Below, one piece after another: positions 1 through 64,000 of a stretch of DNA of 64,000 nucleotides. The notes under the pieces are model-generated. The model did not search any database. It saw only the letters and a list, made by a program, of their open reading frames with translations, and was not told the DNA's origin. The translations under genes were made by a program, and so were the position numbers. Source of the DNA: Octopus sinensis (taxonomy: Eukaryota); contig NC_043001.1 of the NCBI RefSeq assembly GCF_006345805.1, positions 68,138,001 through 68,202,000 of the forward strand, in the 5' to 3' direction. Each line of letters begins with the position of its first letter. The first letter of the stretch is position 1.

Positions 1-32
1 TGGGTTAATTATCAAGTCACAGCACGGTCTAC

Positions 33-166
<134 letters not shown>

Positions 167-214
167 TCCAAATGATTGATACGGAAGACAGAGTGTAACT
201 AGATGCTTTATTTA

Positions 215-320
215 GCACAGCAATCGTTTCGGCTACCTTCTGCATTGCTCCCTTATGGGTGGGGAACGATATAATGACATCAGATGCATCGTGCAGTGCG
301 AAGGAGCCTCATCAGGTGAC
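215..320 (-). ncRNA. Degenerate type I hammerhead ribozyme motif with very long stem II
   Basis: Minus strand: cac CTGATGA ggct cctt..ctgca..tgcag aagg t agcc GAAA cgattg ct gtg; cores and stem II pair, cleavage triplet is not NUH. Confidence 0.55.
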
Positions 321-974
321 GAAATAGGCTTCAAATGTTATAAGATTTACATTTCGTTCCAAGCTAGATGGTGGTATTATAGTGTGTTGCTAGTAGTTCA
401 CACACATTGGTGAAGTAAGGACACTTGTGGTTAGTATACAGGAAGTGGCTGATAAAAACAAACACAAAAAATATAATGTAAAGGATGAGGAATTGTTAAT
501 AGCATTAGATCGAAAGGCCCTAAAGCGTGTGGAGATCTTTGTTATGGCAGTCAAGCACGGCGGCTTGGTCAAGAATTTAGAGTGGGTGTGATTCCAGCCT
601 TTAGAATTGATGGCTGCTTAATTGCCCTATGGCCCATATTAATATTGCAACATTCACCAAGTTACACTTACGCCTATATAGACGCATACAAGTACTCATA
701 AACACACTCACATACGCACGCACACACGTGCAAACACATACCTGCACACACACACACACAGACGCATATACAGACACGTACAAGTTCACATTCACATAAA
801 CTCGCACATATGCACGCATATATAGTTATGCAAAGGTACTTCATTTCCTAATTTTTGGAGGAACATTTTGGATATATATATACATATGTGTGTGTGTGTG
901 TGTGTATGTGTGTATGTGTGTGTGTGTGTTTGTGTGTGTGTGCATGTGAATTTATATCTTTTATCATTTACATG

Positions 975-1140
975 TTACTTGTTTCAGTCATTAGACTGTG
1001 GCCATGCTAGGGCACCGCGTTGAAGAACTTTTAATCGAATGAATCGACCCCAGTACTTATTTTTAAGCCTTGTACTTATTTTGACGTTTTTTGCCAAACC
1101 GCCTACTTATGGGGTTATAAACACAACAACACTGGTAGAG
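975..1140 (-). mobile_element. SINE family A, 3' half
   Basis: Reverse complement of 4250-4440 segment (ACTTGTTTCAGTCAT..GGCCATGCT..GCACCGC). Confidence 0.85.
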
Positions 1141-1143
1141 AGG

Positions 1144-1206
<63 letters not shown>

Positions 1207-1285
1207 TATATATACATGTACATACATATATAAATAATCCTCTATTTCTCTAATATCGTGGTCTCATTCTTTTGTTGTTCCATTT

Positions 1286-1317
1286 TATTATTATCATCAT
1301 CATCATCATCATCATCA

Positions 1318-1387
<70 letters not shown>

Positions 1388-1390
1388 CAT
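1286..1390. repeat. (TCA)n/(TTA)n microsatellite at the 3' end of a Dong LINE
   Basis: Direct reading. Confidence 0.95.
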
Positions 1391-2875
1391 TCAGCAGTTT
1401 TATTTTTATAACGTGCTTTCACTTCACTACCGAGCGCAGCTCTGTGTGCCTTGGGTATATGCTGTGATTTGTTGTGATGCTCTGATGGTTACTGTATTGA
1501 AAGTGTTCTGCATAGGATGTGGGCAGTGCCTAGTAGTACAATTTTCTGTATGTTATATGTGTTTGCAAGTCCTGGTGTTTTTGTTACGTATTTGTCTGAA
1601 TATTTTTTTCATGCCTAATGCACCTACTATGATAGGAATTGTTTCTGTTTTTAGATTCCACATTCTAGTTACCTCTATTTCCAGGTCTTTGTATTTTGAA
1701 AGTTTCTCCATTTCTTTTAGAGACACGTTGTCATCTGCTGGTATTGATACATCAATTAGAAAGCATTTTTTTCTTCATGATCTCTGACAACTATATCTGG
1801 TCTGTTGGCCTTAATTTCTCTACCTGTGTGTATTGGCATATCCCAGGGTATGGTTGCTTTCTCGTTTTCTGTGACCTTTTCTGGTGTGTGCCTATACCAT
1901 CTTTTTTCTGTTGTTATTCCATAATATTGACATAGCTTTCAGTGTATGTAGGTCCCAACTCTGTCGTTTCTTAGCCAGGACCGGACAGCCAGAGATAATA
2001 TGATTTATTGTTTCTTGTCCATCTCCACATATTCTGCAGTTACTTGTTATATTTCTTTTCATTACATGACATGTTTTTGGTAATTTCAGGTGGGGAGGCT
2101 TTGGTCTTGTGCTGCAATTAAAAAGCCCCCTGTCTCTGCTTTGAGACCTGAGCTTCTCAACCATTGCTGGGGTTTTTCTTTGTCTATTTCTTTTGCATTT
2201 AGTTTAGTCCAGTATTTGCCACGAAGGGCTTTCTTGCCATCGTTTATCATGGTTCGTTGCTGTTCTATTTTTAGTTTGGATTTCATTGTTTTATAGTTTT
2301 ATTGTGTTTTCTTCTTCTTCTCTTCTTCTTCTTTCTTTTGTCTTCTTTTCTTCTTCTTTCTTCTTCTTCTTCTTCTTCTCCTTCTTCTCTTCTTATTCTT
2401 CTTCTTCTTCTTCTCTTCTTCTTCTTCTTCTTCTCTTCTTCTTCTTCTTCTTCTTCCTTCTCTTCTTCTTCTTATTTGTTAGGTGGTATGATTTCTTGTT
2501 TGTATTTGTCAGCTTCCTTAAATACTAAGAACAATTTTTTGTTTTGCTCGTGTTTTGCCGCTATTTGTATCAGTTTTCCTTCCTTCTGAAGTAGGTATTT
2601 TTGTAGTCCTATGGTGGTTAATTTATAGTAGTTTTCCAGCTTTATAAGGCCTCTGCCACCTTCTATACGTTGTATATATAGCCTTTCTATGTCAGATTTT
2701 GGGTGATGCATGCATCCTAGATCCTGTTATTATTTTTCTTGTTTTCCTATCTATTTTGGTTAGTTCATTTAGCGACCAGTTAAGGATATTGTAGCTGTAA
2801 CTTATAACTGGGACGGCTCAAATGTTAATACCTATTATCTTGTTTTTAGCATTGAGCTCTGTTTTTGGTATTGAT
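1390..2875 (-). mobile_element. Dong/R4-like RLE LINE family A, 5'-truncated, decayed
   Basis: Reverse complement of 41999-43360; translated pieces MHHPKSDIERLYIQR, CRICGDGQETINHIISGC (CCHC), RLE region. Confidence 0.93.
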
Positions 2876-2936
2876 GTTTGTGGATAGATTTCGGAGCACT
2901 GTTTTACCGCTCTCAGATGTTAAACGTCCCCCGGTG

Positions 2937-3028
2937 TTCTCTTCTTCTTCTTCTTCTTCTTCTTCTTCTTCTTCTTCTTCTTCTTCTTCTTCTTCTTCTT
3001 CTTCTTCTTCTTCTTCTTCTTCTTCTTC
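2937..3028. repeat. (TTC)n microsatellite
   Basis: Direct reading. Confidence 0.98.
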
Positions 3029-3145
3029 AATATGTATGTATGTAGATGTATGTATGTATGTATGTATGTATGTATGTATGTATGTATGTGTATATATACA
3101 TATACACAAATATATACACATATGTGTGTGTGTGTGTGTGTGCGT

Positions 3146-3780
3146 ACAGAGAGTGATGAGGTTAAATTTGAAGACTATGTCTACCCTTTTTTTCAGAAAC
3201 AGTCGAAAATGCATTGGTGATCTGTCAACGGCGTTGGAGAGAGTAAAGATTAAAATTGAAGTTGAACAGTTAGTTGACATGGTGGACTGGAAGCCATCTA
3301 AATATATTAGAATCAAAGTACCGAAGCCACGACTGCTGCTCAGTGCTCTGTGAACAATGTAAAGGCTGTCAAACACGACATAGACAACTGCAACAGAAAC
3401 TAGGAGGAAGCGACGCAGCAGTTACTCTGACTGTGTCAACACTCCAGAATTTATCCCTACAGCTTTCAGCAGGGCCTTAGGCTCAGTTCAGACGGTTATA
3501 TGAATGTACTGGAGACTGTGGTCAATACCTGGCTACAGAGGTTCGCTACTGGAAAGTCATATGTGTGGCAGCAGGATTCGAGTCCTTCCCATAACTCCGG
3601 AAAAAGTGAGAAGTGGTTGTCTGAACATTTCTACGATTTAACCCGGTTCAATTTCGAGACTTCTGATTTCCCTGATTGTAATCCCATGAATTACTATGTG
3701 TGGGGTGCAGGTGAGAAATACTGGTCATTCTGTTTGCTATACAAAGGTCCAGCAGGTGACTTGTGAATATATGATCAAAT
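3146..3780 (+). mobile_element. Tc1/mariner-superfamily (maT/DD37D-like) transposase relic
   Basis: YVWQQDSSPSH...SDFPDCNPMNYYVWG resembles QQDSAPxH / SPDxNPLDYxVWG motifs; homologous to 9641-10480. Confidence 0.75.
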
Positions 3781-3948
3781 TCCACGTATGCTGGTCTTAA
3801 ATTTATTTTCTCCAGTGTAAGGAACCAGTTACCTCCCAGCGACAGTCTAGTTGATATCTTTTGATTTTTAAACATACGCTTATTTTTGGAGTCTCTGCAT
3901 GGCTGCAGTTCAGGACCGAAACAAGTAAAAGACAAACGTGTATATAAT

Positions 3949-4023
<75 letters not shown>

Positions 4024-4025
<2 letters not shown>

Positions 4026-4180
4026 AGTGGCTGATGTGTGTAAGTAGCTTGCTAATCAACCACATGGTTCCGGGTTCAGTCCCACTGCGTGGCACCTTGG
4101 ACAAGTGATTTCTGCTATAGCCCCGGGCCGACCAATGCCTTGTGAGTGGATTTGTAGATGGAAACTGAAAGAAGCCTGTC

Positions 4181-4236
<56 letters not shown>

Positions 4237-4444
4237 TGTGTGTCTGTGTTTGTCCCCCTAGCATTTCTTGACAACCAATGCTGGTGTGTTTACGTCCCCG
4301 TCACTTAGCGGTTCGGCAACAGAGACCGATAGAATAAGTACTGGGCTTACAAAGAATAAGTCCCGGGGTCGATTTGCTCGACTAAAGGCGGTGCTCCAGC
4401 ATGGCCGCAGTCAAATGACTGAAACAAGTAAAAGAGTAAAAGAG
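4024..4444 (+). mobile_element. SINE family A, full length, tRNA-derived head with internal (TA)n
   Basis: A-box-like TGGCTG..TGTGTAA and B-box-like GGTTCAGTCCC; body repeated at least 7 times in the window. Confidence 0.9.
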
Positions 4445-4762
4445 TATATATATATATATATTACTTAAAAGCAGCAGGAATGTAACAAATATACATACAC
4501 ACGTTTGTCTTTCACTTGTTTCAGTCATTAAACCGCGGCCATGTTGAGACTCCAAAAATAAAGGTATATCTAAAAATCAAAAAAATATCAACTAGACTGT
4601 CAATGGGAGGCAACACTTTACTTATTATATGTGTATGTGTGTGTGTCATTATGTGTGCCATTTTTCCACACGTACAGTAAAACCTACCTTTTTTCTGTCG
4701 AGGCCTTATATGCCCCATTATTTAGACTATTTTCTGTAGTCATTGCTCGGTGATCGCTTTAT

Positions 4763-4893
4763 AAGCTTTAAACTTATAAAATTTATTATTATTATTTACA
4801 GAATTGTAAAAATCGACGCTGGTAACAAAAAAACTATGCGTCGATTTTACATTCTGTAAATAATAATAATAGTATTTTATAAGTTTTAAGCTT
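4763..4893. repeat. Long imperfect inverted repeat (fold-back), arms ~57 bp, loop 18 nt
   Basis: aagctttaaacttataaaat..tacagaattgtaaaaatcgacgc / gcgtcgattttacattctgtaaa..tataagttttaagctt. Confidence 0.85.
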
Positions 4894-4910
4894 TATATAT
4901 TATATATATA

Positions 4911-4961
<51 letters not shown>

Positions 4962-4964
<3 letters not shown>

Positions 4965-7308
4965 TGAAAGCTAAAGAAGTCTGTTTTGACTTGCATATCG
5001 TAGCCGGATTAAGGAACAAGTACAGAGTGCGTTAACCGGCTCTGTGGTTAATAACGGGTGGTGATTCGCCCTCAAGAGTGCTGTGAAGGGCCAATCACGG
5101 CCGAGGAGGTGATCGAAATGCTAGGCGAATGCCCTGGGGAGAAGTCGCCGGGTCTTGGTGGTTTACCCTATGAATTTTATAAAAGTATGCCAGACTTGTT
5201 CGGGCACCTGCTGGCCAGCGTCTACACCAATTGGAAACAGAATGGGAGAATTCCCAAGTCTGTGAGCCAAGGGGTGGTGACGTTGATCAGGAAGGACCCG
5301 AGTAAGGGGGACGAAATAGGAAATTTTAGGCCCATAACTCTGTTGAGCACAAAGTTAACGATTTTGGCCAAGGTGCTAGTGAAAAGGTTGGCGCGTTGCG
5401 TGGAGAGACTTGTAGGAGAAGCGCAAACGTGCGCTATCCCGGGCAGGTCGATCCACGACAATCTCCATTTTATACGCTACTCCATAGAGGGCACTGGTAT
5501 ATTTAGACCAGTCTAAAGCATTTGATAAGGTCGACCATCGGTACTTGGCGGCGGTCCTCCATGAGGCTGGCCTGGGCCCGACCTTCCGCGGTTGGATTGC
5601 GTGTTGTATAGCGACATTGAGTCTGTCGTGAAAGTGAATGGTTTCTTTTCGAAGCCATTCAAGATCGAGCACTCAGTGAGTCATGAGTGTCCCCTGTCTC
5701 CGCTTTCGTATGTATTGGCTCTTGAGCTATTGCTGCGGACGTTGGAGGCACTGGAGAGTGTGCTGCATGATCTATGATGTGGAAGACATCTCCATCATCG
5801 TGGCGAATGAGATATAGCTTCAAGTGGTGGAAGAGGCCATCAAAATTTACGAGGCGGTGGCAGGAGCAAAAATTAACAAGGGCAAGTCGGTCGGTTTGCA
5901 ACTCGGCACCTGGATGGGCAAGCTGATGGCGTCCAAAATGTCGTGGGGCGTTGGACGGAAGGTCTTGTTAAGCTGCTCGGAGTCTGGGTTGGTCCAGACC
6001 TCCAGATAGAGAAAAATTGGAGTGAGGTCACCAGCAAGGTGACTGCTCTAACCCAGACCTGGTTTGGGTGGGCGTTATCCTTGCTAGGGAGGGCGAAGGT
6101 GGTGCAGATGTTTATAGCATCAGTAATCACCTACTGTCTGACCGTGGTACCTTCCCCGATTTGTGGCTGAACAAGTTGGATTCTTTTTGTGGAAGGGAGG
6201 CAAGCCATTTGTGAAGCGCTCTGTCTGTTGCCAGAAACTGCTAAAAGTTGGGCTAGGGATGCCTTGGCTGAAGATGCGAAAATTCACGTTAAGGCTGAGG
6301 CACCTCTAGCTTTACCTGGATAGAGAGCAGGTGTGGTCACCGCATGTCCAGTTCTATCTTCCGCAATTAACGTCCTTAACATGGATCATGTAGAGACCTA
6401 GGCTGGGGGACTGGCAGCTGCAGTGCCGTCAGGCACTTCAGCTGCTCTCTCGGGCGGGAAATGCCGGCAGCAGGAGTTTATAGCGGGTTAGTGGAGTTTA
6501 TGTCCTTAGACGCCTTGGGGGAGACCCTAGGCTACGATGAAAATCAGTTGATCAACCTGTTCAGGAGAGCTTTTAGGCTGGGGTATCTGAACAGTTATCA
6601 GAAATCCCTGGCTTGGCAGTGCTTCCGTGCGGCGTTACCTGTTCATGATAAACCGTCAAGGCACGGAAGTGCCGTCTCACCGACATCTCCGAGGTGCAGG
6701 CAGGACAGGGAAACCGTCTTACATGCATTTGTGGAGTGTCTGGAATTAACGTAACTGATAGCTTTCATAGAACAACTGTTGTCATCGATTGGAAGAGTAC
6801 AGCTATCGGCTGAGTCTATCATCGACATTGTGCCTCCTTCCCTTAACAGGGAGAGAAAAGCTTGCTTTTTCTGCGTAGTAGCCTTACTGAAAGAAACAGT
6901 ATGGAAGACGCGTGTGAAAGGAATAGTGATGGATGCCTTTGTATTTGGCCAGGGGTTAGTTAACTTTTTTAGTTACCAACTCAGTAGTAATATCAGCCTG
7001 GAGGAGAGGTACCTGTCACGAGAAAGATTCGATAAAAGATGGAAGCTTTTGGGAAGAAAGCTGGTAGAAAGTGGCACCAGGTAAGTGGAGACCCAGAAGA
7101 AAAGCAAAGGTTCTACCCTGGTGACCGGATGTCTTTCCTTTAAGGAATACACTGCATGTTGTGGTGGGTATCATAAAATTTTAAAACTGAATTTTTAAAC
7201 GATTCATCATTCGATAAAATGAACATTTTAATCGTCACAGCTTCTTCATCCTTTTATGTTTGTCTGTCCTCGTTTGTCCCCTCCTGCATGACAAATTTTA
7301 ATGAAATA
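4962..7308 (+). mobile_element. Tx1-clade (L1-like) LINE, 5'-truncated, internally deleted, decayed ORF2
   Basis: KSPGLGGLPYEFY, NFRPITLL, QTCAIPGRSIHDN, GAKINKGKS; collinear with the 58.8-61.6 kb ORF2; FALK joined directly to ECCEGPI. Confidence 0.92.
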
Positions 7309-7424
7309 AAGAAGCTTGCTTCCCAACAACTGCATGACACTTTGAGTAAGTGTCTTCTACTGTAGCCTCAGGCCGACCAAAGCATTGTGAGTGAATTTGA
7401 TAGGCAGAAGCTGAAAGAAGCCTG

Positions 7425-7485
<61 letters not shown>

Positions 7486-7710
7486 CTATATATATGCGTG
7501 TGTGTGCTGTGTCTGTGTTTGTCCTCCACCATCGCTTAATAACCGATATTGGTGTGTTTACGTCCTCGTAATTTAACGGTTCGTCAAAAGTGACCGATAG
7601 AATAAATACTAGGTTTACAAAGAATAAGATCTGGGATCGATTTGTTCAACTAAAGGCGGTGCTCCAACATGACTACAGTCAAATCACCGAAACAAGTAAA
7701 AGAATAAAAG
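7309..7710 (+). mobile_element. SINE family A lacking its first ~20 nt, starting at the Tx1 junction
   Basis: Aligns to 4024-4444 from AAGAAGCTTGCTTCCC onward. Confidence 0.88.
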
Positions 7711-7821
7711 TATATATATATGTATGTATGTGTGTGTGTGTGTGTAAATATATATTATGTGTGTATATATCTATGTAAAGTATACACAACCAAATCTCCC
7801 GACTCACCCGCGCAGTGTGTC

Positions 7822-7853
<32 letters not shown>

Positions 7854-8614
7854 TGTATGTATGTATGTATGTATGTATGTATGTATGTATGTATGTATGT
7901 ATGTATGTGTTATGTATTTATGTATCTATTTATTTATTACTTGTTTGACTCAAGGAATGTACAAATTCCTTTAATTCTCTACGTGATTAAGATATGAGTT
8001 GACGCGGAGGAAATTAGGAGAATTGGCGTGAAGTCACGTCTTACCAGATCCTTCTGTGACAAACATAAATATGTAAACAAATACGAAACTTTTAATAAAT
8101 ATCAAGTCATGTTTTAAAAATGTGATGTGGTTTTATTTAACCCATGGTCAGTCCTAAATGAGTAAATTTGCTTTCTGTATCATTCAAGCATGACCATTCT
8201 TTTCTTCCTAAATGAAAATTGTAACAAGTCCTTTTTTTTTTTTGGAGTATTATGAAATTTGCAGATCATATAGCTGTTATTTCTACCAAATCAAATAACC
8301 GCTCCGACTATCCCTGGCAGTCTCAAAGTGAGTTCTAACATTGACACATTTTGAAATAGGATTATTGTCAATTTGATTGAGCCTCCTCTCTTCACTGCTT
8401 TTATCTACCAAGGGCGGGATTTTAATTCAGATCATCAAGCTGATTAACTAATTAGTGCAATACATTATGTTCGCTGCTCTGTTGAATGCATCATTCTCCA
8501 AATAACTCGTGGGACACGATATGGGCCAACATTAAAATTCCTCTTCACTGTTTAAGTTATCTCAGCTTGTAACCTGATAATAATAGTTCTCAATATTTAG
8601 TCCTCCCATCCCGC

Positions 8615-8970
8615 CGTCGTCGACTTTGCCTTTCATCATTTCAGGGATGATAAAATAAATGCCAATCGAACTCTTGGGTCGGTATAATCGGCTTACTCCA
8701 GCACCAAAATTGCTGGCCTTGTGCCAAAATTTGAAATCAATATTTAGTCCTCCTAAGATGGTAAACTGACAGAATCGTTAACACACCGGGCAAAATGCTT
8801 ACGGCGTCTCATCCGTCTTTACGTCCTGAGTTCAAGTTCCGCCGAGGTCAAGTTTACCCTTTATCCTTTCAGGGTGGGTAAAATCAGTACCAGTTCAACA
8901 CTGGAGTCAATATAACCAACTTACCCCCTGCCCCCAAATTGCTGGCCTTGTGCAAAAATTTGAAACCAAT
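8615..8970 (+). mobile_element. Two tandem SINE family B copies (MetaSINE-like central domain)
   Basis: GTCGACTTTGCCTTTCATC..GGG..GATAAAATAA..ACCA core; second copy has B-box GAGTTCAAGTTCC. Confidence 0.85.
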
Positions 8971-9580
8971 CTTTATGTCCCCTTCTCTTTCCCCCACCGA
9001 TAAAGTAGGATGCTTAAAGGGTAAATTAATTTCAAATATATCTTGATGGAGCGATAATTTAGAGTAACCTTAAGAGAAGGAAAATAGAAAGCAACAATAA
9101 CAAGCACAAGTCATAGAAATTACTAAGAAGGCGACCCCAAACCCCTGATGACATTTGTCGCTAAACAGCCTCCGCCCACTATTTTTAGTGCGGGAGAAAT
9201 AAACTCGCCTGAAACGTCATAAACACGAGTAAAAGCCTGAAACGTCATGTGTAGCTCTCGGAGGTTCGAGGTAGTTTTCTTCTCCTTTTTTTTTGCTTCT
9301 GTTATTATTTGCAGGGTTTTTTTTATGTAAACCCACATCGTGGGTTTATGTAAACCCCTTCCCCTCAAAATTGCTGGCCTCTTAGGCATCTCTTTGTGGA
9401 TTTTCGTACGGATTATGTAAAAGGTTTTGAAGTAACAATATAATTAGGTGGGTGTTTCCAGTTAGCTTCTCCTATTGTACAGGAAATTAGGAAATCGGTT
9501 TAAGAAGCTAACGAAATAGTCGTTATTTAAACACTGCTCCTACATATATGCATACATACATACATACATACATACATATA

Positions 9581-9640
<60 letters not shown>

Positions 9641-10475
9641 CAAGGTGCGATGAGTAAATTGTCACCATATTTCGCGAATGCGTATTGTTTCTTTTTGATT
9701 TTGTCGACTACACAATATAGTAGGGTCCATTGGGAACCGTCTGTGAGGAAAATAGCACCATGACGCAATTCACTCTGCCAGAAATTTGGAAATCACATAC
9801 ATCCGGCACGATTGTATTGGAACAATCGCGCCGGATGTTCCAATACAAACATACCCGAGTGTTCGGGTGTCAATCTGAAGACAGTGAAATCTAAGGACAT
9901 GTACCGAGAGTGATAAAAATCAAACAACCATTCAACATCATGGTGTTCGGAATGATCACTAGTGATGGCGACGTTATGCCTCCATTCATTTTCCTCAGAT
10001 TCAACACGGAGGCCAACATTAAGTGCCTGGAGGAGGTAGTGTTGACCTGGGTCAAGTGTGTGACTGCTGGAAGACCCTATGTCTAGCAACAGGACTCTGC
10101 ACCAAGCCACGCAAGTAGGAGAACCCAGTCACGGCTGTCAGACAATTTCTGCGACCACATAATCCCTAGCATCTGGTCGCCTAATTCCCCAGACTGCAAC
10201 TTCCCTTGATTCTGAGCGAGAGATCAACAAAATTCCTTGTAATATCAAAGACGAACTGAGGTAAGAATTATGGCAGGATTCACCAACTTAAACATGAAGA
10301 CCGTCCAGAAGAGTTGCAGGGGATTCCGAAGTCGTCTGGAGGTCGTTGTTGTAGCCAATGGCGATTTTATTGAATAAATTTACTCCTTAGTATAATTTTG
10401 GTAAATATATATGTTAAAATGAGATATCAGTGTTATTTTCATTTTTGCGTAACTGAGACGACAGTTTATTCACCG

Positions 10476-10480
<5 letters not shown>
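9641..10480 (+). mobile_element. Internally deleted mariner-superfamily element with TIRs
   Basis: TIR gcgatgagtaaattgtc vs revcomp of gacagtttattcaccgc; internal QQDSAPSH and W.PNSPDCN motifs. Confidence 0.85.
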
Positions 10481-10559
<79 letters not shown>

Positions 10560-10561
10560 TA

Positions 10562-10646
<85 letters not shown>

Positions 10647-10691
10647 TGTATGTATATGTATATATGTGTGTGTGTGTGTGTTTAAATAAAT

Positions 10692-10926
10692 GCGCCCTTT
10701 TAAAGCTCATGGGCCCGGTTTCCCGTTTCAATGGCGTATGTGTTCCCCAGCTGGACGGGACGACAGTCCATCGCAGCGTTACTCATTTTTGCCAGCTGAG
10801 TGGACTGGAGCAACGTGAAATGAAGTGTTTTGCTCAAGAACACAACGCGACGCCCGGTCCAGGAATCGAAACCACAATCTTACGATCATGATGTTGACAC
10901 CCTAACCACTAAGCCACGCGCCTCCA
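10692..10926 (-). mobile_element. SINE family C (tRNA head)
   Basis: Minus strand begins GGAGGCGCGTGGCTTAGTGGTTAGGG..GGTTTCGATTCC; homolog at 35338-35560. Confidence 0.85.
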
Positions 10927-10984
10927 CTATATATAGTTATTTTAGCACAAGGCCAGCCCTATGATATATAAGATTGTAATAATT

Positions 10985-11165
10985 ACAGAATCATTAGCAC
11001 GCTGAGCAAACTTCTTAGCGGCATTTTTCCGTCTTTATTTTCTGAGTTGAGATTCCGCGGAGGTCGCCTACTTTTAATCCTTTCGGGATTGATAAAATAA
11101 GCACCAGTTGAGCACTGGGGTCGATATTACCTTCATCCACGAAATTGCTGACTTTGTGCTAAAGT
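10985..11165 (+). mobile_element. SINE family B
   Basis: Similarity to 18552-18765. Confidence 0.8.
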
Positions 11166-11179
11166 TATGTATATATAGT

Positions 11180-11397
11180 GAAGGTGCGTGGCTTAGTGGT
11201 TAGGGTATTTGGCAAAAATGAGTAGTACCTGTATTTCAAAGGTACTACTCATTCTGTGTCACGCTGAATCTCCCTGAGAACTACGTTAAGGGTACGCTTC
11301 TCTGTGGAGTGCTCAGCCACATGCAGGATAATTTTACAAGAAGGCTGTTCCGTTGATCAGATCAACTGGAATTCTTGTCGTCGTAATTGACGGAGTG
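11180..11397 (+). mobile_element. SINE with family-C-like head, internally deleted
   Basis: GAAGGTGCGTGGCTTAGTGGTTAGGG A-box head. Confidence 0.6.
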
Positions 11398-13347
11398 TAT
11401 ATGATTTATTTATAAATATATTCATACGTGCCTTGTGAGTACTTTGGTTTTCTGAATCAGCGACAATTTGAGAGTTTTGTTAACGGGACCCACTACATTT
11501 CACTGATAGCCTAATATCCGATTTATCGTTATATTTTTATTTGTGTCTACATGCTACAGCTGCCCCAACTGGTTTTTAACACTAACTTCATGTATTTATT
11601 TCATCAATTATGTTTTACTTGCTAAAATATTCATAACACTTCAGGTTTCACTTATAAAAAAAAACCCTTTTAAACATTAAAAAAGAAAAATAACACACAC
11701 CCAATCAGTCAATAGAAACTTTTGAATATTTTGCAAGCTGCAAATATGTTTAGTCATCGGAGGACGTTTTTCTTTTATTCATCACCGAAATATCCGGATA
11801 AACGAGTTTAGGACGAATATAGGTAAATAGAAGACGCGCAATAATAAAAAGCAAACAATATAAAACATAATATCAAAATATCTATCCTGTCATTGATGAC
11901 TTTGAATCATGTTTCATTTTCTTTTAAAGTTGTCTTCCTGTTTGTTGCTCGTTGAGTTTACGAAAGAAGATTTTTCACTAAATCTGACTCAAGTTATACT
12001 CTACCATGTTAAAAAGAAAACGAAACGTGGAGAATGTTGTCCTAGATATGACCGTCTGATATTAAATGAAATGTTAAATACTTACAGTATGCAAATTAGA
12101 TGCTCCAGTTGTCTGGAATTACTAGATTTGACATGTATATAAATATATTGGCTGCTCGTTTCTGTTATATTTAGTCAAGTTATGTGGACACATCCGATGA
12201 GACTCAACTCGGTCGAAAATTGGTTAAGACCGTTAATCATATTCATCGATTTACAGAAAAATAGGTATACGTTTGACATGATTGTATAACTACCATGCAT
12301 CTTTTTATACAAAAAGAAGATGTGGTGATTACGGCTGGAACGTCCATGGTCACAGGTCCGCTCGATAGATCTATGGCCTGGGGTTAAACAACAATAATAA
12401 AAGCAACATGAAACCTCATTTAGCACAAGTTTTCTCTTGATCCACAAACCGTTTACAAGAAAATGAAATACTATTTATTCAGTAACTCGGGATTGTTTTG
12501 GTCTAAGATCTGGAACTAAGGTAAAAATTCCAACAGTATAGCATTACTACTGAATGCAACCAGGACAGGACATCAACATTAAAACATTCCATTACTTTTG
12601 CTGTGGGCAAATTGTACGATGAGAAAAAACTTACATATAGATCAATGTTGAATGTATTGATGATGGTCGACATTCGATAGAAACATAACTTTGCACATTT
12701 ATTTCAAAGAACAAAGTCAATTTAACATTGCATTATAGGTTTGTGTCATATCTTGTAGCCAAGAATGAAAGCTTCTTCTTTGCAGGAGATAAGTTATTGC
12801 CAACTTAAACAAACAGACAGACAGACAGAAAGACAGACAGACAGGCAGACATACACACATACACACAAACATAGACATACACACGCTAACATACATACAC
12901 GTAGCTACCCCCTCCAAATATATATGCATTTCTTTTTAGTTAAAACCGAATCTGAAAATTTGTCTCGTGGCCCCCATACTCAGCGAGAGTTTTGAGGGAC
13001 AAACGCTTCGAAACCGATAGAATCAACCCTGATTTTAAATTCACATTTATACCAATAGTTATTACTACACTTAGTACTCTTAGTAAATTATCACAAGCAA
13101 ATGTTTATATTTTAGGCGAAGGAAGAGAACGTTTAACATACACAAATACGATCTATGACGGGAACAGTAAATATTTACAGTGATGGCCCTTCTGTTTCAG
13201 AAATCTAAGAATTAAGAAAAAATGCTAGTACAGTTCCATACATACATACATACATACATACATACATACATACATACATACATACGTACATACATACATA
13301 CATACATACATAGGTAGTTTTGGTTGTGTGGTAAGAAGCTTTCTTCC

Positions 13348-14529
13348 GGCGCATGCATCGGTCTATTCGCTGTGTTGATTTTTGATGAGTCGGACGGAAT
13401 TTTTTGGGCTGCTTGGCAGCGGTTTGTGAGTGGGCGTTTTACCGGTGGAAAAAATGTATTCGGGCCTTAGCAAGTATGAGCTGTCCTCAGCGGAAGAGGA
13501 GCTCGTTAAGGCGGTAAATAGAATGGACGAGCATTTGGAAAGAGTAAATAATTTTGCTGAGGCTGCAGAGGTGAAGAAAAGAGAGGTGGACCTAGCCGCA
13601 CTGAGGGAGCTGAGTAAGATGACACAGAAGGTGGGCGGTGACGTAAAGTTATTACCCCCGAAAAGGGCCATCGAAAATATGGAAAAGAAGACCATTACCT
13701 ACAAGGTGTACTCAGTGGAGAGTAAAACGTCCACTCACAAACCGCTGCCAAGCAGCCCAAAAAATTCCGTCCGAATCGTGGAGCGGATGGAGATGGAAAA
13801 AGTAGAAAAGGCATTGAAGAGGCATACCTAGCGAAAGGAAATGCACATAGGACGGTGGTTGTCCAGTTTAAGACAGCGGAAGAAGCAAAGAGGCTGCCGA
13901 GTGCAACTGTAAAAGCGGAGGAAGTGGTACTTCTACCCACGTACCTTGGAAGAAAGACTTCTAAGGTGAGGGTAGAAAGAAATCCACCCGATATAGAAGT
14001 GGCTTGGTTTGCGGCAGCCGTCCCTAGTTAGAAGTAAGGAGGAAGTGGCTGTCTCCAAGCCACGGAAACGGAGGACGGAAGATGGAGAGGAAAAACACTG
14101 GGCCTTATTTTACAGGCAGAGGAGAGTCAATTGGAGAGTTTGGTGGAGACGGTGACGTTGGAAGAGATTGTGTTAAGAGTGTGGGTAGAGGGCAGAATCC
14201 CACTATGTTTTAAATGTGGCCAAAAATGTGAAAAAGATTACGTGTGTCACTCAGCGATGGGGAAAACGGTAAATGAAAGACTAGATCAAAGACTAAAGAG
14301 GATTCAGGACTCAGAGGTAGCGAGTGGTGTTACTCAGTGTTACACTTTTCATATTCTCATTTCTCAGTTATCATTCATGTATCATTATTTTAATATTTTG
14401 ATTTTAATGTTTTTCATGTTCATTTTCATGTGTCATTTATAGCATCATATTTTTATTTTTTTATATGTCCCCACATGTGTTGTAGTGTCCCCCTCTATGT
14501 AATGCCTTTATGGCAATTTAAAAGAAATA
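13348..14529 (+). mobile_element. Non-autonomous Tx1 derivative (5'UTR + ORF1 relic + 3'UTR, no ORF2) inserted in a SINE-A head with 15-bp TSD
   Basis: KKTITYKVY, LLPTYLGRKTSKVRV, VWVEGRIPLCFKC match ORF1 at 62630-63931; TSD aagaagctttcttcc (13333-13347) / aagaagcttgcttcc (14530-14544). Confidence 0.85.
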
Positions 14530-14672
14530 AAGAAGCTTGCTTCCCAGTCACATGGTTCCGGGTTCAGACCCACTACGTGGAACGGTGGGCAAGTGTCTCC
14601 TACTATAGCCTCGGGCCGACCAAAGCTTTGCAAGTGGCTTTCGTAGACGGAAACTGAAAGAAGCCCGTCGTA
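14530..14672 (+). mobile_element. SINE family A 5' half; its head is at 13313-13347
   Basis: Continues the SINE-A sequence after the insertion. Confidence 0.88.
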
Positions 14673-14740
14673 TATATATGTATGCGTGTGTGTTTGTGTG
14701 TATAAAGACAGACAGCCACACACACAGAGGCATCCAATTT

Positions 14741-14797
<57 letters not shown>

Positions 14798-15049
14798 AAT
14801 TTGTATAGGTGTCTGTTTGGTATTTGTGCGTGTGAGTGCGTGTGTGTGCGTGCGTGTGTGCACACGCATATATTTTGTATGGATGCACACATTACATACA
14901 TGTGTATTTACATTTGCTACTTAAATGCGCACTAGTGTTCTCACATGAAATGATTAAGGAGTTAATCAACAGTAAATGCTACTCCTAGGTCAAAATCAAC
15001 TTAAACGTGCCCTCGTCGTTCCTCGTAAAGACACCCGTGCAGCTCCACT

Positions 15050-15219
15050 TAAAAGCATCCAGTACACTCTGTAAAGTGGTTGTCGTTAAGAAGGGCATCC
15101 AGCCGTAGAAACCATGCCAAATCAGACTGGGGTCTGGTGCAGCTATCCAGCCTGCCCGCTCAGGTCAAACCACCCACCCCTGCCAGCATGGACAACGGAT
15201 GTTAAATGATGATGATGAT
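15050..15219 (+). mobile_element. SINE/LINE 3' fragment with (TGA)n tail
   Basis: GTTAAGAAGGGCATCCAGCCGTA motif, ends GGATGTTAAATGATGATGATGAT. Confidence 0.6.
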
Positions 15220-15511
15220 ATATTTATGTATATATATACATGTTTATATGTATGTTTTTGGTGCCTACCTAACATACGTTCTTACATAAATGCAAACATA
15301 TGTACGTAAATACATGCATGCACAGATACATAACACTCGTATACATAAATACATACAAACATGCATACAGTTAGAAAGTAATAAATTCCCGTACCGTTAT
15401 TCTTTTATTCCGAAATAGAAATAATTGATAGATAGACTCAGAACTAAACATCCAGAATAATAGAATATGGCAGAAGAGTAGGAATATGAAATCATTTCTT
15501 CTGAACACAGC

Positions 15512-15729
<218 letters not shown>

Positions 15730-16191
15730 AGTTTAATTGATAAATTGATAAGGACAAAAAATGAAACCACAAATATGTATCGAGCGCATGGATTTCTAAT
15801 GACGTCATTGTAATTGAAGGAGAGGAAGATCAAAACAGAGAAGAAAACGAAGAAATAGAATAAGAGGAAGAAGAAGAACAACAACAGTTACCACAAGAAG
15901 ACAAAAAACCCCAAGTAAACCGACAAAATAATAACAGTAATAAAAACAATAACAGTAATAAAAACAAGAGGAAGTAGAAGACGAAGCAGCTTTGAAGATT
16001 AAAGAAAAGCAGATAAGATGTAAGATGAGATATCAGGAATTGGATTAAAGGTAAAAAAATAGATGTGGTGAGGCTGCGGTGGCGAGGAGATAGCAACAAA
16101 AATATAAATCTTTACTTTTTCTAGAAAGATATTGACTGTAACAACTATAATGTATAGACTGAGACGATGATGATATATATATATATATATA

Positions 16192-16376
16192 AAGCGAACT
16201 GGCAGAATGTTAGGATGCCGGGCAAAATGCTTAGCGGCAGTTCATCCGTATTTAAGTTATGAGTTCAAATTCCGCCGTAGTCGACTTTAGTCTTTATCTT
16301 TTCGGAGTCGGTAAAATAAGCACCGGTTGAGCACTGGAGCCGATGTTGCCTCTCGCCCTCCGAAATTTGAAACCAA
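16192..16376 (+). mobile_element. SINE family B
   Basis: Similarity to 18552-18765. Confidence 0.85.
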
Positions 16377-16499
16377 TAATTATAATATATGCAGTCCAAC
16401 AAGTATAAAATAAACACAGTAACAAATACGATATAGATTATGTCATAATATATACACTGCAATAATAATAATGTATAAACTGTAGCACAATCTTTATAT

Positions 16500-16713
16500 T
16501 GATTTCAAATTTTGGTAAATGGCCAGCAATTTCGGGGAAGGGGTAAGTCGATTGCATCGATCCTAGTACCCAACTGGTTCTTATTTTATCGACCCCGAAA
16601 GGATGAAAGGCAAAGTCGACCTCGGCGGAATTTGAATTCAGAACGTGAAGACGGACAAAATTCCACTAAGTATTTCGTCCAGTGTGCTAAATATTCTGTC
16701 AGCTCGCCGCCTT
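16500..16713 (-). mobile_element. SINE family B
   Basis: Reverse complement of the family B sequence. Confidence 0.88.
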
Positions 16714-16939
16714 ACACAGTCTATATATTATTGGTTAGTGGGGCAGACATATGAATGAACTGTAATGAGGTTTTGCAATTGGGCTGCATCTTGAATACTG
16801 GGGAAAAAACTACTTGATATTTAAATAGTGTTATGAAAATTCTTCATTTAAGAATCATAATTTCATAAAGTTACTACGCAATTTCACATAATATGGAAGA
16901 TAAAAACTATTTTTATTTCATATTTAAATTTGTATAAAT

Positions 16940-17113
16940 GGGTTCCAAATTGTAGTATAAGGCCAGTCATTTGGGAGTAAAAAGCAAGTAGATTACATCA
17001 ACCCCAAAACTCAACCGGTGCGTATTTTATTGACTCCGAAAAGATGAAAGGCAAAATCAACCTTGACGGAGTTTGAACTCAGAATGTTAAAGACGGACAA
17101 AATGCCGCTAAGC
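16940..17113 (-). mobile_element. SINE family B, head truncated
   Basis: Reverse complement of the family B sequence. Confidence 0.8.
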
Positions 17114-17122
17114 ATGAGCATT

Positions 17123-17340
17123 ATTGGTGGCGTCACAGTCTTGTTTTCTGGTGATTTCAGACAAACTCTGCTAGCTATCTCAAATGTTACACCTGCTGAT
17201 GAATTGAGAGCGTGCCTGAAAGAAACCTATGTTTAGAGATGAGAGGAAATATTTTATCTTTCTACTAACATGAAAGGTGTGCTTAATAGAGGTGCCCTTG
17301 CAACCTAGCTTGCAAATGTTTTATTTCAGACAGGGGAAAC
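17123..17340 (+). mobile_element. Helitron RepHel PIF1-helicase fragment (pseudogenised)
   Basis: Translates IGGVTVLFSGDFRQTL..TPADELRACLK..LSTNMK..LFQTGE with stops; GDFRQ is PIF1 helicase motif III. Confidence 0.85.
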
Positions 17341-17367
17341 GGTCAACTGCCACATTGCGAGTGATGT

Positions 17368-17412
<45 letters not shown>

Positions 17413-17927
17413 GAAACGCATAGAAACCAGAACGCCAATATAAAATAATCATCAAACATCTCTTAAAATACTATGGAAGTTTATCCTAGTCTCTCACATA
17501 ATTCTAATTACTCCGAACGTCTTCTGAGTTTAACACTCTGGTTTCCAGTGACTGTATCGTGCAGGATATTAAGTCCAGCATCACGCAACCGGTACCAGTC
17601 CAATCCAGATAGGTCAGTTGACACTAGTTGACATTTGCGATGCTGTCAACTATTCAATAGAGTGTCTAAGATATCTTATACCCACTCTTGCCTTTACAAT
17701 CGGAACTAGGAGCATCCATTATGTTACTGATACGATATTTTACTGCACTCAAATAGTGAAACGAAACAAGCCTAACTGTCAAATATCTTCTTCACCATGT
17801 GATCGTAGCCACTGTTATATACCAAGAAAAATGTTTTCATTCCACATAGACCTGACGAAGACGCTGATTGAAACCAAATTTATAGGGCAAACCGCTTTCT
17901 CCAAACTGATGTTTCAGTATTAAGTAT

Positions 17928-18152
17928 CGGCGAGGCAAGCTAACAGGTAGAATCGTTAGCACGTCGGTCAAAATGCTTAACCACATTTCTTCCGTTCTCT
18001 ATACGCTCTGAGTTCAAATACTGCTGAGTCGACTTTATATTTCATTCTTTCAGAGTCGATAATAAAAGTATCATTTGAGTACTGAGTCGATGTAATCGGC
18101 AATCGGCTTCCCCTTTTCTCAAAATGCTGATCTTATGTTAACATATGAGAGA
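17928..18152 (+). mobile_element. SINE family B
   Basis: Similarity to 18552-18765. Confidence 0.8.
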
Positions 18153-18551
18153 ATATGAAGTATAGGTACTTTCACCCGGATTTTACACGTATATCACACG
18201 CAGTCATATGCACACGCACTTGCTCACACGCACATACACAAAATATTCATTCGACCTACAACAAGGATGAGCCAAATCTTCCCGAAACGAAATATATTAC
18301 CGTCTTCAAACGAATTCATTGTATATGACGTGGACCAAGGTATTGTATTACTGACAATAAATAAAAGGGAGAGTCTTAGCCTGAGTATCTTTGAATATCG
18401 TTTTGCTTGGTTCGAGCAGACTTGAAGTTAACAAGAGTTACAAAAAGAATTATGTCCGTCTCAACGATTCACGTTCACACTGACATTTCAAATAGGTTTT
18501 AAAGCTATTGCTAAGACGTATAAGTGAGAAGGTAATGTGTCATATTTCGTC

Positions 18552-18765
18552 GGCGGCGAGCTGGAAGAAACGTCAGCAAGCCGGGCGAAATGCTTAGCAG
18601 TATTTCGTCTATCTTTACGTTCTGAGTTCAAATTCCACCGAAGTCGACTTTGCCTTTCATCCTTTCGGGGTCTATAAATTAAGTACCAGTTGCGTACTGG
18701 GGTCGATCTAATTGATTGGTCCCCTCCTCAAAAATTTCTTGCCTTATGCCTAGAGTAGAAAAGAA
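18552..18765 (+). mobile_element. SINE family B, best-preserved copy
   Basis: GGCGGCGAGCTGG..A-box-like, GAGTTCAAATTCC B-box, GCCTTTCATCCTTTCGGGGTC core. Confidence 0.9.
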
Positions 18766-18852
18766 TACATTCAGCAAATATGAATCTTGGCATTGTTGAC
18801 TTCACTATATATTATGTTATCACAGTATTATACTATATTATAATACATGATA

Positions 18853-19065
18853 TTGGTTTCAGATTTTGGCATAAGACCGGCAATTTCGAGGAAGTGGGTA
18901 AGTCGATTACATCGACCCAAGTACGCAACTGATACTTATTATATCGACCCCAAAGAGATAAAAGGCAAAGTCGACCTCAGCGGAATTTGAACTAAGAAGA
19001 TAAAGACAGACGAAATGCTGCTAATCATTTTGTCCAGCATGCTACCGCTTCTGCCAGACCTCCAC
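18853..19065 (-). mobile_element. SINE family B
   Basis: Reverse complement of the family B sequence. Confidence 0.85.
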
Positions 19066-19255
19066 CTTATACTATTATGATAGTTTAAATTATAATCTGC
19101 CCAGGCTGAAGTTTGACTCTCATCCACCTGGTGGTCATTAAAGCAAATTACAAATCAGAAACAGGACTCTGTGTAAGTGTGTGTGTGTGTGTGTGCGTGC
19201 GCGTGCGTGTTTGCGTGCGTGCTCGTGTGTTGTGTGTGTGTGTACTCGTGTGTGT

Positions 19256-19300
<45 letters not shown>

Positions 19301-19433
19301 TGTAGTGTAACCTATCAATATTTTGATTGTCGTTATTCTGCGTGATTGTAATATTTTATGCTCGATGTGGCAAATGGTTACACACATCAACAGGCGTTTT
19401 GTTTGTTAAATTCCACAGATAAGAGAATTGTTT

Positions 19434-19484
19434 CTACTCAGCCCTAAAGAGGCGACAATTACGCCGAAATATAGTGTCCAGTAG
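19434..19484 (+). ncRNA. Decayed hammerhead motif (G5A), probably inactive
   Basis: CTAAAGA ggcg acaatta cgcc GAAA tatagtg TC; stem II perfect, stem I broken. Confidence 0.5.
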
Positions 19485-19669
19485 TCCACATACGTCCTTC
19501 AGTGCATGTGTGTTGTTTGCAGTCATAGTGTACAAAGAAAAGTCGACCTTCTATACGATTCCCAAAAGCGAAGAACCTTGTACACGATCGGGAGCATAGA
19601 AACAAAGTAAGAACAAATACACACCTTAATGTTTTGATTCTTGTTGTCCATAGCTCTTTATCAATTAAA

Positions 19670-19760
19670 ATGAAGTGGAAGCGTCAGTAAAAGAGTTCTC
19701 CGCCACGATGAACAAGAACTGGCATCAGCGTGGGATCAAAGAACTAGCAGACGGTGCAAC
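19670..19760 (+). mobile_element. Mariner transposase C-terminal relic
   Basis: EVEASVKEFSATMNKNWHQRGIKELAD resembles EFFASK..WYQRGI..L..RW. Confidence 0.5.
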
Positions 19761-19870
19761 ACGATGCTTTTATTACCTATTGACAAATATAGTAAGTTAC
19801 CAATATATTGCAAAACTTTTGACTCCACAGAATGTATACATACTAAAACACACACACACACACGCACGAG

Positions 19871-19902
<32 letters not shown>

Positions 19903-20589
19903 CAGTTGACGGCATATGAATTTATACACTTCTAGAGAACATGACATACTTCCAAAAACAAAACGGATTATTTCATGTTCTCCGGAACGTTATAAATTCT
20001 AGTGACGTCAGTAACATACAATTATCACTGGTAGGAATAAAGTTTCTAAAATGGATAGAGAAATTCAAAGGGTTGCTTTGATTCAATGGTAGAACGCCTA
20101 TCAAGCTTCCAGGAGACGTGAGTTTGAGTTCAACGGGCAACCGTTTAATTTTTCTATACAAAGGATTTTTTTAACCCAACATTTACACGCTATTATTTGT
20201 AGCATTATCATCTGCTTCGAGATCCACTCATCCTCCCTCCAAAAGAATACACACGCACACACACGCACACACACACATACACACACATAGATGTATATAT
20301 ATATATTTGTAGGATATGTAAATAAACTACGATGAAAGTCTATATTAAACGCCGTATTAACACAGTAAAAGTTCCAGTGACATCCACTGCAGCAGACTAT
20401 AGCTATAGTACTTTACAACTGGGTATTTTTAGCAAATGCAGCAGGTAGTAATTGTATAGACACCTGGAGATTCAACGATCTTTATTGTTTATATAACACA
20501 CCATTTTATATATATATATATATATTTGTGTGTTTATGTATGTATATGTAATTACGTACTCACACAAAAATAAATGTATATATATATAT

Positions 20590-20679
<90 letters not shown>

Positions 20680-20779
20680 TATATATACGGTGAAACACCT
20701 ACACAGGCATCATACAGATATATATCTGAGCGAGCAAGCGACAGTTCAAGAGAGTGAGAGAGGGAGGAGAGAGAGACGG

Positions 20780-20814
<35 letters not shown>

Positions 20815-21214
20815 CGGGAGAGAGAGAGAGAGAGAGAGAGAGGCGCGGGTAGAGAAATAGTAAGCATATGGTGTAAGACTGAAAGCAGCCATCGCAGAAC
20901 TATATACAAAACTCATAGACATCACAGATATATACACAGCTTTCTACAACAAGAACCAGCAGTTTAGTTGCCGAAAGATGAGAAGGAAGCAAAACTAGTA
21001 AAAAAAAAAAAGAAAAGAAAATGATGTCGGTCATGACGTCACAACCGTTCTGATATTCCAGTCTAACCTCGCCCATCACCAAATTTTCTCTCTCATTACA
21101 ACTGACATAACACTGCCTCTCGACACTGGCATTTACTCTTGTTTTAACCACTTATACGCACAAACACACACACGTACGCACGCACGCACGCACGTACGCA
21201 CGCACTTCATATAC

Positions 21215-21247
<33 letters not shown>

Positions 21248-21323
21248 CATATATATATATATATATCTATATATATATATATTATATATATATTATATAT
21301 ATATTATATATATATATATATGA

Positions 21324-21404
21324 TAAAATTGGAACGATACAGAGAAAATTAGCATGCCCCTGCGCAAGAATGACACGCAAATTCATGAAGTGTTCCATAT
21401 TTTT
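21324..21404 (+). pseudogene. U6: U6 snRNA pseudogene lacking the 5' stem-loop
   Basis: TAAAATTGGAACGATACAGAGAAAATTAGCATGCCCCTGCGCAAGAATGACACGCAAATTCATGAAGTGTTCCATATTTT matches the U6 3' ~80 nt incl. ACAGAGA box and AGC triad; about 5 differences, two CpG-type. Confidence 0.93.
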
Positions 21405-21518
21405 CTATTTTTGTTGGCAGTGCCCCAGCGTGGTCATAACACTTCAGCTGAAACCAATACCAATAAAAGAGTAAATATGTGTGTGTTTGTATGTGTGTGT
21501 GTATAAATAAATAACTAA

Positions 21519-21612
<94 letters not shown>

Positions 21613-21618
21613 CGTATA

Positions 21619-21832
21619 CGAGGGGTTGCTGAAAATTCCTGATTTTGGTAAAAGAATATACAGGAGGATCAGTTTATTATGATTTTATTCAACGTATTCC
21701 CTTCTCAAATTCGCACAATTACTGCAGCAGTCCTTCAGTTTTTTTAAGTCCCGTAAAAGAACTCAGGAGGTTGGGACTACAACCAGTCCATTCACGACAG
21801 CCTGAAAACCAAGAACCTTACATCAACCCTCG
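21619..21832. mobile_element. Mariner-derived MITE with TA TSD
   Basis: ta-cgaggggttgctgaaaattcctg ... aagaaccttacatcaaccctcg-ta imperfect TIRs. Confidence 0.75.
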
Positions 21833-21848
21833 TATATATGTATTGTGT

Positions 21849-21920
<72 letters not shown>

Positions 21921-22113
21921 CCTAACAGTTACATTACAGTTACAGACTCTCTCTGTCTCTCTCTCTCACTCTAAATGTGCATAAACACACGCACACAAAT
22001 TTTGTACGTATGTATTAATTACATATGTTACAAGCTACTCGTTTCACGTTTCCAATAATCAGAATACTTGTACTTATTTTCTTTCTGTCTTGTTTGTAAA
22101 CACAAACATCTAG

Positions 22114-22236
<123 letters not shown>

Positions 22237-22314
22237 TAGTGAAATTGACAGCCAGACAGAGAGATAGACTGACAGATAGATACATACATAAAAATAAATA
22301 CAAATAGACACACA

Positions 22315-22564
22315 TGCGTAGATGCTTGTCAAACAAGCAAACAAGATGAAAGAGTCCTCAATGTGGTCGTTCGACATGCTTGAAATAACAACCAAATCTC
22401 AATAATTATTCTTTCCAAACTTCCCTTAAAAAAATAATAAACCACTCCTATTATGAGAAAGACAATACATGGTGCGTATGCGTGGATGCTTGTTGAACAA
22501 ACAGAGAAAATGAGGCAATCCGCAATGTGGTTTGCCAGCATGTTACAAATATCAACCAAAGCCT
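22315..22564. repeat. Diverged direct duplication of ~85 bp, period ~163
   Basis: atgcgtagatgcttgtcaaacaag..aatgtgg..catg..aaataacaaccaaa occurs twice. Confidence 0.7.
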
Positions 22565-23039
22565 TGAAAATTAATTGTTTTTTTCCAGAATTTCACTTTC
22601 TTAAGTCACCCCATACCAATTTTAAAGAAATAAGAAATGCATATACCAAAGAGAATGTGATGCTTTCAGGCATCCAGTAATAAAGAACTCAAGCTAAACA
22701 CTTTCTTTCAGCCTTGTCCGACGAATATTGAATAACCTTTCCACAACTGTTCGGCAACATGAACTGTCTTGAGAGTAAATTTATGATATTATATGAATAA
22801 TATTATCACTTTGTTAATGTATGCAGGCATTCCCCGCGGTGCAGTTACCCTAGGTTAAGGCATTTTGCGCTTATGGAAATAGTAAGGTACGAACATTAAT
22901 TTCGGAATACGGTTATTCGAAAGAAGCTACTCCGCCAACTTCTCGGACCTTATTCTTCCATAGTTCTAAAGTAACGTTTAAAATAGAACGACTCTCGAGT
23001 GTATGGATCGATGATCATCCGACAAGATGTTAAATCGAA

Positions 23040-23400
23040 AACAAAATTCGACTGACACTTCTTTCGGGAGGAAATGCCGCCGGTGATATGTAATTAAACC
23101 CCCCCCCCCACACACACATGTATCATTGCGAAAATCCAAGGACTTTCAAGGGTTAAAGTTTAATATCTACCTCTGATTTGGCGTTCAAATTAGAAGGCAT
23201 GAATGACTAAGAGCCTTTTCAAAGAGTGGTTTGCAAACGTTTTTTTTTGTTCTGCCGTAGAAAGGTACAGAGCCAGACAATATTTCCAGCAAAACATTAT
23301 TTTAGACAATGCAATGAGCTACCCTGCGAACCTAGATGACCTTTCTCATAATGTAAGAGCAGAATGTATCACTAAAATGAGGCAGCCTTTTAAATCTGGA
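23040..23400 (+). mobile_element. Tigger/pogo transposase relic
   Basis: GGNAAGD, ENPRTFKG, LPLIWRSN*KA*MTKSLFKEWF, ILDNAMSYP. Confidence 0.8.
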
Positions 23401-24372
23401 CATAACAACCGTCTTTCGACTTTTAGGCATCGTGATAAAAGATATTCAACTACCTTTTCGAATGGAAACTCAAAGGCAAAGGGACCAACTGGGACATCAA
23501 ATGGAAAATGCATTCCGAAACCAAACCTTATATCAACGAGTCAAATAGATGTCATGTATGTTCCCTTGAAAAACTAAATTTCTTAAAAGAACTTGAGAGC
23601 CTCTGATGACTACGTAAATTCCAGGAGCAAGAGAATTTTTCTTTATGTCCGCATTTTAACAATTACATCTTCCGGATACACCGTAAATCATTAATATCGT
23701 GTCTACGTGGTTTTTTTTTCTGACAGTTCTTTATTGTAACGTTAGTTATCTACGCTGTGTTTTTATCTTTCTGTTTTCTTCCTTATGCTCAAACGTCATA
23801 TGTTTAAAAAGCATAAGACAAACGGTCTTGTTCCCAGTTTGAAAAGTGGTGAAATAAATAACTGTTTCGGCCAGGAAACCCTGGATATCTATATTTCACA
23901 AGACTTATGGTTTTCATTATAACATTATCTTTGCACCTTTGGCTGATCGAGTGCTATTCTACTTGTTGAAACCTTACCACAAAATGTGTTAGTGTGTATG
24001 TATGTGTGTGTGTGTATGTGTGTGTGTGTGTGTGTGCGTGCGTGCGTGTGTGTGTGTGTGTAGATATATACTTGCATACATATGGAAGTCAATACCTAGT
24101 GACGTCTGAGATAAACAATTAGTAAAGTAGACGCTTAGAATGTAGAGAGGTATGTCAGTGAGTATGTCGTTTATTCACACTGATCAATAAAATACGAGAA
24201 TATAAACTGCTTTAAATATATACTGCTAAAATAGACAACAGTTTTCACTTAGCATTAATTTATTTACCTTTTAATTAGTATTTTCTGCATGTAATTTTCT
24301 ATATATATGAAAATAATAGCCGAAAAAATAGTAGTATGTTCTGCATGTAATGAAAATAATAGCTGAGACTTC

Positions 24373-24497
<125 letters not shown>

Positions 24498-24728
24498 GGG
24501 AAGGCTTAAAAATTATATATTGTTTATTATCTTGTGATGATATTCGCACCAAACAGAAATCGATAAAAACGACTCATAATGTGGATCTTTTGTAAATTAA
24601 ATTCTAGTGAGTCGTTTGCTTTTGTTAAAACAATCTTTTCTAGTTCCTATGATGTTGTATTTTTCAGTGAAATCTGATTATCAATGGCATTTTGACAATC
24701 ATATGATCTAACCATAATTATATATAAA

Positions 24729-24956
24729 CTAGCTATTTTGACCCGTGCTTCACTCGGGTTTTGGTGGTGATGGCAACCAAACGGTAGCTCTGAGCGACTT
24801 GCAACCCTCCTCACACCATTACCCACCCCATTTTACCCCCAGTGTAAATTTTGGCGCCAATCCGACACCATTTACCGCCCCTTAAACCGTTCCCATCCCA
24901 AAATGAGACAAACAACCAAGATATCAAACAGCTTTTTTGCATTTCAGCTTTATAGA
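24729..24956 (-). mobile_element. Non-autonomous Helitron
   Basis: Minus strand 5' A|TC, 3' hairpin cccgagtgaagcacggg followed by CTAG|T. Confidence 0.75.
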
Positions 24957-24973
24957 TATTGATATATATATTA

Positions 24974-25172
24974 GTTCTTTCAGTCATTTGACTGCGGCTA
25001 TGCAGGGGCACCGACTTAAAGAGTTTAGTCGAACAAATCGACCCAAGTATTACATTTTGTTTTAAACTCTGGTAATTATTCTATCGATTTCTTTTGCCGA
25101 AGTAATAAGCTACGAAAACGTGGTCAATCCAAAGTTAGTTGTCAAGCGTGCTGGGGTACAAACACAAACACA

Positions 25173-25241
<69 letters not shown>

Positions 25242-25423
25242 ACACACACATTTATCTATTTGTTTATGCATATGTTTAGGGTGGGCTCCCACGGTGTTCC
25301 TGTAAGCCAAATCCAGTTACAAGTCAGTGGTCAGCCCCGTGGTAATAGTAGAAGACACTTGCCCCAGTGGCTGAGCTGAAAACCACGTCGTTGCAGAGCG
25401 AGCTTCTTAATCACACAGCCATG
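24974..25423 (-). mobile_element. SINE family A with internal (GA)n
   Basis: Reverse complement of family A. Confidence 0.8.
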
Positions 25424-25429
25424 CTATAA

Positions 25430-25502
<73 letters not shown>

Positions 25503-25541
25503 AATATATATATATTTAAAAGCAACAGAAATATAACAAAA

Positions 25542-25582
25542 GTTATTACTCAGAGTTTCACGTTTCCGTTCATCGGACAGTT
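25542..25582 (-). ncRNA. Minimal hammerhead-like motif, U4C variant
   Basis: Minus strand: ctgt CCGATGA acg gaaa cgt GAAA ctc t gag TA ataac. Confidence 0.55.
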
Positions 25583-26777
25583 TTTTAAAATAGAACAGAA
25601 ATAACGATATGATCAAAACTAGTTAAAGGATACACCCTTAAAAATGGATTTGTTTCATTGGTCCTTTCAAATAACGGTCTTAAGCATGCAATGAAAAACA
25701 TATACAAAATAAATGAATTCAATATAAATTCAGCCTATTATAAAAAATCGAGGAAAAACATTAAATCGAAGAGCGGATTCAAAATACATATTGTCATTAA
25801 TTATATATGAAATATAATTCGATTAATACAATTAATACATTAAAAATCAAAATATTTCACAACAGTATATACGCATACTAAACCATCAATATACATATAT
25901 ACATCAAAATACACAGATTGATATACACAGACCACATACATATGCAGGCATATATATGTAAGACGTAAATATATACACACAAATACAGATATACATATGT
26001 ATACATATGTACGCAATCTTGCCCCGCATGCAAAAATCACATGATGTATACATATAGACTAGAGGTAAAAGGCAGAGAGGGAGACGAAAAAGAAAAAAGA
26101 AAAGGTAAGGATTTTATAAGCAATAAAAGAAATGAGCAAGATAAATGGAGGGGGCGTAAAGTTACAGGACTCTATAGAAGTAACGAACAGGGGAGAAAAA
26201 TACTTTTCCGTAATGAAAGAAAGGAAGAAAGAAAGAAATCTTGAATATGGGTAACGAACGTACACAAAATAAAATTACATATCCATGTGTATATAAAAGT
26301 GTATATCAGCAGCAAATATACATATAAGAACACATATATAAATATATAGAGATAAGTACATAAATACACACCCACACAAATTCAAGTGAATACATGCATA
26401 CATATACATCCATGTATGTATGTGCATAAGTATAAACATACATGCTTACTTACACATATACATAGGCGCATACATACAACTGCATATGCATGCCAACAAT
26501 AGCAATATTCACATAAAAACATGTCTAGGTACAAACAATATTATTTTTAAAAATTGCTGAGTGCATAATAATAAAATTCGGATATTAGTAGTTCACAATA
26601 TTAGGTAGCCTACATGTGAACACAACAATGACCACACTAATTATTTGTATATTCACATATTTTATTAACCCTAGTCATCTATAATTACACACGCACATAC
26701 ACATTTGTGACCGCATGTGTACCGTTGGCGATTTTTTTCCTCCGTCTTCCCTTCCTTGGATCTTTCCTTTTCCTATG

Positions 26778-26810
26778 TTTCTGACGAAGAGCTCCGCTCG
26801 AAACGTTAAA
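26778..26810 (+). ncRNA. Minimal type I hammerhead motif (Penelope type) in a ~200-350 bp element ending at (TA)n
   Basis: ttt CTGACGA a gagc tcc gctc GAAA cg TT aaa; palindromic AACGTT in place of stem III. Confidence 0.75.
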
Positions 26811-26963
26811 TCCTCCTTCTTTCTTTCCTTTCCTGAGCGTCCAATAACAGTATACTTGTTCCACGTCCTCGCGTTGTTGTGTTTTCTCTTTGTGTTTTCA
26901 TGTTTGGATTAACTATATATATATATATTGATTGATTGATTCTAGTTTCAGCTCATATGTGTA

Positions 26964-27039
<76 letters not shown>

Positions 27040-27042
<3 letters not shown>

Positions 27043-27589
27043 TTAAGGATAAAATCTTTATTAGAAATTATCAGTAGTTAGCGTGAAAAACCTCGTAAGA
27101 GAAAAGATCTGTAAATTTTTCCACTTTGAAAATATTTATTTATATTATATAGAGGGTGCTATTATTCATAGGTACCGCATGCTAGGAGGGACTCTTGCAG
27201 TCAAAACTACTAAAATAAAAAAAATTGTACCGAATGCAAAACTTCAAAGCAAGTAATTTAAAAACAGAATTTAGTTACATATCACCTGTGATTTCGCAAT
27301 CAATGCAGAATATGCATTCTATGCTCTTCAGTGCAACGAACTCAAGACATGTAAGGAAAAAACACAATATAGCATACCCGACAGCCAACCGTAGAATTCG
27401 TCGTAGCATGTACGAATGTAACTAAATTCTGGTAACTAAATTCTGTGATATGTAACTAAATTCTGTTTTTAAATGACTTGCTTTGAAGTTTTGCATTCGG
27501 TACAATTTGTTTATTTTAGTAGTTTTGACTGCAAGAGTCCTTCCTAGCGTGTGGTACTTATGAATAATAGTACCCTCTATATAATATAA

Positions 27590-27591
<2 letters not shown>
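27040..27591 (-). mobile_element. Penelope-like/retrozyme-like non-coding element with ~150 bp head-to-head inverted copy
   Basis: 27137-27285 is the reverse complement of 27445-27591; flanked by (TA)n and (CA)n; carries a hammerhead. Confidence 0.75.
27274..27337 (-). ncRNA. Type I hammerhead ribozyme with canonical core
   Basis: gttgca CTGAAGA gca tag aatgca tattc tgcatt gat tgc GAAA tcac ag gtga TA tgtaac; all three stems pair. Confidence 0.85.
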
Positions 27592-27675
<84 letters not shown>

Positions 27676-30139
27676 ATAAATATATATATACCTATAAATA
27701 GGAGTTAAACCCACTGCATATACTCAATGTGTGTGATTTCCGGCACAATGATATAAGGCGGGTACTCTTTGTCGAAACGATACAAGCATATTGAATAAGA
27801 TTATGTAGAAGTAATACCAATTCACTGAGCAAAGAGACGTGATTGCATGTGGACTGTTAAAAGATGTTAAAAATTGTAAGCAAATGTCCTTCAAATCGCT
27901 CCCTGTCGGACACATAGGATAATGTAGTCCTAGATGTTTCAGATATAATTAAGACATGATCACAACTGCAACACCTTCGATCATAGGTTTGTCTTACCAA
28001 GACGATCTGGCAGCAAGAGCAACAACAACTATAACAACAGGCACGTAATCTGTAGTCACTTTTCTCGTACAACAATCTCTATTTCCCTTTCCTGGCACTA
28101 TACACACAGACACAGCTATACGCACAAACCCCACTCTCTCTTTTGAATCTGACACTCTTAATTCCCATGCCAGCATTCCCCAGGGAACTCCAGTTTCCTT
28201 CTTTCTCTTCTTATATCTCCAACAACAAAGCTTGTAGAAGAAAATTAACATCGGAAATAATAACTTTATAAACTATTCCTTAAGTGGATCTGAAAGAGCA
28301 ATCAGCCCTTACTTTTCTCCTAAATTGTATTATTCCCCCCCCCCCAAAAAAAAGAAGAAAAGGAAAAAACTACACATTGCATAATATTAGGTGTTTGTTT
28401 TTAAATTTAGATTAATTTCAGTTATTACTGCATGATTGAAAGCAAAACATGATTTTAAAGGTAAGTAGTAGATTTTCAGAAATATTTCGAACAAATATCA
28501 CAAGGATGTCAACAGCACCATTAGGCGATCTCTCCTCTTGAAAAAAACAGATAACCTTCAACTAAAATGCCGGGCTGATTTCATCTTGAATTTCCAATCG
28601 AAGATGTGTCCTGTCCACTTGTATTACAGTTCTTATGTCATTTACAAAGGCCTCAATGCCACAACCTCACATTTACTACGATCCGTTTGTGGATAGCAAA
28701 GTGATTAAAGACTGTTATGATGAACCGACACCCACAGTCGTTTCAGTTATCAGCGATTCTACAACATTGAAGTGCTTGATTCATCTCAGTGTCTGATTCT
28801 TCTCAGTCTAGCACCAACAGACCGTGATAAAATAGAGAAATATAGAAAACTAAGGTCCATATAAATAAATCCAGAAGGAATTCTGAAGAGGGGATGAAAA
28901 GAAGATCGAGTGTCTTGTACAAAAAATAGCACATACTATATGAAGAGAAAGTGCAGTCAATAGAAAGGAAATACAGACTAATGTACGAGAAATAACTGAA
29001 CGGTGATTGCGGATCGTGTGCGCGTTGATTAAAATGTTACAGCTATGACCCTCCCATCTTTTAAATCATACTTCATACAACTAGGACTACATTATCTGAC
29101 GTGTCCAGTACGCTGTGCTTTGACGTAGATTTGGCAACACATTTTAGCTGGTCAATCGATTGTGGGAAGGCTTCCTCTGTGACTAGTATCAAGTCTTGAA
29201 AAGGAATCGCTGTAACGACTAAACTGTGTATGACTGAAGAGTTTGGATAATACTGAAGCATGAGATGTTTCGGTATTATTAACAATAGCACATAAGAGAT
29301 AGCAAACTACTTTTAGTTGAATGTCATTTTCCGATGTTAAAATCTTCCTAAATAATATTAGCTCAATTCTACCAAAAGAAATAAGATTTAGTAAGTTAGC
29401 TATTTTTTCTGGCATGCCTTTTATTTACTTGACGTTTTTTGTGGGGGATAGCAAAGGGTAACCGTCTGTTTCTGTGTTCGAAATTTTTACAAAAATAGAC
29501 ATATTGCAGGTTTGCAGATGTCGTCATTGACTAAAACGCAAGTGTTTATTGATATAAACGTCAGTCTTTATTGATATAAACGTCAATCTTTATTCACAAC
29601 TTACAAAAGCTGTTATTAACTACAACTGAAAATATCGTTTCTTCGTTCCTTGCCAAAACACCGCAGATTTCTCACACAGACAAAGTTTCAAGGTTATTTA
29701 TAACAACAGGTAGCCAGTCATTTGACGACGATGGCGGTGCTGTTGGTGGTGAGAATGGAAATGGTTGGCAGACAAACCCATCAAATAATTAACATAATTC
29801 TTCAAGAAACATTCTTCGGTGACAATCATCACGGATCAGTTAAAAACCTACAACTTAGTGGTTGTGTGATTAGATTGAAGATCGCGTGTAACCTTCCATC
29901 ACCATAGAGTGACATTACTGTATCCACAGACAGAGCAAAATAATGGTAGCTAAGGGAGGACATTTTTTCTGGCAAAACACTTTGAAATAACCTTGCAGCC
30001 TTCTGTGGATGTCAGCCCGCCTGCATCCATCCTCCGTCAACTCAATTACTACACGTTGCTTCTGTTTCGAACCGATTAATTCTCTGCTACGAAGAAGAAT
30101 GAAAGACGGATTCTACAGGACGACTCCCTTTCTGTTGAT

Positions 30140-30480
30140 AGCTCATGTTCACACTTCTCTTCTCTATACAGTCTCCCAATCTGCTTGAGATGATCCTGCA
30201 CAGTTGACCAAGGTTTATTAAATCACCGGGATAAGTTCTCGATACTTTGACATGGCTCCTCTGCAAATGCTGTTTTCAATGAGTCATTATTGAAAACAGT
30301 TGGTCTTCCTGATCGATACCAGTCAAAAAAAAAAAAGATGAAAATCGAAATCACCGTTTTTAAATTTGTTAAAGCACCTTTGGTATTTCCGAAAACTCAA
30401 ATATGTTTTTCCTCCCATATATTGCATTGTTCCCTTTACAAAATTCGTAAAGCATGCATTGAAGAACATTCCACTCACTA
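30140..30480 (-). mobile_element. Mariner transposase N-terminal relic
   Basis: QRCFNKFKNGDFD, RSGRPTVF..PWSTVQDHLKQIG..HELS. Confidence 0.75.
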
Positions 30481-30780
30481 AAGTTCTTCTCTTTAAAAGG
30501 CTGTGAGATAGAGCATATGCACACATAGCACGAGTCTACATTAACGTTTTGTCATTAACACTATGCAAATTGGTTGATTGCAAGGACATCTTTTGTTGGT
30601 TTGTAAACTATTTGTTGCATAGCATCAAGACTGCTGGAATATACATTACTGTACTCCCAATGTATTTTGTCGGACTAACGATTGTGGATAAAAAAACTGT
30701 CTTCACTTTCAGAATTATCTGTGAGTTCTTTTTATTTTAAGTGACCAGATAAACTTCTCTTGAAAACATGTCACCTCTTG

Positions 30781-30829
<49 letters not shown>

Positions 30830-30878
30830 TATATAATATATATATATATATTTATGTATATATATATATATATGTATG

Positions 30879-30909
<31 letters not shown>

Positions 30910-30920
30910 TTTATTTTTAA

Positions 30921-31232
30921 AAGGATTTATCGAGTAGTCAGCGTGAAAAACCTCAAAAAGGGGAAAATTATAGTTATACCCTTTAAATATATTTATTTAT
31001 ATTAAGGGCATTAATACACATAAATGCCTCACGCTATGAGGGACTCTTAAAGTCAAAACTACCATAATAAATACAGTGTACCGAACGCGAGGGAATGCAA
31101 CACTCGAAGCGAGCTCGTTAAAAACAGATTATGATTTCATAATTAGCACACAAAATGCACTTTTTAATCGTCAGTGCAGACAGGCTTTTCGCGCTGAATA
31201 CTTGATAAATTCTTATAAAGATTTTATCCTTT
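30921..31232 (-). mobile_element. Diverged relative of the 27040-27591 element with decayed hammerhead and inverted terminal segment
   Basis: Shared agtag.cagcgtgaaaaacctc, gagggactctt..agtcaaaactac, tgtaccgaa; minus-strand CTGACGA..GAAA at 31174-31135; IR 30921-30949 / 31186-31214. Confidence 0.7.
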
Positions 31233-31346
31233 TTTAAAATTTAAAATTTAACCGGAATATATTCAGTGCTGAATTATTCTGAATATACACGTGTACCGAG
31301 ACATAATTCTTACATAGATATATACTAGTGAACAACTCGAATGTGC

Positions 31347-31510
<164 letters not shown>

Positions 31511-31540
31511 GTATATATATATATATATATATATTATATG

Positions 31541-32054
31541 TTAATAGTTATCGCCATACTAATATGGCAGTCTATAAATAAGACTACAAAAGTCTTATTA
31601 TAGACTGCCATATTAGTATGGCGATAACTATCAATATCCAGTAACGCTGCCGTAATCTCCTTTAGAGAGACTTAGTAATTTTAATATTTCTATTATTGAA
31701 AACAAGTGGATGTATTCCACTGTAACTAGGTAAATAAAATCTTCGAACAGACGGTCAGTAGCGACACCTGCTGGTTCTGACTACGCTGCATTGATAAAGG
31801 GCAGCAACCCTGAAACATGTCTGCAGATGTCTGACTAGCAAAGTGAAGCGGCTGACCTCCCCTGTTCGAAGGTTGTAATGGACGCAGGTTCGTGTGTCAT
31901 ATAGCTAGCTAGAGGCGGTGGCCTCTTGGAGCTAATCAGCGACAGCTTTAGTCTTATTTATAGACTGCCATATTAGTATGGCGATAACTATTAATATCCA
32001 GTAACGCTGCCGTAATCTCCTTTAGAGAGACTTAGTAATTTTAATATTTCTACT
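31541..32054 (+). mobile_element. Retrozyme-like element: ~360-nt unit, ~103-bp terminal direct repeats, 45-bp 5' inverted arm, embedded in (TA)n
   Basis: Direct repeats 31591-31692 and 31950-32052; inverted arm 31541-31585; central hammerhead. Confidence 0.8.
31770..31840 (+). ncRNA. Type I hammerhead ribozyme, U3-A8 core variant
   Basis: ctgca TTGATAA aggg cagcaa ccct GAAA catg TC tgcag; stem I extends via gac/gtc and gctggt/actagc. Confidence 0.8.
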
Positions 32055-32072
32055 ATATATTATATATATATA

Positions 32073-32281
<209 letters not shown>

Positions 32282-32295
32282 ATATATATATATAT

Positions 32296-32352
<57 letters not shown>

Positions 32353-32358
32353 ATATAT

Positions 32359-32616
32359 GGAGGCGCAATGGCCCAGTGGTTAGGGCAGCGGACTTGCGGT
32401 CTTAGGATCGCGTTTCGATTCCCAAACCGGGCATTGTGAGTGTTTATTGAGCGAAAACACCTAAAAGCTCCACGAGTTCCGGCAGGGGTGGTGATCCCTG
32501 CTGTACTCTTTCATCACTCTTTCTCTCACATTCGAAGGCTAAAACAATGCGAACGCATTGTGATCAGCGATGTGTAGCAACAGCTGATGATCTGGTAAGT
32601 CATGTGATCCCGTGAT
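32359..32616 (+). mobile_element. tRNA-derived SINE family D
   Basis: GGAGGCGCAATGGCCCAGTGGTTAGGGCAGCGGAC A-box, GTTTCGATTCCC B-box. Confidence 0.8.
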
Positions 32617-32646
32617 ATATATATATATATATATAATATATATATT

Positions 32647-32835
32647 TACTCTTTTTCACACTTCAGTCATTTGACTGCGACCATGCCGGAGCAGCGCCTT
32701 TAATCGAAAAATTGACCCCTGGACTAATTCTTTGTAAACCTAGTACTTATTCTATCGATATATTTTGTCGAACCGCTAAGTTTCGAGGACATAAACATAT
32801 CAACATTGGTTGTCAAGCGATGGTGGGGGCACAAG
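32647..32835 (-). mobile_element. SINE family A 3' half
   Basis: Reverse complement of family A tail. Confidence 0.8.
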
Positions 32836-32959
32836 CATAGACCTCAAAGGTACATACACATAAATATATATACATATGTATATATACAATTGGCTTCTTT
32901 TGTTCGGCCTGCGGAAGAGCCTGTTGAGGAGTCTTTCAACGGCTGTGAGTGTGGCAGTT

Positions 32960-33210
32960 CCGGGAGAGCAGGGGCCACAGGTCACTGAAATCCAAGGCGC
33001 ATAAACCAGGTGAAGACTTGGTTGGAAGCCGTCTCTAAGGAGGTTCTGACTGCAGTCACCTTTTTGGGTGAGCAGGCCTTGATCGACCTGTTCCCCATAA
33101 CAGCCATCCCATTCAGTGCTGCAGTTGAGTGCCTATTCTCTATAGACAAAAATATTTTGAGGGCCAAGAGAGCTACTCTGACAGATGCATTGAGAGGCTG
33201 ATGTTTATAA
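32960..33210 (+). mobile_element. hAT transposase C-terminal dimerisation-domain relic
   Basis: TAIPFSAAVECLFSIDKNILRAKRATLTDA resembles P.SSA.VER.FS....I...KR..L. Confidence 0.75.
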
Positions 33211-34522
33211 ACATCACCATATTTTTGTAAAGATATTTGTAAACTAAAGACCAAGAATTCTGACTGAGACTTCTAAAGTCAGGTGCAGTTGAAATTCTTT
33301 CAGGCACAAGGGCTTTGTCAAGGAGCCCTTAATTGAAACACTTTCTTGCGGACATTCATTAGTTTAGTCAAAAATTACAAACTATAGATTTTCTTATTAC
33401 ACCCCACCCACACATACACAAACATTTATGTAGGTATATATGTATTACGTATCCATCTCTATATACGCACTTATATGTATGCATTTGGGTATGTTTGCAT
33501 ATGTATATGTATGTGTATATAAATATATATTTGTATGTTCGACTGTGAAAGTCAATATGTTTGATATTTATGTGCCTACGTCTGCTTTTTCTTTATTTTA
33601 CACTTATTACTTTGTATCTTATTTTATTAATATTGCAACACACACCAAATAAGAGCAACAGCTACTATATAAATATAGCGGTAACCTTTGACGACATTTT
33701 ACAATGACAGGTAGAAGATATTTATCAGAACTGGCTGCGTTCTTTTGTTTCAAACGTCCATTGTCTCCTATGCTTGAGTTTTCTTCAGTTTCAGGAAAGT
33801 AAAAGAAAAGTAAACAACAATAACGACGACGACAACAACAAAAATAATAATAATTCAACACAGACTTAGCGTTGTGTCAATGGTAGTCTTATTGGTTTCA
33901 GTATGAGTACAACGTGGGTGAACTTTTGACATTCGTGGATGGCTAAAATACGTGACTGTAATCACGACTCTCTTACATCCGTAAACGTTGTTCTGACGCA
34001 CTCGTATATAAGACAACAATATCAATAAAACATAATGTGGCTCTATAGGTAAAAAGAAAACAAAAGTCATGGTTTTATAGATCGGATCTTGGAAGTAATT
34101 GCTTGATATCTTGCTGTAGAGGTTCAGTTTGCGTCTCTGAGCAAAATCTTGCGAGAGAATGATAGTGAACGATAACTGATAAAGTCTATCAGCGGAGAAG
34201 ACACCGACCCTGTGCTGGTGTATTAGCCTTAATCATTTGCCCAACTTAATACCGCTTGCTTGCCCTTAGCAGTCTTCAGCAAAGTCTCATCTGCTGTAAG
34301 TATTTAGGCGAAACCTGTTTCTGAATAACTTCTCTTCTTGTTCCCACCAAACACAGAGGCCATGAAAGAAGTTGACGGAAAATATCTTTCTTCCGTTGTC
34401 TAAACCAGGGGTCGGCAAAGTGGTGAATGTTTATCCCATTGGGTCTATCTGACTATTCTGAAGATCGATAAAAACTTGAAACCATTAAGTCATGTGCCTT
34501 CGCTCTGTCTGTCTGTCTGTCG

Positions 34523-34558
<36 letters not shown>

Positions 34559-34585
34559 GCCTGCCTGCCTGCCTGTCTGCCTGCC

Positions 34586-34649
<64 letters not shown>

Positions 34650-35105
34650 ACTTAAAGAGGCATCTTTCCATTTTTCATGATATGGCGTCATCAATGATCG
34701 AGACTTATGTGATGCAAATAATTAAGCGTTTTGCGGCTCCTTAAAACGTTTAGTAAATGTTTTGTTTTTCTTTGTAAAATTCAGAGTATAAGTAATATTT
34801 ATATGAGATTCTTGTGACAGTAATCATGTAAAAACGTGTGTCGTTGTTCCGTCACAAAGGATGGTGGCCTGACAAAATCATCAGATGCTTTCAGTATTCC
34901 TCTCCGTTCGCACCGTTCTGAGCTCACACTCCACCAACTTCAACTTTGACTTGCATTCCACCGGGATCTATATCATAAAGTAATGAAAATACTCGCCAGG
35001 CAGAAGATATTTCACAGTTATTATGGTACACGTTATCATCCTTCACGACATTCTACTTTGCATTTTAATTATCACAAGACAACCAGCCAATACCGTTGCT
35101 TACAT

Positions 35106-35253
35106 CAGACATGGGCAACCTTTTTTTCGAGAAGCAGGCCGCATGAGAAATGACTCATCATCCGGGGAGCTGCACTGTTAAAAGCATTCATAGTTATTTT
35201 TCCTTTGGCGTTCTATTTAGAAAGTCCCGCGGATAGCAGTTTACCCATCATTG
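35106..35253. mobile_element. Possible hAT-type MITE
   Basis: cagacatgggcaac ... gtttacccatcattg imperfect TIR. Confidence 0.45.
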
Positions 35254-35337
35254 GTTTAAATAAATGCAGAGAATAATCTAAGAGTCACAATTAAAACAAA
35301 ATCTAGTTTTATTCAGTTTAAGTCTATCGATATTAAG

Positions 35338-35560
35338 TGAAAGCGTGTGACCAAGTGGTCAAGGTATTGCATTTACGATTACAAAATTGTGGTTTTGATT
35401 TCCAGATCGGGCGGTGCGTTGTGTTCTTGAGCAAGATACTTCATTTAATGTTGCTCCAGTTCGCTCAGCTGTAACTGAGTAACCATACGACAAAGTGGTA
35501 CCCCGTTCAGGGGAAATGTTGTAATATTAGTCACTTATATGCTATGGAAACCGGATAACC
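35338..35560 (+). mobile_element. SINE family C, decayed
   Basis: Reverse-complement match to 10692-10926. Confidence 0.75.
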
Positions 35561-36542
35561 ACATCGATCAGTCTTAGGACTCCATTCAGAAGTATTGACA
35601 TTAACAGATAGCGTAAAAGTCAACGAGACGTCAGTTAGAGGTTTTCCAAGATCGCGGTGGCCATACAGGTTGTTAGCTGTACAGACAGATATGCATGTAG
35701 TATCGAGGAGTAATCCAGCTGAGCGATTATCAGAGTAGTTGTATCTATGTAATCACTGTAGTATAACATATGTGACCGAATATTCCATAAATACTTGTAC
35801 CATTAGCGTAATCCTCGAGCAAACTCAATGTGAGGCAGCGTAATTGATAAAGGTGGTTATTTGAGTTATAGGTACTCCTGCAAACTCCCGCAAAGTTTCC
35901 GTCCATCGCATTTCACTCCCAGGATTGGGGGTGACTCCGAACTATATTAAGAAGACACTTGGTCAAAGACAGTCATTTGGTGGAACTGAATTCAAATAAT
36001 CATGATTGCGACGTAAACTACTTTACCATCTCCTCATACTCGCATCGAAATAGACATACACGCACATACGTACACATAGACACAAATAAACACAAAGTAT
36101 CTACACACACATACACGCGCGACCATCGACACATATGCGTACACCATACACACCGACACATGCAAAAAAAAACAAAAAACAAACAAACATAATTAACAGA
36201 CATTCAGAAATTCAAATCAAAAAGGCAACAAAAGCTGGCAGTTGGTTTCTCTGAGTGTATTGTGAAGTATTTCTGTGTCGTTTTTAGTAACAGTCGTCTC
36301 CATGGCAACAAACAACATTGATGATTACAGTACTGAAATGTACAAATAGAATTTGATTCTAGCAAATAACAAATGTTGAAAGTTAAACTGTTTTTTCTCA
36401 TCCACCTTCTCTGAATTATAGAGAACAATTCGCTTACAAAATATGAAACAAAATACACACCAGTGTATATGTGCAGCATATATTATATATACACAGGGAG
36501 AACGATAATATGCACTACCAAAGAATGGTTTCTCTGATGGCG

Positions 36543-36637
<95 letters not shown>

Positions 36638-36713
36638 ATCTACACACACACACACGCACATACGTACGCACAGACACACAGACACACAGACGCACAGACA
36701 GACTCATAGACAC

Positions 36714-36748
<35 letters not shown>

Positions 36749-36762
36749 CGCACACACACACA

Positions 36763-38312
36763 CAGAGCAACCTCGTTCTCCAACAACATTGTCGAACCGA
36801 GTCGAAACGAGTTAACCCGAGCGGAATCATTTCTGAGTCGAGCGCCGTGTCGTATACATTCGTGTGTTTGTGCTGTTTCTAATTTTATTGTACTGTGCCT
36901 CTTTTACTCTTCATTAGCCCTTAGTCATTTCTCCAAAGAAAGCTATCAGTGATACTGGTAACGGAAAAAAAGAGAAAAACAATTGCGGTGAAGAAAGTAA
37001 TCATCGCAAAACACGAAAATGGCGCTCGTGTGTCAGATTTCAAGTAGCGATTTCAAGGTCAAGGCATTGCTTGTTTACCATTCCGATAATCTGAGGGTTT
37101 TCAAAAGAAACAATGTTATGAAGAGTAAATTGCCTGTTATGTGGCGGGCTAATACGAAGGCTTGTGTAACCAGACAATTTTTTATTACGTGGATTCATGG
37201 AGTTTTTGCCCCGAGTATTAAGAAATATCTATAAGAAAAAAACTTGCCACTGAAATGCCTTCTCGAGTTAGACAATGCTCCCGCTCACCCTCCAGGTTTG
37301 GAAGATGACATAGTTGAAGGGTTTGACTTTATTCAGGTCAAATACCTGCGACCTAATACAACTCCTCTAATACAGCCAATGAACCAACAGGTCATTGGAA
37401 ACTTTTAGAAACTTTACACAAAAGACCTGTTTCGAAAGTGTTTACAAGTCACTAATGACACTCAATTAATTCTCATTAATTGGGTTAATCTTATTGATAA
37501 TGTATTGAACCAAATGAGTTTCAGAACCATGAATTCAGCATGGAGGAAACTTTGACCAGACTGTGTACCAGAACGAGACTTTGAGGGATTTGAGAGAGCT
37601 ACAAGTAGTGATGTTGTCGAGGAAATTGCTATTGTTGATGATATTGTCTCCATGGGAAAAATATAGGCTTGGATGTCGACAGTGAAGATACTGAAGAGCT
37701 GGTGGAAGACCACCGTACTGAGCTTACCACCGAAGAGCACGTATACCTTCAAAATGAACAGCAAAAGACTTTGGCTGAGGAAATGTCTTCTGAGGAGAAG
37801 GAAGGAATGGAGGGTGTCATAAGTTTTTAATCAAATAAATTTGTGCTAAATAAGGTGATGAGCAAAGTTTTGTGGAAAAATATCGCTCTGATACAGTGAT
37901 AGCAAATAGAGCAGTAAACGTTTACAATAACAATGTCAAGAAAGATTTTACAACGCAAGCAAAAACAACTAACATTGAAAGCAAAAAGAAAAGAAATCCC
38001 CGAGAAAAATTTACCTGAGCCAGAGACAGAGAAGGGAAGAAACCCCCGAAAGACAGTTACCAGAAGTTTTTATGGAAGGGGACTCTCCTTCTAAGAAATA
38101 ACACCCTTTTATGTGTTATTTACAGCTTGAATAAACGCTTTTATAATAAAATATATAGAGTAAGCATGTAGATAAGCATTCATCTGGTACTTGGAAACGA
38201 ATTAATCTCTTTTACATTAATTGTAATGGGGGAAAATGATTCAGTTCTCGAATAATTCGGTTTTCGAACAGACTTTCAGGACAAATTATGGTTGAGAACC
38301 GAGGTTGCATTG
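36763..38312 (+). mobile_element. Tigger/pogo DNA transposon, internally deleted, both TIRs present
   Basis: TIR cagagcaacctcgttctc vs revcomp of gagaaccgaggttgcattg; LVYHSDNLRVFK, LPVMWRANTKA, LDNAPAHP, PNTTPLIQPMNQQVI. Confidence 0.9.
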
Positions 38313-38399
38313 TGTTCCCCAAAATATATACATGAATTGAATTATTTTTTTCATTTTCAAAATGTACTTGAATCGACAGTCAGAATTCAATTTATTTAT

Positions 38400-38990
38400 A
38401 AACGCCTGTTTTCAAACTGATGACCGTTTTGGCCTAGATACTGCATCAGAACTGTCATCGCAAACATCAAAAACCTTTCTTTCGGTATTTGTACGCATTC
38501 TCATTCAATAACTGTCATCAGTTCATCGACTGTTGCTGGCCTTATACCATAAATTTTATCTTTTAAGTATCCCCATTAAGAAACGTTTTGTGATGTGAGA
38601 TCCGTTGGATCTCATCAAGATAGGCTCTTACGCAATTTACTGGAAATAAAACTACTCATCGCAGTAAGTTCAAGGAAATGAGACCAGTGTTAAAACGATA
38701 AAACAAGAATGGTCCAATTAATCGTTTTGACGATAAGTCGCTGCATGCTGTAACTTCAGGGAAATAAACGAAGTTCCTCCGTAAGATATGGATTCTCTGA
38801 TTCCCGCTAGGTGCAACTGTGGTTTTAATTGAATCCTTTAATATAAATGTAGTTTTCTCACTCCAAACGATTGTTGTTGGAAAGTGGGCATCTGATACAC
38901 AACTTACTAAGTGCCAATCAGAAAACTCCGCTATTCGGCCCAGAACAGTAATGAGAGCAGTGATTGAAATTTTGAAATGTATTTTTTCCA
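38400..38990 (-). mobile_element. Tc1/mariner-superfamily transposase relic
   Basis: IVWSEKTTF, LIGPFLF, DLT..WGYLKDKIY..P.TVDEL, NGHQFE. Confidence 0.7.
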
Positions 38991-39233
38991 ATGACAGTAA
39001 AACTAGTAGTAGAATATTATGTGTGTGTATATATATGTGTGTGTGTGCGTGTGTGTGTGTGTGTGTGTATGTGTGTGCATGAGTGTATGTTTATGTGTTT
39101 GTATGTATGTGCATATATGTATTTATAAAATATACTCATCTACGTATATATGCATTAATATATATATATATACACACATATATATGTGTGTGCGTGTTTG
39201 TGTGTGTGTGAGTGTGTAAGTACGTGTGTCTAT

Positions 39234-39390
39234 GTGGCTGTGTGGTAAGAAGTTTGCTTCCCAATCACATGGTTCCGGGTTCAGTCCCACAGCGTGACAC
39301 CTTGGACAAGTGTCTTCTGTTATAGCCTCAGGCTGATTATAGCCTTGTGAGTGGATTTGGTAGACGGAAACTGAAAGAAGTCCGTCGTAT
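39234..39390 (+). mobile_element. SINE family A 5' half, interrupted by the PLE fragment
   Basis: Family A head and body up to GAAGTCCGTCGTATA. Confidence 0.88.
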
Positions 39391-39394
39391 AAAT

Positions 39395-40290
39395 TTATTG
39401 CAAAAAGCAACACAAATCGCTAACAAATGCGAAGTTTTACAAAACAAACACGAAACCAACGGTTAAAAAATGTGGACGCCCAAACTGTGGAACCTGCCCC
39501 AACTTACTTGAAGGCTCGGATTTCCTTTTCAAATAAGGAGAGAGATTCACAATTAAAACTAGTTTCAGTTGTGCCTCTAAGAACCTAATTTGTGTAATAA
39601 CCTGCTCGGGTTGTGGACACAACTATATTGGACAGACGAGTATGATCTTGAGATGGAGAACCACTCTACATAAAGAGCAAATACGTTTCCCGCAATACAG
39701 GTAAATCCCTCTCAGTGAACATATAGAAAAATGTGAAGATAACATCAAACCAAATTTCACAGTCTACCCATTCTACAAGTGCAAAGACACAATTTCTCCA
39801 CAAGAACGTTTGAAGAAACACTTTTCATCGAAAAATACAGAACACGTCTTAATATGCACGCATAACCAAATTTTATCTTTTTGCATATTTCAGTTCACGA
39901 GTTCATCACTGTACATAAATCCCCTCACTAAACAAGTTTTTCGAAATTTTTTGTGTGTACATATATATATTCCCCCCCCCTTACCGAAAACTGAACAGCT
40001 GTCTCCCTTGTCCACAACAATAGCAATAATAACGATAATCACTTACGTCTCCTTATTTTCTACTTTTGAAGTCATTCACTCTTAAATATCATCATACACA
40101 ACATGAATAACATTTTTTTTCTTAAGAAAATACATATTCAAATAAGTAAACGTTAATATCATGAATAGCGAAAGCGAAACCAGTCGATATATTATACTAT
40201 TTAATGTGTGTATATTTTCCTTTTTTAATTTCTTTTATATATATTCAACTCACAACGTGGGGATAGTCGAAATTCTTTTTTCTGTTACTA
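39395..40290 (+). mobile_element. Penelope-like element 3' fragment: Zn-finger linker + GIY-YIG endonuclease pseudogene + 3'UTR
   Basis: CGRPNCGTC..FSCASKNLICVITCSGCGHNYIGQTS..LHKEQI..LSEHIEKC..FIEKYRTRLN with stops; CxxxxCxxC linker as in Neptune-type PLEs. Confidence 0.9.
40156..40190 (+). ncRNA. Minimal type I hammerhead motif, A3-U8 core variant, in PLE 3'UTR
   Basis: atatc ATGAATA gc gaaa gc GAAA ccag TC gatat. Confidence 0.7.
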
Positions 40291-40324
40291 CTACTACTAC
40301 TATATATATATGTACGTTTGTATA

Positions 40325-40526
40325 TGTGTGTCTGTATTTGTCCCCCCCCAACATCACTTGGAAACCGATGCTTGTGTATTTGCATCCCTGTAACTTAGCG
40401 GTTCCGCAAAAAAGACCGATAGAATATGTTCTAGGCTTACAACGAATATGTCCTGGAGTCGATTTGTTCAAATAAAGGTGGTGCTCCAGCATGGCTGCAG
40501 TAAAATGACTGAAACAAGTAAAAGAA
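40325..40526 (+). mobile_element. SINE family A 3' half
   Basis: Continues family A after the PLE insertion. Confidence 0.88.
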
Positions 40527-40647
40527 TATATACACGAGTCAGTGGACATGTAACTCACACGTTTAGTGGGAGTTACATATATTATTTAAAACAGTTTGAT
40601 TCAATTTCCGAAACTTAAAGTAGCACGAATCAAACTGATTTTTTTAA

Positions 40648-40732
<85 letters not shown>

Positions 40733-40743
40733 TAATAATAATA

Positions 40744-43360
40744 AACGCCAACGCTTCTTTGAACAAAACAAAAAGTTCAACTCCAACCCCAAAAAGTTCT
40801 ACCAAGAACTGGGCAAAAATAAAATAGAAGTCACTGCAGCACCAACGGCAGAAGAATTGGAAGAATTCTGGAGAGAAATATGGTCGGCGAACGAACAACC
40901 CAAAAAAAGGAGTATCAAAATAACAAACTCAGCATCTGAACAACTTTGGACCCCCATAACAACTGAAGAGGTCACCCAGGCACTGCAAAGACTAAGCAAC
41001 TGGAAGGCACCTGGGCATGACAAGATCCCCAACTTCTGGTTGAAATATCTAACAGGAATGCACAAAAAGCTGGCTGAAAACTTTAATAACATACTAGCAG
41101 AGCCAGAGACAATGCCTGAATGGCTCACGAAGGGGAAAACCATCTTAATTCCCAAATCAAATGAAACAGCAAAACCAGAAAACTACAGACCAATAACCTG
41201 CCTCCCTACTATGTTCAAGGCATTTACTGCAGTGATATCGCAAATGCTGAACAAGCACCTGGACGAAAACAAACTGTTCCCAGAAGAGCAGAAAGGATGC
41301 CGCAAAGGCTCATATGGCTGTAAAGATCAACTAATGATTAATAAAGCCATAACTGAAGACAGCCAGAGAAAGAAGAAAGGCCTCAGTATGCCCTGGATTG
41401 ACTACAAAAAGGCGTTTGATAGCATCCCCCACACATGGATCCTCGAAACACTAGCCATTAACAAAGTAGCACCAACAATCATAAAATTCATAGAGCACTC
41501 TATGAATAAATGGCAAACAGTCCTACATCTCCAAACAAAAGAGGGACTCATGAAAACCAAAGACATCCCCATTAGAAGAGGAATATTCCAGGGAGACACG
41601 CTCTCTCCACTCCTTTTCTGCTTGTCACCTCTATCTGATATACTAAATAGAACTGGATGCGGATATAAATGTTACGGCAAAACGATCAGCCACCTTTTAT
41701 ATATGGATGACCTAAAACTATACGCTGCAAATGACAAACAGCTGGAAACACTATTAAAGACAGTTCATGGATTTACCAAAGAAATAGATATGAAATTTGG
41801 ATTAGAAAAATGCGCCAAAGTAACCATGAAAAGAGGAAAACTAGTTAAGAGTAACAACATCACACTAGATAAAACCAATGAAATAAAAGAATTAGACCAA
41901 AGCCAAACTTACAAATACTTAGGAATCCATGAACTAGATAAGACACAACACACACAAATGAAAGAGAAAATAAAAAAAGAATATTATAGACGAGTTAGAT
42001 CAATACTAAAAACAGAGCTCAATGCTAAAAACAAGATAATAGGTATCAACACTTTAGCTGTCCCAGTTATAAGTTACAGCTACAATATCCTTAACTGGAC
42101 ACGAAATGAACTGACCAAAATAGATAGGAAAACAAGAAAAATAATGACAGGATCTAGGATGCATCACCCAAAATCTGACATAGAAAGACTATATATACAA
42201 CGTATAGAAGGTGGTAGAGGCCTTATACAGCTGGAAAACTACTATAAAATAACCACCATAGGACTTCAAAAATATCTACTCCAGAAGGAAGGAAAACTGA
42301 TACAAATAGCGGCAAAACACGAGCAAAATAAAAAACTGTTCTCAGTATTTAAGGAAGCTGACAAATACAAACAAGAAATCATACCACCTAATAAACATGA
42401 AGAAGAAAAAGAAGAAGATGAAGAAACAACAAAAGCTATAAAACAAATGAAATCCAAACTAAAAGTAGAACAGCAACGAACCATGATAAAACGATGGCAA
42501 GAAAAGCCCCTTCATGGTAAATACTAGACTAAACTAAACGCAAAAGAAATAGACAAAGAAAAATCCCAGCAATGGTTGAGAAGCTCAGGACTCAAAGCAG
42601 AAACAGAGGGATTTTTAATTGCAGCACAAGACCAAAGCCTCCCCACCAGAAATTACCAAAAACATGTAATGAAAAGAAATATTACAAGTAACTGCAGAAT
42701 ATGTGGAGATGGACAAGAAACAATAAATCATATTATCTCTAGCTGCCCAGTCCTGGCTAAGAAGGAATATATTCACAGACATGACAGAGTTGGAACCTAC
42801 ATACATTGGAAGCTATGCCAACATTATGGAATAACAACAGAAAAAAGATGGTATAGGCACACACAAGAAAAGGTCACAGAAAACGAGAAAGCAACCATAC
42901 TCTGGGATATGCCGATACACACAGATAGAGAAATTAAGGCCAACAGACCAGATATAGTTGTCAGAGATCATGAGGAAAAAAATGCTTTCTAATTGATGTA
43001 TCAATACCGGCAGATGACAACGTGTCTCCAAAAGAAATGGAGAAACTCTCAAAATACAAAGACCTGGAAATAGAGGTAACTAGAATGTGGAATCTGAAAA
43101 CAGAAACAATTCCTATCATAGTAGGTACATTAGGCATGATAAAAAAATATTCAGACAAATACATAGCAAAAACACCAGGACTTACAAACACATATAACAT
43201 ACAGAAAATTGCACTACTAGGCACTGCACACATCCTACGCAGAACACTTTCCATACAATAACCATCAGAGCATCACAACAAATCACAGCACATACCCAAG
43301 GCACACAGAGCTGCGCTCGGTAGTGAAGTGAAAGCACGCTATAAAAATAAAACTACTGAA
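40744..43360 (+). mobile_element. Dong/R4-like RLE LINE family A, 5'-truncated, nearly intact RT-CCHC-RLE coding region
   Basis: KAPGHD, NYRPITCL, EEQKGC, DYKKAFDS, GIFQGDTLSP, LLYMDD; CRICx8Hx4C; RPDIV..IDVSIP..KEMEKLSKY; premature TAG at 42525 and a frameshift near 42975; (TAA)n on both sides. Confidence 0.96.
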
Positions 43361-43467
43361 TAATAATAATAATAATAATGATAATAATAATAACGATAAT
43401 GATAATAATGATAATGATAATGATAATAATGATAATGATAATAATAATGATGATAATGATAATGATA

Positions 43468-43498
<31 letters not shown>

Positions 43499-43850
43499 TA
43501 ATGATAATAATGATAATGATAATGGTAATAATGATAATGATAATAATGATAATAATAATAATAATAATAATAAGAAGAAGAAGAATCATAATAATAATAA
43601 TAAAGATAATAATAATAATAATAAAGATAATAATAATAATAATAATAATGATGATGATGATGATGATGATGATGGTGGTAGTGGTGGTGGTGGTGGCGGT
43701 GGTGGTGATGATGATGGTGGTGGAGGTGGTGTTGGTTTTGGTGGTGATGGTGGTGGTAATGGTGGTGATGGTGGTGGTGGTGGTGGTGGTGGTGGTGGTG
43801 ATGGTGGTGATGGTGGTGATGATGATAATGATGATGATGATGATGATGAT
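43361..43850. repeat. Compound trinucleotide microsatellite TAA/TGA/GAA/TGG
   Basis: Direct reading. Confidence 0.97.
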
Positions 43851-43851
43851 G

Positions 43852-44399
43852 GATGCTCTGATGCAGTACCAGATAGTGGCTTTCATGGGTTCTGATCTTA
43901 ACTGGAAGTGTTATGTTCATTGTTTTCTCTTGGTATAAAAGATGGGCTACAGCAAATTTTCTACTCAATACCACAGATTTGTTTGTCAGTTGTTTGAACC
44001 TAACTAGTTGAGCATGTCCCTTAGTGTCTGACGATAAGTGCATCTCGATCACGTGTAGAAGTAGTGGGGTAACATCATAGTATGTGTTGAGAGGAATTAT
44101 TTTGGGTTAGGATATTTCCCTTCTGGGAACATGGATGTTTCATTCAACATCCTTAAACAACCCTTATTCAGGGTCCTTTTGAGCGGGATGAGCTATTCGA
44201 CCTGAAAAAATTCTAACTGGGCCCCATTTGCAATATCATGCGCAGTTTATTTTGATATACGATCGCCCTGTCACGCACATATGGTTGTGATGCATCTGCT
44301 AGTGTACCCTTAGTAGACGGGTAGTCATGATGGGTATATTGGGCTTCGTATATTTTACTCCAGTGTCACTTTCATGGTATGCATTGCTCTCTCATTCAA
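43852..44399. mobile_element. Unclassified ~550-bp non-coding interspersed repeat, copy 1
   Basis: End-to-end similarity with 46284-46820. Confidence 0.85.
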
Positions 44400-44413
44400 C
44401 AACAACAGCAACA

Positions 44414-44620
44414 ATTAATTCCTTTATTGGCCACAAGGACTTACGTAGAACAACATGAAATGACAAAACAGGACGATACAAAGGGTTTTAAAACAAGCAT
44501 ACGATATGATATCACACCCCTGAATAATAAAACCAATGGAAATGTATGGAGTAGCAGAAAATAGGAAAAGCCTTATGTTGAATAGCATGAAACACTGGAG
44601 AACAGAATTAACAGCAGAGA
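44414..44620 (-). mobile_element. Tx1 3'UTR fragment
   Basis: ttaattcc..tattggccacaagg..acaaaacaggacga..tacaaagggtttt matches 58547-58635. Confidence 0.75.
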
Positions 44621-44626
44621 ATTAGT

Positions 44627-46112
44627 GTGTCCCTACTGATCTTCGTGCTGGGAATGATCCCCTTGAGCGAAATACTACAGAAACCCATGTCGGGGTATGG
44701 TCTGGAAAGAGGTAAGCGAAAACTGAACCACTTGCTAGAAATGGACGACCAAAAACTGAGGCAAAACTACATAGCCTTGTTCAGTCTGTGCGGATTTTTG
44801 TCCAATGATATTAAGATGGAGTTTGGACTCTCTAAATGTGTTACAATGGTGATGAGAGGAGGAAAGCTTTTCAGAACAGAAGGCATATGGTCGCCAAGTG
44901 ATGAAATGATGAAGGCAATTCAACATCAGTCCAGCTATAAATACCTAAGAATACTTGAGGCAGATGCAATGAAACACAATAACATGAAGGAAAAGACAAA
45001 AAGAGAGTATCTGCAGCGAGAGAGAAAAGTTTTGGCTTCAAAGCTAAATGCCAGAACCATAATTTCGGCAATGAACTCGTGCTCAGTCGCCGTAGTTCTG
45101 TATGACGCTGGAGTCCTAAAATGGACAGAGGAGGAGCTATGGGAGATGGCCAGGAAGTGAAGAAAGCTTCTAACGATGCATGGTGCCCGTTATCCACTTG
45201 CGGGCACTGATCGCCTATACATGAAGAGAGCAAATGGAGGAAGAGAACTGATAAGTGTGGAAGACTGCATGCGTATCGAACTCGAGAGCTCAATAAGATA
45301 CCTAGCCCGAAGTGAGGAAACCTTGCTAGTGACAGTTAGGAACGAGGGAGTATTGAGAGCAGAGAAAGAACAGAAAACAAAGGAAGAAATGCAAAAAGGA
45401 CATGAAAATGATTTATGCAAGAAGGGACTACACATTCAATTCCATGCAGCCGCAACAGAAGTTGCTGGAAAATATAGGAGGGAACACTAAAAAAAAGAGA
45501 CCGAGAGCACAATACTGGCAGCACAAAACCAATCGTTGGCCACGAACTGGGAGGTCAACCTTAGGAATGAGCAAGTGCCTCCACTCTGCCGCATCTGCAA
45601 TAGAGTGTATGGAACCATTGCCCATATCACAAACAAATGTCCTAGACTTATCCAAAACCATTATAAGTTGTGGCGACACAATCAGGTAGCGAAAGTACTA
45701 CATTGGAAACTGTGCAAAAAGTGGAGGCTAAAGAGAGAGGCAAGACGTGGTATGAGCACAAACGGTAGAGAGTGGCGGAGTCGGAGAATAGCAAAATCCT
45801 CTGGGATTTCCCAATCCAAACAGTTCAGGTGCTAGAGTATAACAGAACGGACCTCGTGGTGGTGGACAAGATGCACCACATATGCTATATAGTTGATGTT
45901 GCATGCCTCTTTGGCCCACGAATAGTCAAGAAGGAAGGCGAAAAGATAGATGAATACAACCTTCTTAAATACAAAATAGCCCGGCTATGGAAAATGAAGA
46001 AGATGAAGAGAGTGCAAATTATTGTTGGGTCCTTCGGATCAGTATCAGAAAGGAGGTAGCAAGTCCGCTATGCATGAAAGACTTCAGGAGTTCCAACAAA
46101 ACCTGTGATAAA
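44627..46112 (+). mobile_element. Dong/R4-like LINE family B, 5'-truncated, decayed
   Basis: LNHLLEMDD, MEFGLSKC, YKYL, DRLYMKRANGGR, CRIC..H..C, ILWDFPIQT..DLVVVDK..IVDVAC. Confidence 0.9.
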
Positions 46113-46174
46113 GAGAAATAACAATAAAAATGATGATGATGATGATGATGATGATAATAATAATAATAATAATA

Positions 46175-46216
<42 letters not shown>

Positions 46217-46227
46217 TAATAATAATA

Positions 46228-46283
<56 letters not shown>

Positions 46284-46284
<1 letters not shown>

Positions 46285-46818
46285 CGCCCTGATGCAGTAC
46301 CAGACAGTGGCTCTCATGTCTTCTCATTTTAACTGATTGGAAGTGATATCACGTTCATTGTTTTGTCTTGGTATGAAATATGAGCTACAGCAAATATTCT
46401 GCTCAGTACCACAAATTTGCTTGTCAGTTGTTTGACCATAACCAGTTGACCATGTCACTTAGTGGCTAACGATTTGTGCATCTCCGATCATGAGCAGATG
46501 TAGTGTTGAAAGGAATTCTTAGAGATTTGGATAATTCACCGTTGGAAACATGGGTGGTTCGTTCAACATCCTTAAGCAATCCTTATTGATGGACCATTTG
46601 AGCGGGATGGGTTGCTCGACCAGAAGAAAATTGTAACTGGGCCCCACCTGCAAGGTCATGCGCTGTTTATCTTGATATGAGATAGCCATGTCGCGCACAT
46701 ATGGTTGTGATGCATATGCCTGGTGTACCCTTATCAGACGGGTAGTCATGATGGGTATACCGGGCTTCGTATATTTTAGCCCAGTGTCACTTTGATGGCA
46801 TGCACTACTCTCTCACTC

Positions 46819-46820
<2 letters not shown>
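46284..46820. mobile_element. Unclassified ~550-bp repeat, copy 2, flanked by (TAA)n
   Basis: End-to-end similarity with 43852-44399. Confidence 0.85.
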
Positions 46821-46882
<62 letters not shown>

Positions 46883-46886
<4 letters not shown>

Positions 46887-47989
46887 TAACCACCATAGGA
46901 CTGCAAAAATACCTACTTCAGAAGGAAGGAAAACTGATCCAGATAGCAGCAAAACACGAGCAAAACAAAAAACTGTTCTCAGTATTTAAGGAAGCTGACA
47001 AATAGAAACAAAAAATCATACCACCTAATAAACACAAAGAAGAAGAAGAAGATGATGAAGAAACAACAAAAGCTATAAAACAAATGAAATCCAAACTAAA
47101 AATAGAACAGCAACGAGCCATGATAAAACGATGGCAAGAAAAACCCCTTCATGGTAAATACTGGACTAAACTAAACGCAAAAGAAATAGACAAAGAAAAA
47201 TCCCAGCAATGGTTGAGAAGCTCAGGACTCAAAGCAGAAACAGAGGGATTTTTAATTGCAGCACAAGACCAAAGCCTCCCCACCAGAAATTACCAAAAAC
47301 ATGTAATGAAAAGAAATATTACAAGTAACTGCAGAATATGTGGAGATGGACAAGAAACAATAAATCATATTATCTCTAGCTGCCCAGTCCTGGCTAAGAA
47401 GGAATATATTCACAGACATGACAGAGTTGGAACCTACATACATTGGAAGCTATGCCAACATTATGGAATAACAACAGAAAAAAGATGTTATAGGCACACA
47501 CCAGAAAAGGCCACAGAAAACGGGAAAGCAACCATACTCTGGGATATGCCGATACACACAGATAGAGAAATTAAGGCCAACAGATATAGTTGTCAGAGAT
47601 CATGAAGAAAAAAAAATGATTTCTAATCGATGTATCAATACCGGCAGATGACAACGTGTCTCCAAAAGAAATGGAGAAACTCTCAAATTACAAAGACCTG
47701 GAAATAGAGGTAACTAGAATGTGGAACCTGAAAACAGAAACAATTCCTATCATAGTAGGTGCATTAGGCATGATAAAAAAATATTCAGACAAATACATAA
47801 CAAAAACACCAGGACTTACAAACACATATAACATACAGAAAATTGTACTACTAGGCACTGCACACATCCTACGCAGAACACTTTCCATACAATAACCATC
47901 AGAGCATCACAACAAATCACAGCACATACCCAAAGCACACAGTGCTGCGCTCGGTAGTGAAGTGAAAGCACGCTATAAAAATAAAACTA

Positions 47990-47994
<5 letters not shown>
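46883..47994 (+). mobile_element. Dong/R4-like LINE family A 3' fragment flanked by (TAA)n
   Basis: Nearly identical to 42246-43360. Confidence 0.95.
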
Positions 47995-48037
<43 letters not shown>

Positions 48038-48219
48038 CTTTTCTAGTATAGGCAGAAAGCCTGAAATATTGCATCGACTCCAGTGTTTCAGTGCTACTTA
48101 CTTTATCGACCTCGACGGATGAATGGTAAAGTCATACTCGGCAGAATTTGAACTCAGAACGCAGCAGCAGACTAAGTATTTCACTCGGCGTGCTAACGAT
48201 TGTGTCACCTTGCCGCCTT
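48038..48219 (-). mobile_element. SINE family B
   Basis: Reverse complement of family B. Confidence 0.75.
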
Positions 48220-48280
48220 GCTATCTCAGGAAACTAAAAGATTTTTCTTATATGAAGGATATATAAATACACATACACAC

Positions 48281-48389
<109 letters not shown>

Positions 48390-48419
48390 TAGCTTCCGCT
48401 TCGACAGCAACATGTACGT

Positions 48420-49145
48420 GAAAATGTAAACACTGAAATATTTATATACGAAAACTGCAAACCTGTGGGTAAATTTAAAAAATTTTAATTTTAATTACAT
48501 ATACATCTATATTTATACAAGACTTCCTTAGATATGCACATTGCTGTTTCATCTCGGTTTCTCGCTGATACACCAATAATAATTATAACTACGAAAGAAA
48601 CACCAGCACATGTTCGTGGGCGTTGTTCTGCTAAAAATGTTAACACTGTAAAAACGATCCCATAATAAAACCAAGAATACCGCAGCGAATAACAAATAGC
48701 ATGGGCATGCCACAGCGAACTGCCGGGAAGATAGATCAAATCTGAAACCATCGCGAAACAGAAATTAAGAATCAGCAAAAACAGTGAATGAAAACTATGT
48801 CTTAATGTAAACCATCTCAGGAATCTGAAAGATTTTTCTGATATGGAGTCTATATATATACAAAACATAGCTTCCCTTTAGACAGCAAAAAGTGCGTAAA
48901 CATGTAAACACAATATTTCTATACGGAAACAGCAGCCCTATGAGTAAAATTTAAAATTTTAATTAAATATACATCCATATTTATATAAAACTTCCATATA
49001 TATTCATATTGCTGGTTTTTTTTCGATCTCTTTCTGATACATTAATAATAACTATAACTACGAAAAGAACATCAACACATGTCCATAGGCGGTAATCAGT
49101 TAAAAAAGTAAATGCTGTAAAAGCAGACCCATAACAAAACCAACC
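48420..49145. repeat. Old diverged tandem duplication, ~255-bp aligned block, period ~478
   Basis: atgtaaacac..atatt..tatacg..aatttaaaa..tatacatc.atatttata..ctgatac..aataataa.tataactacgaaa..cccataa.aaaaccaa seen twice. Confidence 0.75.
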
Positions 49146-49599
49146 CTGAGAGAAAGAACGGTGGACACATAACCATGAATACTATGAAATAGTTGATTCA
49201 TGATTTACACACACTACTACGCAACATTCTTCAAAAAACATACAGGAATAAACTCATATCGTAAATACTCAACATAGTGAACAAACCCATAACATGTGCC
49301 ATACAAGGCCGATACTGGACAGAACACAACCTGCGCTGCACAAACCATACACAATACAAAAACTAATACTACAGAAGACTCATACCAAACCCTATAACAA
49401 AACATACTGATACAATACAACATCCCCCACCCCGCCAAAAAATGCAGCACACACCACCTCACCAGCACTAAGGTGAAAATGATGCAATAGAAAGTTGCTT
49501 GAAACTATCAGATGTCGAAAAATAATAGTGGTGATGACATTGGTGACGAAGGTTACCGTACCTAAGTTTATGAGAGACAGAAGTTTCCGAAGAAACTCT

Positions 49600-52435
49600 G
49601 ATTGTAACAGCGAAAATGAAGCTGGCCCTTTAAGAGAAGGCCTCTCGCTCGCAGTGGTTCAGTACAGATGCAGACTGATCACAGCAGGTATCCTAATACA
49701 GTATATACAGCAGATAATGGAGTAAGGAGGAGGAAGTGGACCAGTGAAGGAAGCAGGATAGTGATGCAGTGCTACTTTGAAAGTGAACCTAAAAGAGGCT
49801 ATAGAAAACGGATGTTAACAATTTGGGTAGAGAGGGGTATGTTTAAAATTAATGAGCAGAGACTAGTAGATCAAGCTAATGCTATTAGAAGAAAGTGGAT
49901 GACAGAATTGGAGGCAGAAGAGATCACAAAAGAACTGGAAAAGAAAGACCAGGTAGTGGGAAAGACAAACAAAATAAGAGATAGAGCTCAAACCAAAGAA
50001 GAACTTAAAAGGAAAAAATCAATAATTGCGCTACCAATGAGGAAGGGACAACTGGCATCTGTGACTTAAGTGATTTAAGTAAGGAAGATAAGAAGATTTT
50101 AGATGAGATGCAGGAAGTAATGAGTAAAGAAATAAGAAAAAGATTACCAGCATTAAAAGCACTAACAGAAGGAAGCTGCTAGAAATGACTAGGGAAGTAG
50201 ATTCTGTTATCTGTAGGATAGATACTAAATATTTTATTGATCTATGTAGCAGGGGCAATAGTCACTAGAAGATTAGATATCTCACAAAGAAAGATTAAAA
50301 AAGAGAAAATGTGGAAAAGGGTGACAAGATCTGAGTAGGAAACTGAACTAGTTAGAAAACACAAGAAGCAAATCTTCCCACGAGAAAAGATACTTAGTTC
50401 AAGAGAAAGGATTTGGGATAGTAATAAAAGAGTTAAAACAACGTATCATAGCAGTAGCAAGCAAACAAGCCTTCCAGATATCATGAGAGAATAGATCAGA
50501 CTCAACAGAATAGAATATTTGAGACAGACCAGAGGAGATTTTATAACCAAAATAAACAGTGGAAAACGAAGTGCTGAAGATGAGAAACCTAATGCAGAAG
50601 AAGCTAGAAAGTTCTGGAGTAATATTTGGAGTAATAAGCCAGTCAATCATAATGGAGGTACAGTATCGTTAAAGAAAGTGAGGGAAGAAATAATGAGTGA
50701 GAAACAGCCAGATCTAAGATTAACCAGTGCATTAATGAGTAAAGTGTTAGAAAAAATGCCGAATTGGAAGGGCCCAGATTAGATTTAGTTCAAGGGACTG
50801 GCTAAAGAAATTTAGTAGTTTACATGGGAGGCTGAGTGAACAACTTTAGGATTGCCTTAATGGAGGAATAATACCAGATTGGGTGACTATAGGGAGGACA
50901 ATATTCATTACGAAAGATAAGAGCAAGGGTTATACAACTAGCAACTGTAGACCAGCCATTAGTGTGGAAACTGTCAACAGGAATACTCTCAGAAATCAGC
51001 TGCGAGCATCTTGACAACTAGAATTTACTGCCAGAAGAACAGAAAGGTTGCAGGAAGAAGGCTAGAGGAACGCATGATCTATTATATATAGATAAACCAG
51101 TTCTAAATGAAGTAAAAACTAGAAAGAAAAATCTAACAATAGCATGAGTATATTATAGGAAAGCCTATGACATGATCCCACACTCATGAATAAGTGAATG
51201 TCTGAGTATATTCAGTATAGAAGACAACATAAGAGAATTAATCAGCTTAGTATGAAGAAATGGAAAGTAGATCTCTACTCAGGTGACACACTCTTGAGGA
51301 AAGTCAATATCAAAAGAGGAATTTCCCAAGGGGAGTCGTTGTCCATTTTAATATTTATCTTATGCTTGATCGCCTTCAGTTTAGTATTAAGGAAGGTAAA
51401 GGCAGAGTATCAGTTCAGAAATAGTAATGGAAAGATTAACCATTTGCTCTACATGGATGATCTGGAGCTTTTTAGAAAGAATGAAAAAGAGATAGATTCC
51501 TTTATATAGACTCTAAGACTCTTCAGCAAAGATATAGGCATGGATTTTGACATAGGTAAGTGTGCAATATTAGTCATGAGAAGGGGGCAACAACGAAGGC
51601 ATCCAATTACCAGATAGCCAGACCTGAAAATCATTGGAAGGAGGAGAGAGTTATAAGTATCTAGGAATATTAGAATCTATCAGAATATTAACTTTAGAAA
51701 TTAAAACGAAAATTGAAAAGGAGTACATCAGAAGGGTGAGGAAACTAATGAAGTCAAAGCTAAATGGTCCAAATCTAGTGAAGGCTGTATCATCACTTGG
51801 GCAGTATCATTACTTAGATATTCAGCAGCTTTTGTAGATTGGACAAAAACTGAATAAGCAAAGCTAGACAGAAGAACTAGGAAGGAATTCAATATGAATG
51901 TAGGTCATCACCCGAGGGCAGGAGTAGCAAGATTATACTTACCTAGAAAGGAAAGCGGAAGAGTGTTAATATCAGTAGAATACTGCGTGGAGTTAGCTAA
52001 AGTAGATATAAACTCCTATGTAGCTAATAGCGAAGAAAGTCTATCAAAAGCTGCTAGAGTCCCAGCAAGGTATAGGGAAACCAAAAACCTAAACGAAGTT
52101 AAAAACTAGAAAAAACAAGAGAAATTATTTGACTGGCAGGAGAAGGCGATGCATGGTTAATTTCCAAAGATAGATGCAACAAATAGTAGTTGTGAGAAAT
52201 TGCTGTGGTTGCAGAAAGGAATGCTGAAAAGGGAGACAAAAAGTTTGTTAGTAGCTGCACAAGATCAAGCATTAAGGACTAATTGAATAAAAGCCGAGAT
52301 AGACAAAAACCAAGCAGCTTCCCAATGTAGATTGTGCAAATCAAAAGAGGAAAGCGTTACTCATGTAGTAAGTGAATGTAGCATGCTGGCACAGAAAGAA
52401 TACAAGAAAAGACATGAAAACCTAGGGAGAGTAAT
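49600..52435 (+). mobile_element. Dong/R4-like LINE family C, long but heavily decayed
   Basis: N-terminal RRRKWT..IVMQCYF..RGYRKRM..EQRL.DQ; NWKGPD; EEQKGC; RGISQG; HLLYMDD; CRLC..H..C; ends before RLE. Confidence 0.9.
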
Positions 52436-52945
52436 GGCAAGCATGGCATATATATGTATCTATATATACACATAAAGCACATGGTAATGGGAAACTTATC
52501 TGTTAGAAATTAGTGCCCATGATGTCGGTATTTTTCACGCAATATGAGATGAAATAACAATGTTACATTATACAGTAAAACATTGATAAGTATTCATTTG
52601 ACTGTCTAAGTTTAAAGATGTTTGCATTTCGCGTAATCAGTATCACTATAACTTTCCAAGAGAAAGGTAAGTGTATCGAGTCCCATGTCAGGGCATTTTT
52701 GAAATGTTTGACTGAAGCTGGTATTCAGTCAGTACCAACGATATTTCGTTTGCTGTACGTTTCACAAAAAAATTAGTTGCTCTGAATGACGAATGAGAAT
52801 TAGGTAAAACTCTGAGTGAAATGTATCTGAGTGAAATCTTAGTTTTGAATTATTGAATAAACACAACAATGCCATACGTGTTGAGCACTTTTTGTCTCTT
52901 GTTCCTCTTTACATGTTCGAACAAGCCAGCGTTTCAAACACATAA

Positions 52946-52983
<38 letters not shown>

Positions 52984-54539
52984 CCACCCAACAATCTATC
53001 CGTCCAACTGCCAATGCACACTCATGCGCACATTGTTGTAATTTTTGTTATTCTAATAACAGAACACGTCCTAAATTATGCTACAAAAATATTTTTCGAT
53101 TTTCTTCCATCCTTACTCTTACTCTCTACTACTGCGGATTTGGTACACACGGCAAGACTATAAAGAAAAATATAACTACCCCAGATAAATGAAACATATA
53201 AGACAGTAAGAAATAAAAAAAAAACTTCTTAAAGATGTAAATATGAGAAACAGAATCAAAATAATGAAGAATTCCTGATTTCCTCTTAGCTTCCACCCTT
53301 AATGATATAATTGTTTCCGATTACCAACAGATGTTTGTCCTCTTTGGTATAATTCATAAAAAGGCGGTGTGCTTCTCTATCTCACGGTAATGGAGACTCC
53401 TCTGGCATGTATTAACGACTTGTTTTTGATTGCTCTCATACAGACAATCTCTTATGCCACTATTAATGCCTTTGTGAAAGGTATAAACATCATTCACTTG
53501 ATGTCTGTCTCCCTAAATCGTCTTCAGTATCAACCTCATAAAGCATAATGAATGCTTTAGAAGGGGAATACTCTGCCAGGGATATAATTAAAACGAAAGT
53601 TTTTCTTTTTTTTAATTTACAATTGAAGCTACTTTGTTTCTTGTCCGCCATGTAGAAGAGCGGTAAAATTCAAAGAAATTACGCGATTAGTTAGTCATGG
53701 CTACTATTAAATTTTATGAAAGGTAGATAAAGTTGGAAAATATGAGTCAGAGAAGAGAGCTGATACCTCAAAGCTATTCCTAAGAGTGGAAACAGAACAA
53801 GAGCCATAATAACTGTCGTTGCATGATTTAAATAAATTTAATTTTGCATCGTACGAGATAAACTGCTTAATAAAGTAAATCTATTAAAATATTTTGTATC
53901 GTTCAACTTCGCCTTTCATCCTTTCGAGGACGAAAAAATATGTCCCATTTGAACACTGGGGGTCGATAGAATCGATTTATCTCCTCCACACTGATATTTT
54001 ATATCGTTTAAGCAACATGTGACTGCAACATGTCTAGATTTTGTTTAAAGTAAGATGTACTTGAATGTTACGTCATTTCATCCGAGAGAGTGCATTGGTA
54101 CTAAAAGAGTTACAATGTGGTAGAATTATTGTAACCACTAAAACATTTTCAATTAATTTACTTCATTATCATTAACAACTAATAATAGATATATATTAAT
54201 TTGGCTTGGAGCGCACAACTGCGACTTCTAAAGTATATGCCATACTTTTACTTAAGAAGTGTCTATACAAAAGCATGCATACCGATGTATGTATGTGTAT
54301 GTGTGTGTATGTATGTGTATGTGTGTGTATGTATGTGTATGTGTGTGTATGTATGTATATATGTATGTGTTTATGTATATATGTATATATTTATACACAC
54401 ACATATATATATATGTGTGTGTGTGTCCCCTATATACGTATATATATATATACATATATCTATATATACATACATACACACACATACATACACACGCACA
54501 CGCACACACACAAACACACACACACACACACACACACAC

Positions 54540-54570
<31 letters not shown>

Positions 54571-56320
54571 CTGGTGAAAATAAATTTAAGACCGATGAGT
54601 TCTATTTCTTACAAAATATTTTGTTACTAACACCATAAAAATTATTTTCATCTTTTACACCTTATGCAGAATTTATTTCTCTTTCGAATGATGCAGACAA
54701 TAACTATTTTTATACAACTTGAAGAATACTAATGCTAAATTAATATAAACGTTTCAAATTTACCGGAAAATTTAGTTTAAGCTCATGTAATATGTTTCGA
54801 CCCTTTAGAATTGGAATTTTTGAAAAGTAAAAATTTTGCATTACGTAGCTTGTTATTCTCTTTAAGTGAACATTTTTCTGGTTGAAATACACCGAAAAAT
54901 GGCGACACAGCAGTCAAAAAATCGTTAAAAATAGGGCTTTTCATAGAAAAAAAAGCACCTTTTTGATGTAAATAATTTTTGGCGTTAACATGGTCCGATT
55001 TGAATTTTTTTCTTCTACGGAAGGGAGAGCAAGCCTTCTCTATCATACTCTCAATCTTGGTCAACTTGCGCTGCAGGGTCTCGGAGGAGATAGTGTTAGT
55101 TGAAGGCTACCAACCCTACCATGCACGGACAACTTCAGCTTTATATATAGAGAGATAGTTTAACATTATTATACAATTGATTAATAATGGGAAAAGAATG
55201 TGGCCTCAGTCCAGTCACGAGAGCAAAAATTGTATTCCTCGACCAGCAAAAAGTTTCCTCTTCGAACATCAGCAAGCAACTAAGGTGCAGTAAAACGGCT
55301 TGCGTGCAAGCGTGGAAGTTTTACGCGGAGACTGGTCAATATAAAGATCGACAAAGAACTGGTGCCCCAAGAAAAATGACGGTGCAGTTGGACCGTCGAA
55401 TCCACCGACTTTCGGAAGGCAACCGAATGCTGACAGTCGTTGACATTTGTAAACAATTGCCCAACGAAAATTGTGTTATTTTTACACCACAAACCGTCCG
55501 CAACCGTTTGTGAGAATTTGGACTACATGGAGGAATCGCTAGTAAAAAGCCAATAATATCCGAAAGAAATCAACTCAAACATCTTAATTTCGCAAAAAGC
55601 CATGCTCAATGGACTGCAGAAGATTGGTGCGGGGTCCTTTGGAGTGACGAATCACGCTTCTGTATATTTGGATCAGATGGTAAAACGTATGCCAGACGTC
55701 GCCCAACCGAGGAATTCCATCCGAAATGCGTGAAAAAGACGGCGCAAATGGGGGGTTGGGCTGTAATGATGTGGGTAGCATTTAGTAGCTTTGGTGTTGG
55801 CCCTCTAGTTAAAGTTGATTGAAAACTAAATAGTGTAGGTTATATGAATCTACTAAAGGATAATGTTTTGTCATATTTGACTCACCAAATGCCTCCGGGG
55901 GTTTATCAGCAGGACAATAGTCCTGTGCACAAAGCCAAAAAGGTTAAGGAATCTTTTGATCACCATAATATTGACGTAATCGAATGGCCTCCCCAGAGCG
56001 CGGACCTGAATCCGATCGAGAATCTGTGGGATTATGGTTCCAAAAAAGTCCATGCCAAAAAACCATCTAATCTAAAACAATTATTCGATTATATCAATGA
56101 AGTATGGCAAAACATTCCTATAGAATTTTGTAATCACTTGGCGAATTCAAAGCCGAGGCGTTGTTAAGCCGTTATTAAGAATAAAGGCTACGGCACAAAG
56201 TACTAATATGTATTTCGTTCTCGTTGCTCATTTTTGCTACAATCTTAAGCTTTAAATAAAATTATAATGATACAGTCTTAAACTAATTTTGCCGGTAAAT
56301 TTGAAACGTTTATATTAATC
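54571..56320 (+). mobile_element. Tc1-like (DD34E-type) transposon with pseudogenised transposase 55187-56204
   Basis: RTGAPRK, WSDES, QQDNSPVH, WPPQSADLNPIENLW; inner TIR parts 54739-54780 / 56278-56319. Confidence 0.92.
54783..55155 (-). mobile_element. Helitron-like non-autonomous insertion inside the Tc1 element
   Basis: Ends ttcagctttatatatagagagat, similar to the Helitron terminus at 24943-24957. Confidence 0.55.
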
Positions 56321-56479
56321 GAAACTAGCTTCGATCCATTTAAAAAGATTATAAACCAGTAGAATTTCTCATGCTGTCAATCACCCCCAGGACGGCAGAA
56401 GGGTCAATTAGTTCAGTTTTCCCTCTACTTTCCCCAACTTTGAAATAGATAACAAGAATATTATCAAGAAAGAGAAATG

Positions 56480-57234
56480 CCAGAGGGTTTGAGTATATTG
56501 TAAAAACGCTTCCCAAAATCACACAGGCGAAATTGAATGAGGGTATCTTTCTCAGACCCCAAATTAGAGAAGTACTCAAAGATGTCAAATCCAAGACAAC
56601 ACTGGATGAACTGGAACTGCATGCTTGGAATGCTTTCAGTTGGATCTTTGAAAAGTTCTTGGGCACGAAGAAGGCAATGGACTACAAGGATGGCATCAAG
56701 AATCTTCTGAAATGTTATTCAGCAATGAGTTGTTGCATGTCCCTGAAAGTTCACTTCTTGGACTCCCACCTGGATTTCTTCGCATATAACCTTGGAGCAG
56801 TGTCTGATGAACATGGTAAAAGATATCACCAGGACACTAGTGCTATAGAGAAACGGTACCAAGGCTTCTGGAATGACAGTATGCTGGCTGACAACTGCAG
56901 GACACTTTACCGTGATCAACCAGATCAGGAACACCGCAGGAAATCCAAATCACAATGTTTCTAACTCTGTTGTTCTAACTTTGTCTGCTTTGTTTGACCC
57001 ATTTTCTGTGTATTCACTCTTTCTAGAATGATAGTGATGATTTTTAACTGAATAAACACATTTACTTTCTAAAAATATGTCCTTATTTATTACGTTAATC
57101 ATTTCATATATACAAATATATAAATATTTGCATGTAACTACTGAAAAACTGATACCTGCTGCATGAAAATTTAGTCTAAAAATGTTAGTTTTCATTCATA
57201 ATGAGCTCAATACATTTAATTTTATTGACCAGTG
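56480..57234 (+). mobile_element. Chapaev3-like (CMC) transposon 3' part
   Basis: EGIFLRPQIR, MSLKVHFLDSHLDFF..NLGAVSDEHG.RYHQD..EKRYQG.W..SMLAD; terminus ..ccagtg followed by TTA. Confidence 0.8.
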
Positions 57235-57271
57235 TTATTATAATTTATAATTATAGTAATAATAATAGTAA

Positions 57272-57472
57272 AGGCACAAGGCATGAAATTTGGTAGGAGG
57301 GAACTAGTTAATTGCATCAAATCCAGTGTTTCACCGGTACTTAATTTATCGACCCTGAAGGGATGAAAGTCAAAGTCGACCTCGGTGGAATTTGAACTCA
57401 GAACGTAGTGACGGACGAAATACTACTCAGCATTTTGCCCGGTGTGCTAACGATTCTGCCAGCTCACCGCCT

Positions 57473-57473
<1 letters not shown>
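57272..57473 (-). mobile_element. SINE family B
   Basis: Reverse complement of family B. Confidence 0.85.
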
Positions 57474-57506
<33 letters not shown>

Positions 57507-57540
57507 TATAATAATAATAATGATGATGATGATGATGATG

Positions 57541-57591
<51 letters not shown>

Positions 57592-57611
57592 TAATAATAA
57601 TAATAATAATA

Positions 57612-57776
57612 CTCTTTTACTTGTTTCAGTCATCGACCCCAGGACTTATTCTTTGTAAGCCTAGTGTACTTATTCTATTGGTTTCTTTTGCCGAACCGCT
57701 AAGTTACGGGGACGTAAACACACCAGCATCGGTTGTCAAGCGATGTTGAGGTGACAAACACAGACACACTAACACA

Positions 57777-57863
<87 letters not shown>

Positions 57864-58003
57864 TACGACGGGCTTCTTTCAGTTTCCGTCTACCAAATCC
57901 ACTCACAAGACTAATAGAAGACACCTGCCCAAGGTGCCACGCAGTGGGACTCAACCCGGTACCATGTGGTTGGTAAGCAATCCACTTACCAGACAGCCAC
58001 TCC
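57612..58003 (-). mobile_element. SINE family A with internal deletions
   Basis: Reverse complement of family A. Confidence 0.85.
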
Positions 58004-58029
58004 TGTCCTCTATAATAATAATAATAATA

Positions 58030-58069
<40 letters not shown>

Positions 58070-58089
58070 TAATAATATAATAATAATAA

Positions 58090-58384
58090 TTTATTTTATT
58101 AGCCACAAGGGCTAGTATAAATTATACATAAAAGACAACACAAGACGATACAAAGGGTTTTCACATTCGTGTAAACATTAAATAACAAAAAAGATGTAAC
58201 AAGTAAAACTCCCAATAGGGAGTTTTACTTGTTACTCGTAAAAAAACCCACAAATGCTCACGGGTAAGAGCCCTTCACTTTATATCCTTTTTACAGATGT
58301 ATTCTTAGAATTTGTCCATTCACACTGGCCATTTCCCCAACATTCTCCCACATTTCGATAAATTTGCTAGAAGACAACACTTCA
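58090..58384 (-). mobile_element. Tx1 3'-end fragment in (TAA)n
   Basis: gccacaagggct 3' terminus and EVLSSSKF.E.W ORF2 C-terminus homologous to 58547-58920. Confidence 0.75.
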
Positions 58385-58492
58385 TAATAATAATACTGTC
58401 TGTCTGAGGTCCCCGGTAGACACAATATCTTCAATTATCAACATCATGATACTGGATACTGTGTCACGTATTAGATAATAATAATAATAATA

Positions 58493-58547
<55 letters not shown>

Positions 58548-58818
58548 TAATTCCATCTATTGGCCACAAGGGCTGACACACATGATTAGTAAACATAAAG
58601 GGACAAAACAGGACGAAAGGTTACAAAGGGTTTTGTCCGTTTGTAAAAAATCCGAGTAAAAACAGTTCAACAACGAAAGATTATAACAATGAAAATCTCC
58701 CAAAAGGGGGAGGCGTTACGAAAGGTTCCTGGTGGAAAAATCCCATAAAAGCCAACGGTAGCCTGGTCAAAAAAGGGGGGTAGAGAGCCCTTTTCTCCTT
58801 TTATAAAACCTTTTTCAA

Positions 58819-61800
58819 TCACAGGCGAAACTTGAGAATTGGTCCATTTATAATGGTCATTCTTGCACAATTCACCCACCTTTCAGAAAACTTGCTATCG
58901 GACAGCACTCTCCTCTCTAACCTCATCTTCCTTTTCAAGTGAAACTTGAAAAAGTTGATGAGGCCTTGACCAAAGAGGAAAGTGTCTGACTTTAGCCCTT
59001 TGAAACCGGTCCACCATACAACCTCTTTCGCCACAGCCACTAGGCACAAGAAAACGGCCTCGCCCTCCTTGTTAAAGGAGGTCGGCGGGGCAATCTTCAC
59101 TATGGATTCGGCTGATAGCCGGATCCGTCCTATACGCGACAGTAAGTGTTCGACATAAACCCATATTTCAGCAATACTCGGGCTCTGGACGAGTGCGTGC
59201 AGAACGGTTTCGTCGTCCGGGCAACACCTGGGGCAGGCCCGGCTGACGGCACTTCCGTACCGGTAGAGATTATCCCAAACAGGCAGAGCTCCTCGGTAGC
59301 ATTGCCAGGCGAGCGACCTCTGGAAATTATCCATTGGCCCCGGCCCGAAAGTCCTTCCGAACAGACCGCTCAGTTCGTTATCGTCAACGCCTAGAGTTTC
59401 TCCGAGAACGTCGTCGCATTTTTCCTACACTAACCCTCTATAGAATGCTAGAGTGGGACTGAAACCGATCGCATTGCTCGCCTGGCGGAGGGCGGAGCGA
59501 GCTTGAGGGCACTTGAGGTGCCAAGCGCCCTTTCTCGGTCTACGTTTGATCCAGGTCTGCAGCTCTGTCAAAGAGACGAGCTGCGGAAAGTCGCGTCTGA
59601 CAAACGACGACCACACCTGTTAACCGTCTAGGAAACGCTTGAGATGTCGCAGCCTGAGCGCATGTCTGCGCATCAGTAACCACGGCATGCCAAGGCCTCC
59701 GTTCAGCGGTCGTTGACAGCAGATGGATCGCTGACCTGTGGCACCTGACCCTTCCACAAAAAGTCGAAGAGCAGCCGTACCAGCTTGGCCAACCAGCGGT
59801 CGGGACAAGGGACGACGGTCAAGCGGTAATAGATGACCGATGCGATGTACACATTCGCCACCTCCGCTCGACCTTTCAGGGACAGCTTCCTCTCGGCCCA
59901 TTTCTGGGTGAAACGTGCCACCCTGCTCGTCACCTCTTCCCAGTTTTTATCCACCTGGAGGTCCGGACCGAACCAGACCCCGAGCAGTTTAACGGGTCCG
60001 TCTGTCCAGCGCCCTACGACGCTGTTGGACGGCATGGGCTTGCCTCTCCAGGTGCCCAGTTGCAAGCCCACAGACTTTTCCGCGTTAATCTTTGCTCCTG
60101 TCACCGCTTCGTACTCGTTTAGTGTCTCACTAATCAGGCCAATGTGCCTGTGGCTCGACACCATCACGGTGACGTCGTCAGCATAGGCAGACACGCTGTT
60201 TCCGCCTCCTAGATCGCGCTGATACCCGTCAAAGCCTCCAACTTGCGCAGTAGTGGCTCGAGAGTCAAAATGTACAAGAGGGAGGAGATAGGGCATCCTT
60301 GGCGGACCGAACGCGAGAGTTCAAACGGTTCCGAAAGGTGACCGTTCACCCGTATCACCCGTATCACCAAGCAGATGTTGCTGTATAAAGCAGCGATCCA
60401 CCCGTGGAACACTGGACCGAAGCCGGCTGCCTTGAGAACAGCTGCCAGGTACCGGTGGTCGACCCTATCGAAGGCTTTACTCTGATTTAAATTGATCAAA
60501 GCCCCACCCGCGCCAGCATCGTTACCCATCCTCTCTATGATGTAGCGCATGAGATGGAGGTTGTCGTGTATCGACCTGGTCGGCACGGCGCATGTCTGCG
60601 TCTTGCCAACCAGCGTGTCCACGACAAGCGCCAATCTCTTGGCTAGCACTTTGGCCAAAATCTTCAACTCTGCATCGAGCAGAGTGATGGGCCCAAAATT
60701 CCCTATAACGTCCCCCTTGTTTGGTTCCTTTTTTAGCAAAGCCACCACCCCTCGACAGACAAAAGCAGTAATTCTCCCGTTCTGCTGCCAGTTGCAGTAG
60801 ACGTTTGCCAACAGGCCCGCAAACAAGTCTGGCATTGAAGTGTAAAGCTCGTAGAGCAGACCACCCAAACCCGGCGATCTACCTCTCGTGCAACTCTTCA
60901 TCGCTTCTTCCACTTCCCAGGCAGATATCGGTCCTTCGCAGCACTCTGCCTCGCTGTTCGAGAGTTGCGGTAGGCCGTCCAGGTACACACCGAAGTCTGT
61001 GCCGATGGTGTCCGTTCCACCGTTCGTCGTCCCAAACAGTTGAGCAAATTGCCGCTGAAACACCGCACACATCTGCTTCGGTTCGGTAACCTCGCGCCCG
61101 TTCTGGTCCACCAAAGACCGAATGGTTGCTTTGTTGCCTCGCTTCGCCTCCGCCACGCGGGCCCATCGAGCGGCTCTAGTCCCCTCCCCGCTTAGCGAAC
61201 GTGCATTAGCTCTGACAACGCAGCCTTCGTGTTTGGCGTCGAAGTGTTGGTCGAGGGCCAACTTTGCCGCCAACACGTCGGTCGCGATGCCAGTCTCAAG
61301 AGCCTCGTCTAGTTTCTTAACTAAATCCCGCTCTCTCAAACTACGTTCAATAGCTAGAGCCTTACTAAACCTAATCGACTCTACTCTAATTGCTCTCTTG
61401 AGGGCAAACCACCAGTTGTTGTTGATGATTGCCCCCGTGAGCGCCCGCTTAACTAGTAAACTAATCCGGTCTCTGTAAGCTTTGCATGTCGTTAACAACG
61501 CGTTCAGCTTCCAGTAGCCGGGTCCCTGTCTATGTAGCCTATCTAAGTCGACCGTACAGATCACGAATTTGTGTAGTCGACTAGGTGGAATTGTGGACAC
61601 CCTATGCTGTCCTTATCCGCTGGCCTACAAAACACTCTATCTAAGTACGATCTAGACGACCCGATGCGATTGGTCCAAGTCCACATTGGCACATTCGGGT
61701 TGTCTAGTCGAAACCTGTCGGACAGCTGAACGCGTCCGAGTAGGTTGGCGAGGCTCTTGCACCCTCCTCTCCTATTAGACGCTCCCCTGCCCACCCGATC

Positions 61801-62233
61801 GAAACGTTCGTCTAACTAGCACTAGAGTCCGTGACGTTCCCAGGAAAACTTTCAGACGTTTGAAATAATCCGACTGCCCTGCTCCTGTCGGAGCGTAGGC
61901 AGCCAGCAGTCTGAAAGCACCGCCGTCACTACCGTCTACGTCGAGGACCACCAACTTACCTTCCGGATCCAGGAAGACTGTCCTTATTTTCAAGTCCAGG
62001 CCCTTCCGAAACAACACCGCAGTACCACCACCGCCCGCTCCCGGCCGACACGGAGATAGAAATATCTCGTATCCGTCGAAAAGGGCTGCGAGTTCCTGCG
62101 GGTCGGAGAGCCTGGTTTCACTAATGGCTGCTACATCCACATCATGAAACCTCAGGTCGTTTAACAGGTGACCCTGTTTCCAAGGTGACCCGAGGCCTCT
62201 CACATTCAAGCAACCGATTCTAAGTTTTGCCAT
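58819..62233 (-). pseudogene. Tx1 ORF2 (APE endonuclease + reverse transcriptase), frameshifted
   Basis: LNVRGL, ISET, YAP, SYLDRVF, YWKLN, SKAFDRVDH, SVRQGCP, AYADD, CPRC..ETVLHAL split over several ORFs. Confidence 0.93.
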
Positions 62234-62273
62234 GTTTCAAAGGTGGGAAAAAAAGTAAAAGGAGAAAAAGGCT

Positions 62274-63931
62274 CTACTTACTGTTGTTGGTGGTGGGGGT
62301 GGCTCCCTTGTGCTTTTGCACGGGTGCTTCCACGATATTTTTATAAACGACATCGTTAGGGAATATTTGTTTTATTTCATTGTATGTTGTTGCGTTTATT
62401 TTTATTGTGAGAATGTGTGCTGGTGGTGTGTTGTGTGTTGGTATAACGAAATCTGTTATATTTGTACTTGTTTTGTCTTTTAGGTACGCAACGAGTTTTT
62501 CATTCTTTGTGTTTATTGATGTAATTGTGTCTCTGTGTGTTGGTGTGTGTGGCAGTGGCAGTAGTGGTGTCGAAAGTGTTGTTGTTTGTTGTTGTGAGTG
62601 TGTGTTGTTGTTGTTGATGTTGGGAAGCACTATTTGTTCGTGCTTCCCCTGTGTGTCCTTTTGTTTTTTCCTCCTCTTCTTCTTTGGAGGCACTGTGTGC
62701 CATTCTCCTTTCTCGGTATCAGTGCTCGCACAATCCGAGCTGTCCTGATCCGGAAAGGGGATGGCTGTCGGGTCCGCTTCATCAGCAGGGCGAAAGATTG
62801 TTTGTTCTGCTGGTAGCGGTGGTGTTGCTGTGTCTTTTGGTGATGGTGACGGTGTTGGTGTTTCTTCTTCTTGTTTTTTGTTGTCGTTTTTCTTGGTGCT
62901 GAGGTTGGTGTTGGTTTGGTGGTTGTTGTTGGAGGTGGTGTCGTTCGTCGTGGTGGTGGTGATGGTGTTGGTGGTGTGGCAGTCTTTGGTGTATCTTGCT
63001 GTTGTTGTTGTTGTTGCTGCTGCTGTTGCTGCCTCTTGCCGTATGTCTCCATTCTTTTTTTGTGAATGGGGCAGTCCTTCGTAAGGTGGTTTTCGCTCCT
63101 GCAGAGGTAACATTTTGGCTTTCGCCCCTCCACAGTAACGTGCAGCCTGGTTCCGTCTGGTAAAATGACTGAGTCAGGTATGGGATTAATGTTTTCCTGC
63201 TGGATTTGTACCAGCAGTTGAACACCCATACCTGACCAGTTCTTCTCTCTTACCCTTCGTACATCTAGAATAGTAGCAGTGTCCTCTATGTCATAGAGGA
63301 CAGCCGCCACTAGCCATGATATACTGAGTTCGTGGGGTACTATATAAATTTTAATTTTTTGTACTTTCCGCCCGAGGTATGATGGGACCAGAAAGAAATT
63401 TTCATTTTGCAAGGGCGAAATGGCATGCGCCCTTGCATCGTCTTCCGTTGGGAAACGAACCTCCACCGTCCCGTAACGCTTCCCTCTTGTGACATAGCTC
63501 TTTTTGGCCCATATGGGTTTAAGAGCCATTTCCAATTGTTGGGGTGTTGCATTAGTTATTTTTTTGTTTTTCTTATCGAAAACTTTATAACTTACAGTTT
63601 TTTTGTTTGTTTCATTTATGAGTTGTTGAGGTGTATTGAGGAAAACACTGTTTCCCTCTTTTCTCAACAACTCCTTTGCAGATTTTATTTCGTCAAATGT
63701 AACTTGAATTTGTTCTGAGTTTTCTTTTGTGATGGAAGCAAAATTGCTATGGTGGCTTGTTGTGCTGTTGCTGGTGGTATTGTCGGTGATGCTGCTTGTT
63801 ATTTTCTTTTCTTCTTTTTCCCCTACTGTTGCGCTCATGGAAGGAAGTGAAAGAAAATTTTGATTGACGTCAAAGGCGACGCCATCTTTGTTGCTTTGCT
63901 TTGCAACTGTCTTTTTTCCGTCCTTTTCCAC
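62274..63931 (-). pseudogene. Tx1 ORF1 (CCHC zinc knuckle, polyQ/Pro-Thr linker), one apparent frameshift
   Basis: CYLCRSENHLTKDC; EWHTVPPKKKRRKK lies in the overlapping second frame. Confidence 0.85.
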
Positions 63932-64000
63932 TACTGAGACGCTTGTAGCGGGAAGAGGAGGGAAATCTTCGAAGACGTCAAAAGTGACGCCTTCGTTTTC

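Follow-up and report, generated by a model that had tools for sequence, protein, structure and literature searches.

Two LINE insertions at one base of a SINE head point to a site-preferring L1/Tx1-type lineage in Octopus sinensis

The 64-kb stretch of Octopus sinensis DNA analysed here (the window) contains two separate insertions of L1/Tx1-type elements at the same base of a SINE head, and the lineage to which they belong probably targets this base by means of a sequence-preferring endonuclease. Another mobile element's promoter region is thus likely used by a LINE lineage as its landing site. An earlier note on this DNA had proposed that a LINE lineage prefers a site in the SINE head. The proposal is supported here by the independence of the two insertions and, in three contig sets, by contig depth that extends from either end of the element into the SINE.

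Pairwise comparison within the window identified an exact identity of 23 nt between 7303-7325 and 14524-14546, one nucleotide longer than the match given previously (7303-7324 and 14524-14545), with no leftward extension possible. The elements contribute 6 nt of this junction (GAAATA), and the remaining 17 nt are SINE head. The preceding 3'UTRs differ, as the earlier note had stated: the alignment of 7085-7302 with 14300-14523 is no better than chance, its score being reached by 332 of 500 shuffles, and the likeness of the two elements is confined to the last ~60 nt (40 of 57 columns). The SINE sides behind them are 82% alike, within the 79-91% spanned by all 10 copy pairs. Given that the 3'UTRs are unrelated and the SINE sides show only this ordinary likeness, the two loci represent separate insertions, and a single duplicated insertion behind both is ruled out. 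Both LINE insertions share their orientation relative to the SINE. The 16-nt target was found only at 7309, 13333, 14530 and 39247 when both strands of the window were searched with up to 2 mismatches. The chance of two LINE 3' ends meeting at one base in one orientation is p ~6e-5 under a rough model of random insertion (5 SINE heads per 64 kb, any of 420 SINE positions, 10 LINE ends).

The first insertion, element A (4962-7308, forward strand), is a 5'-truncated and decayed L1/Tx1-type LINE, recognized by Pfam and by tblastn with P0001, its closest long homologue. It retains an ORF2 remnant with RT and zf-RVT (RVT_1, E 2.7e-6; zf-RVT, E 3.4e-6), an ORF2 stop at 7082-7084 and a 3'UTR that reaches 7308, and there is an internal deletion near 5075. 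P0001 lies nearer to L1 ORF2p (E 2.7e-50) than to R2 (E 3.6e-24). Full-length relatives carry Exo_endo_phos, and the endonuclease, lost from element A itself, is kept in a sister, element C. The combination that marks the L1 group was therefore found, namely an AP endonuclease, an RT, a C-terminal zinc motif and greater closeness to L1 ORF2p than to R2. Behind element A, the 3' part of a SINE begins at the target site (7309-7718, forward strand; blastn, 79% over 391 nt to the intact copy at 4022); its B-box region is gone after 7326 and the full tail is kept. The 5' end of element A adjoins a (TA)n at 4961, and the 16-nt target search of the window revealed neither the left half of a SINE nor a left TSD copy for it.

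The second insertion, element B (13348-14529, forward strand), is a 1182-bp derivative made up of a 5'UTR, an ORF1 remnant and a 3'UTR, in which tblastn detected no ORF2. Two different Tx1 elements had been claimed for these loci; the insertions are indeed separate, but element B is an ORF1-only derivative rather than a second autonomous LINE. It divides a SINE into the left half of the head (13313-13347, forward strand), with an A-box-like motif at 13321-13331, and a right part (14530-14683, forward strand), with a B-box-like motif at 14561-14570 and a body up to a TA run, behind which no SINE tail was detected. The insert consequently sits between the two motifs and starts 1 nt past the first, in agreement with the earlier description of a head split just after the A box. 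The 15-bp TSD described there (13333-13347 / 14530-14544) is present but imperfect, with 14 of 15 positions identical (T at 13342, G at 14539). Element B is the one copy with its own TSD at the site, the truncated element A being without a left half.

The ORF1 remnant of element B (13454-14225, forward strand) extends from the ATG to half a zinc knuckle (CFKC). It gave no significant Pfam ORF1 match, and tblastn relates it to ORF1 of element C (E 6e-18); P0008 is 70-74% identical to element B. Other members of the family complete the CCHC knuckle, the window copy being deleted after 14225, and loose ends at 14225/14226 occur in 117 contigs over three runs. Inside ORF1 lies a 56-bp inverted copy (13722-13777, reverse strand) of the element's own 13387-13442 (96%), which other family copies skip, with joints from 13721-13725 to 13778 in runs X1 and X9. 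Splicing is an improbable origin of the ORF2-less form, as nothing of the sequence up to the GTGAGT of the longer form is retained at the junction at 14340. A pattern match located a small GCC-N5-GGC hairpin-like motif 15 nt ahead of the 3' end (14504-14514, forward strand). The motif also precedes the 3' ends of both element C and the short copy of element C, and was not seen in element A; any function of it is putative.

Element C (58547-64000, reverse strand) is a sister LINE with an ORF1 and an EN-RT-zf ORF2 that ends in (ATT)n, and it serves as an internal control. ATT or GTT repeats likewise terminate a short copy of it (near 58100-58400) and a fragment (44415-44489), and these three rule out that all such LINEs here target the SINE. 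Since this sister ends in (ATT)n, specificity for the SINE is placed at the level of the lineage. Elements A and C fall into one clade (support 99/96), together with Argonauta-type proteins, in a tree whose other members are unnamed relatives; the homologue searches returned no named Tx1 reference (Tx1L, Keno, Kibi, Koshi). According to PMC5203782, ORF1 of the Tx1 clade is of the RRM + CCHC type and not Transposase_22. An ORF1 of this kind was found: that of element C matches CCHC and ZCCHC3-RBD clusters at 0.91-0.93, that of element B is homologous to it, and the element-B family has the CCHC knuckle. No Tx1 label occurs among the protein cluster names. From an L1-group ORF2 and an RRM/CCHC-type ORF1, membership in Tx1 appears likely.

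The window contains 5 SINE heads and 7 long tail matches. An uninterrupted head and body with the same type of target, differing from it by one mismatch (39234-39398, forward strand; A-like box 39235-39245, B-like box 39278-39287), provides a model of the empty site, while an uninterrupted full copy (4022-4445, forward strand) and another uninterrupted copy (57632-58003, reverse strand) are variant across the target site. Boxes of A and B type that are spaced as in a tRNA, the dispersal of the copies and a simple-repeat end identify a tRNA-derived SINE, although neither of the two heads tested matched an Rfam tRNA model at E up to 10. The absence of such a match is common for diverged SINE heads. 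ARAGORN found no tRNA gene in the 64-kb window, where Rfam at gathering level reported only U6. We take the family to be the octopus OK SINE.

The family of element B was followed in the contigs of three public runs, X18, X1 and X9, with 13326-14550 as the query; X1 or X18 is possibly the window's own source, and of the runs with small word shares X9 alone was included. Matching contigs numbered 667, 941 and 790, respectively, as expected of a multi-copy family. Depth in the last 3' bin was 5895, 24801 and 16585, against 3280, 9588 and 7786 expected without continuation, and in the first 5' bin 721, 1704 and 2170, against 250, 815 and 1143, these depths being sums over fragmented contigs that give no copy number. 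The share estimated to continue into the SINE was 0.57, 1.13 and 0.81 at the 3' end and 1.63, 0.94 and 0.78 at the 5' end (0.82, 0.39 and 0.65 under a harsh assumption), where values above 1 show the roughness of the estimate. Target specificity has been assigned when more than 20% of a family's flanks are of one sequence type (PMC4494074), and the rough, indirect depth-based shares of 0.57-1.13 (3') and 0.39-1.63 (5') exceed this for the element-B family in all three contig sets.

With flanks of 21-22 nt in the query, below the 31 letters needed for bridging, no single record could bridge a junction. Contigs with a base other than the window's at 13357 reach 32 letters to the end, i.e. 13326, in all three runs, and loose ends at 14546 continue as SINE in 12 and 22 contigs; no loose ends at either junction were among the 18 of 531 rows listed. 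In five rows, 54 contigs join at 14493/14494, and the sequence upstream of the joint is mixed (agreement 0.47-0.60). Such a mixture would be expected if the terminal 36 nt were common to several different 3'UTRs. Among the 24 of 2469 pieces listed, none of the four long ones starting near the 5' end runs through the left SINE half: with the strand convention as read, X1-1 stops at 13353 with ~560 letters unaligned beyond, X9-18 at 13352 with 33 and X18-9 at 13369 with 57, and X9-17 ends with its contig. The raw-read run X22 yielded 4 reads against roughly 300 expected if it were the same genome, a shortfall that is unexplained; these reads are less than 90% alike, lie in an AT-rich patch and carry no information on the junction. 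Pattern scans gave 0 matches in metagenome contigs and 0 in genome contigs, and no relative of P0001 was confirmed among 30 metagenome, 3 viral and 31 genome-contig candidates.

These insertions could be explained by target-primed reverse transcription, which would begin with a bottom-strand nick by the ORF2 endonuclease at 5'-CTTCTT/ACCA-3', a position 1 nt past the A box. The proposed nick would be a step from a pyrimidine run to a purine, as is the nick made by L1. The freed 3' end would then prime on the element RNA, likely aided by pairing with read-through target sequence; this pairing is proposed because a poly(A) tail is absent and the element needs the first two bases of the target to complete its AATAAA signal. 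A top-strand nick 15 nt downstream would yield the 15-bp duplication. Several families with different 3'UTRs likely share the site, and element B would represent an ORF1-only passenger family that shares it while borrowing ORF2 in trans. The likely benefit is a very abundant and dispensable landing pad, and it is reasonable to infer that the SINE offers the LINE a safe haven. The gain of a promoter, also suggested by the earlier note, finds no support. With the insert in place, the distance at which the B box follows the A box grows from 32 nt to ~1230 nt, and the insert contains 14 runs of at least 4 T, one of them a T5 run 31 nt inside element B. T runs of such length end Pol III transcripts. 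The broken A-B spacing and the T runs together make promoter gain unlikely, and insertion would destroy the SINE's Pol III promoter while donating none.

The contig depth would look alike if a few chance insertions into SINEs had later been amplified as LINE+SINE composites, by 3' transduction or SINE-tail mobilisation, thereby mimicking targeting, and such hitchhiking has likewise been raised for SINEU-3 (PMC4494074). A moved composite would fit one locus, where 4962-7718 runs from (TA)n to a TA-rich end like those of free SINEs, without a left half or TSD. We regard this as unlikely: unrelated 3'UTRs beside ordinary SINE sides mean that one base must have received two founder insertions or more, the mixture of upstream sequences at 14493/14494 suggests a higher number still, the TSD of element B lies at the site itself, and a composite made by Pol III is unlikely in view of the T runs and the disrupted A-B spacing. 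It is also quite improbable that the lineage really aims at tRNA genes or at a short (GAA/TTC)-like motif of the Koshi type, with the SINE head hit for its resemblance and far greater abundance. Judging by its title, Ohshima and Okada 1994 reportedly described octopus SINEs as tRNA-derived. A trinucleotide repeat is used by sister element C, and the target starts with AAGAAG, Koshi and related crocodilian families preferring (TTC)n, (TTCC)n or (TTTC)n (PMC4494074). However, no GAA repeat occurs at loose ends among the 18 rows listed, those at 14546 continuing as SINE, and the lack of a tRNA match by Rfam (two heads) or ARAGORN (window) leaves close likeness to a live tRNA gene unsupported. Coincidence, or a weak hotspot at an ordinary TT/A-type L1 nick site hit twice, would suit the L1-like step of the inferred nick and a repeat class that makes up ~40% of octopus repeats (PMC8967140), but it is very improbable, being largely refuted by the p value above and by family depth into the SINE at both ends in all three contig sets.

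Targeting of the SINE-head base, the reading we prefer, can be compared with known systems as described in PMC4494074 and PMC8869645. The Tx1-Mar LINEs and SINEU passengers of the crocodilian Mariner-N4_AMi (Kojima 2015, PMC4494074) likewise comprise several related LINE families and non-autonomous passengers that prefer fixed positions in an abundant mobile element, with a TSD of ~16 bp and related lineages that use microsatellites. Their preferred sites, in contrast, fall into two regions of a DNA transposon (Harbinger and LTR elements are targets as well), whereas here the target is one SINE-head base between A- and B-box-like motifs, and the crocodilian passenger is a snRNA-headed SINE, the octopus one an ORF1-only deletion derivative. 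Tx1L in the piggyBac-type Tx1D of Xenopus is likewise an L1-group LINE at a single site in another transposon, but that target is a DNA transposon and the endonuclease specificity was shown biochemically, while in octopus it is inferred (PMC4494074). Sequence-specific insertion of Tx1-clade LINEs into multicopy sequence is also seen in Keno (U2 snRNA), Kibi and Koshi (microsatellites), whose microsatellite habit the (ATT)n ending of element C resembles; they insert into host RNA genes or simple repeats, whereas the octopus target is a retroposon (PMC4494074). Insertions of Dada DNA transposons likewise cluster at the Pol III A box in sequence of tRNA type, but these are DDE transposons whose TSD of 6-7 bp falls within the A box of genuine tRNA genes, in contrast to a retrotransposon whose 15-bp TSD directly follows the A-box-like motif of a SINE (PMC8869645).

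Tx1 LINEs in other transposons are therefore already known, and the SINE appears to be a new kind of target, none having been found for them in the literature searched (Repbase Reports and Dfam lay outside its scope). The SINE head would thereby be added to the places where sequence-specific LINEs are known to land, and a single base of it would serve several families as well as an ORF1-only passenger. Close sisters in the same genome use (ATT)n instead, and comparing the two types could show which endonuclease residues decide the choice of target, a question of long standing that also bears on programmable gene insertion. Repeat annotation of these genomes should also beware of LINE 3' ends fused to SINE pieces in consensus libraries. 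A bolder scenario, which we consider doubtful, is that a cephalopod Tx1-type radiation switched from (ATT)n microsatellites to one single base between the A and B boxes of the dominant SINE, each insertion killing the promoter, and that the SINE answered with subfamilies altered precisely across the cut site; if true, this would be a parasite-on-parasite arms race readable from repeat sequences alone. Both hit copies in the window carry AAGAAGCTT, and two of the three unhit heads carry AAGTAG or AAGTGG.

Two LINEs of the window enter, in one orientation, the same base of an abundant SINE whose head carries A-box-like and B-box-like motifs. Identical 22-mers stand at 7303-7324 and 14524-14545, as the earlier note had reported, and the exact match even spans 23 nt, though an alignment of the window's SINE copies assigns just 6 nt of it to the element and 17 nt to the SINE head. 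The SINE at 13313-14683 is interrupted by a 1182-bp insert, element B (13348-14529, +), 1 nt past the A-box-like motif and before the B-box-like motif. The target site duplication (TSD) described for this insertion proved correct in its 15-bp length and in splitting the SINE after the A box, but it is imperfect (14/15 identical). Behind element A (4962-7308, +), the SINE begins at 7309, the same base as at element B, with its tail kept and its B-box region gone. The left SINE half and left TSD copy are absent there: the target 16-mer, allowing two mismatches, occurs four times in the window and never upstream of 7309. This locus may hold a composite that moved at a later time, or its left part may have been lost; under either history, the donor of element A sat at the same SINE base. 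AATAAA straddles both element/SINE junctions, with no poly(A).

At the right junctions (7309-7325 and 14530-14546), 17/17 target bases agree although the SINE copies are ~83% alike (p ~0.04), compatible with either a choice of well-matching targets or their overwriting by read-through RNA. Two of the three uninterrupted SINE heads, at 4037-4064 (+) and 57967-57993 (-), depart from the two hit copies over the target site itself, reading AAGTAG and AAGTGG instead of AAGAAG, and possibly represent a second SINE subfamily. In contig set X9, one joint leads from 13347 back to 13333 and adds one base, giving a tandem target repeat before an element copy.

The 3'UTRs of the two elements differ as claimed, aligning no better than chance (332/500 shuffles) except over the last 60 nt (40/57), while their SINE sides are 82% alike, an ordinary value among five copies (79-91% over 10 pairs). 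Had a single insertion been duplicated, both sides would have diverged equally; the two insertions are therefore separate events, and the duplication that had been named as a refuting case is rejected.

Contigs or reads from 4 of 24 listed runs were aligned to 13326-14550; limiting the SINE to 21-22 nt per side was meant to avoid a build-up of free SINE copies. Three organism codes and three study codes are represented among the three contig sets, of which X1 or X18 may be the source of the window. They yielded 667, 941 and 790 aligned contig records covering all 30 bins. Depth in the last 3' bin was 5895, 24801 and 16585, against the 3280, 9588 and 7786 predicted without any continuation into SINE; at the 5' end, it was 721, 1704 and 2170 against 250, 815 and 1143. 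The estimated share continuing into SINE is 0.57-1.13 (3') and 0.39-1.63 (5'), values above 1 reflecting a coarse measure. Among the 18 of 531 rows listed for loose ends, none lies at a junction and three lie elsewhere inside the element; two (34 contigs) at 14546 read on as SINE, and five (54 contigs, agreement 0.47-0.60) meet at 14493/14494, have mixed sequence upstream and, judging from depth, probably continue into SINE. Six further rows (117 contigs) complete a zinc knuckle at 14225/14226; the window copy appears to be alone in having the 56-bp inverted insert and the deletion after 14225. The last two (21 contigs) leave at 14340 and likely represent a longer form of the family. Like the window, pieces X1-7, X1-8 and X9-24 (7-9% differences plus gaps) cross 14340, so other copies share the ORF2-less form. 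Some observations count against family-wide continuation into SINE: of the long pieces listed with a start close to the 5' end, 0/4 cross the left SINE half and 3/4 have unaligned letters beyond; a 31-letter bridging rule is unreachable for any record with a 21-22 nt flank. Also on the opposing side, raw-read run X22 gave 4 matches in 12.9 million records against ~300 expected when a 2.5-Gb genome with 50 copies is assumed.

Element A retains a decayed ORF2 that matches RT and zf-RVT, its RT sharing ~70% identity with proteins P0001 and P0002 and 61-65% with two Argonauta hians proteins, which puts the window with sequences of cephalopod type; P0001 is nearer to L1 ORF2p than to R2. No ORF2 was detected in element B, whose ORF1 is homologous to that of element C (58547-64000, -; E 6e-18), the third LINE in the window, and to protein P0008. 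The ORF1 type of elements B and C matches RRM/CCHC clusters, a type consistent with Tx1 in sections of PMC5203782. Elements A and C fall in one clade with support 99/96 (141-column tree of 27 rows, omitting P0009 and P0010). Element C ends in (ATT)n, as does its short copy, and a third fragment ends in a GTT run. That short copy, 5'-truncated, lies directly behind element C (58070-58420, -, and 58420-58547), and a SINE copy is inserted in the second ATT tract, so that the insertions are nested within an ATT microsatellite. Past 14340, the longer form of the element B family reads on with GTGAGT, and GTAAGT is present where ORF1 of element C finishes (62250-62300, -); these splice-donor-like words sit at matching places in the two families.

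The shared insertion site is real, and most likely reflects a target-specific L1/Tx1-type lineage with the SINE head as its target. The proposed SINE specialisation is supported for the element B family, whose depth enters SINE at both ends, but not for the sister element C with its (ATT)n end. Hitchhiking, which a later-moved composite at the element A locus would favour, is improbable, and mimicry of a tRNA or GAA motif at the target slightly more so. Chance is very improbable, with p ~6e-5 (rough) under random insertion. We regard a target switch plus SINE escape as unlikely.

Known Tx1 targets include other mobile elements, namely piggyBac, Mariner, Harbinger and LTR elements, besides U2, U5, 5S, satellites and microsatellites; no SINE target stands in the sections of PMC4494074 covered here, and its supplements may add targets. 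Parts of PMC8869645 give rRNA, tRNA, spliced leader, snRNA, microsatellite, telomere and 'other TEs', and those of PMC8967140 report that L1-Tx1 elements expanded in coleoids and that SINEs dominate in octopus, with nothing there on targets. A literature search found no SINE-targeting LINE, a weak negative since subscription papers and Repbase Reports were mostly outside its coverage; the SINE head appears to be new as a target.

From established TPRT, a bottom-strand nick would fall at 5'-CTTCTT/ACCA-3', its end would prime on the element RNA, probably helped by read-through target sequence, and a second nick would follow 15 nt away; the element B family would be mobilised in trans. Target co-transcription can strengthen specific integration, according to sections of PMC4494074. 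The insert puts 1.2 kb between the A and B boxes and adds 14 T runs, and would thus shut down the SINE promoter instead of making use of it, contrary to the promoter gain suggested in the earlier note.

Just upstream of element A, at 4763-4893, lies a MITE-like 130-bp AT-rich hairpin with 83% identical arms and TA runs on both sides. The window also holds a full-length U6 snRNA match (21299-21404, +; 96 bits) and three copies of another LINE, which we take to be RTE-like, at 40590-43460 (+), 1287-2875 (-) and 46880-48040 (+), 90-95% identical and ending in (AAT)n.

Follow-up and report, generated by a model that had tools for sequence, protein, structure and literature searches.

A U3-A8 Hammerhead Motif in an Abundant, Noncoding 360-nt Repeat from Octopus sinensis

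INTRODUCTION

Positions 3 and 8 of the hammerhead ribozyme core form a Watson-Crick pair in the active fold, and the C3-G8 pair and its confirmation have been summarized (PMC3884650). The pair covaries to U3-A8 in "several" natural hammerheads (Perreault et al., 2011; PMC3088659), and U3-A8 ribozymes are reported there, with reference to Przybilski and Hammann (2007), to be active in vitro. U3-A8 cores also occur in the Cercyon elements of Schistosoma mansoni, with about 1,300 motifs; minimal hammerheads of Penelope-like elements (PLEs) are described in the same paper as cleaving poorly even as dimers (Cervera and de la Pena, 2014; PMC4209133). These 2011 and 2014 papers were the only ones with wording on U3-A8 in our literature search, which most subscription papers lay outside, and no paper was found in the literature on C3U combined with G8A.

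Axolotl retrozymes carry hammerheads whose monomer cleaves poorly and whose dimer cleaves well; their RNAs are circularized, PLEs have been proposed as the mobilizer, and the question has been raised of how metazoan retrozyme circles escape linearization by their own hammerhead (Cervera and de la Pena, 2020; PMC7229834). Dimeric hammerhead cleavage has been described elsewhere as well (PMC6765202; PMC6155905). Penelope-type insertions have a known layout of partial tandems, inverted 5' copies, and microsatellite targets, and Naiad elements multiply without hammerheads (PMC8557442). The last paper was the only one found in the literature on a hammerhead or retrozyme in octopus or another cephalopod. 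No canonical-fold retrozyme family with a U3-A8 core was described in the literature searched, which included few subscription papers.

Here we describe a U3-A8 hammerhead motif in a 64,000-nucleotide stretch of Octopus sinensis DNA (NC_043001.1, positions 68,138,001 to 68,202,000, forward strand), which we call the window. Although the original prediction, made from the sequence, implied that a U3-A8 core was novel, natural cases were in print in 2011 (PMC3088659) and 2014 (PMC4209133). We conclude that the motif is a new example of a known variant and not a new kind, because the U3-A8 swap has been published since 2011.

RESULTS

A Type I Hammerhead with a U3-A8 Core

Every part of the hammerhead predicted at 31770 to 31840 could be located on the plus strand:

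31786 to 31826, plus strand: type I hammerhead, with core U3 at 31791 and A8 at 31796
31786 to 31790 with 31822 to 31826, plus strand: helix I, five Watson-Crick pairs
31791 to 31797, plus strand: core positions 3–9, read from the sequence
31798 to 31801 with 31808 to 31811, plus strand: helix II, 4 bp, closing pair A10.1-U11.1
31802 to 31807, plus strand: loop 2, 6 nt
31812 to 31815, plus strand: G12-A13-A14-A15.1, from the sequence
31815 to 31820, plus strand: helix III segment, a self-complementary 6-nt palindrome (fold and duplex prediction)
31821, plus strand: C17, with cleavage predicted at 31821/31822 by hammerhead numbering
31770 to 31785, plus strand: 5' strand of the helix I extension, with internal loop 1 at 31782 to 31785
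31822 to 31839, plus strand: 3' strand of helix I and its extension (fold prediction)
31779 to 31781 with 31829 to 31831, and 31770 to 31776 with 31833 to 31839, plus strand: distal helix I pairs (fold prediction)

The motif has the three-way junction, open helix I, helix II, and NUH site of a type I hammerhead, and the core nucleotides U4, G5, A6, A9, G12, A13, A14, A15.1, U16.1, and H17 are all present. Positions 3 and 8 depart from the literal C3-G8 consensus and can form a Watson-Crick pair as U3-A8. Both of these changes had been noted in the original prediction, which named them as the only departures but overlooked a third, the closure of helix II by A10.1-U11.1 instead of the usual G10.1-C11.1. 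In the extended helix I, an internal loop places 31782 to 31785 opposite 31827 to 31828, and the helix resumes out to 31770/31839.

The motif had been likened to PLE hammerheads, but its fold is nearer the canonical retrozyme type than the minimal PLE type. With the Cercyon motifs of S. mansoni it shares U3-A8, a high copy number, a Penelope-type context, and a dimer-dependent design (PMC4209133). As described in that paper, however, the minimal motifs have a helix II of 7–8 bp, an extra base after A9, and an ill-defined loop 1, and they lie in repeats on either side of a reverse transcriptase (RT) open reading frame (ORF); in the octopus motif, which lies in a unit without an ORF, helix II is 4 bp long, A9 is not followed by an extra base, and helix I is extended and has an internal loop, so that the motif falls outside the minimal S. 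mansoni type. The Sm-alpha hammerhead (PMC2632901) likewise has an internal loop 1 in which the strand 5' of the core carries UAC, and its 6-nt loop 2 (CAAAUA) is identical to that in about 40%–59% of the depth of the octopus family; it differs in having C3-G8, and helix I of the octopus motif has five pairs plus a G·A mismatch. The small difference from published U3-A8 hammerheads is thus that a canonical, Sm-alpha-like fold is found in a short noncoding repeat, rather than a minimal motif in an ORF-bearing element.

A 360-nt Unit Inserted between (TA)n Tracts

The hammerhead lies within an insertion (31538 to 32056) that is set between two (TA)n tracts:

31347 to 31537, no strand assigned: (TA)n microsatellite, left flank (sequence and repeat analysis)
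31538 to 31586, minus strand: 5' inverted arm, the reverse complement of 31949 to 31997, 98% over 49 nt (self-BLAST)
31591 to 31696, plus strand: upstream partial copy of the 3' part of the unit, a pseudo-LTR-like direct repeat
31697 to 32056, plus strand: full 360-nt period, noncoding, GC 0.43
31739 to 31874, plus strand: long rod that ends in the hammerhead (fold prediction)
32057 to 32359, no strand assigned: (TA)n microsatellite, right flank (sequence and repeat analysis)

The partial copy matches 31950 to 32056 at 97% over 107 nt with a period of 360 (self-BLAST), and the inverted arm can form a DNA hairpin with 31590 to 31634. The tandem extends over 1.3 units at this locus; in public sequencing runs (see below), contigs crossed both unit junctions in all four runs analyzed, and none spanned a unit. 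Self-BLAST found no second family copy within the 64-kb window. The longest stop-to-stop frame in the unit is 56 codons, and the insertion contains no ORF and in particular no RT plus GIY-YIG ORF between the repeats. There is no tRNA gene in the window, and no tRNA-derived head of the repeat was detected. Folded as a circle, the plus strand of the unit has a predicted free energy of −119.5 kcal/mol (z −5.35; none of 100 shuffles was equally stable), and the reverse strand is also predicted to fold stably (z −4.14).

The unit resembles non-LTR retrozymes in being noncoding and of similar size (350–390 bp in mussel and 330/350 bp in axolotl; PMC7229834), within a range of 150–450 bp. With metazoan non-LTR retrozymes it shares a GC content under 50% (43% here), a highly self-paired circle, and one type I hammerhead per unit, and with the axolotl hammerhead HHR_Amex1 a helix III made up of a single pair and a palindromic tetraloop (PMC7229834). 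It differs in its A-U closure of helix II, in having only 1.3 units, and in its U3-A8 core, which is not apparent among the retrozymes described in that paper.

The partial tandem, inverted 5' copy, and microsatellite target are also those of a Penelope-type insertion, and they bear on an alternative reading in which the unit would be the pLTR of an autonomous PLE, left here as a 5'-truncated stub, and the motif a PLE hammerhead that acts on element transcripts, with no independent RNA circle. These features are PLE hallmarks, published U3-A8 cores sit in PLE motifs, and the contig depth drops sharply between 31730 and 31760, as might be expected at a PLE-type tail of 30–40 bp and a usual copy end. 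This reading is nevertheless unlikely: the unit has no ORF over 56 codons, the hammerhead fold is canonical and not minimal, and contigs cover the entire 360-nt period, with a fraction of only 0–0.02 running on into unlike sequence. The rarity of such contigs fits a short nonautonomous unit weakly, because the repeat contigs are short.

U3 Is the Family State

The stretch under study was present in 20 of 24 listed public runs, from nine studies and under four organism labels. We analyzed contigs with at least 80% likeness to the unit in four of the 24 runs (X1, X2, X7, and X9, with 3628, 4559, 1457, and 236 contigs, respectively; three organism labels) and recorded differences from 3% of depth. 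The contigs are short, lose rare variants, and never cover the whole unit; their summed depth exceeds that of single pieces by a factor of thousands and is not a copy number.

Among the best-supported 40 of 65 variant rows, none falls at 31791 (position 3) or 31796 (position 8). The places at which T>C reached 3% or more numbered 5, 5, 6, and 6 in the four runs. Because all of these are accounted for by rows elsewhere than 31791, C3 is below 3% of depth in each run, and a canonical C3-G8 consensus is therefore excluded for copies with at least 80% likeness. The corresponding limit on A8 is looser. Two, one, two, and three A>G places per run fall outside the best 40 of 65 rows, so some U3-G8 copies may exist in the family; a majority G8 is nevertheless unlikely, because the rows kept are the best supported and the weakest of them peaks near 11%, and A8 is likely to be the majority base. 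A loose-end consensus of seven diverged X7 contigs (agreement 0.72) kept U3 and A8 and differed in helix I and II letters. Virtually all the compared copies thus have U3, very probably together with A8, a combination that preserves the Watson-Crick pairing of positions 3 and 8 in the active fold.

These results settle a choice that had been left between a family feature and the decay of a single copy. Descent of the 31786–31826 copy, as a lone double mutant, from a CUGAUGA family is consistent with both changes being transitions, and the comparison covered only copies with at least 80% likeness; with C3 below 3% of depth in four of four runs, this account is refuted for the compared copies and is extremely improbable overall. 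The proposal that U3-A8 is the family consensus holds for U3, and for A8 it is likely without being bounded by counting. Depth over the core is only approximately 10%–15% of the peak on the unit, and more diverged subfamilies, possibly with C3-G8, may be missed.

The Best-Supported Variants Spare the Ribozyme Core

We also examined variation across the rest of the ribozyme and unit. Among the best 40 of 65 rows, no variant falls in core positions 3–9 or 12–15.1 and none in helix II, one in helix I preserves pairing, and three are in loop 2. G31804 in loop 2 is rare: A accounts for at least 99.8% of depth at this place in the four runs (264,301 of 264,593 in X1). Changes at 31805 and 31806 reach 38%–59% of depth, and their near-equal depths suggest that they are linked; together with the majority A31804, they give the loop 2 sequence CAAAUA. 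Either 31785T (4%–27%) or 31827C (10%–34%) closes a sixth helix I pair, and 31780G and 31830C, if linked, would jointly preserve a distal helix I pair. T>C at 31818 (13% in X7 and 19% in X9) is compatible with the helix III palindrome only if 31817 changes as well, and no such accompanying change is among the best 40 of 65 rows. When the same 40 variants were placed on the predicted circle, 21 were unpaired, 8 kept or rescued a pair, and 11 broke one; because of these 11, the rod beyond the ribozyme is without firm covariation support.

This pattern can be set against passive spread, in which a founder with the double change would have had a dead or nearly dead ribozyme and copying would have been independent of cleavage. 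Near-fixation of U3 could indeed stem from a single founder, without selection. Minimal PLE hammerheads are reported as poor cutters even as dimers (PMC4209133), Naiad elements proliferate hammerhead-free (PMC8557442), and A10.1-U11.1 is a second departure from the consensus. We nevertheless consider passive spread rather improbable, as the core (3–9 and 12–15.1) and helix II are invariant in the best 40 of 65 rows whereas loop 2 and the flanks vary, this invariance extends across subfamilies up to 20% diverged, and U3-A8 is reported to be active in vitro (PMC3088659).

Standard Searches Miss the Motif

We used shuffled windows to determine how often such a motif arises by chance. With a loose descriptor that left positions 3 and 8 unconstrained, there were 0.15 matches per shuffled window, and as 27 of 200 shuffled windows contained a match, the loose hammerhead shape alone is weak evidence. 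A Watson-Crick 3-8 pair reduced this to 19 matches in 1000 shuffled windows, and the further addition of a palindromic helix III to 0 in 1000; both criteria were chosen post hoc, with the motif already seen.

As had been anticipated, standard models miss the U3-A8 motif. Rfam gave no hammerhead match anywhere in the window at gathering score, and at E values up to 10 none of 11 matches in 31540 to 32060 was to a hammerhead family. The miss reflects the limited reach of the models, because a C3-G8 motif at 27331 was also missed at gathering score. Separately, miRNA-like Rfam matches at 31541 to 31634 were rejected, being below gathering score and arising from the inverted arm.

The C3-G8 motif is a second type I hammerhead (27275 to 27337, minus strand; C3 at 27331), with a 6-bp helix I, a long bulged helix II, and a helix III of 4–5 bp. 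Its host is a microsatellite-flanked element at about 27041 to 27592 with 149-nt inverted arms (27137 to 27285 and 27445 to 27592; 94.6%). A 73%–83% relative of this element, with inverted parts, adjoins (TA)n at 30913 to 31243 and yielded no hammerhead in a descriptor scan. Elsewhere in the window, a U6 snRNA match (21299 to 21404, plus strand, 96 bits), in which AT repeats replace the 5' stem, is probably a truncated retrocopy. Broken ORFs (40590 to 42992, 44612 to 45160, and 47006 to 47605, plus strand; 58819 to 62236, minus strand) appear RT-like and endonuclease-like on reading of their translations, as in non-LTR retrotransposon remains. Judged by the U6 match, the microsatellites, and these ORF pieces, the window is eukaryotic.

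We searched metagenome contigs for further U3-A8 motifs. A family-specific pattern gave no matches. A general U3-A8 pattern matched 120 loci, which came from 6 of the 64 parts of the collection; 18 of these loci have three or more helix II pairs, and none resembles the window element. Only one of the 120, L093, has a convincing full fold (about 280 to 350, minus strand), with a helix I of six or more pairs, a 6-nt loop 2, and an 8-nt palindromic helix III; partial repeats of its 3' part follow the hammerhead. Because the unrelated L093 also combines a canonical fold with U3-A8, the combination is not unique to the 360-nt repeat family.

Predicted Folding Is Consistent with Dimeric Cleavage

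In the monomer, helix III consists of 1 bp and a palindromic tetraloop, with a predicted pair probability of 0.0, whereas two copies pairing through the palindrome at 31815 to 31820 are predicted to form a 6-bp duplex (−4.6 kcal/mol). Dimeric cleavage, at which the palindromic loop had been taken to hint, fits these predictions, as helix III would not form in the monomer. When two copies were cofolded without constraints, the result was a helix I strand swap and not a double hammerhead; folding of this kind does not model the core. In the predicted circle, helices I and II have pair probabilities of 0.79–0.95, and an inactive alternative, with the core base-paired to the cleavage site, has a probability of approximately 0.4. 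The 31786–31826 copy itself probably cuts weakly or not at all, because the insertion at 31538 to 32056 contains a single ribozyme and the rare loop 2 change.

DISCUSSION

Taken together, our results make it probable that the motif is the hammerhead of an abundant, noncoding, retrozyme-like unit of 360 nt that cuts in tandem transcripts and is copied by Penelope machinery. Tandem copies of the unit would be transcribed, helix III would arise when two hammerheads pair through their 6-nt palindromes, and cutting after C17 would free a unit-length RNA. Circularization and reverse transcription of this RNA would then yield insertions into (TA)n as partial tandems. Copying would most likely be carried out by a PLE enzyme, as the insertion layout matches that of Penelope-type insertions. 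The anatomy, the layout of the insertion, and the family state at position 3 are established here, whereas we infer the activity of the U3-A8 core, cleavage as a dimer, the RNA circles, and the Penelope partner from the literature on related systems.

In Perreault et al. (2011; PMC3088659), the same covariation is described in rare cases, with no family-wide norm apparent there. The octopus repeat is a natural case in which 3-8 covariation characterizes a family whose hammerhead has a canonical fold; this abundant family is also one that strict core descriptors and Rfam overlook. As the 3-8 pair and the U3-A8 variant were settled between 2006 and 2014, the gain is one of cataloguing unless the core change tunes circle stability. 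A speculative and improbable extension of the retrozyme-like reading is that the weaker U3-A8 pair, A10.1-U11.1, and the core-masking fold have become fixed together as a brake in an active, very abundant family, such that multimers would be cut as dimers and monomeric circles would stay closed. If this were true, the family would be a natural test case for the question of circle self-linearization raised in PMC7229834, and censuses based on CUGANGA would be overlooking whole families of retrozymes.

Follow-up and report, generated by a model that had tools for sequence, protein, structure and literature searches.

A predicted A3–U8 hammerhead variant in the 3′ UTR of a Penelope-like element

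The host element and its surroundings

The window analysed here is a 64,000-nt stretch of DNA from Octopus sinensis. On its forward strand lies the broken end of a Penelope-like element (PLE), followed by an untranslated region that carries a small hammerhead motif at 40156–40190. A separate hammerhead motif is found further upstream. The principal features are:

39393–39865, + strand: 3′ end of a PLE ORF, truncated at its 5′ side and broken, with a cysteine linker and GIY-YIG endonuclease (tblastn of protein P0002)
39866–40250, + strand: 3′ UTR or pseudo-LTR (pLTR) of the element, right boundary approximate (overlapping contigs of four runs)
31786–31826, + strand: U3–A8 hammerhead with a 4-bp stem II and the palindrome ACAUGU, separate from the PLE element (descriptor and model match)

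By tblastn, P0002, a protein with RT and GIY-YIG regions, matched 39393–39818 with 75% identity over 146 residues, the match continuing in a second frame at 39803–39862. The ORF fragment is interrupted by two in-frame stops (read-through residues 46 and 102) and by a frameshift near 39810–39820. Searched alone, it gave no Pfam match. Its relatives match both RVT_1 and GIY-YIG; in P0002, the nearest of them, these matches (E 3e-6 and 4e-4, respectively) are below the Pfam cut-offs. The window keeps only the endonuclease end, and it is in P0002 that a C-terminal GIY-YIG domain is seen to follow a telomerase-like RT. The only named relative is a protein of Octopus bimaculoides, which is 70% identical over half of the query. 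Within the read-through, we found a cysteine linker, C-x4-C-x2-C, whose cysteines are conserved without, or almost without, exception across 46 relatives. A CX2-5CxxC zinc-finger linker before the endonuclease defines EN+ PLEs of the Neptune/Nematis type (PMC8557442), so the linker points to a Neptune/Nematis-type PLE, a class assignment in which the two types are not told apart.

Contig pieces extend over the UTR (for example, record 1 of run X1 over 39790–39967 and record 27 of run X2 over 39941–40194), and coverage all but ends after 40248. The first core residue of the motif, A3, sits 296 nt past the stop of the GIY-YIG fragment. This agrees with the initial annotation, which had placed the motif about 300 nt downstream of the end of a GIY-YIG ORF, and the similarity to P0002 confirms that the fragment is real. 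In the related loci L032 and L035, the region equivalent to the UTR separates tandem ORFs. Tandem ORFs were seen only in these two relatives, and no second motif copy in tandem is present in the window. A non-LTR retrozyme, made of short non-coding tandem repeats with one hammerhead each, was considered as the host and rejected, as the motif is a single copy joined to the end of a PLE ORF.

Other repeats surround the fragment. Two different short interspersed repeats flank it, at 39234–39398 and 40301–40530, and each recurs several times in the window, at 69–84% identity. Directly after the PLE fragment, a near-complete non-LTR retrotransposon ORF spans 40590–43261 (+ strand; RVT_1, E 1e-28), with a cysteine-rich region downstream of the RVT_1 match that we take to be a restriction-like endonuclease. 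A second non-LTR retrotransposon fragment, of similar type, lies at 44612–45160 (+ strand). Elsewhere, at 21299–21404 (+ strand), a U6 snRNA copy (96.2 bits) has its 5′ hairpin replaced by (AT)n and is probably a retroposed pseudogene.

Anatomy of the motif and tests against chance

The motif is laid out as follows, in hammerhead position numbering:

40156–40160, + strand: stem I, 5′ strand; five Watson–Crick pairs with 40186–40190, covarying over 13 aligned motifs
40161–40167, + strand: core positions 3–9 (A3 U4 G5 A6 A7 U8 A9), column for column with the CUGANGA of relatives
40168–40175, + strand: stem II of 2 bp (G10.1–C11.1 and C–G) with a GAAA tetraloop (fold; length and layout as in L035 and L044)
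40176–40185, + strand: G12-A13-A14-A15.1, loop III, U16.1 and C17 (sequence, cofold, family contigs)
40186–40190, + strand: stem I, 3′ strand, pairing with 40156–40160

On re-reading, the sequence letters and coordinates of the motif agreed with those first reported. Nine of the 11 canonical core letters (CUGANGA plus GAAA) are kept; the exceptions are C3, replaced by A at 40161, and G8, replaced by U at 40166. A Watson–Crick 3–8 pair is nonetheless possible, here as A–U and in all 13 aligned rows, judged by sequence complementarity. Stem II follows A9 with no bulged base. The GAAA segment occupies 40176–40179, A15.1-CCAG-U16.1 occupies 40179–40184, and C17 is at 40185. Stems I and II, together with A15.1–U16.1, give the three-way junction of a type I hammerhead, with the end of stem I open. 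The NUH cleavage triplet is present as GUC at 40183–40185, and by hammerhead numbering the cut is predicted after 40185. By its sequence, the motif is a homologue of minimal type I PLE hammerheads and lies where one is expected; its self-cleavage is a prediction.

A motif this short could be a chance match in AT-rich DNA. The fold alone carries no thermodynamic signal (z = 0.24; 107 of 200 shuffles fold equally well), and the Rfam hammerhead models are absent from the 96 Rfam matches in the window and from the three in 39900–40400. Moreover, a looser A3–U8 pattern run on viral contigs returned 30 core-like matches, none with a stem I of more than two pairs, which we dismissed as chance. Against this reading stand shuffle tests, an independent model, the homologous position of hammerheads in relatives and a palindrome in the element's family (both described below). 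A descriptor that allowed any Watson–Crick 3–8 pair, with stem I of at least 5 pairs, stem II of at least 2 and loop III of at most 6, matched twice in the 64,000-nt window, at 40156–40190 and at the U3–A8 motif (31791). Among 4000 shuffled UTRs one gave a match, and among 40 shuffled windows none did. Because the descriptor settings were fixed with the motif already known, the independent test is a covariance model that draws on 11 hammerheads from related PLE loci and on no window sequence. Under this model, with E from a short and rough calibration, 40153–40193 ranks first of 19 window matches (28.7 bits, E ~1e-6), and the U3–A8 motif ranks second (16.4 bits, E 0.009). We consider a chance match highly improbable, and the idea already largely refuted.

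Covariation over the 13 aligned motifs extends to 10 of 11 pairs, which change on both sides; none of 500 shuffles reached the score, which is inflated by kinship among the sequences and by a structure drawn by hand. At pair 3–8, the aligned rows comprise 11 C–G, one A–U and one U–A. By our own arithmetic over 11 core positions, two random core changes would hit both 3–8 partners and stay complementary about once in 165 cases (1/55 × 1/3).

The U3–A8 motif appears to have a separate history. No match to its region was found by blastn with 39201–40600, and no PLE ORF match occurs near it. The unrelated stems of the two motifs suggest that the A3–U8 and U3–A8 cores are independent in origin. The initial annotation held that the A3–U8 motif directly links variant ribozymes to a PLE lineage. 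This overreaches, as a 3–8 variant (U3–A8) was tied to PLEs in 2014 (PMC4209133). Nor does the U3–A8 motif of the window supply such a link, as it shares no sequence with the PLE element and has no PLE ORF nearby. It sits inside an insert of about 500 nt (31541–32056) surrounded by (TA)n; the insert carries a direct duplication of 107 nt (31591–31696 and 31950–32056) and, at its left end, an inverted repeat. It resembles a pLTR fragment from a different PLE family, non-coding and with an intact palindrome.

The element's family and its relatives

To follow the motif beyond the window copy, we drew on contigs that aligned on 39790–40270 at 80% identity or more, in 4 of 21 runs (X1, X2, X10 and X15, from four coded organisms). 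The runs gave 1058, 929, 450 and 232 such contigs, most of them less than 95% alike; these numbers and this divergence fit a multi-copy family. Overlapping contigs cover the stretch between ORF end and motif, and among those listed none spans both ORF and motif with 31 letters on each side; two joints, 39843–40143 and 39878–40159, have sides of fewer than 30 letters and were left out. The identity cut-off would hide any divergent C3–G8 sister families.

Among the 40 listed of 107 rows of differences from the window, one falls inside 40154–40192, an A>G change at 40182. The G accounts for 96%, 86%, 95% and 90% of summed contig depth (64614/66995, 8004/9301, 26412/27680 and 752/834), and restores the palindrome of loop III, where the window copy has A. 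Paralogues had been predicted to carry a palindromic loop III (CCGG), and the majority of the family (86–96%) does. In the listed rows, no majority change is found at the other core positions, G10.1–C11.1, C17 or the palindrome in the four runs, 40182 being the change that restores the last. The motif is, in these contigs and for the 40 of 107 rows listed, conserved across family copies. The contrast with the flanks is weak, with 1 listed row in 39 motif positions versus 39 in the other 442. In each of the four runs, summed contig depth peaks at the motif; as a measure unsuited to ranking the parts of a gene, it is not taken as evidence of selection.

The two variant positions themselves, 40161 and 40166, are without a row among the 40 of 107 listed. 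From the per-run totals by kind of change, X1, X2 and X10 have no A>C site of at least 10% among their unlisted rows, and X15 has one; C3 is therefore below 10% in three of the four runs. X15 has no unlisted A>T site, so that U3 is below 10% there. Unlisted T>G sites (2, 1, 1 and 1), as well as those of the kinds T>A, T>C, A>G and the single A>C of X15, could be minority states at 40161 or 40166, and the lowest best-run share among listed rows, 0.59, suggests that unlisted rows are indeed minority states. A3–U8 is probably a family trait, with U8 the likely majority letter, and the low share of C3 upholds the earlier proposal of a natural variant as opposed to a decayed C3 in the window copy. 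A3–U8 could instead be confined to the window copy or a minor subfamily, the family being otherwise G3–C8, U3–A8 or A3 with G8. The 67 unlisted rows leave room for this, as in most runs they include A>G, A>T, T>A, T>C and T>G sites; in addition, no run contains half of the stretch's sampled words, and the window copy is decayed. However, a majority change at such deep sites should rank with 40182 and with 40152, which is also among the listed majority differences, and the low shares of C3 in three runs and of U3 in the fourth count further against it. We regard this alternative as unlikely.

The decay of the window copy is evident in its folding and its end. When two family-type (G40182) copies are cofolded, stems I and II are kept and six intermolecular base pairs form stem III, at −13.3 kcal/mol, whereas two window copies, with their broken palindrome, cofold into a different structure with no double hammerhead. 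The loop III duplex alone is predicted at −8.3 kcal/mol with the family letter versus +1.4 kcal/mol for the window copy. Just after 40194, the window copy leaves the family sequence (loose ends in 43, 30, 16 and 5 contigs of the four runs). The window copy is decayed and probably dead.

Related elements were located by a search with a 10-protein alignment, the 46-protein alignment being too divergent for this use. It returned 25 loci in metagenome contigs and one weak locus in prokaryote genomes; none was found in viral contigs, where 36 candidates were looked at. Hammerheads occur in 15 of the 26 loci, with 18 motifs, all of them C3–G8. Near-duplicates among the positive loci (L032/L041, 99%; L037/L039/L042; L036/L045; L035/L044, 89%) reduce the 15 to about 10 families. 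Of the 11 loci without the motif, several are truncated or have too little sequence beyond the ORF (L034, L049 and L051), and L040, L043, L048, L050, L055 and L056 have long tails. In 14 loci, the endonuclease match ends roughly 67–256 nt before the first motif; in L053, this distance is 1022 nt.

The hammerheads of these loci (L031–L054) share with the window motif their place and, in most, the loop III ACCGGU, which is also that of the window's family. They differ in having C/G-rich stems I, where that of the window is A/U-rich, and C3–G8 in place of A3–U8. L035 and L044 combine C3–G8 with the 2-bp stem II and 4-nt loop of the window motif, and stem II often has two pairs in natural hammerheads described in PMC3088659; the short stem II is thus not the exceptional feature that it had been taken for. 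The endonucleases of the related loci are 32–52% identical to the window fragment over their best segments. In an endonuclease tree whose base is open and which lacks named references, C3–G8 loci fall in at least three separate branches, from which C3–G8 is likely to be the ancestral core state. A3–U8 was found in none of the 18 motifs, and the exact family-type A3–U8 pattern has no match in the metagenome contigs.

Two further features of these loci were observed. In L031, L032, L036, L037, L038, L046 and L054, stem II opens with U opposite U and not with G10.1–C11.1, a mismatch described as tolerated at the start of stem II (PMC3088659). At L041:2458–2497 (− strand), an inverted fragment of another PLE carries a C3–G8 hammerhead in which just 7 nt separate A9 from G12, making it smaller even than the window motif.

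Known hammerheads and a possible mechanism

A full-text literature search, with most subscription papers outside its reach, found no natural A3–U8 hammerhead. The 56 representatives in Fig. S3 of PMC4209133 comprise 53 C3–G8, two U3–A8 and one U3 with G8, with no A3–U8 among them, and A3–U8 is likewise absent from the 34 rows of File S2 of PMC8557442. U3–A8 has been described in Schistosoma Cercyon PLEs, with about 1,300 hits (PMC4209133, published in 2014), and several natural U3–A8 examples are given in PMC3088659. Like A3–U8 in the window, these represent natural covariation at the tertiary 3–8 pair, in a PLE family. We reason, though, that U3–A8 retains a pyrimidine at 3 and a purine at 8 and is reachable through a U–G wobble, whereas A3–U8 reverses this order and needs two transversions from C3–G8 or U3–A8 alike.

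In its general form, the motif resembles the minimal type I hammerheads of PLE pseudo-LTRs (Cervera and de la Pena 2014, PMC4209133), with which it shares the type I layout, a short stem I, G10.1–C11.1, a palindromic stem/loop III suited to dimers (in the family majority, though not in the window copy) and a place in the pLTR behind the GIY-YIG ORF. It differs from them in its 2-bp stem II (at least 3 bp in the 56 representatives), in having no extra base between 9 and 10.1, and in A3–U8. The Anolis Poseidon PAc hammerhead (PMC11167929) is, like that of the window, a PLE pLTR hammerhead, and its 3–8 pair has been tested, with C3G/G8C giving partial rescue. It has the canonical C3–G8, however, its ORF starts inside the hammerhead, it belongs to the Poseidon clade without a cysteine linker, and it cuts with protein. 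The small PLE hammerheads of Lunse, Weinberg and Breaker (2017), as summarised in a review (PMC6765202), have a short stem III and cleave as dimers. Our finding refines a known hammerhead class and does not define a new one.

The reading that we favour, at somewhat better than even odds (roughly 0.55), is that the motif belongs to a PLE family in which a minimal type I hammerhead changed from C3–G8 to A3–U8 before the family spread, and which would cleave slowly as a dimer, probably with the aid of protein. Under this proposal, the ancestral C3–G8 core would have become A3–U8 ahead of the expansion into many copies, and a tandem PLE transcript would carry two copies of the motif. Their ACCGGU palindromes may then form a shared 6-bp stem III and a double hammerhead, as the cofold predicts. 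With chemistry taken from the literature, G12 would serve as the base and the 2′-OH at position 8 (of U8, held by A3) as the acid, and cleavage of the RNA after C17 would be slow and would probably require the element's protein. The 3–8 pair positions the catalytic 2′-OH. This 2′-OH has been proposed as the general acid and G12 as the base (PMC6155905); with the 2′-OH as acid, a change of base at position 8 is in principle tolerable as long as pairing with 3 is kept. Help from protein is suggested by analogy with the Anolis PLE hammerhead, which needs its protein to cut (PMC11167929), and minimal PLE hammerheads are reported not to cut as monomers and to cut weakly as dimers or trimers (PMC4209133). 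It is possible, though we offer it only tentatively, that the A3–U8 family, multi-copy across several related genomes, is nearly dead as naked RNA and cuts in the cell by way of the element's protein or the dimer fold.

The main rival is that A3–U8 is family-wide but does not cut, being the relic of an element that transposes without it or a structure for dimerisation or protein binding. A full double-mutant scan of a type III hammerhead is reported to have rescued the 3–8 pair with the G:C swap alone, by implication not with A:U; activity was low in all the remaining double mutants of that region (PMC9901934). In addition, hammerhead-dead Anolis PLE RNA still inserts in vitro, which indicates that selection on cleavage may be weak, and no Anolis reads were found to end at the cut site (PMC11167929). 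Naiads have spread without canonical hammerheads (PMC8557442), and the weak fold of our motif (z = 0.24, as above) is compatible with a relic. On the other hand, a relic would not be expected to combine two mutually complementary core changes with other core positions, G10.1–C11.1, palindrome and C17 that are all free of listed majority changes in four runs. We judge a non-cutting motif to be a doubtful but serious reading.

Cleavage in cells by way of protein or dimer fold, should it occur, would make this the first multi-copy natural A3–U8 hammerhead within the literature searched, and PLE families in which CUGANGA descriptors find no hammerhead would hide such variants. The core search string used in PMC8557442 is cuganga, a blind spot by which an A3–U8 family is missed. 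In the same paper, the need for cutting by PLE hammerheads is called unclear, and an A3–U8 family bears on whether they must cut at all. A family that fixes A:U is also a natural test of how far a host element or protein can buffer a weak ribozyme.

Another origin for the variant would be start-codon capture, in which C3A made positions 3–5 an AUG used by the element and G8U then kept the pair. There is a precedent in the Anolis PLE, whose ORF starts in the hammerhead and is cut 26 nt past the start (PMC11167929). In the window, the predicted cut lies 25 nt after the A, and the frame is open to 40475. In relatives, however, the next ORF starts outside the motif, downstream of position 3 by 136 nt in L035 and by 142 nt in L032, and the family frame, hand-read through the loose-end consensus, stops after 18 codons in three of the four runs. 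We therefore hold start-codon capture to be quite improbable.

Between the hammerhead and the RT-endonuclease ORF, several of the related PLE loci contain a separate upstream ORF (L035:3534–4715; L032:2228–2869; L036, L039 and L045). That of L035 encodes 393 residues with no Pfam match above cut-off and is 31% identical to that of L032. Canonical EN+ PLEs are described as single-ORF elements, although an optional ORF1 appears in the legend of Fig. 1 of PMC8557442.
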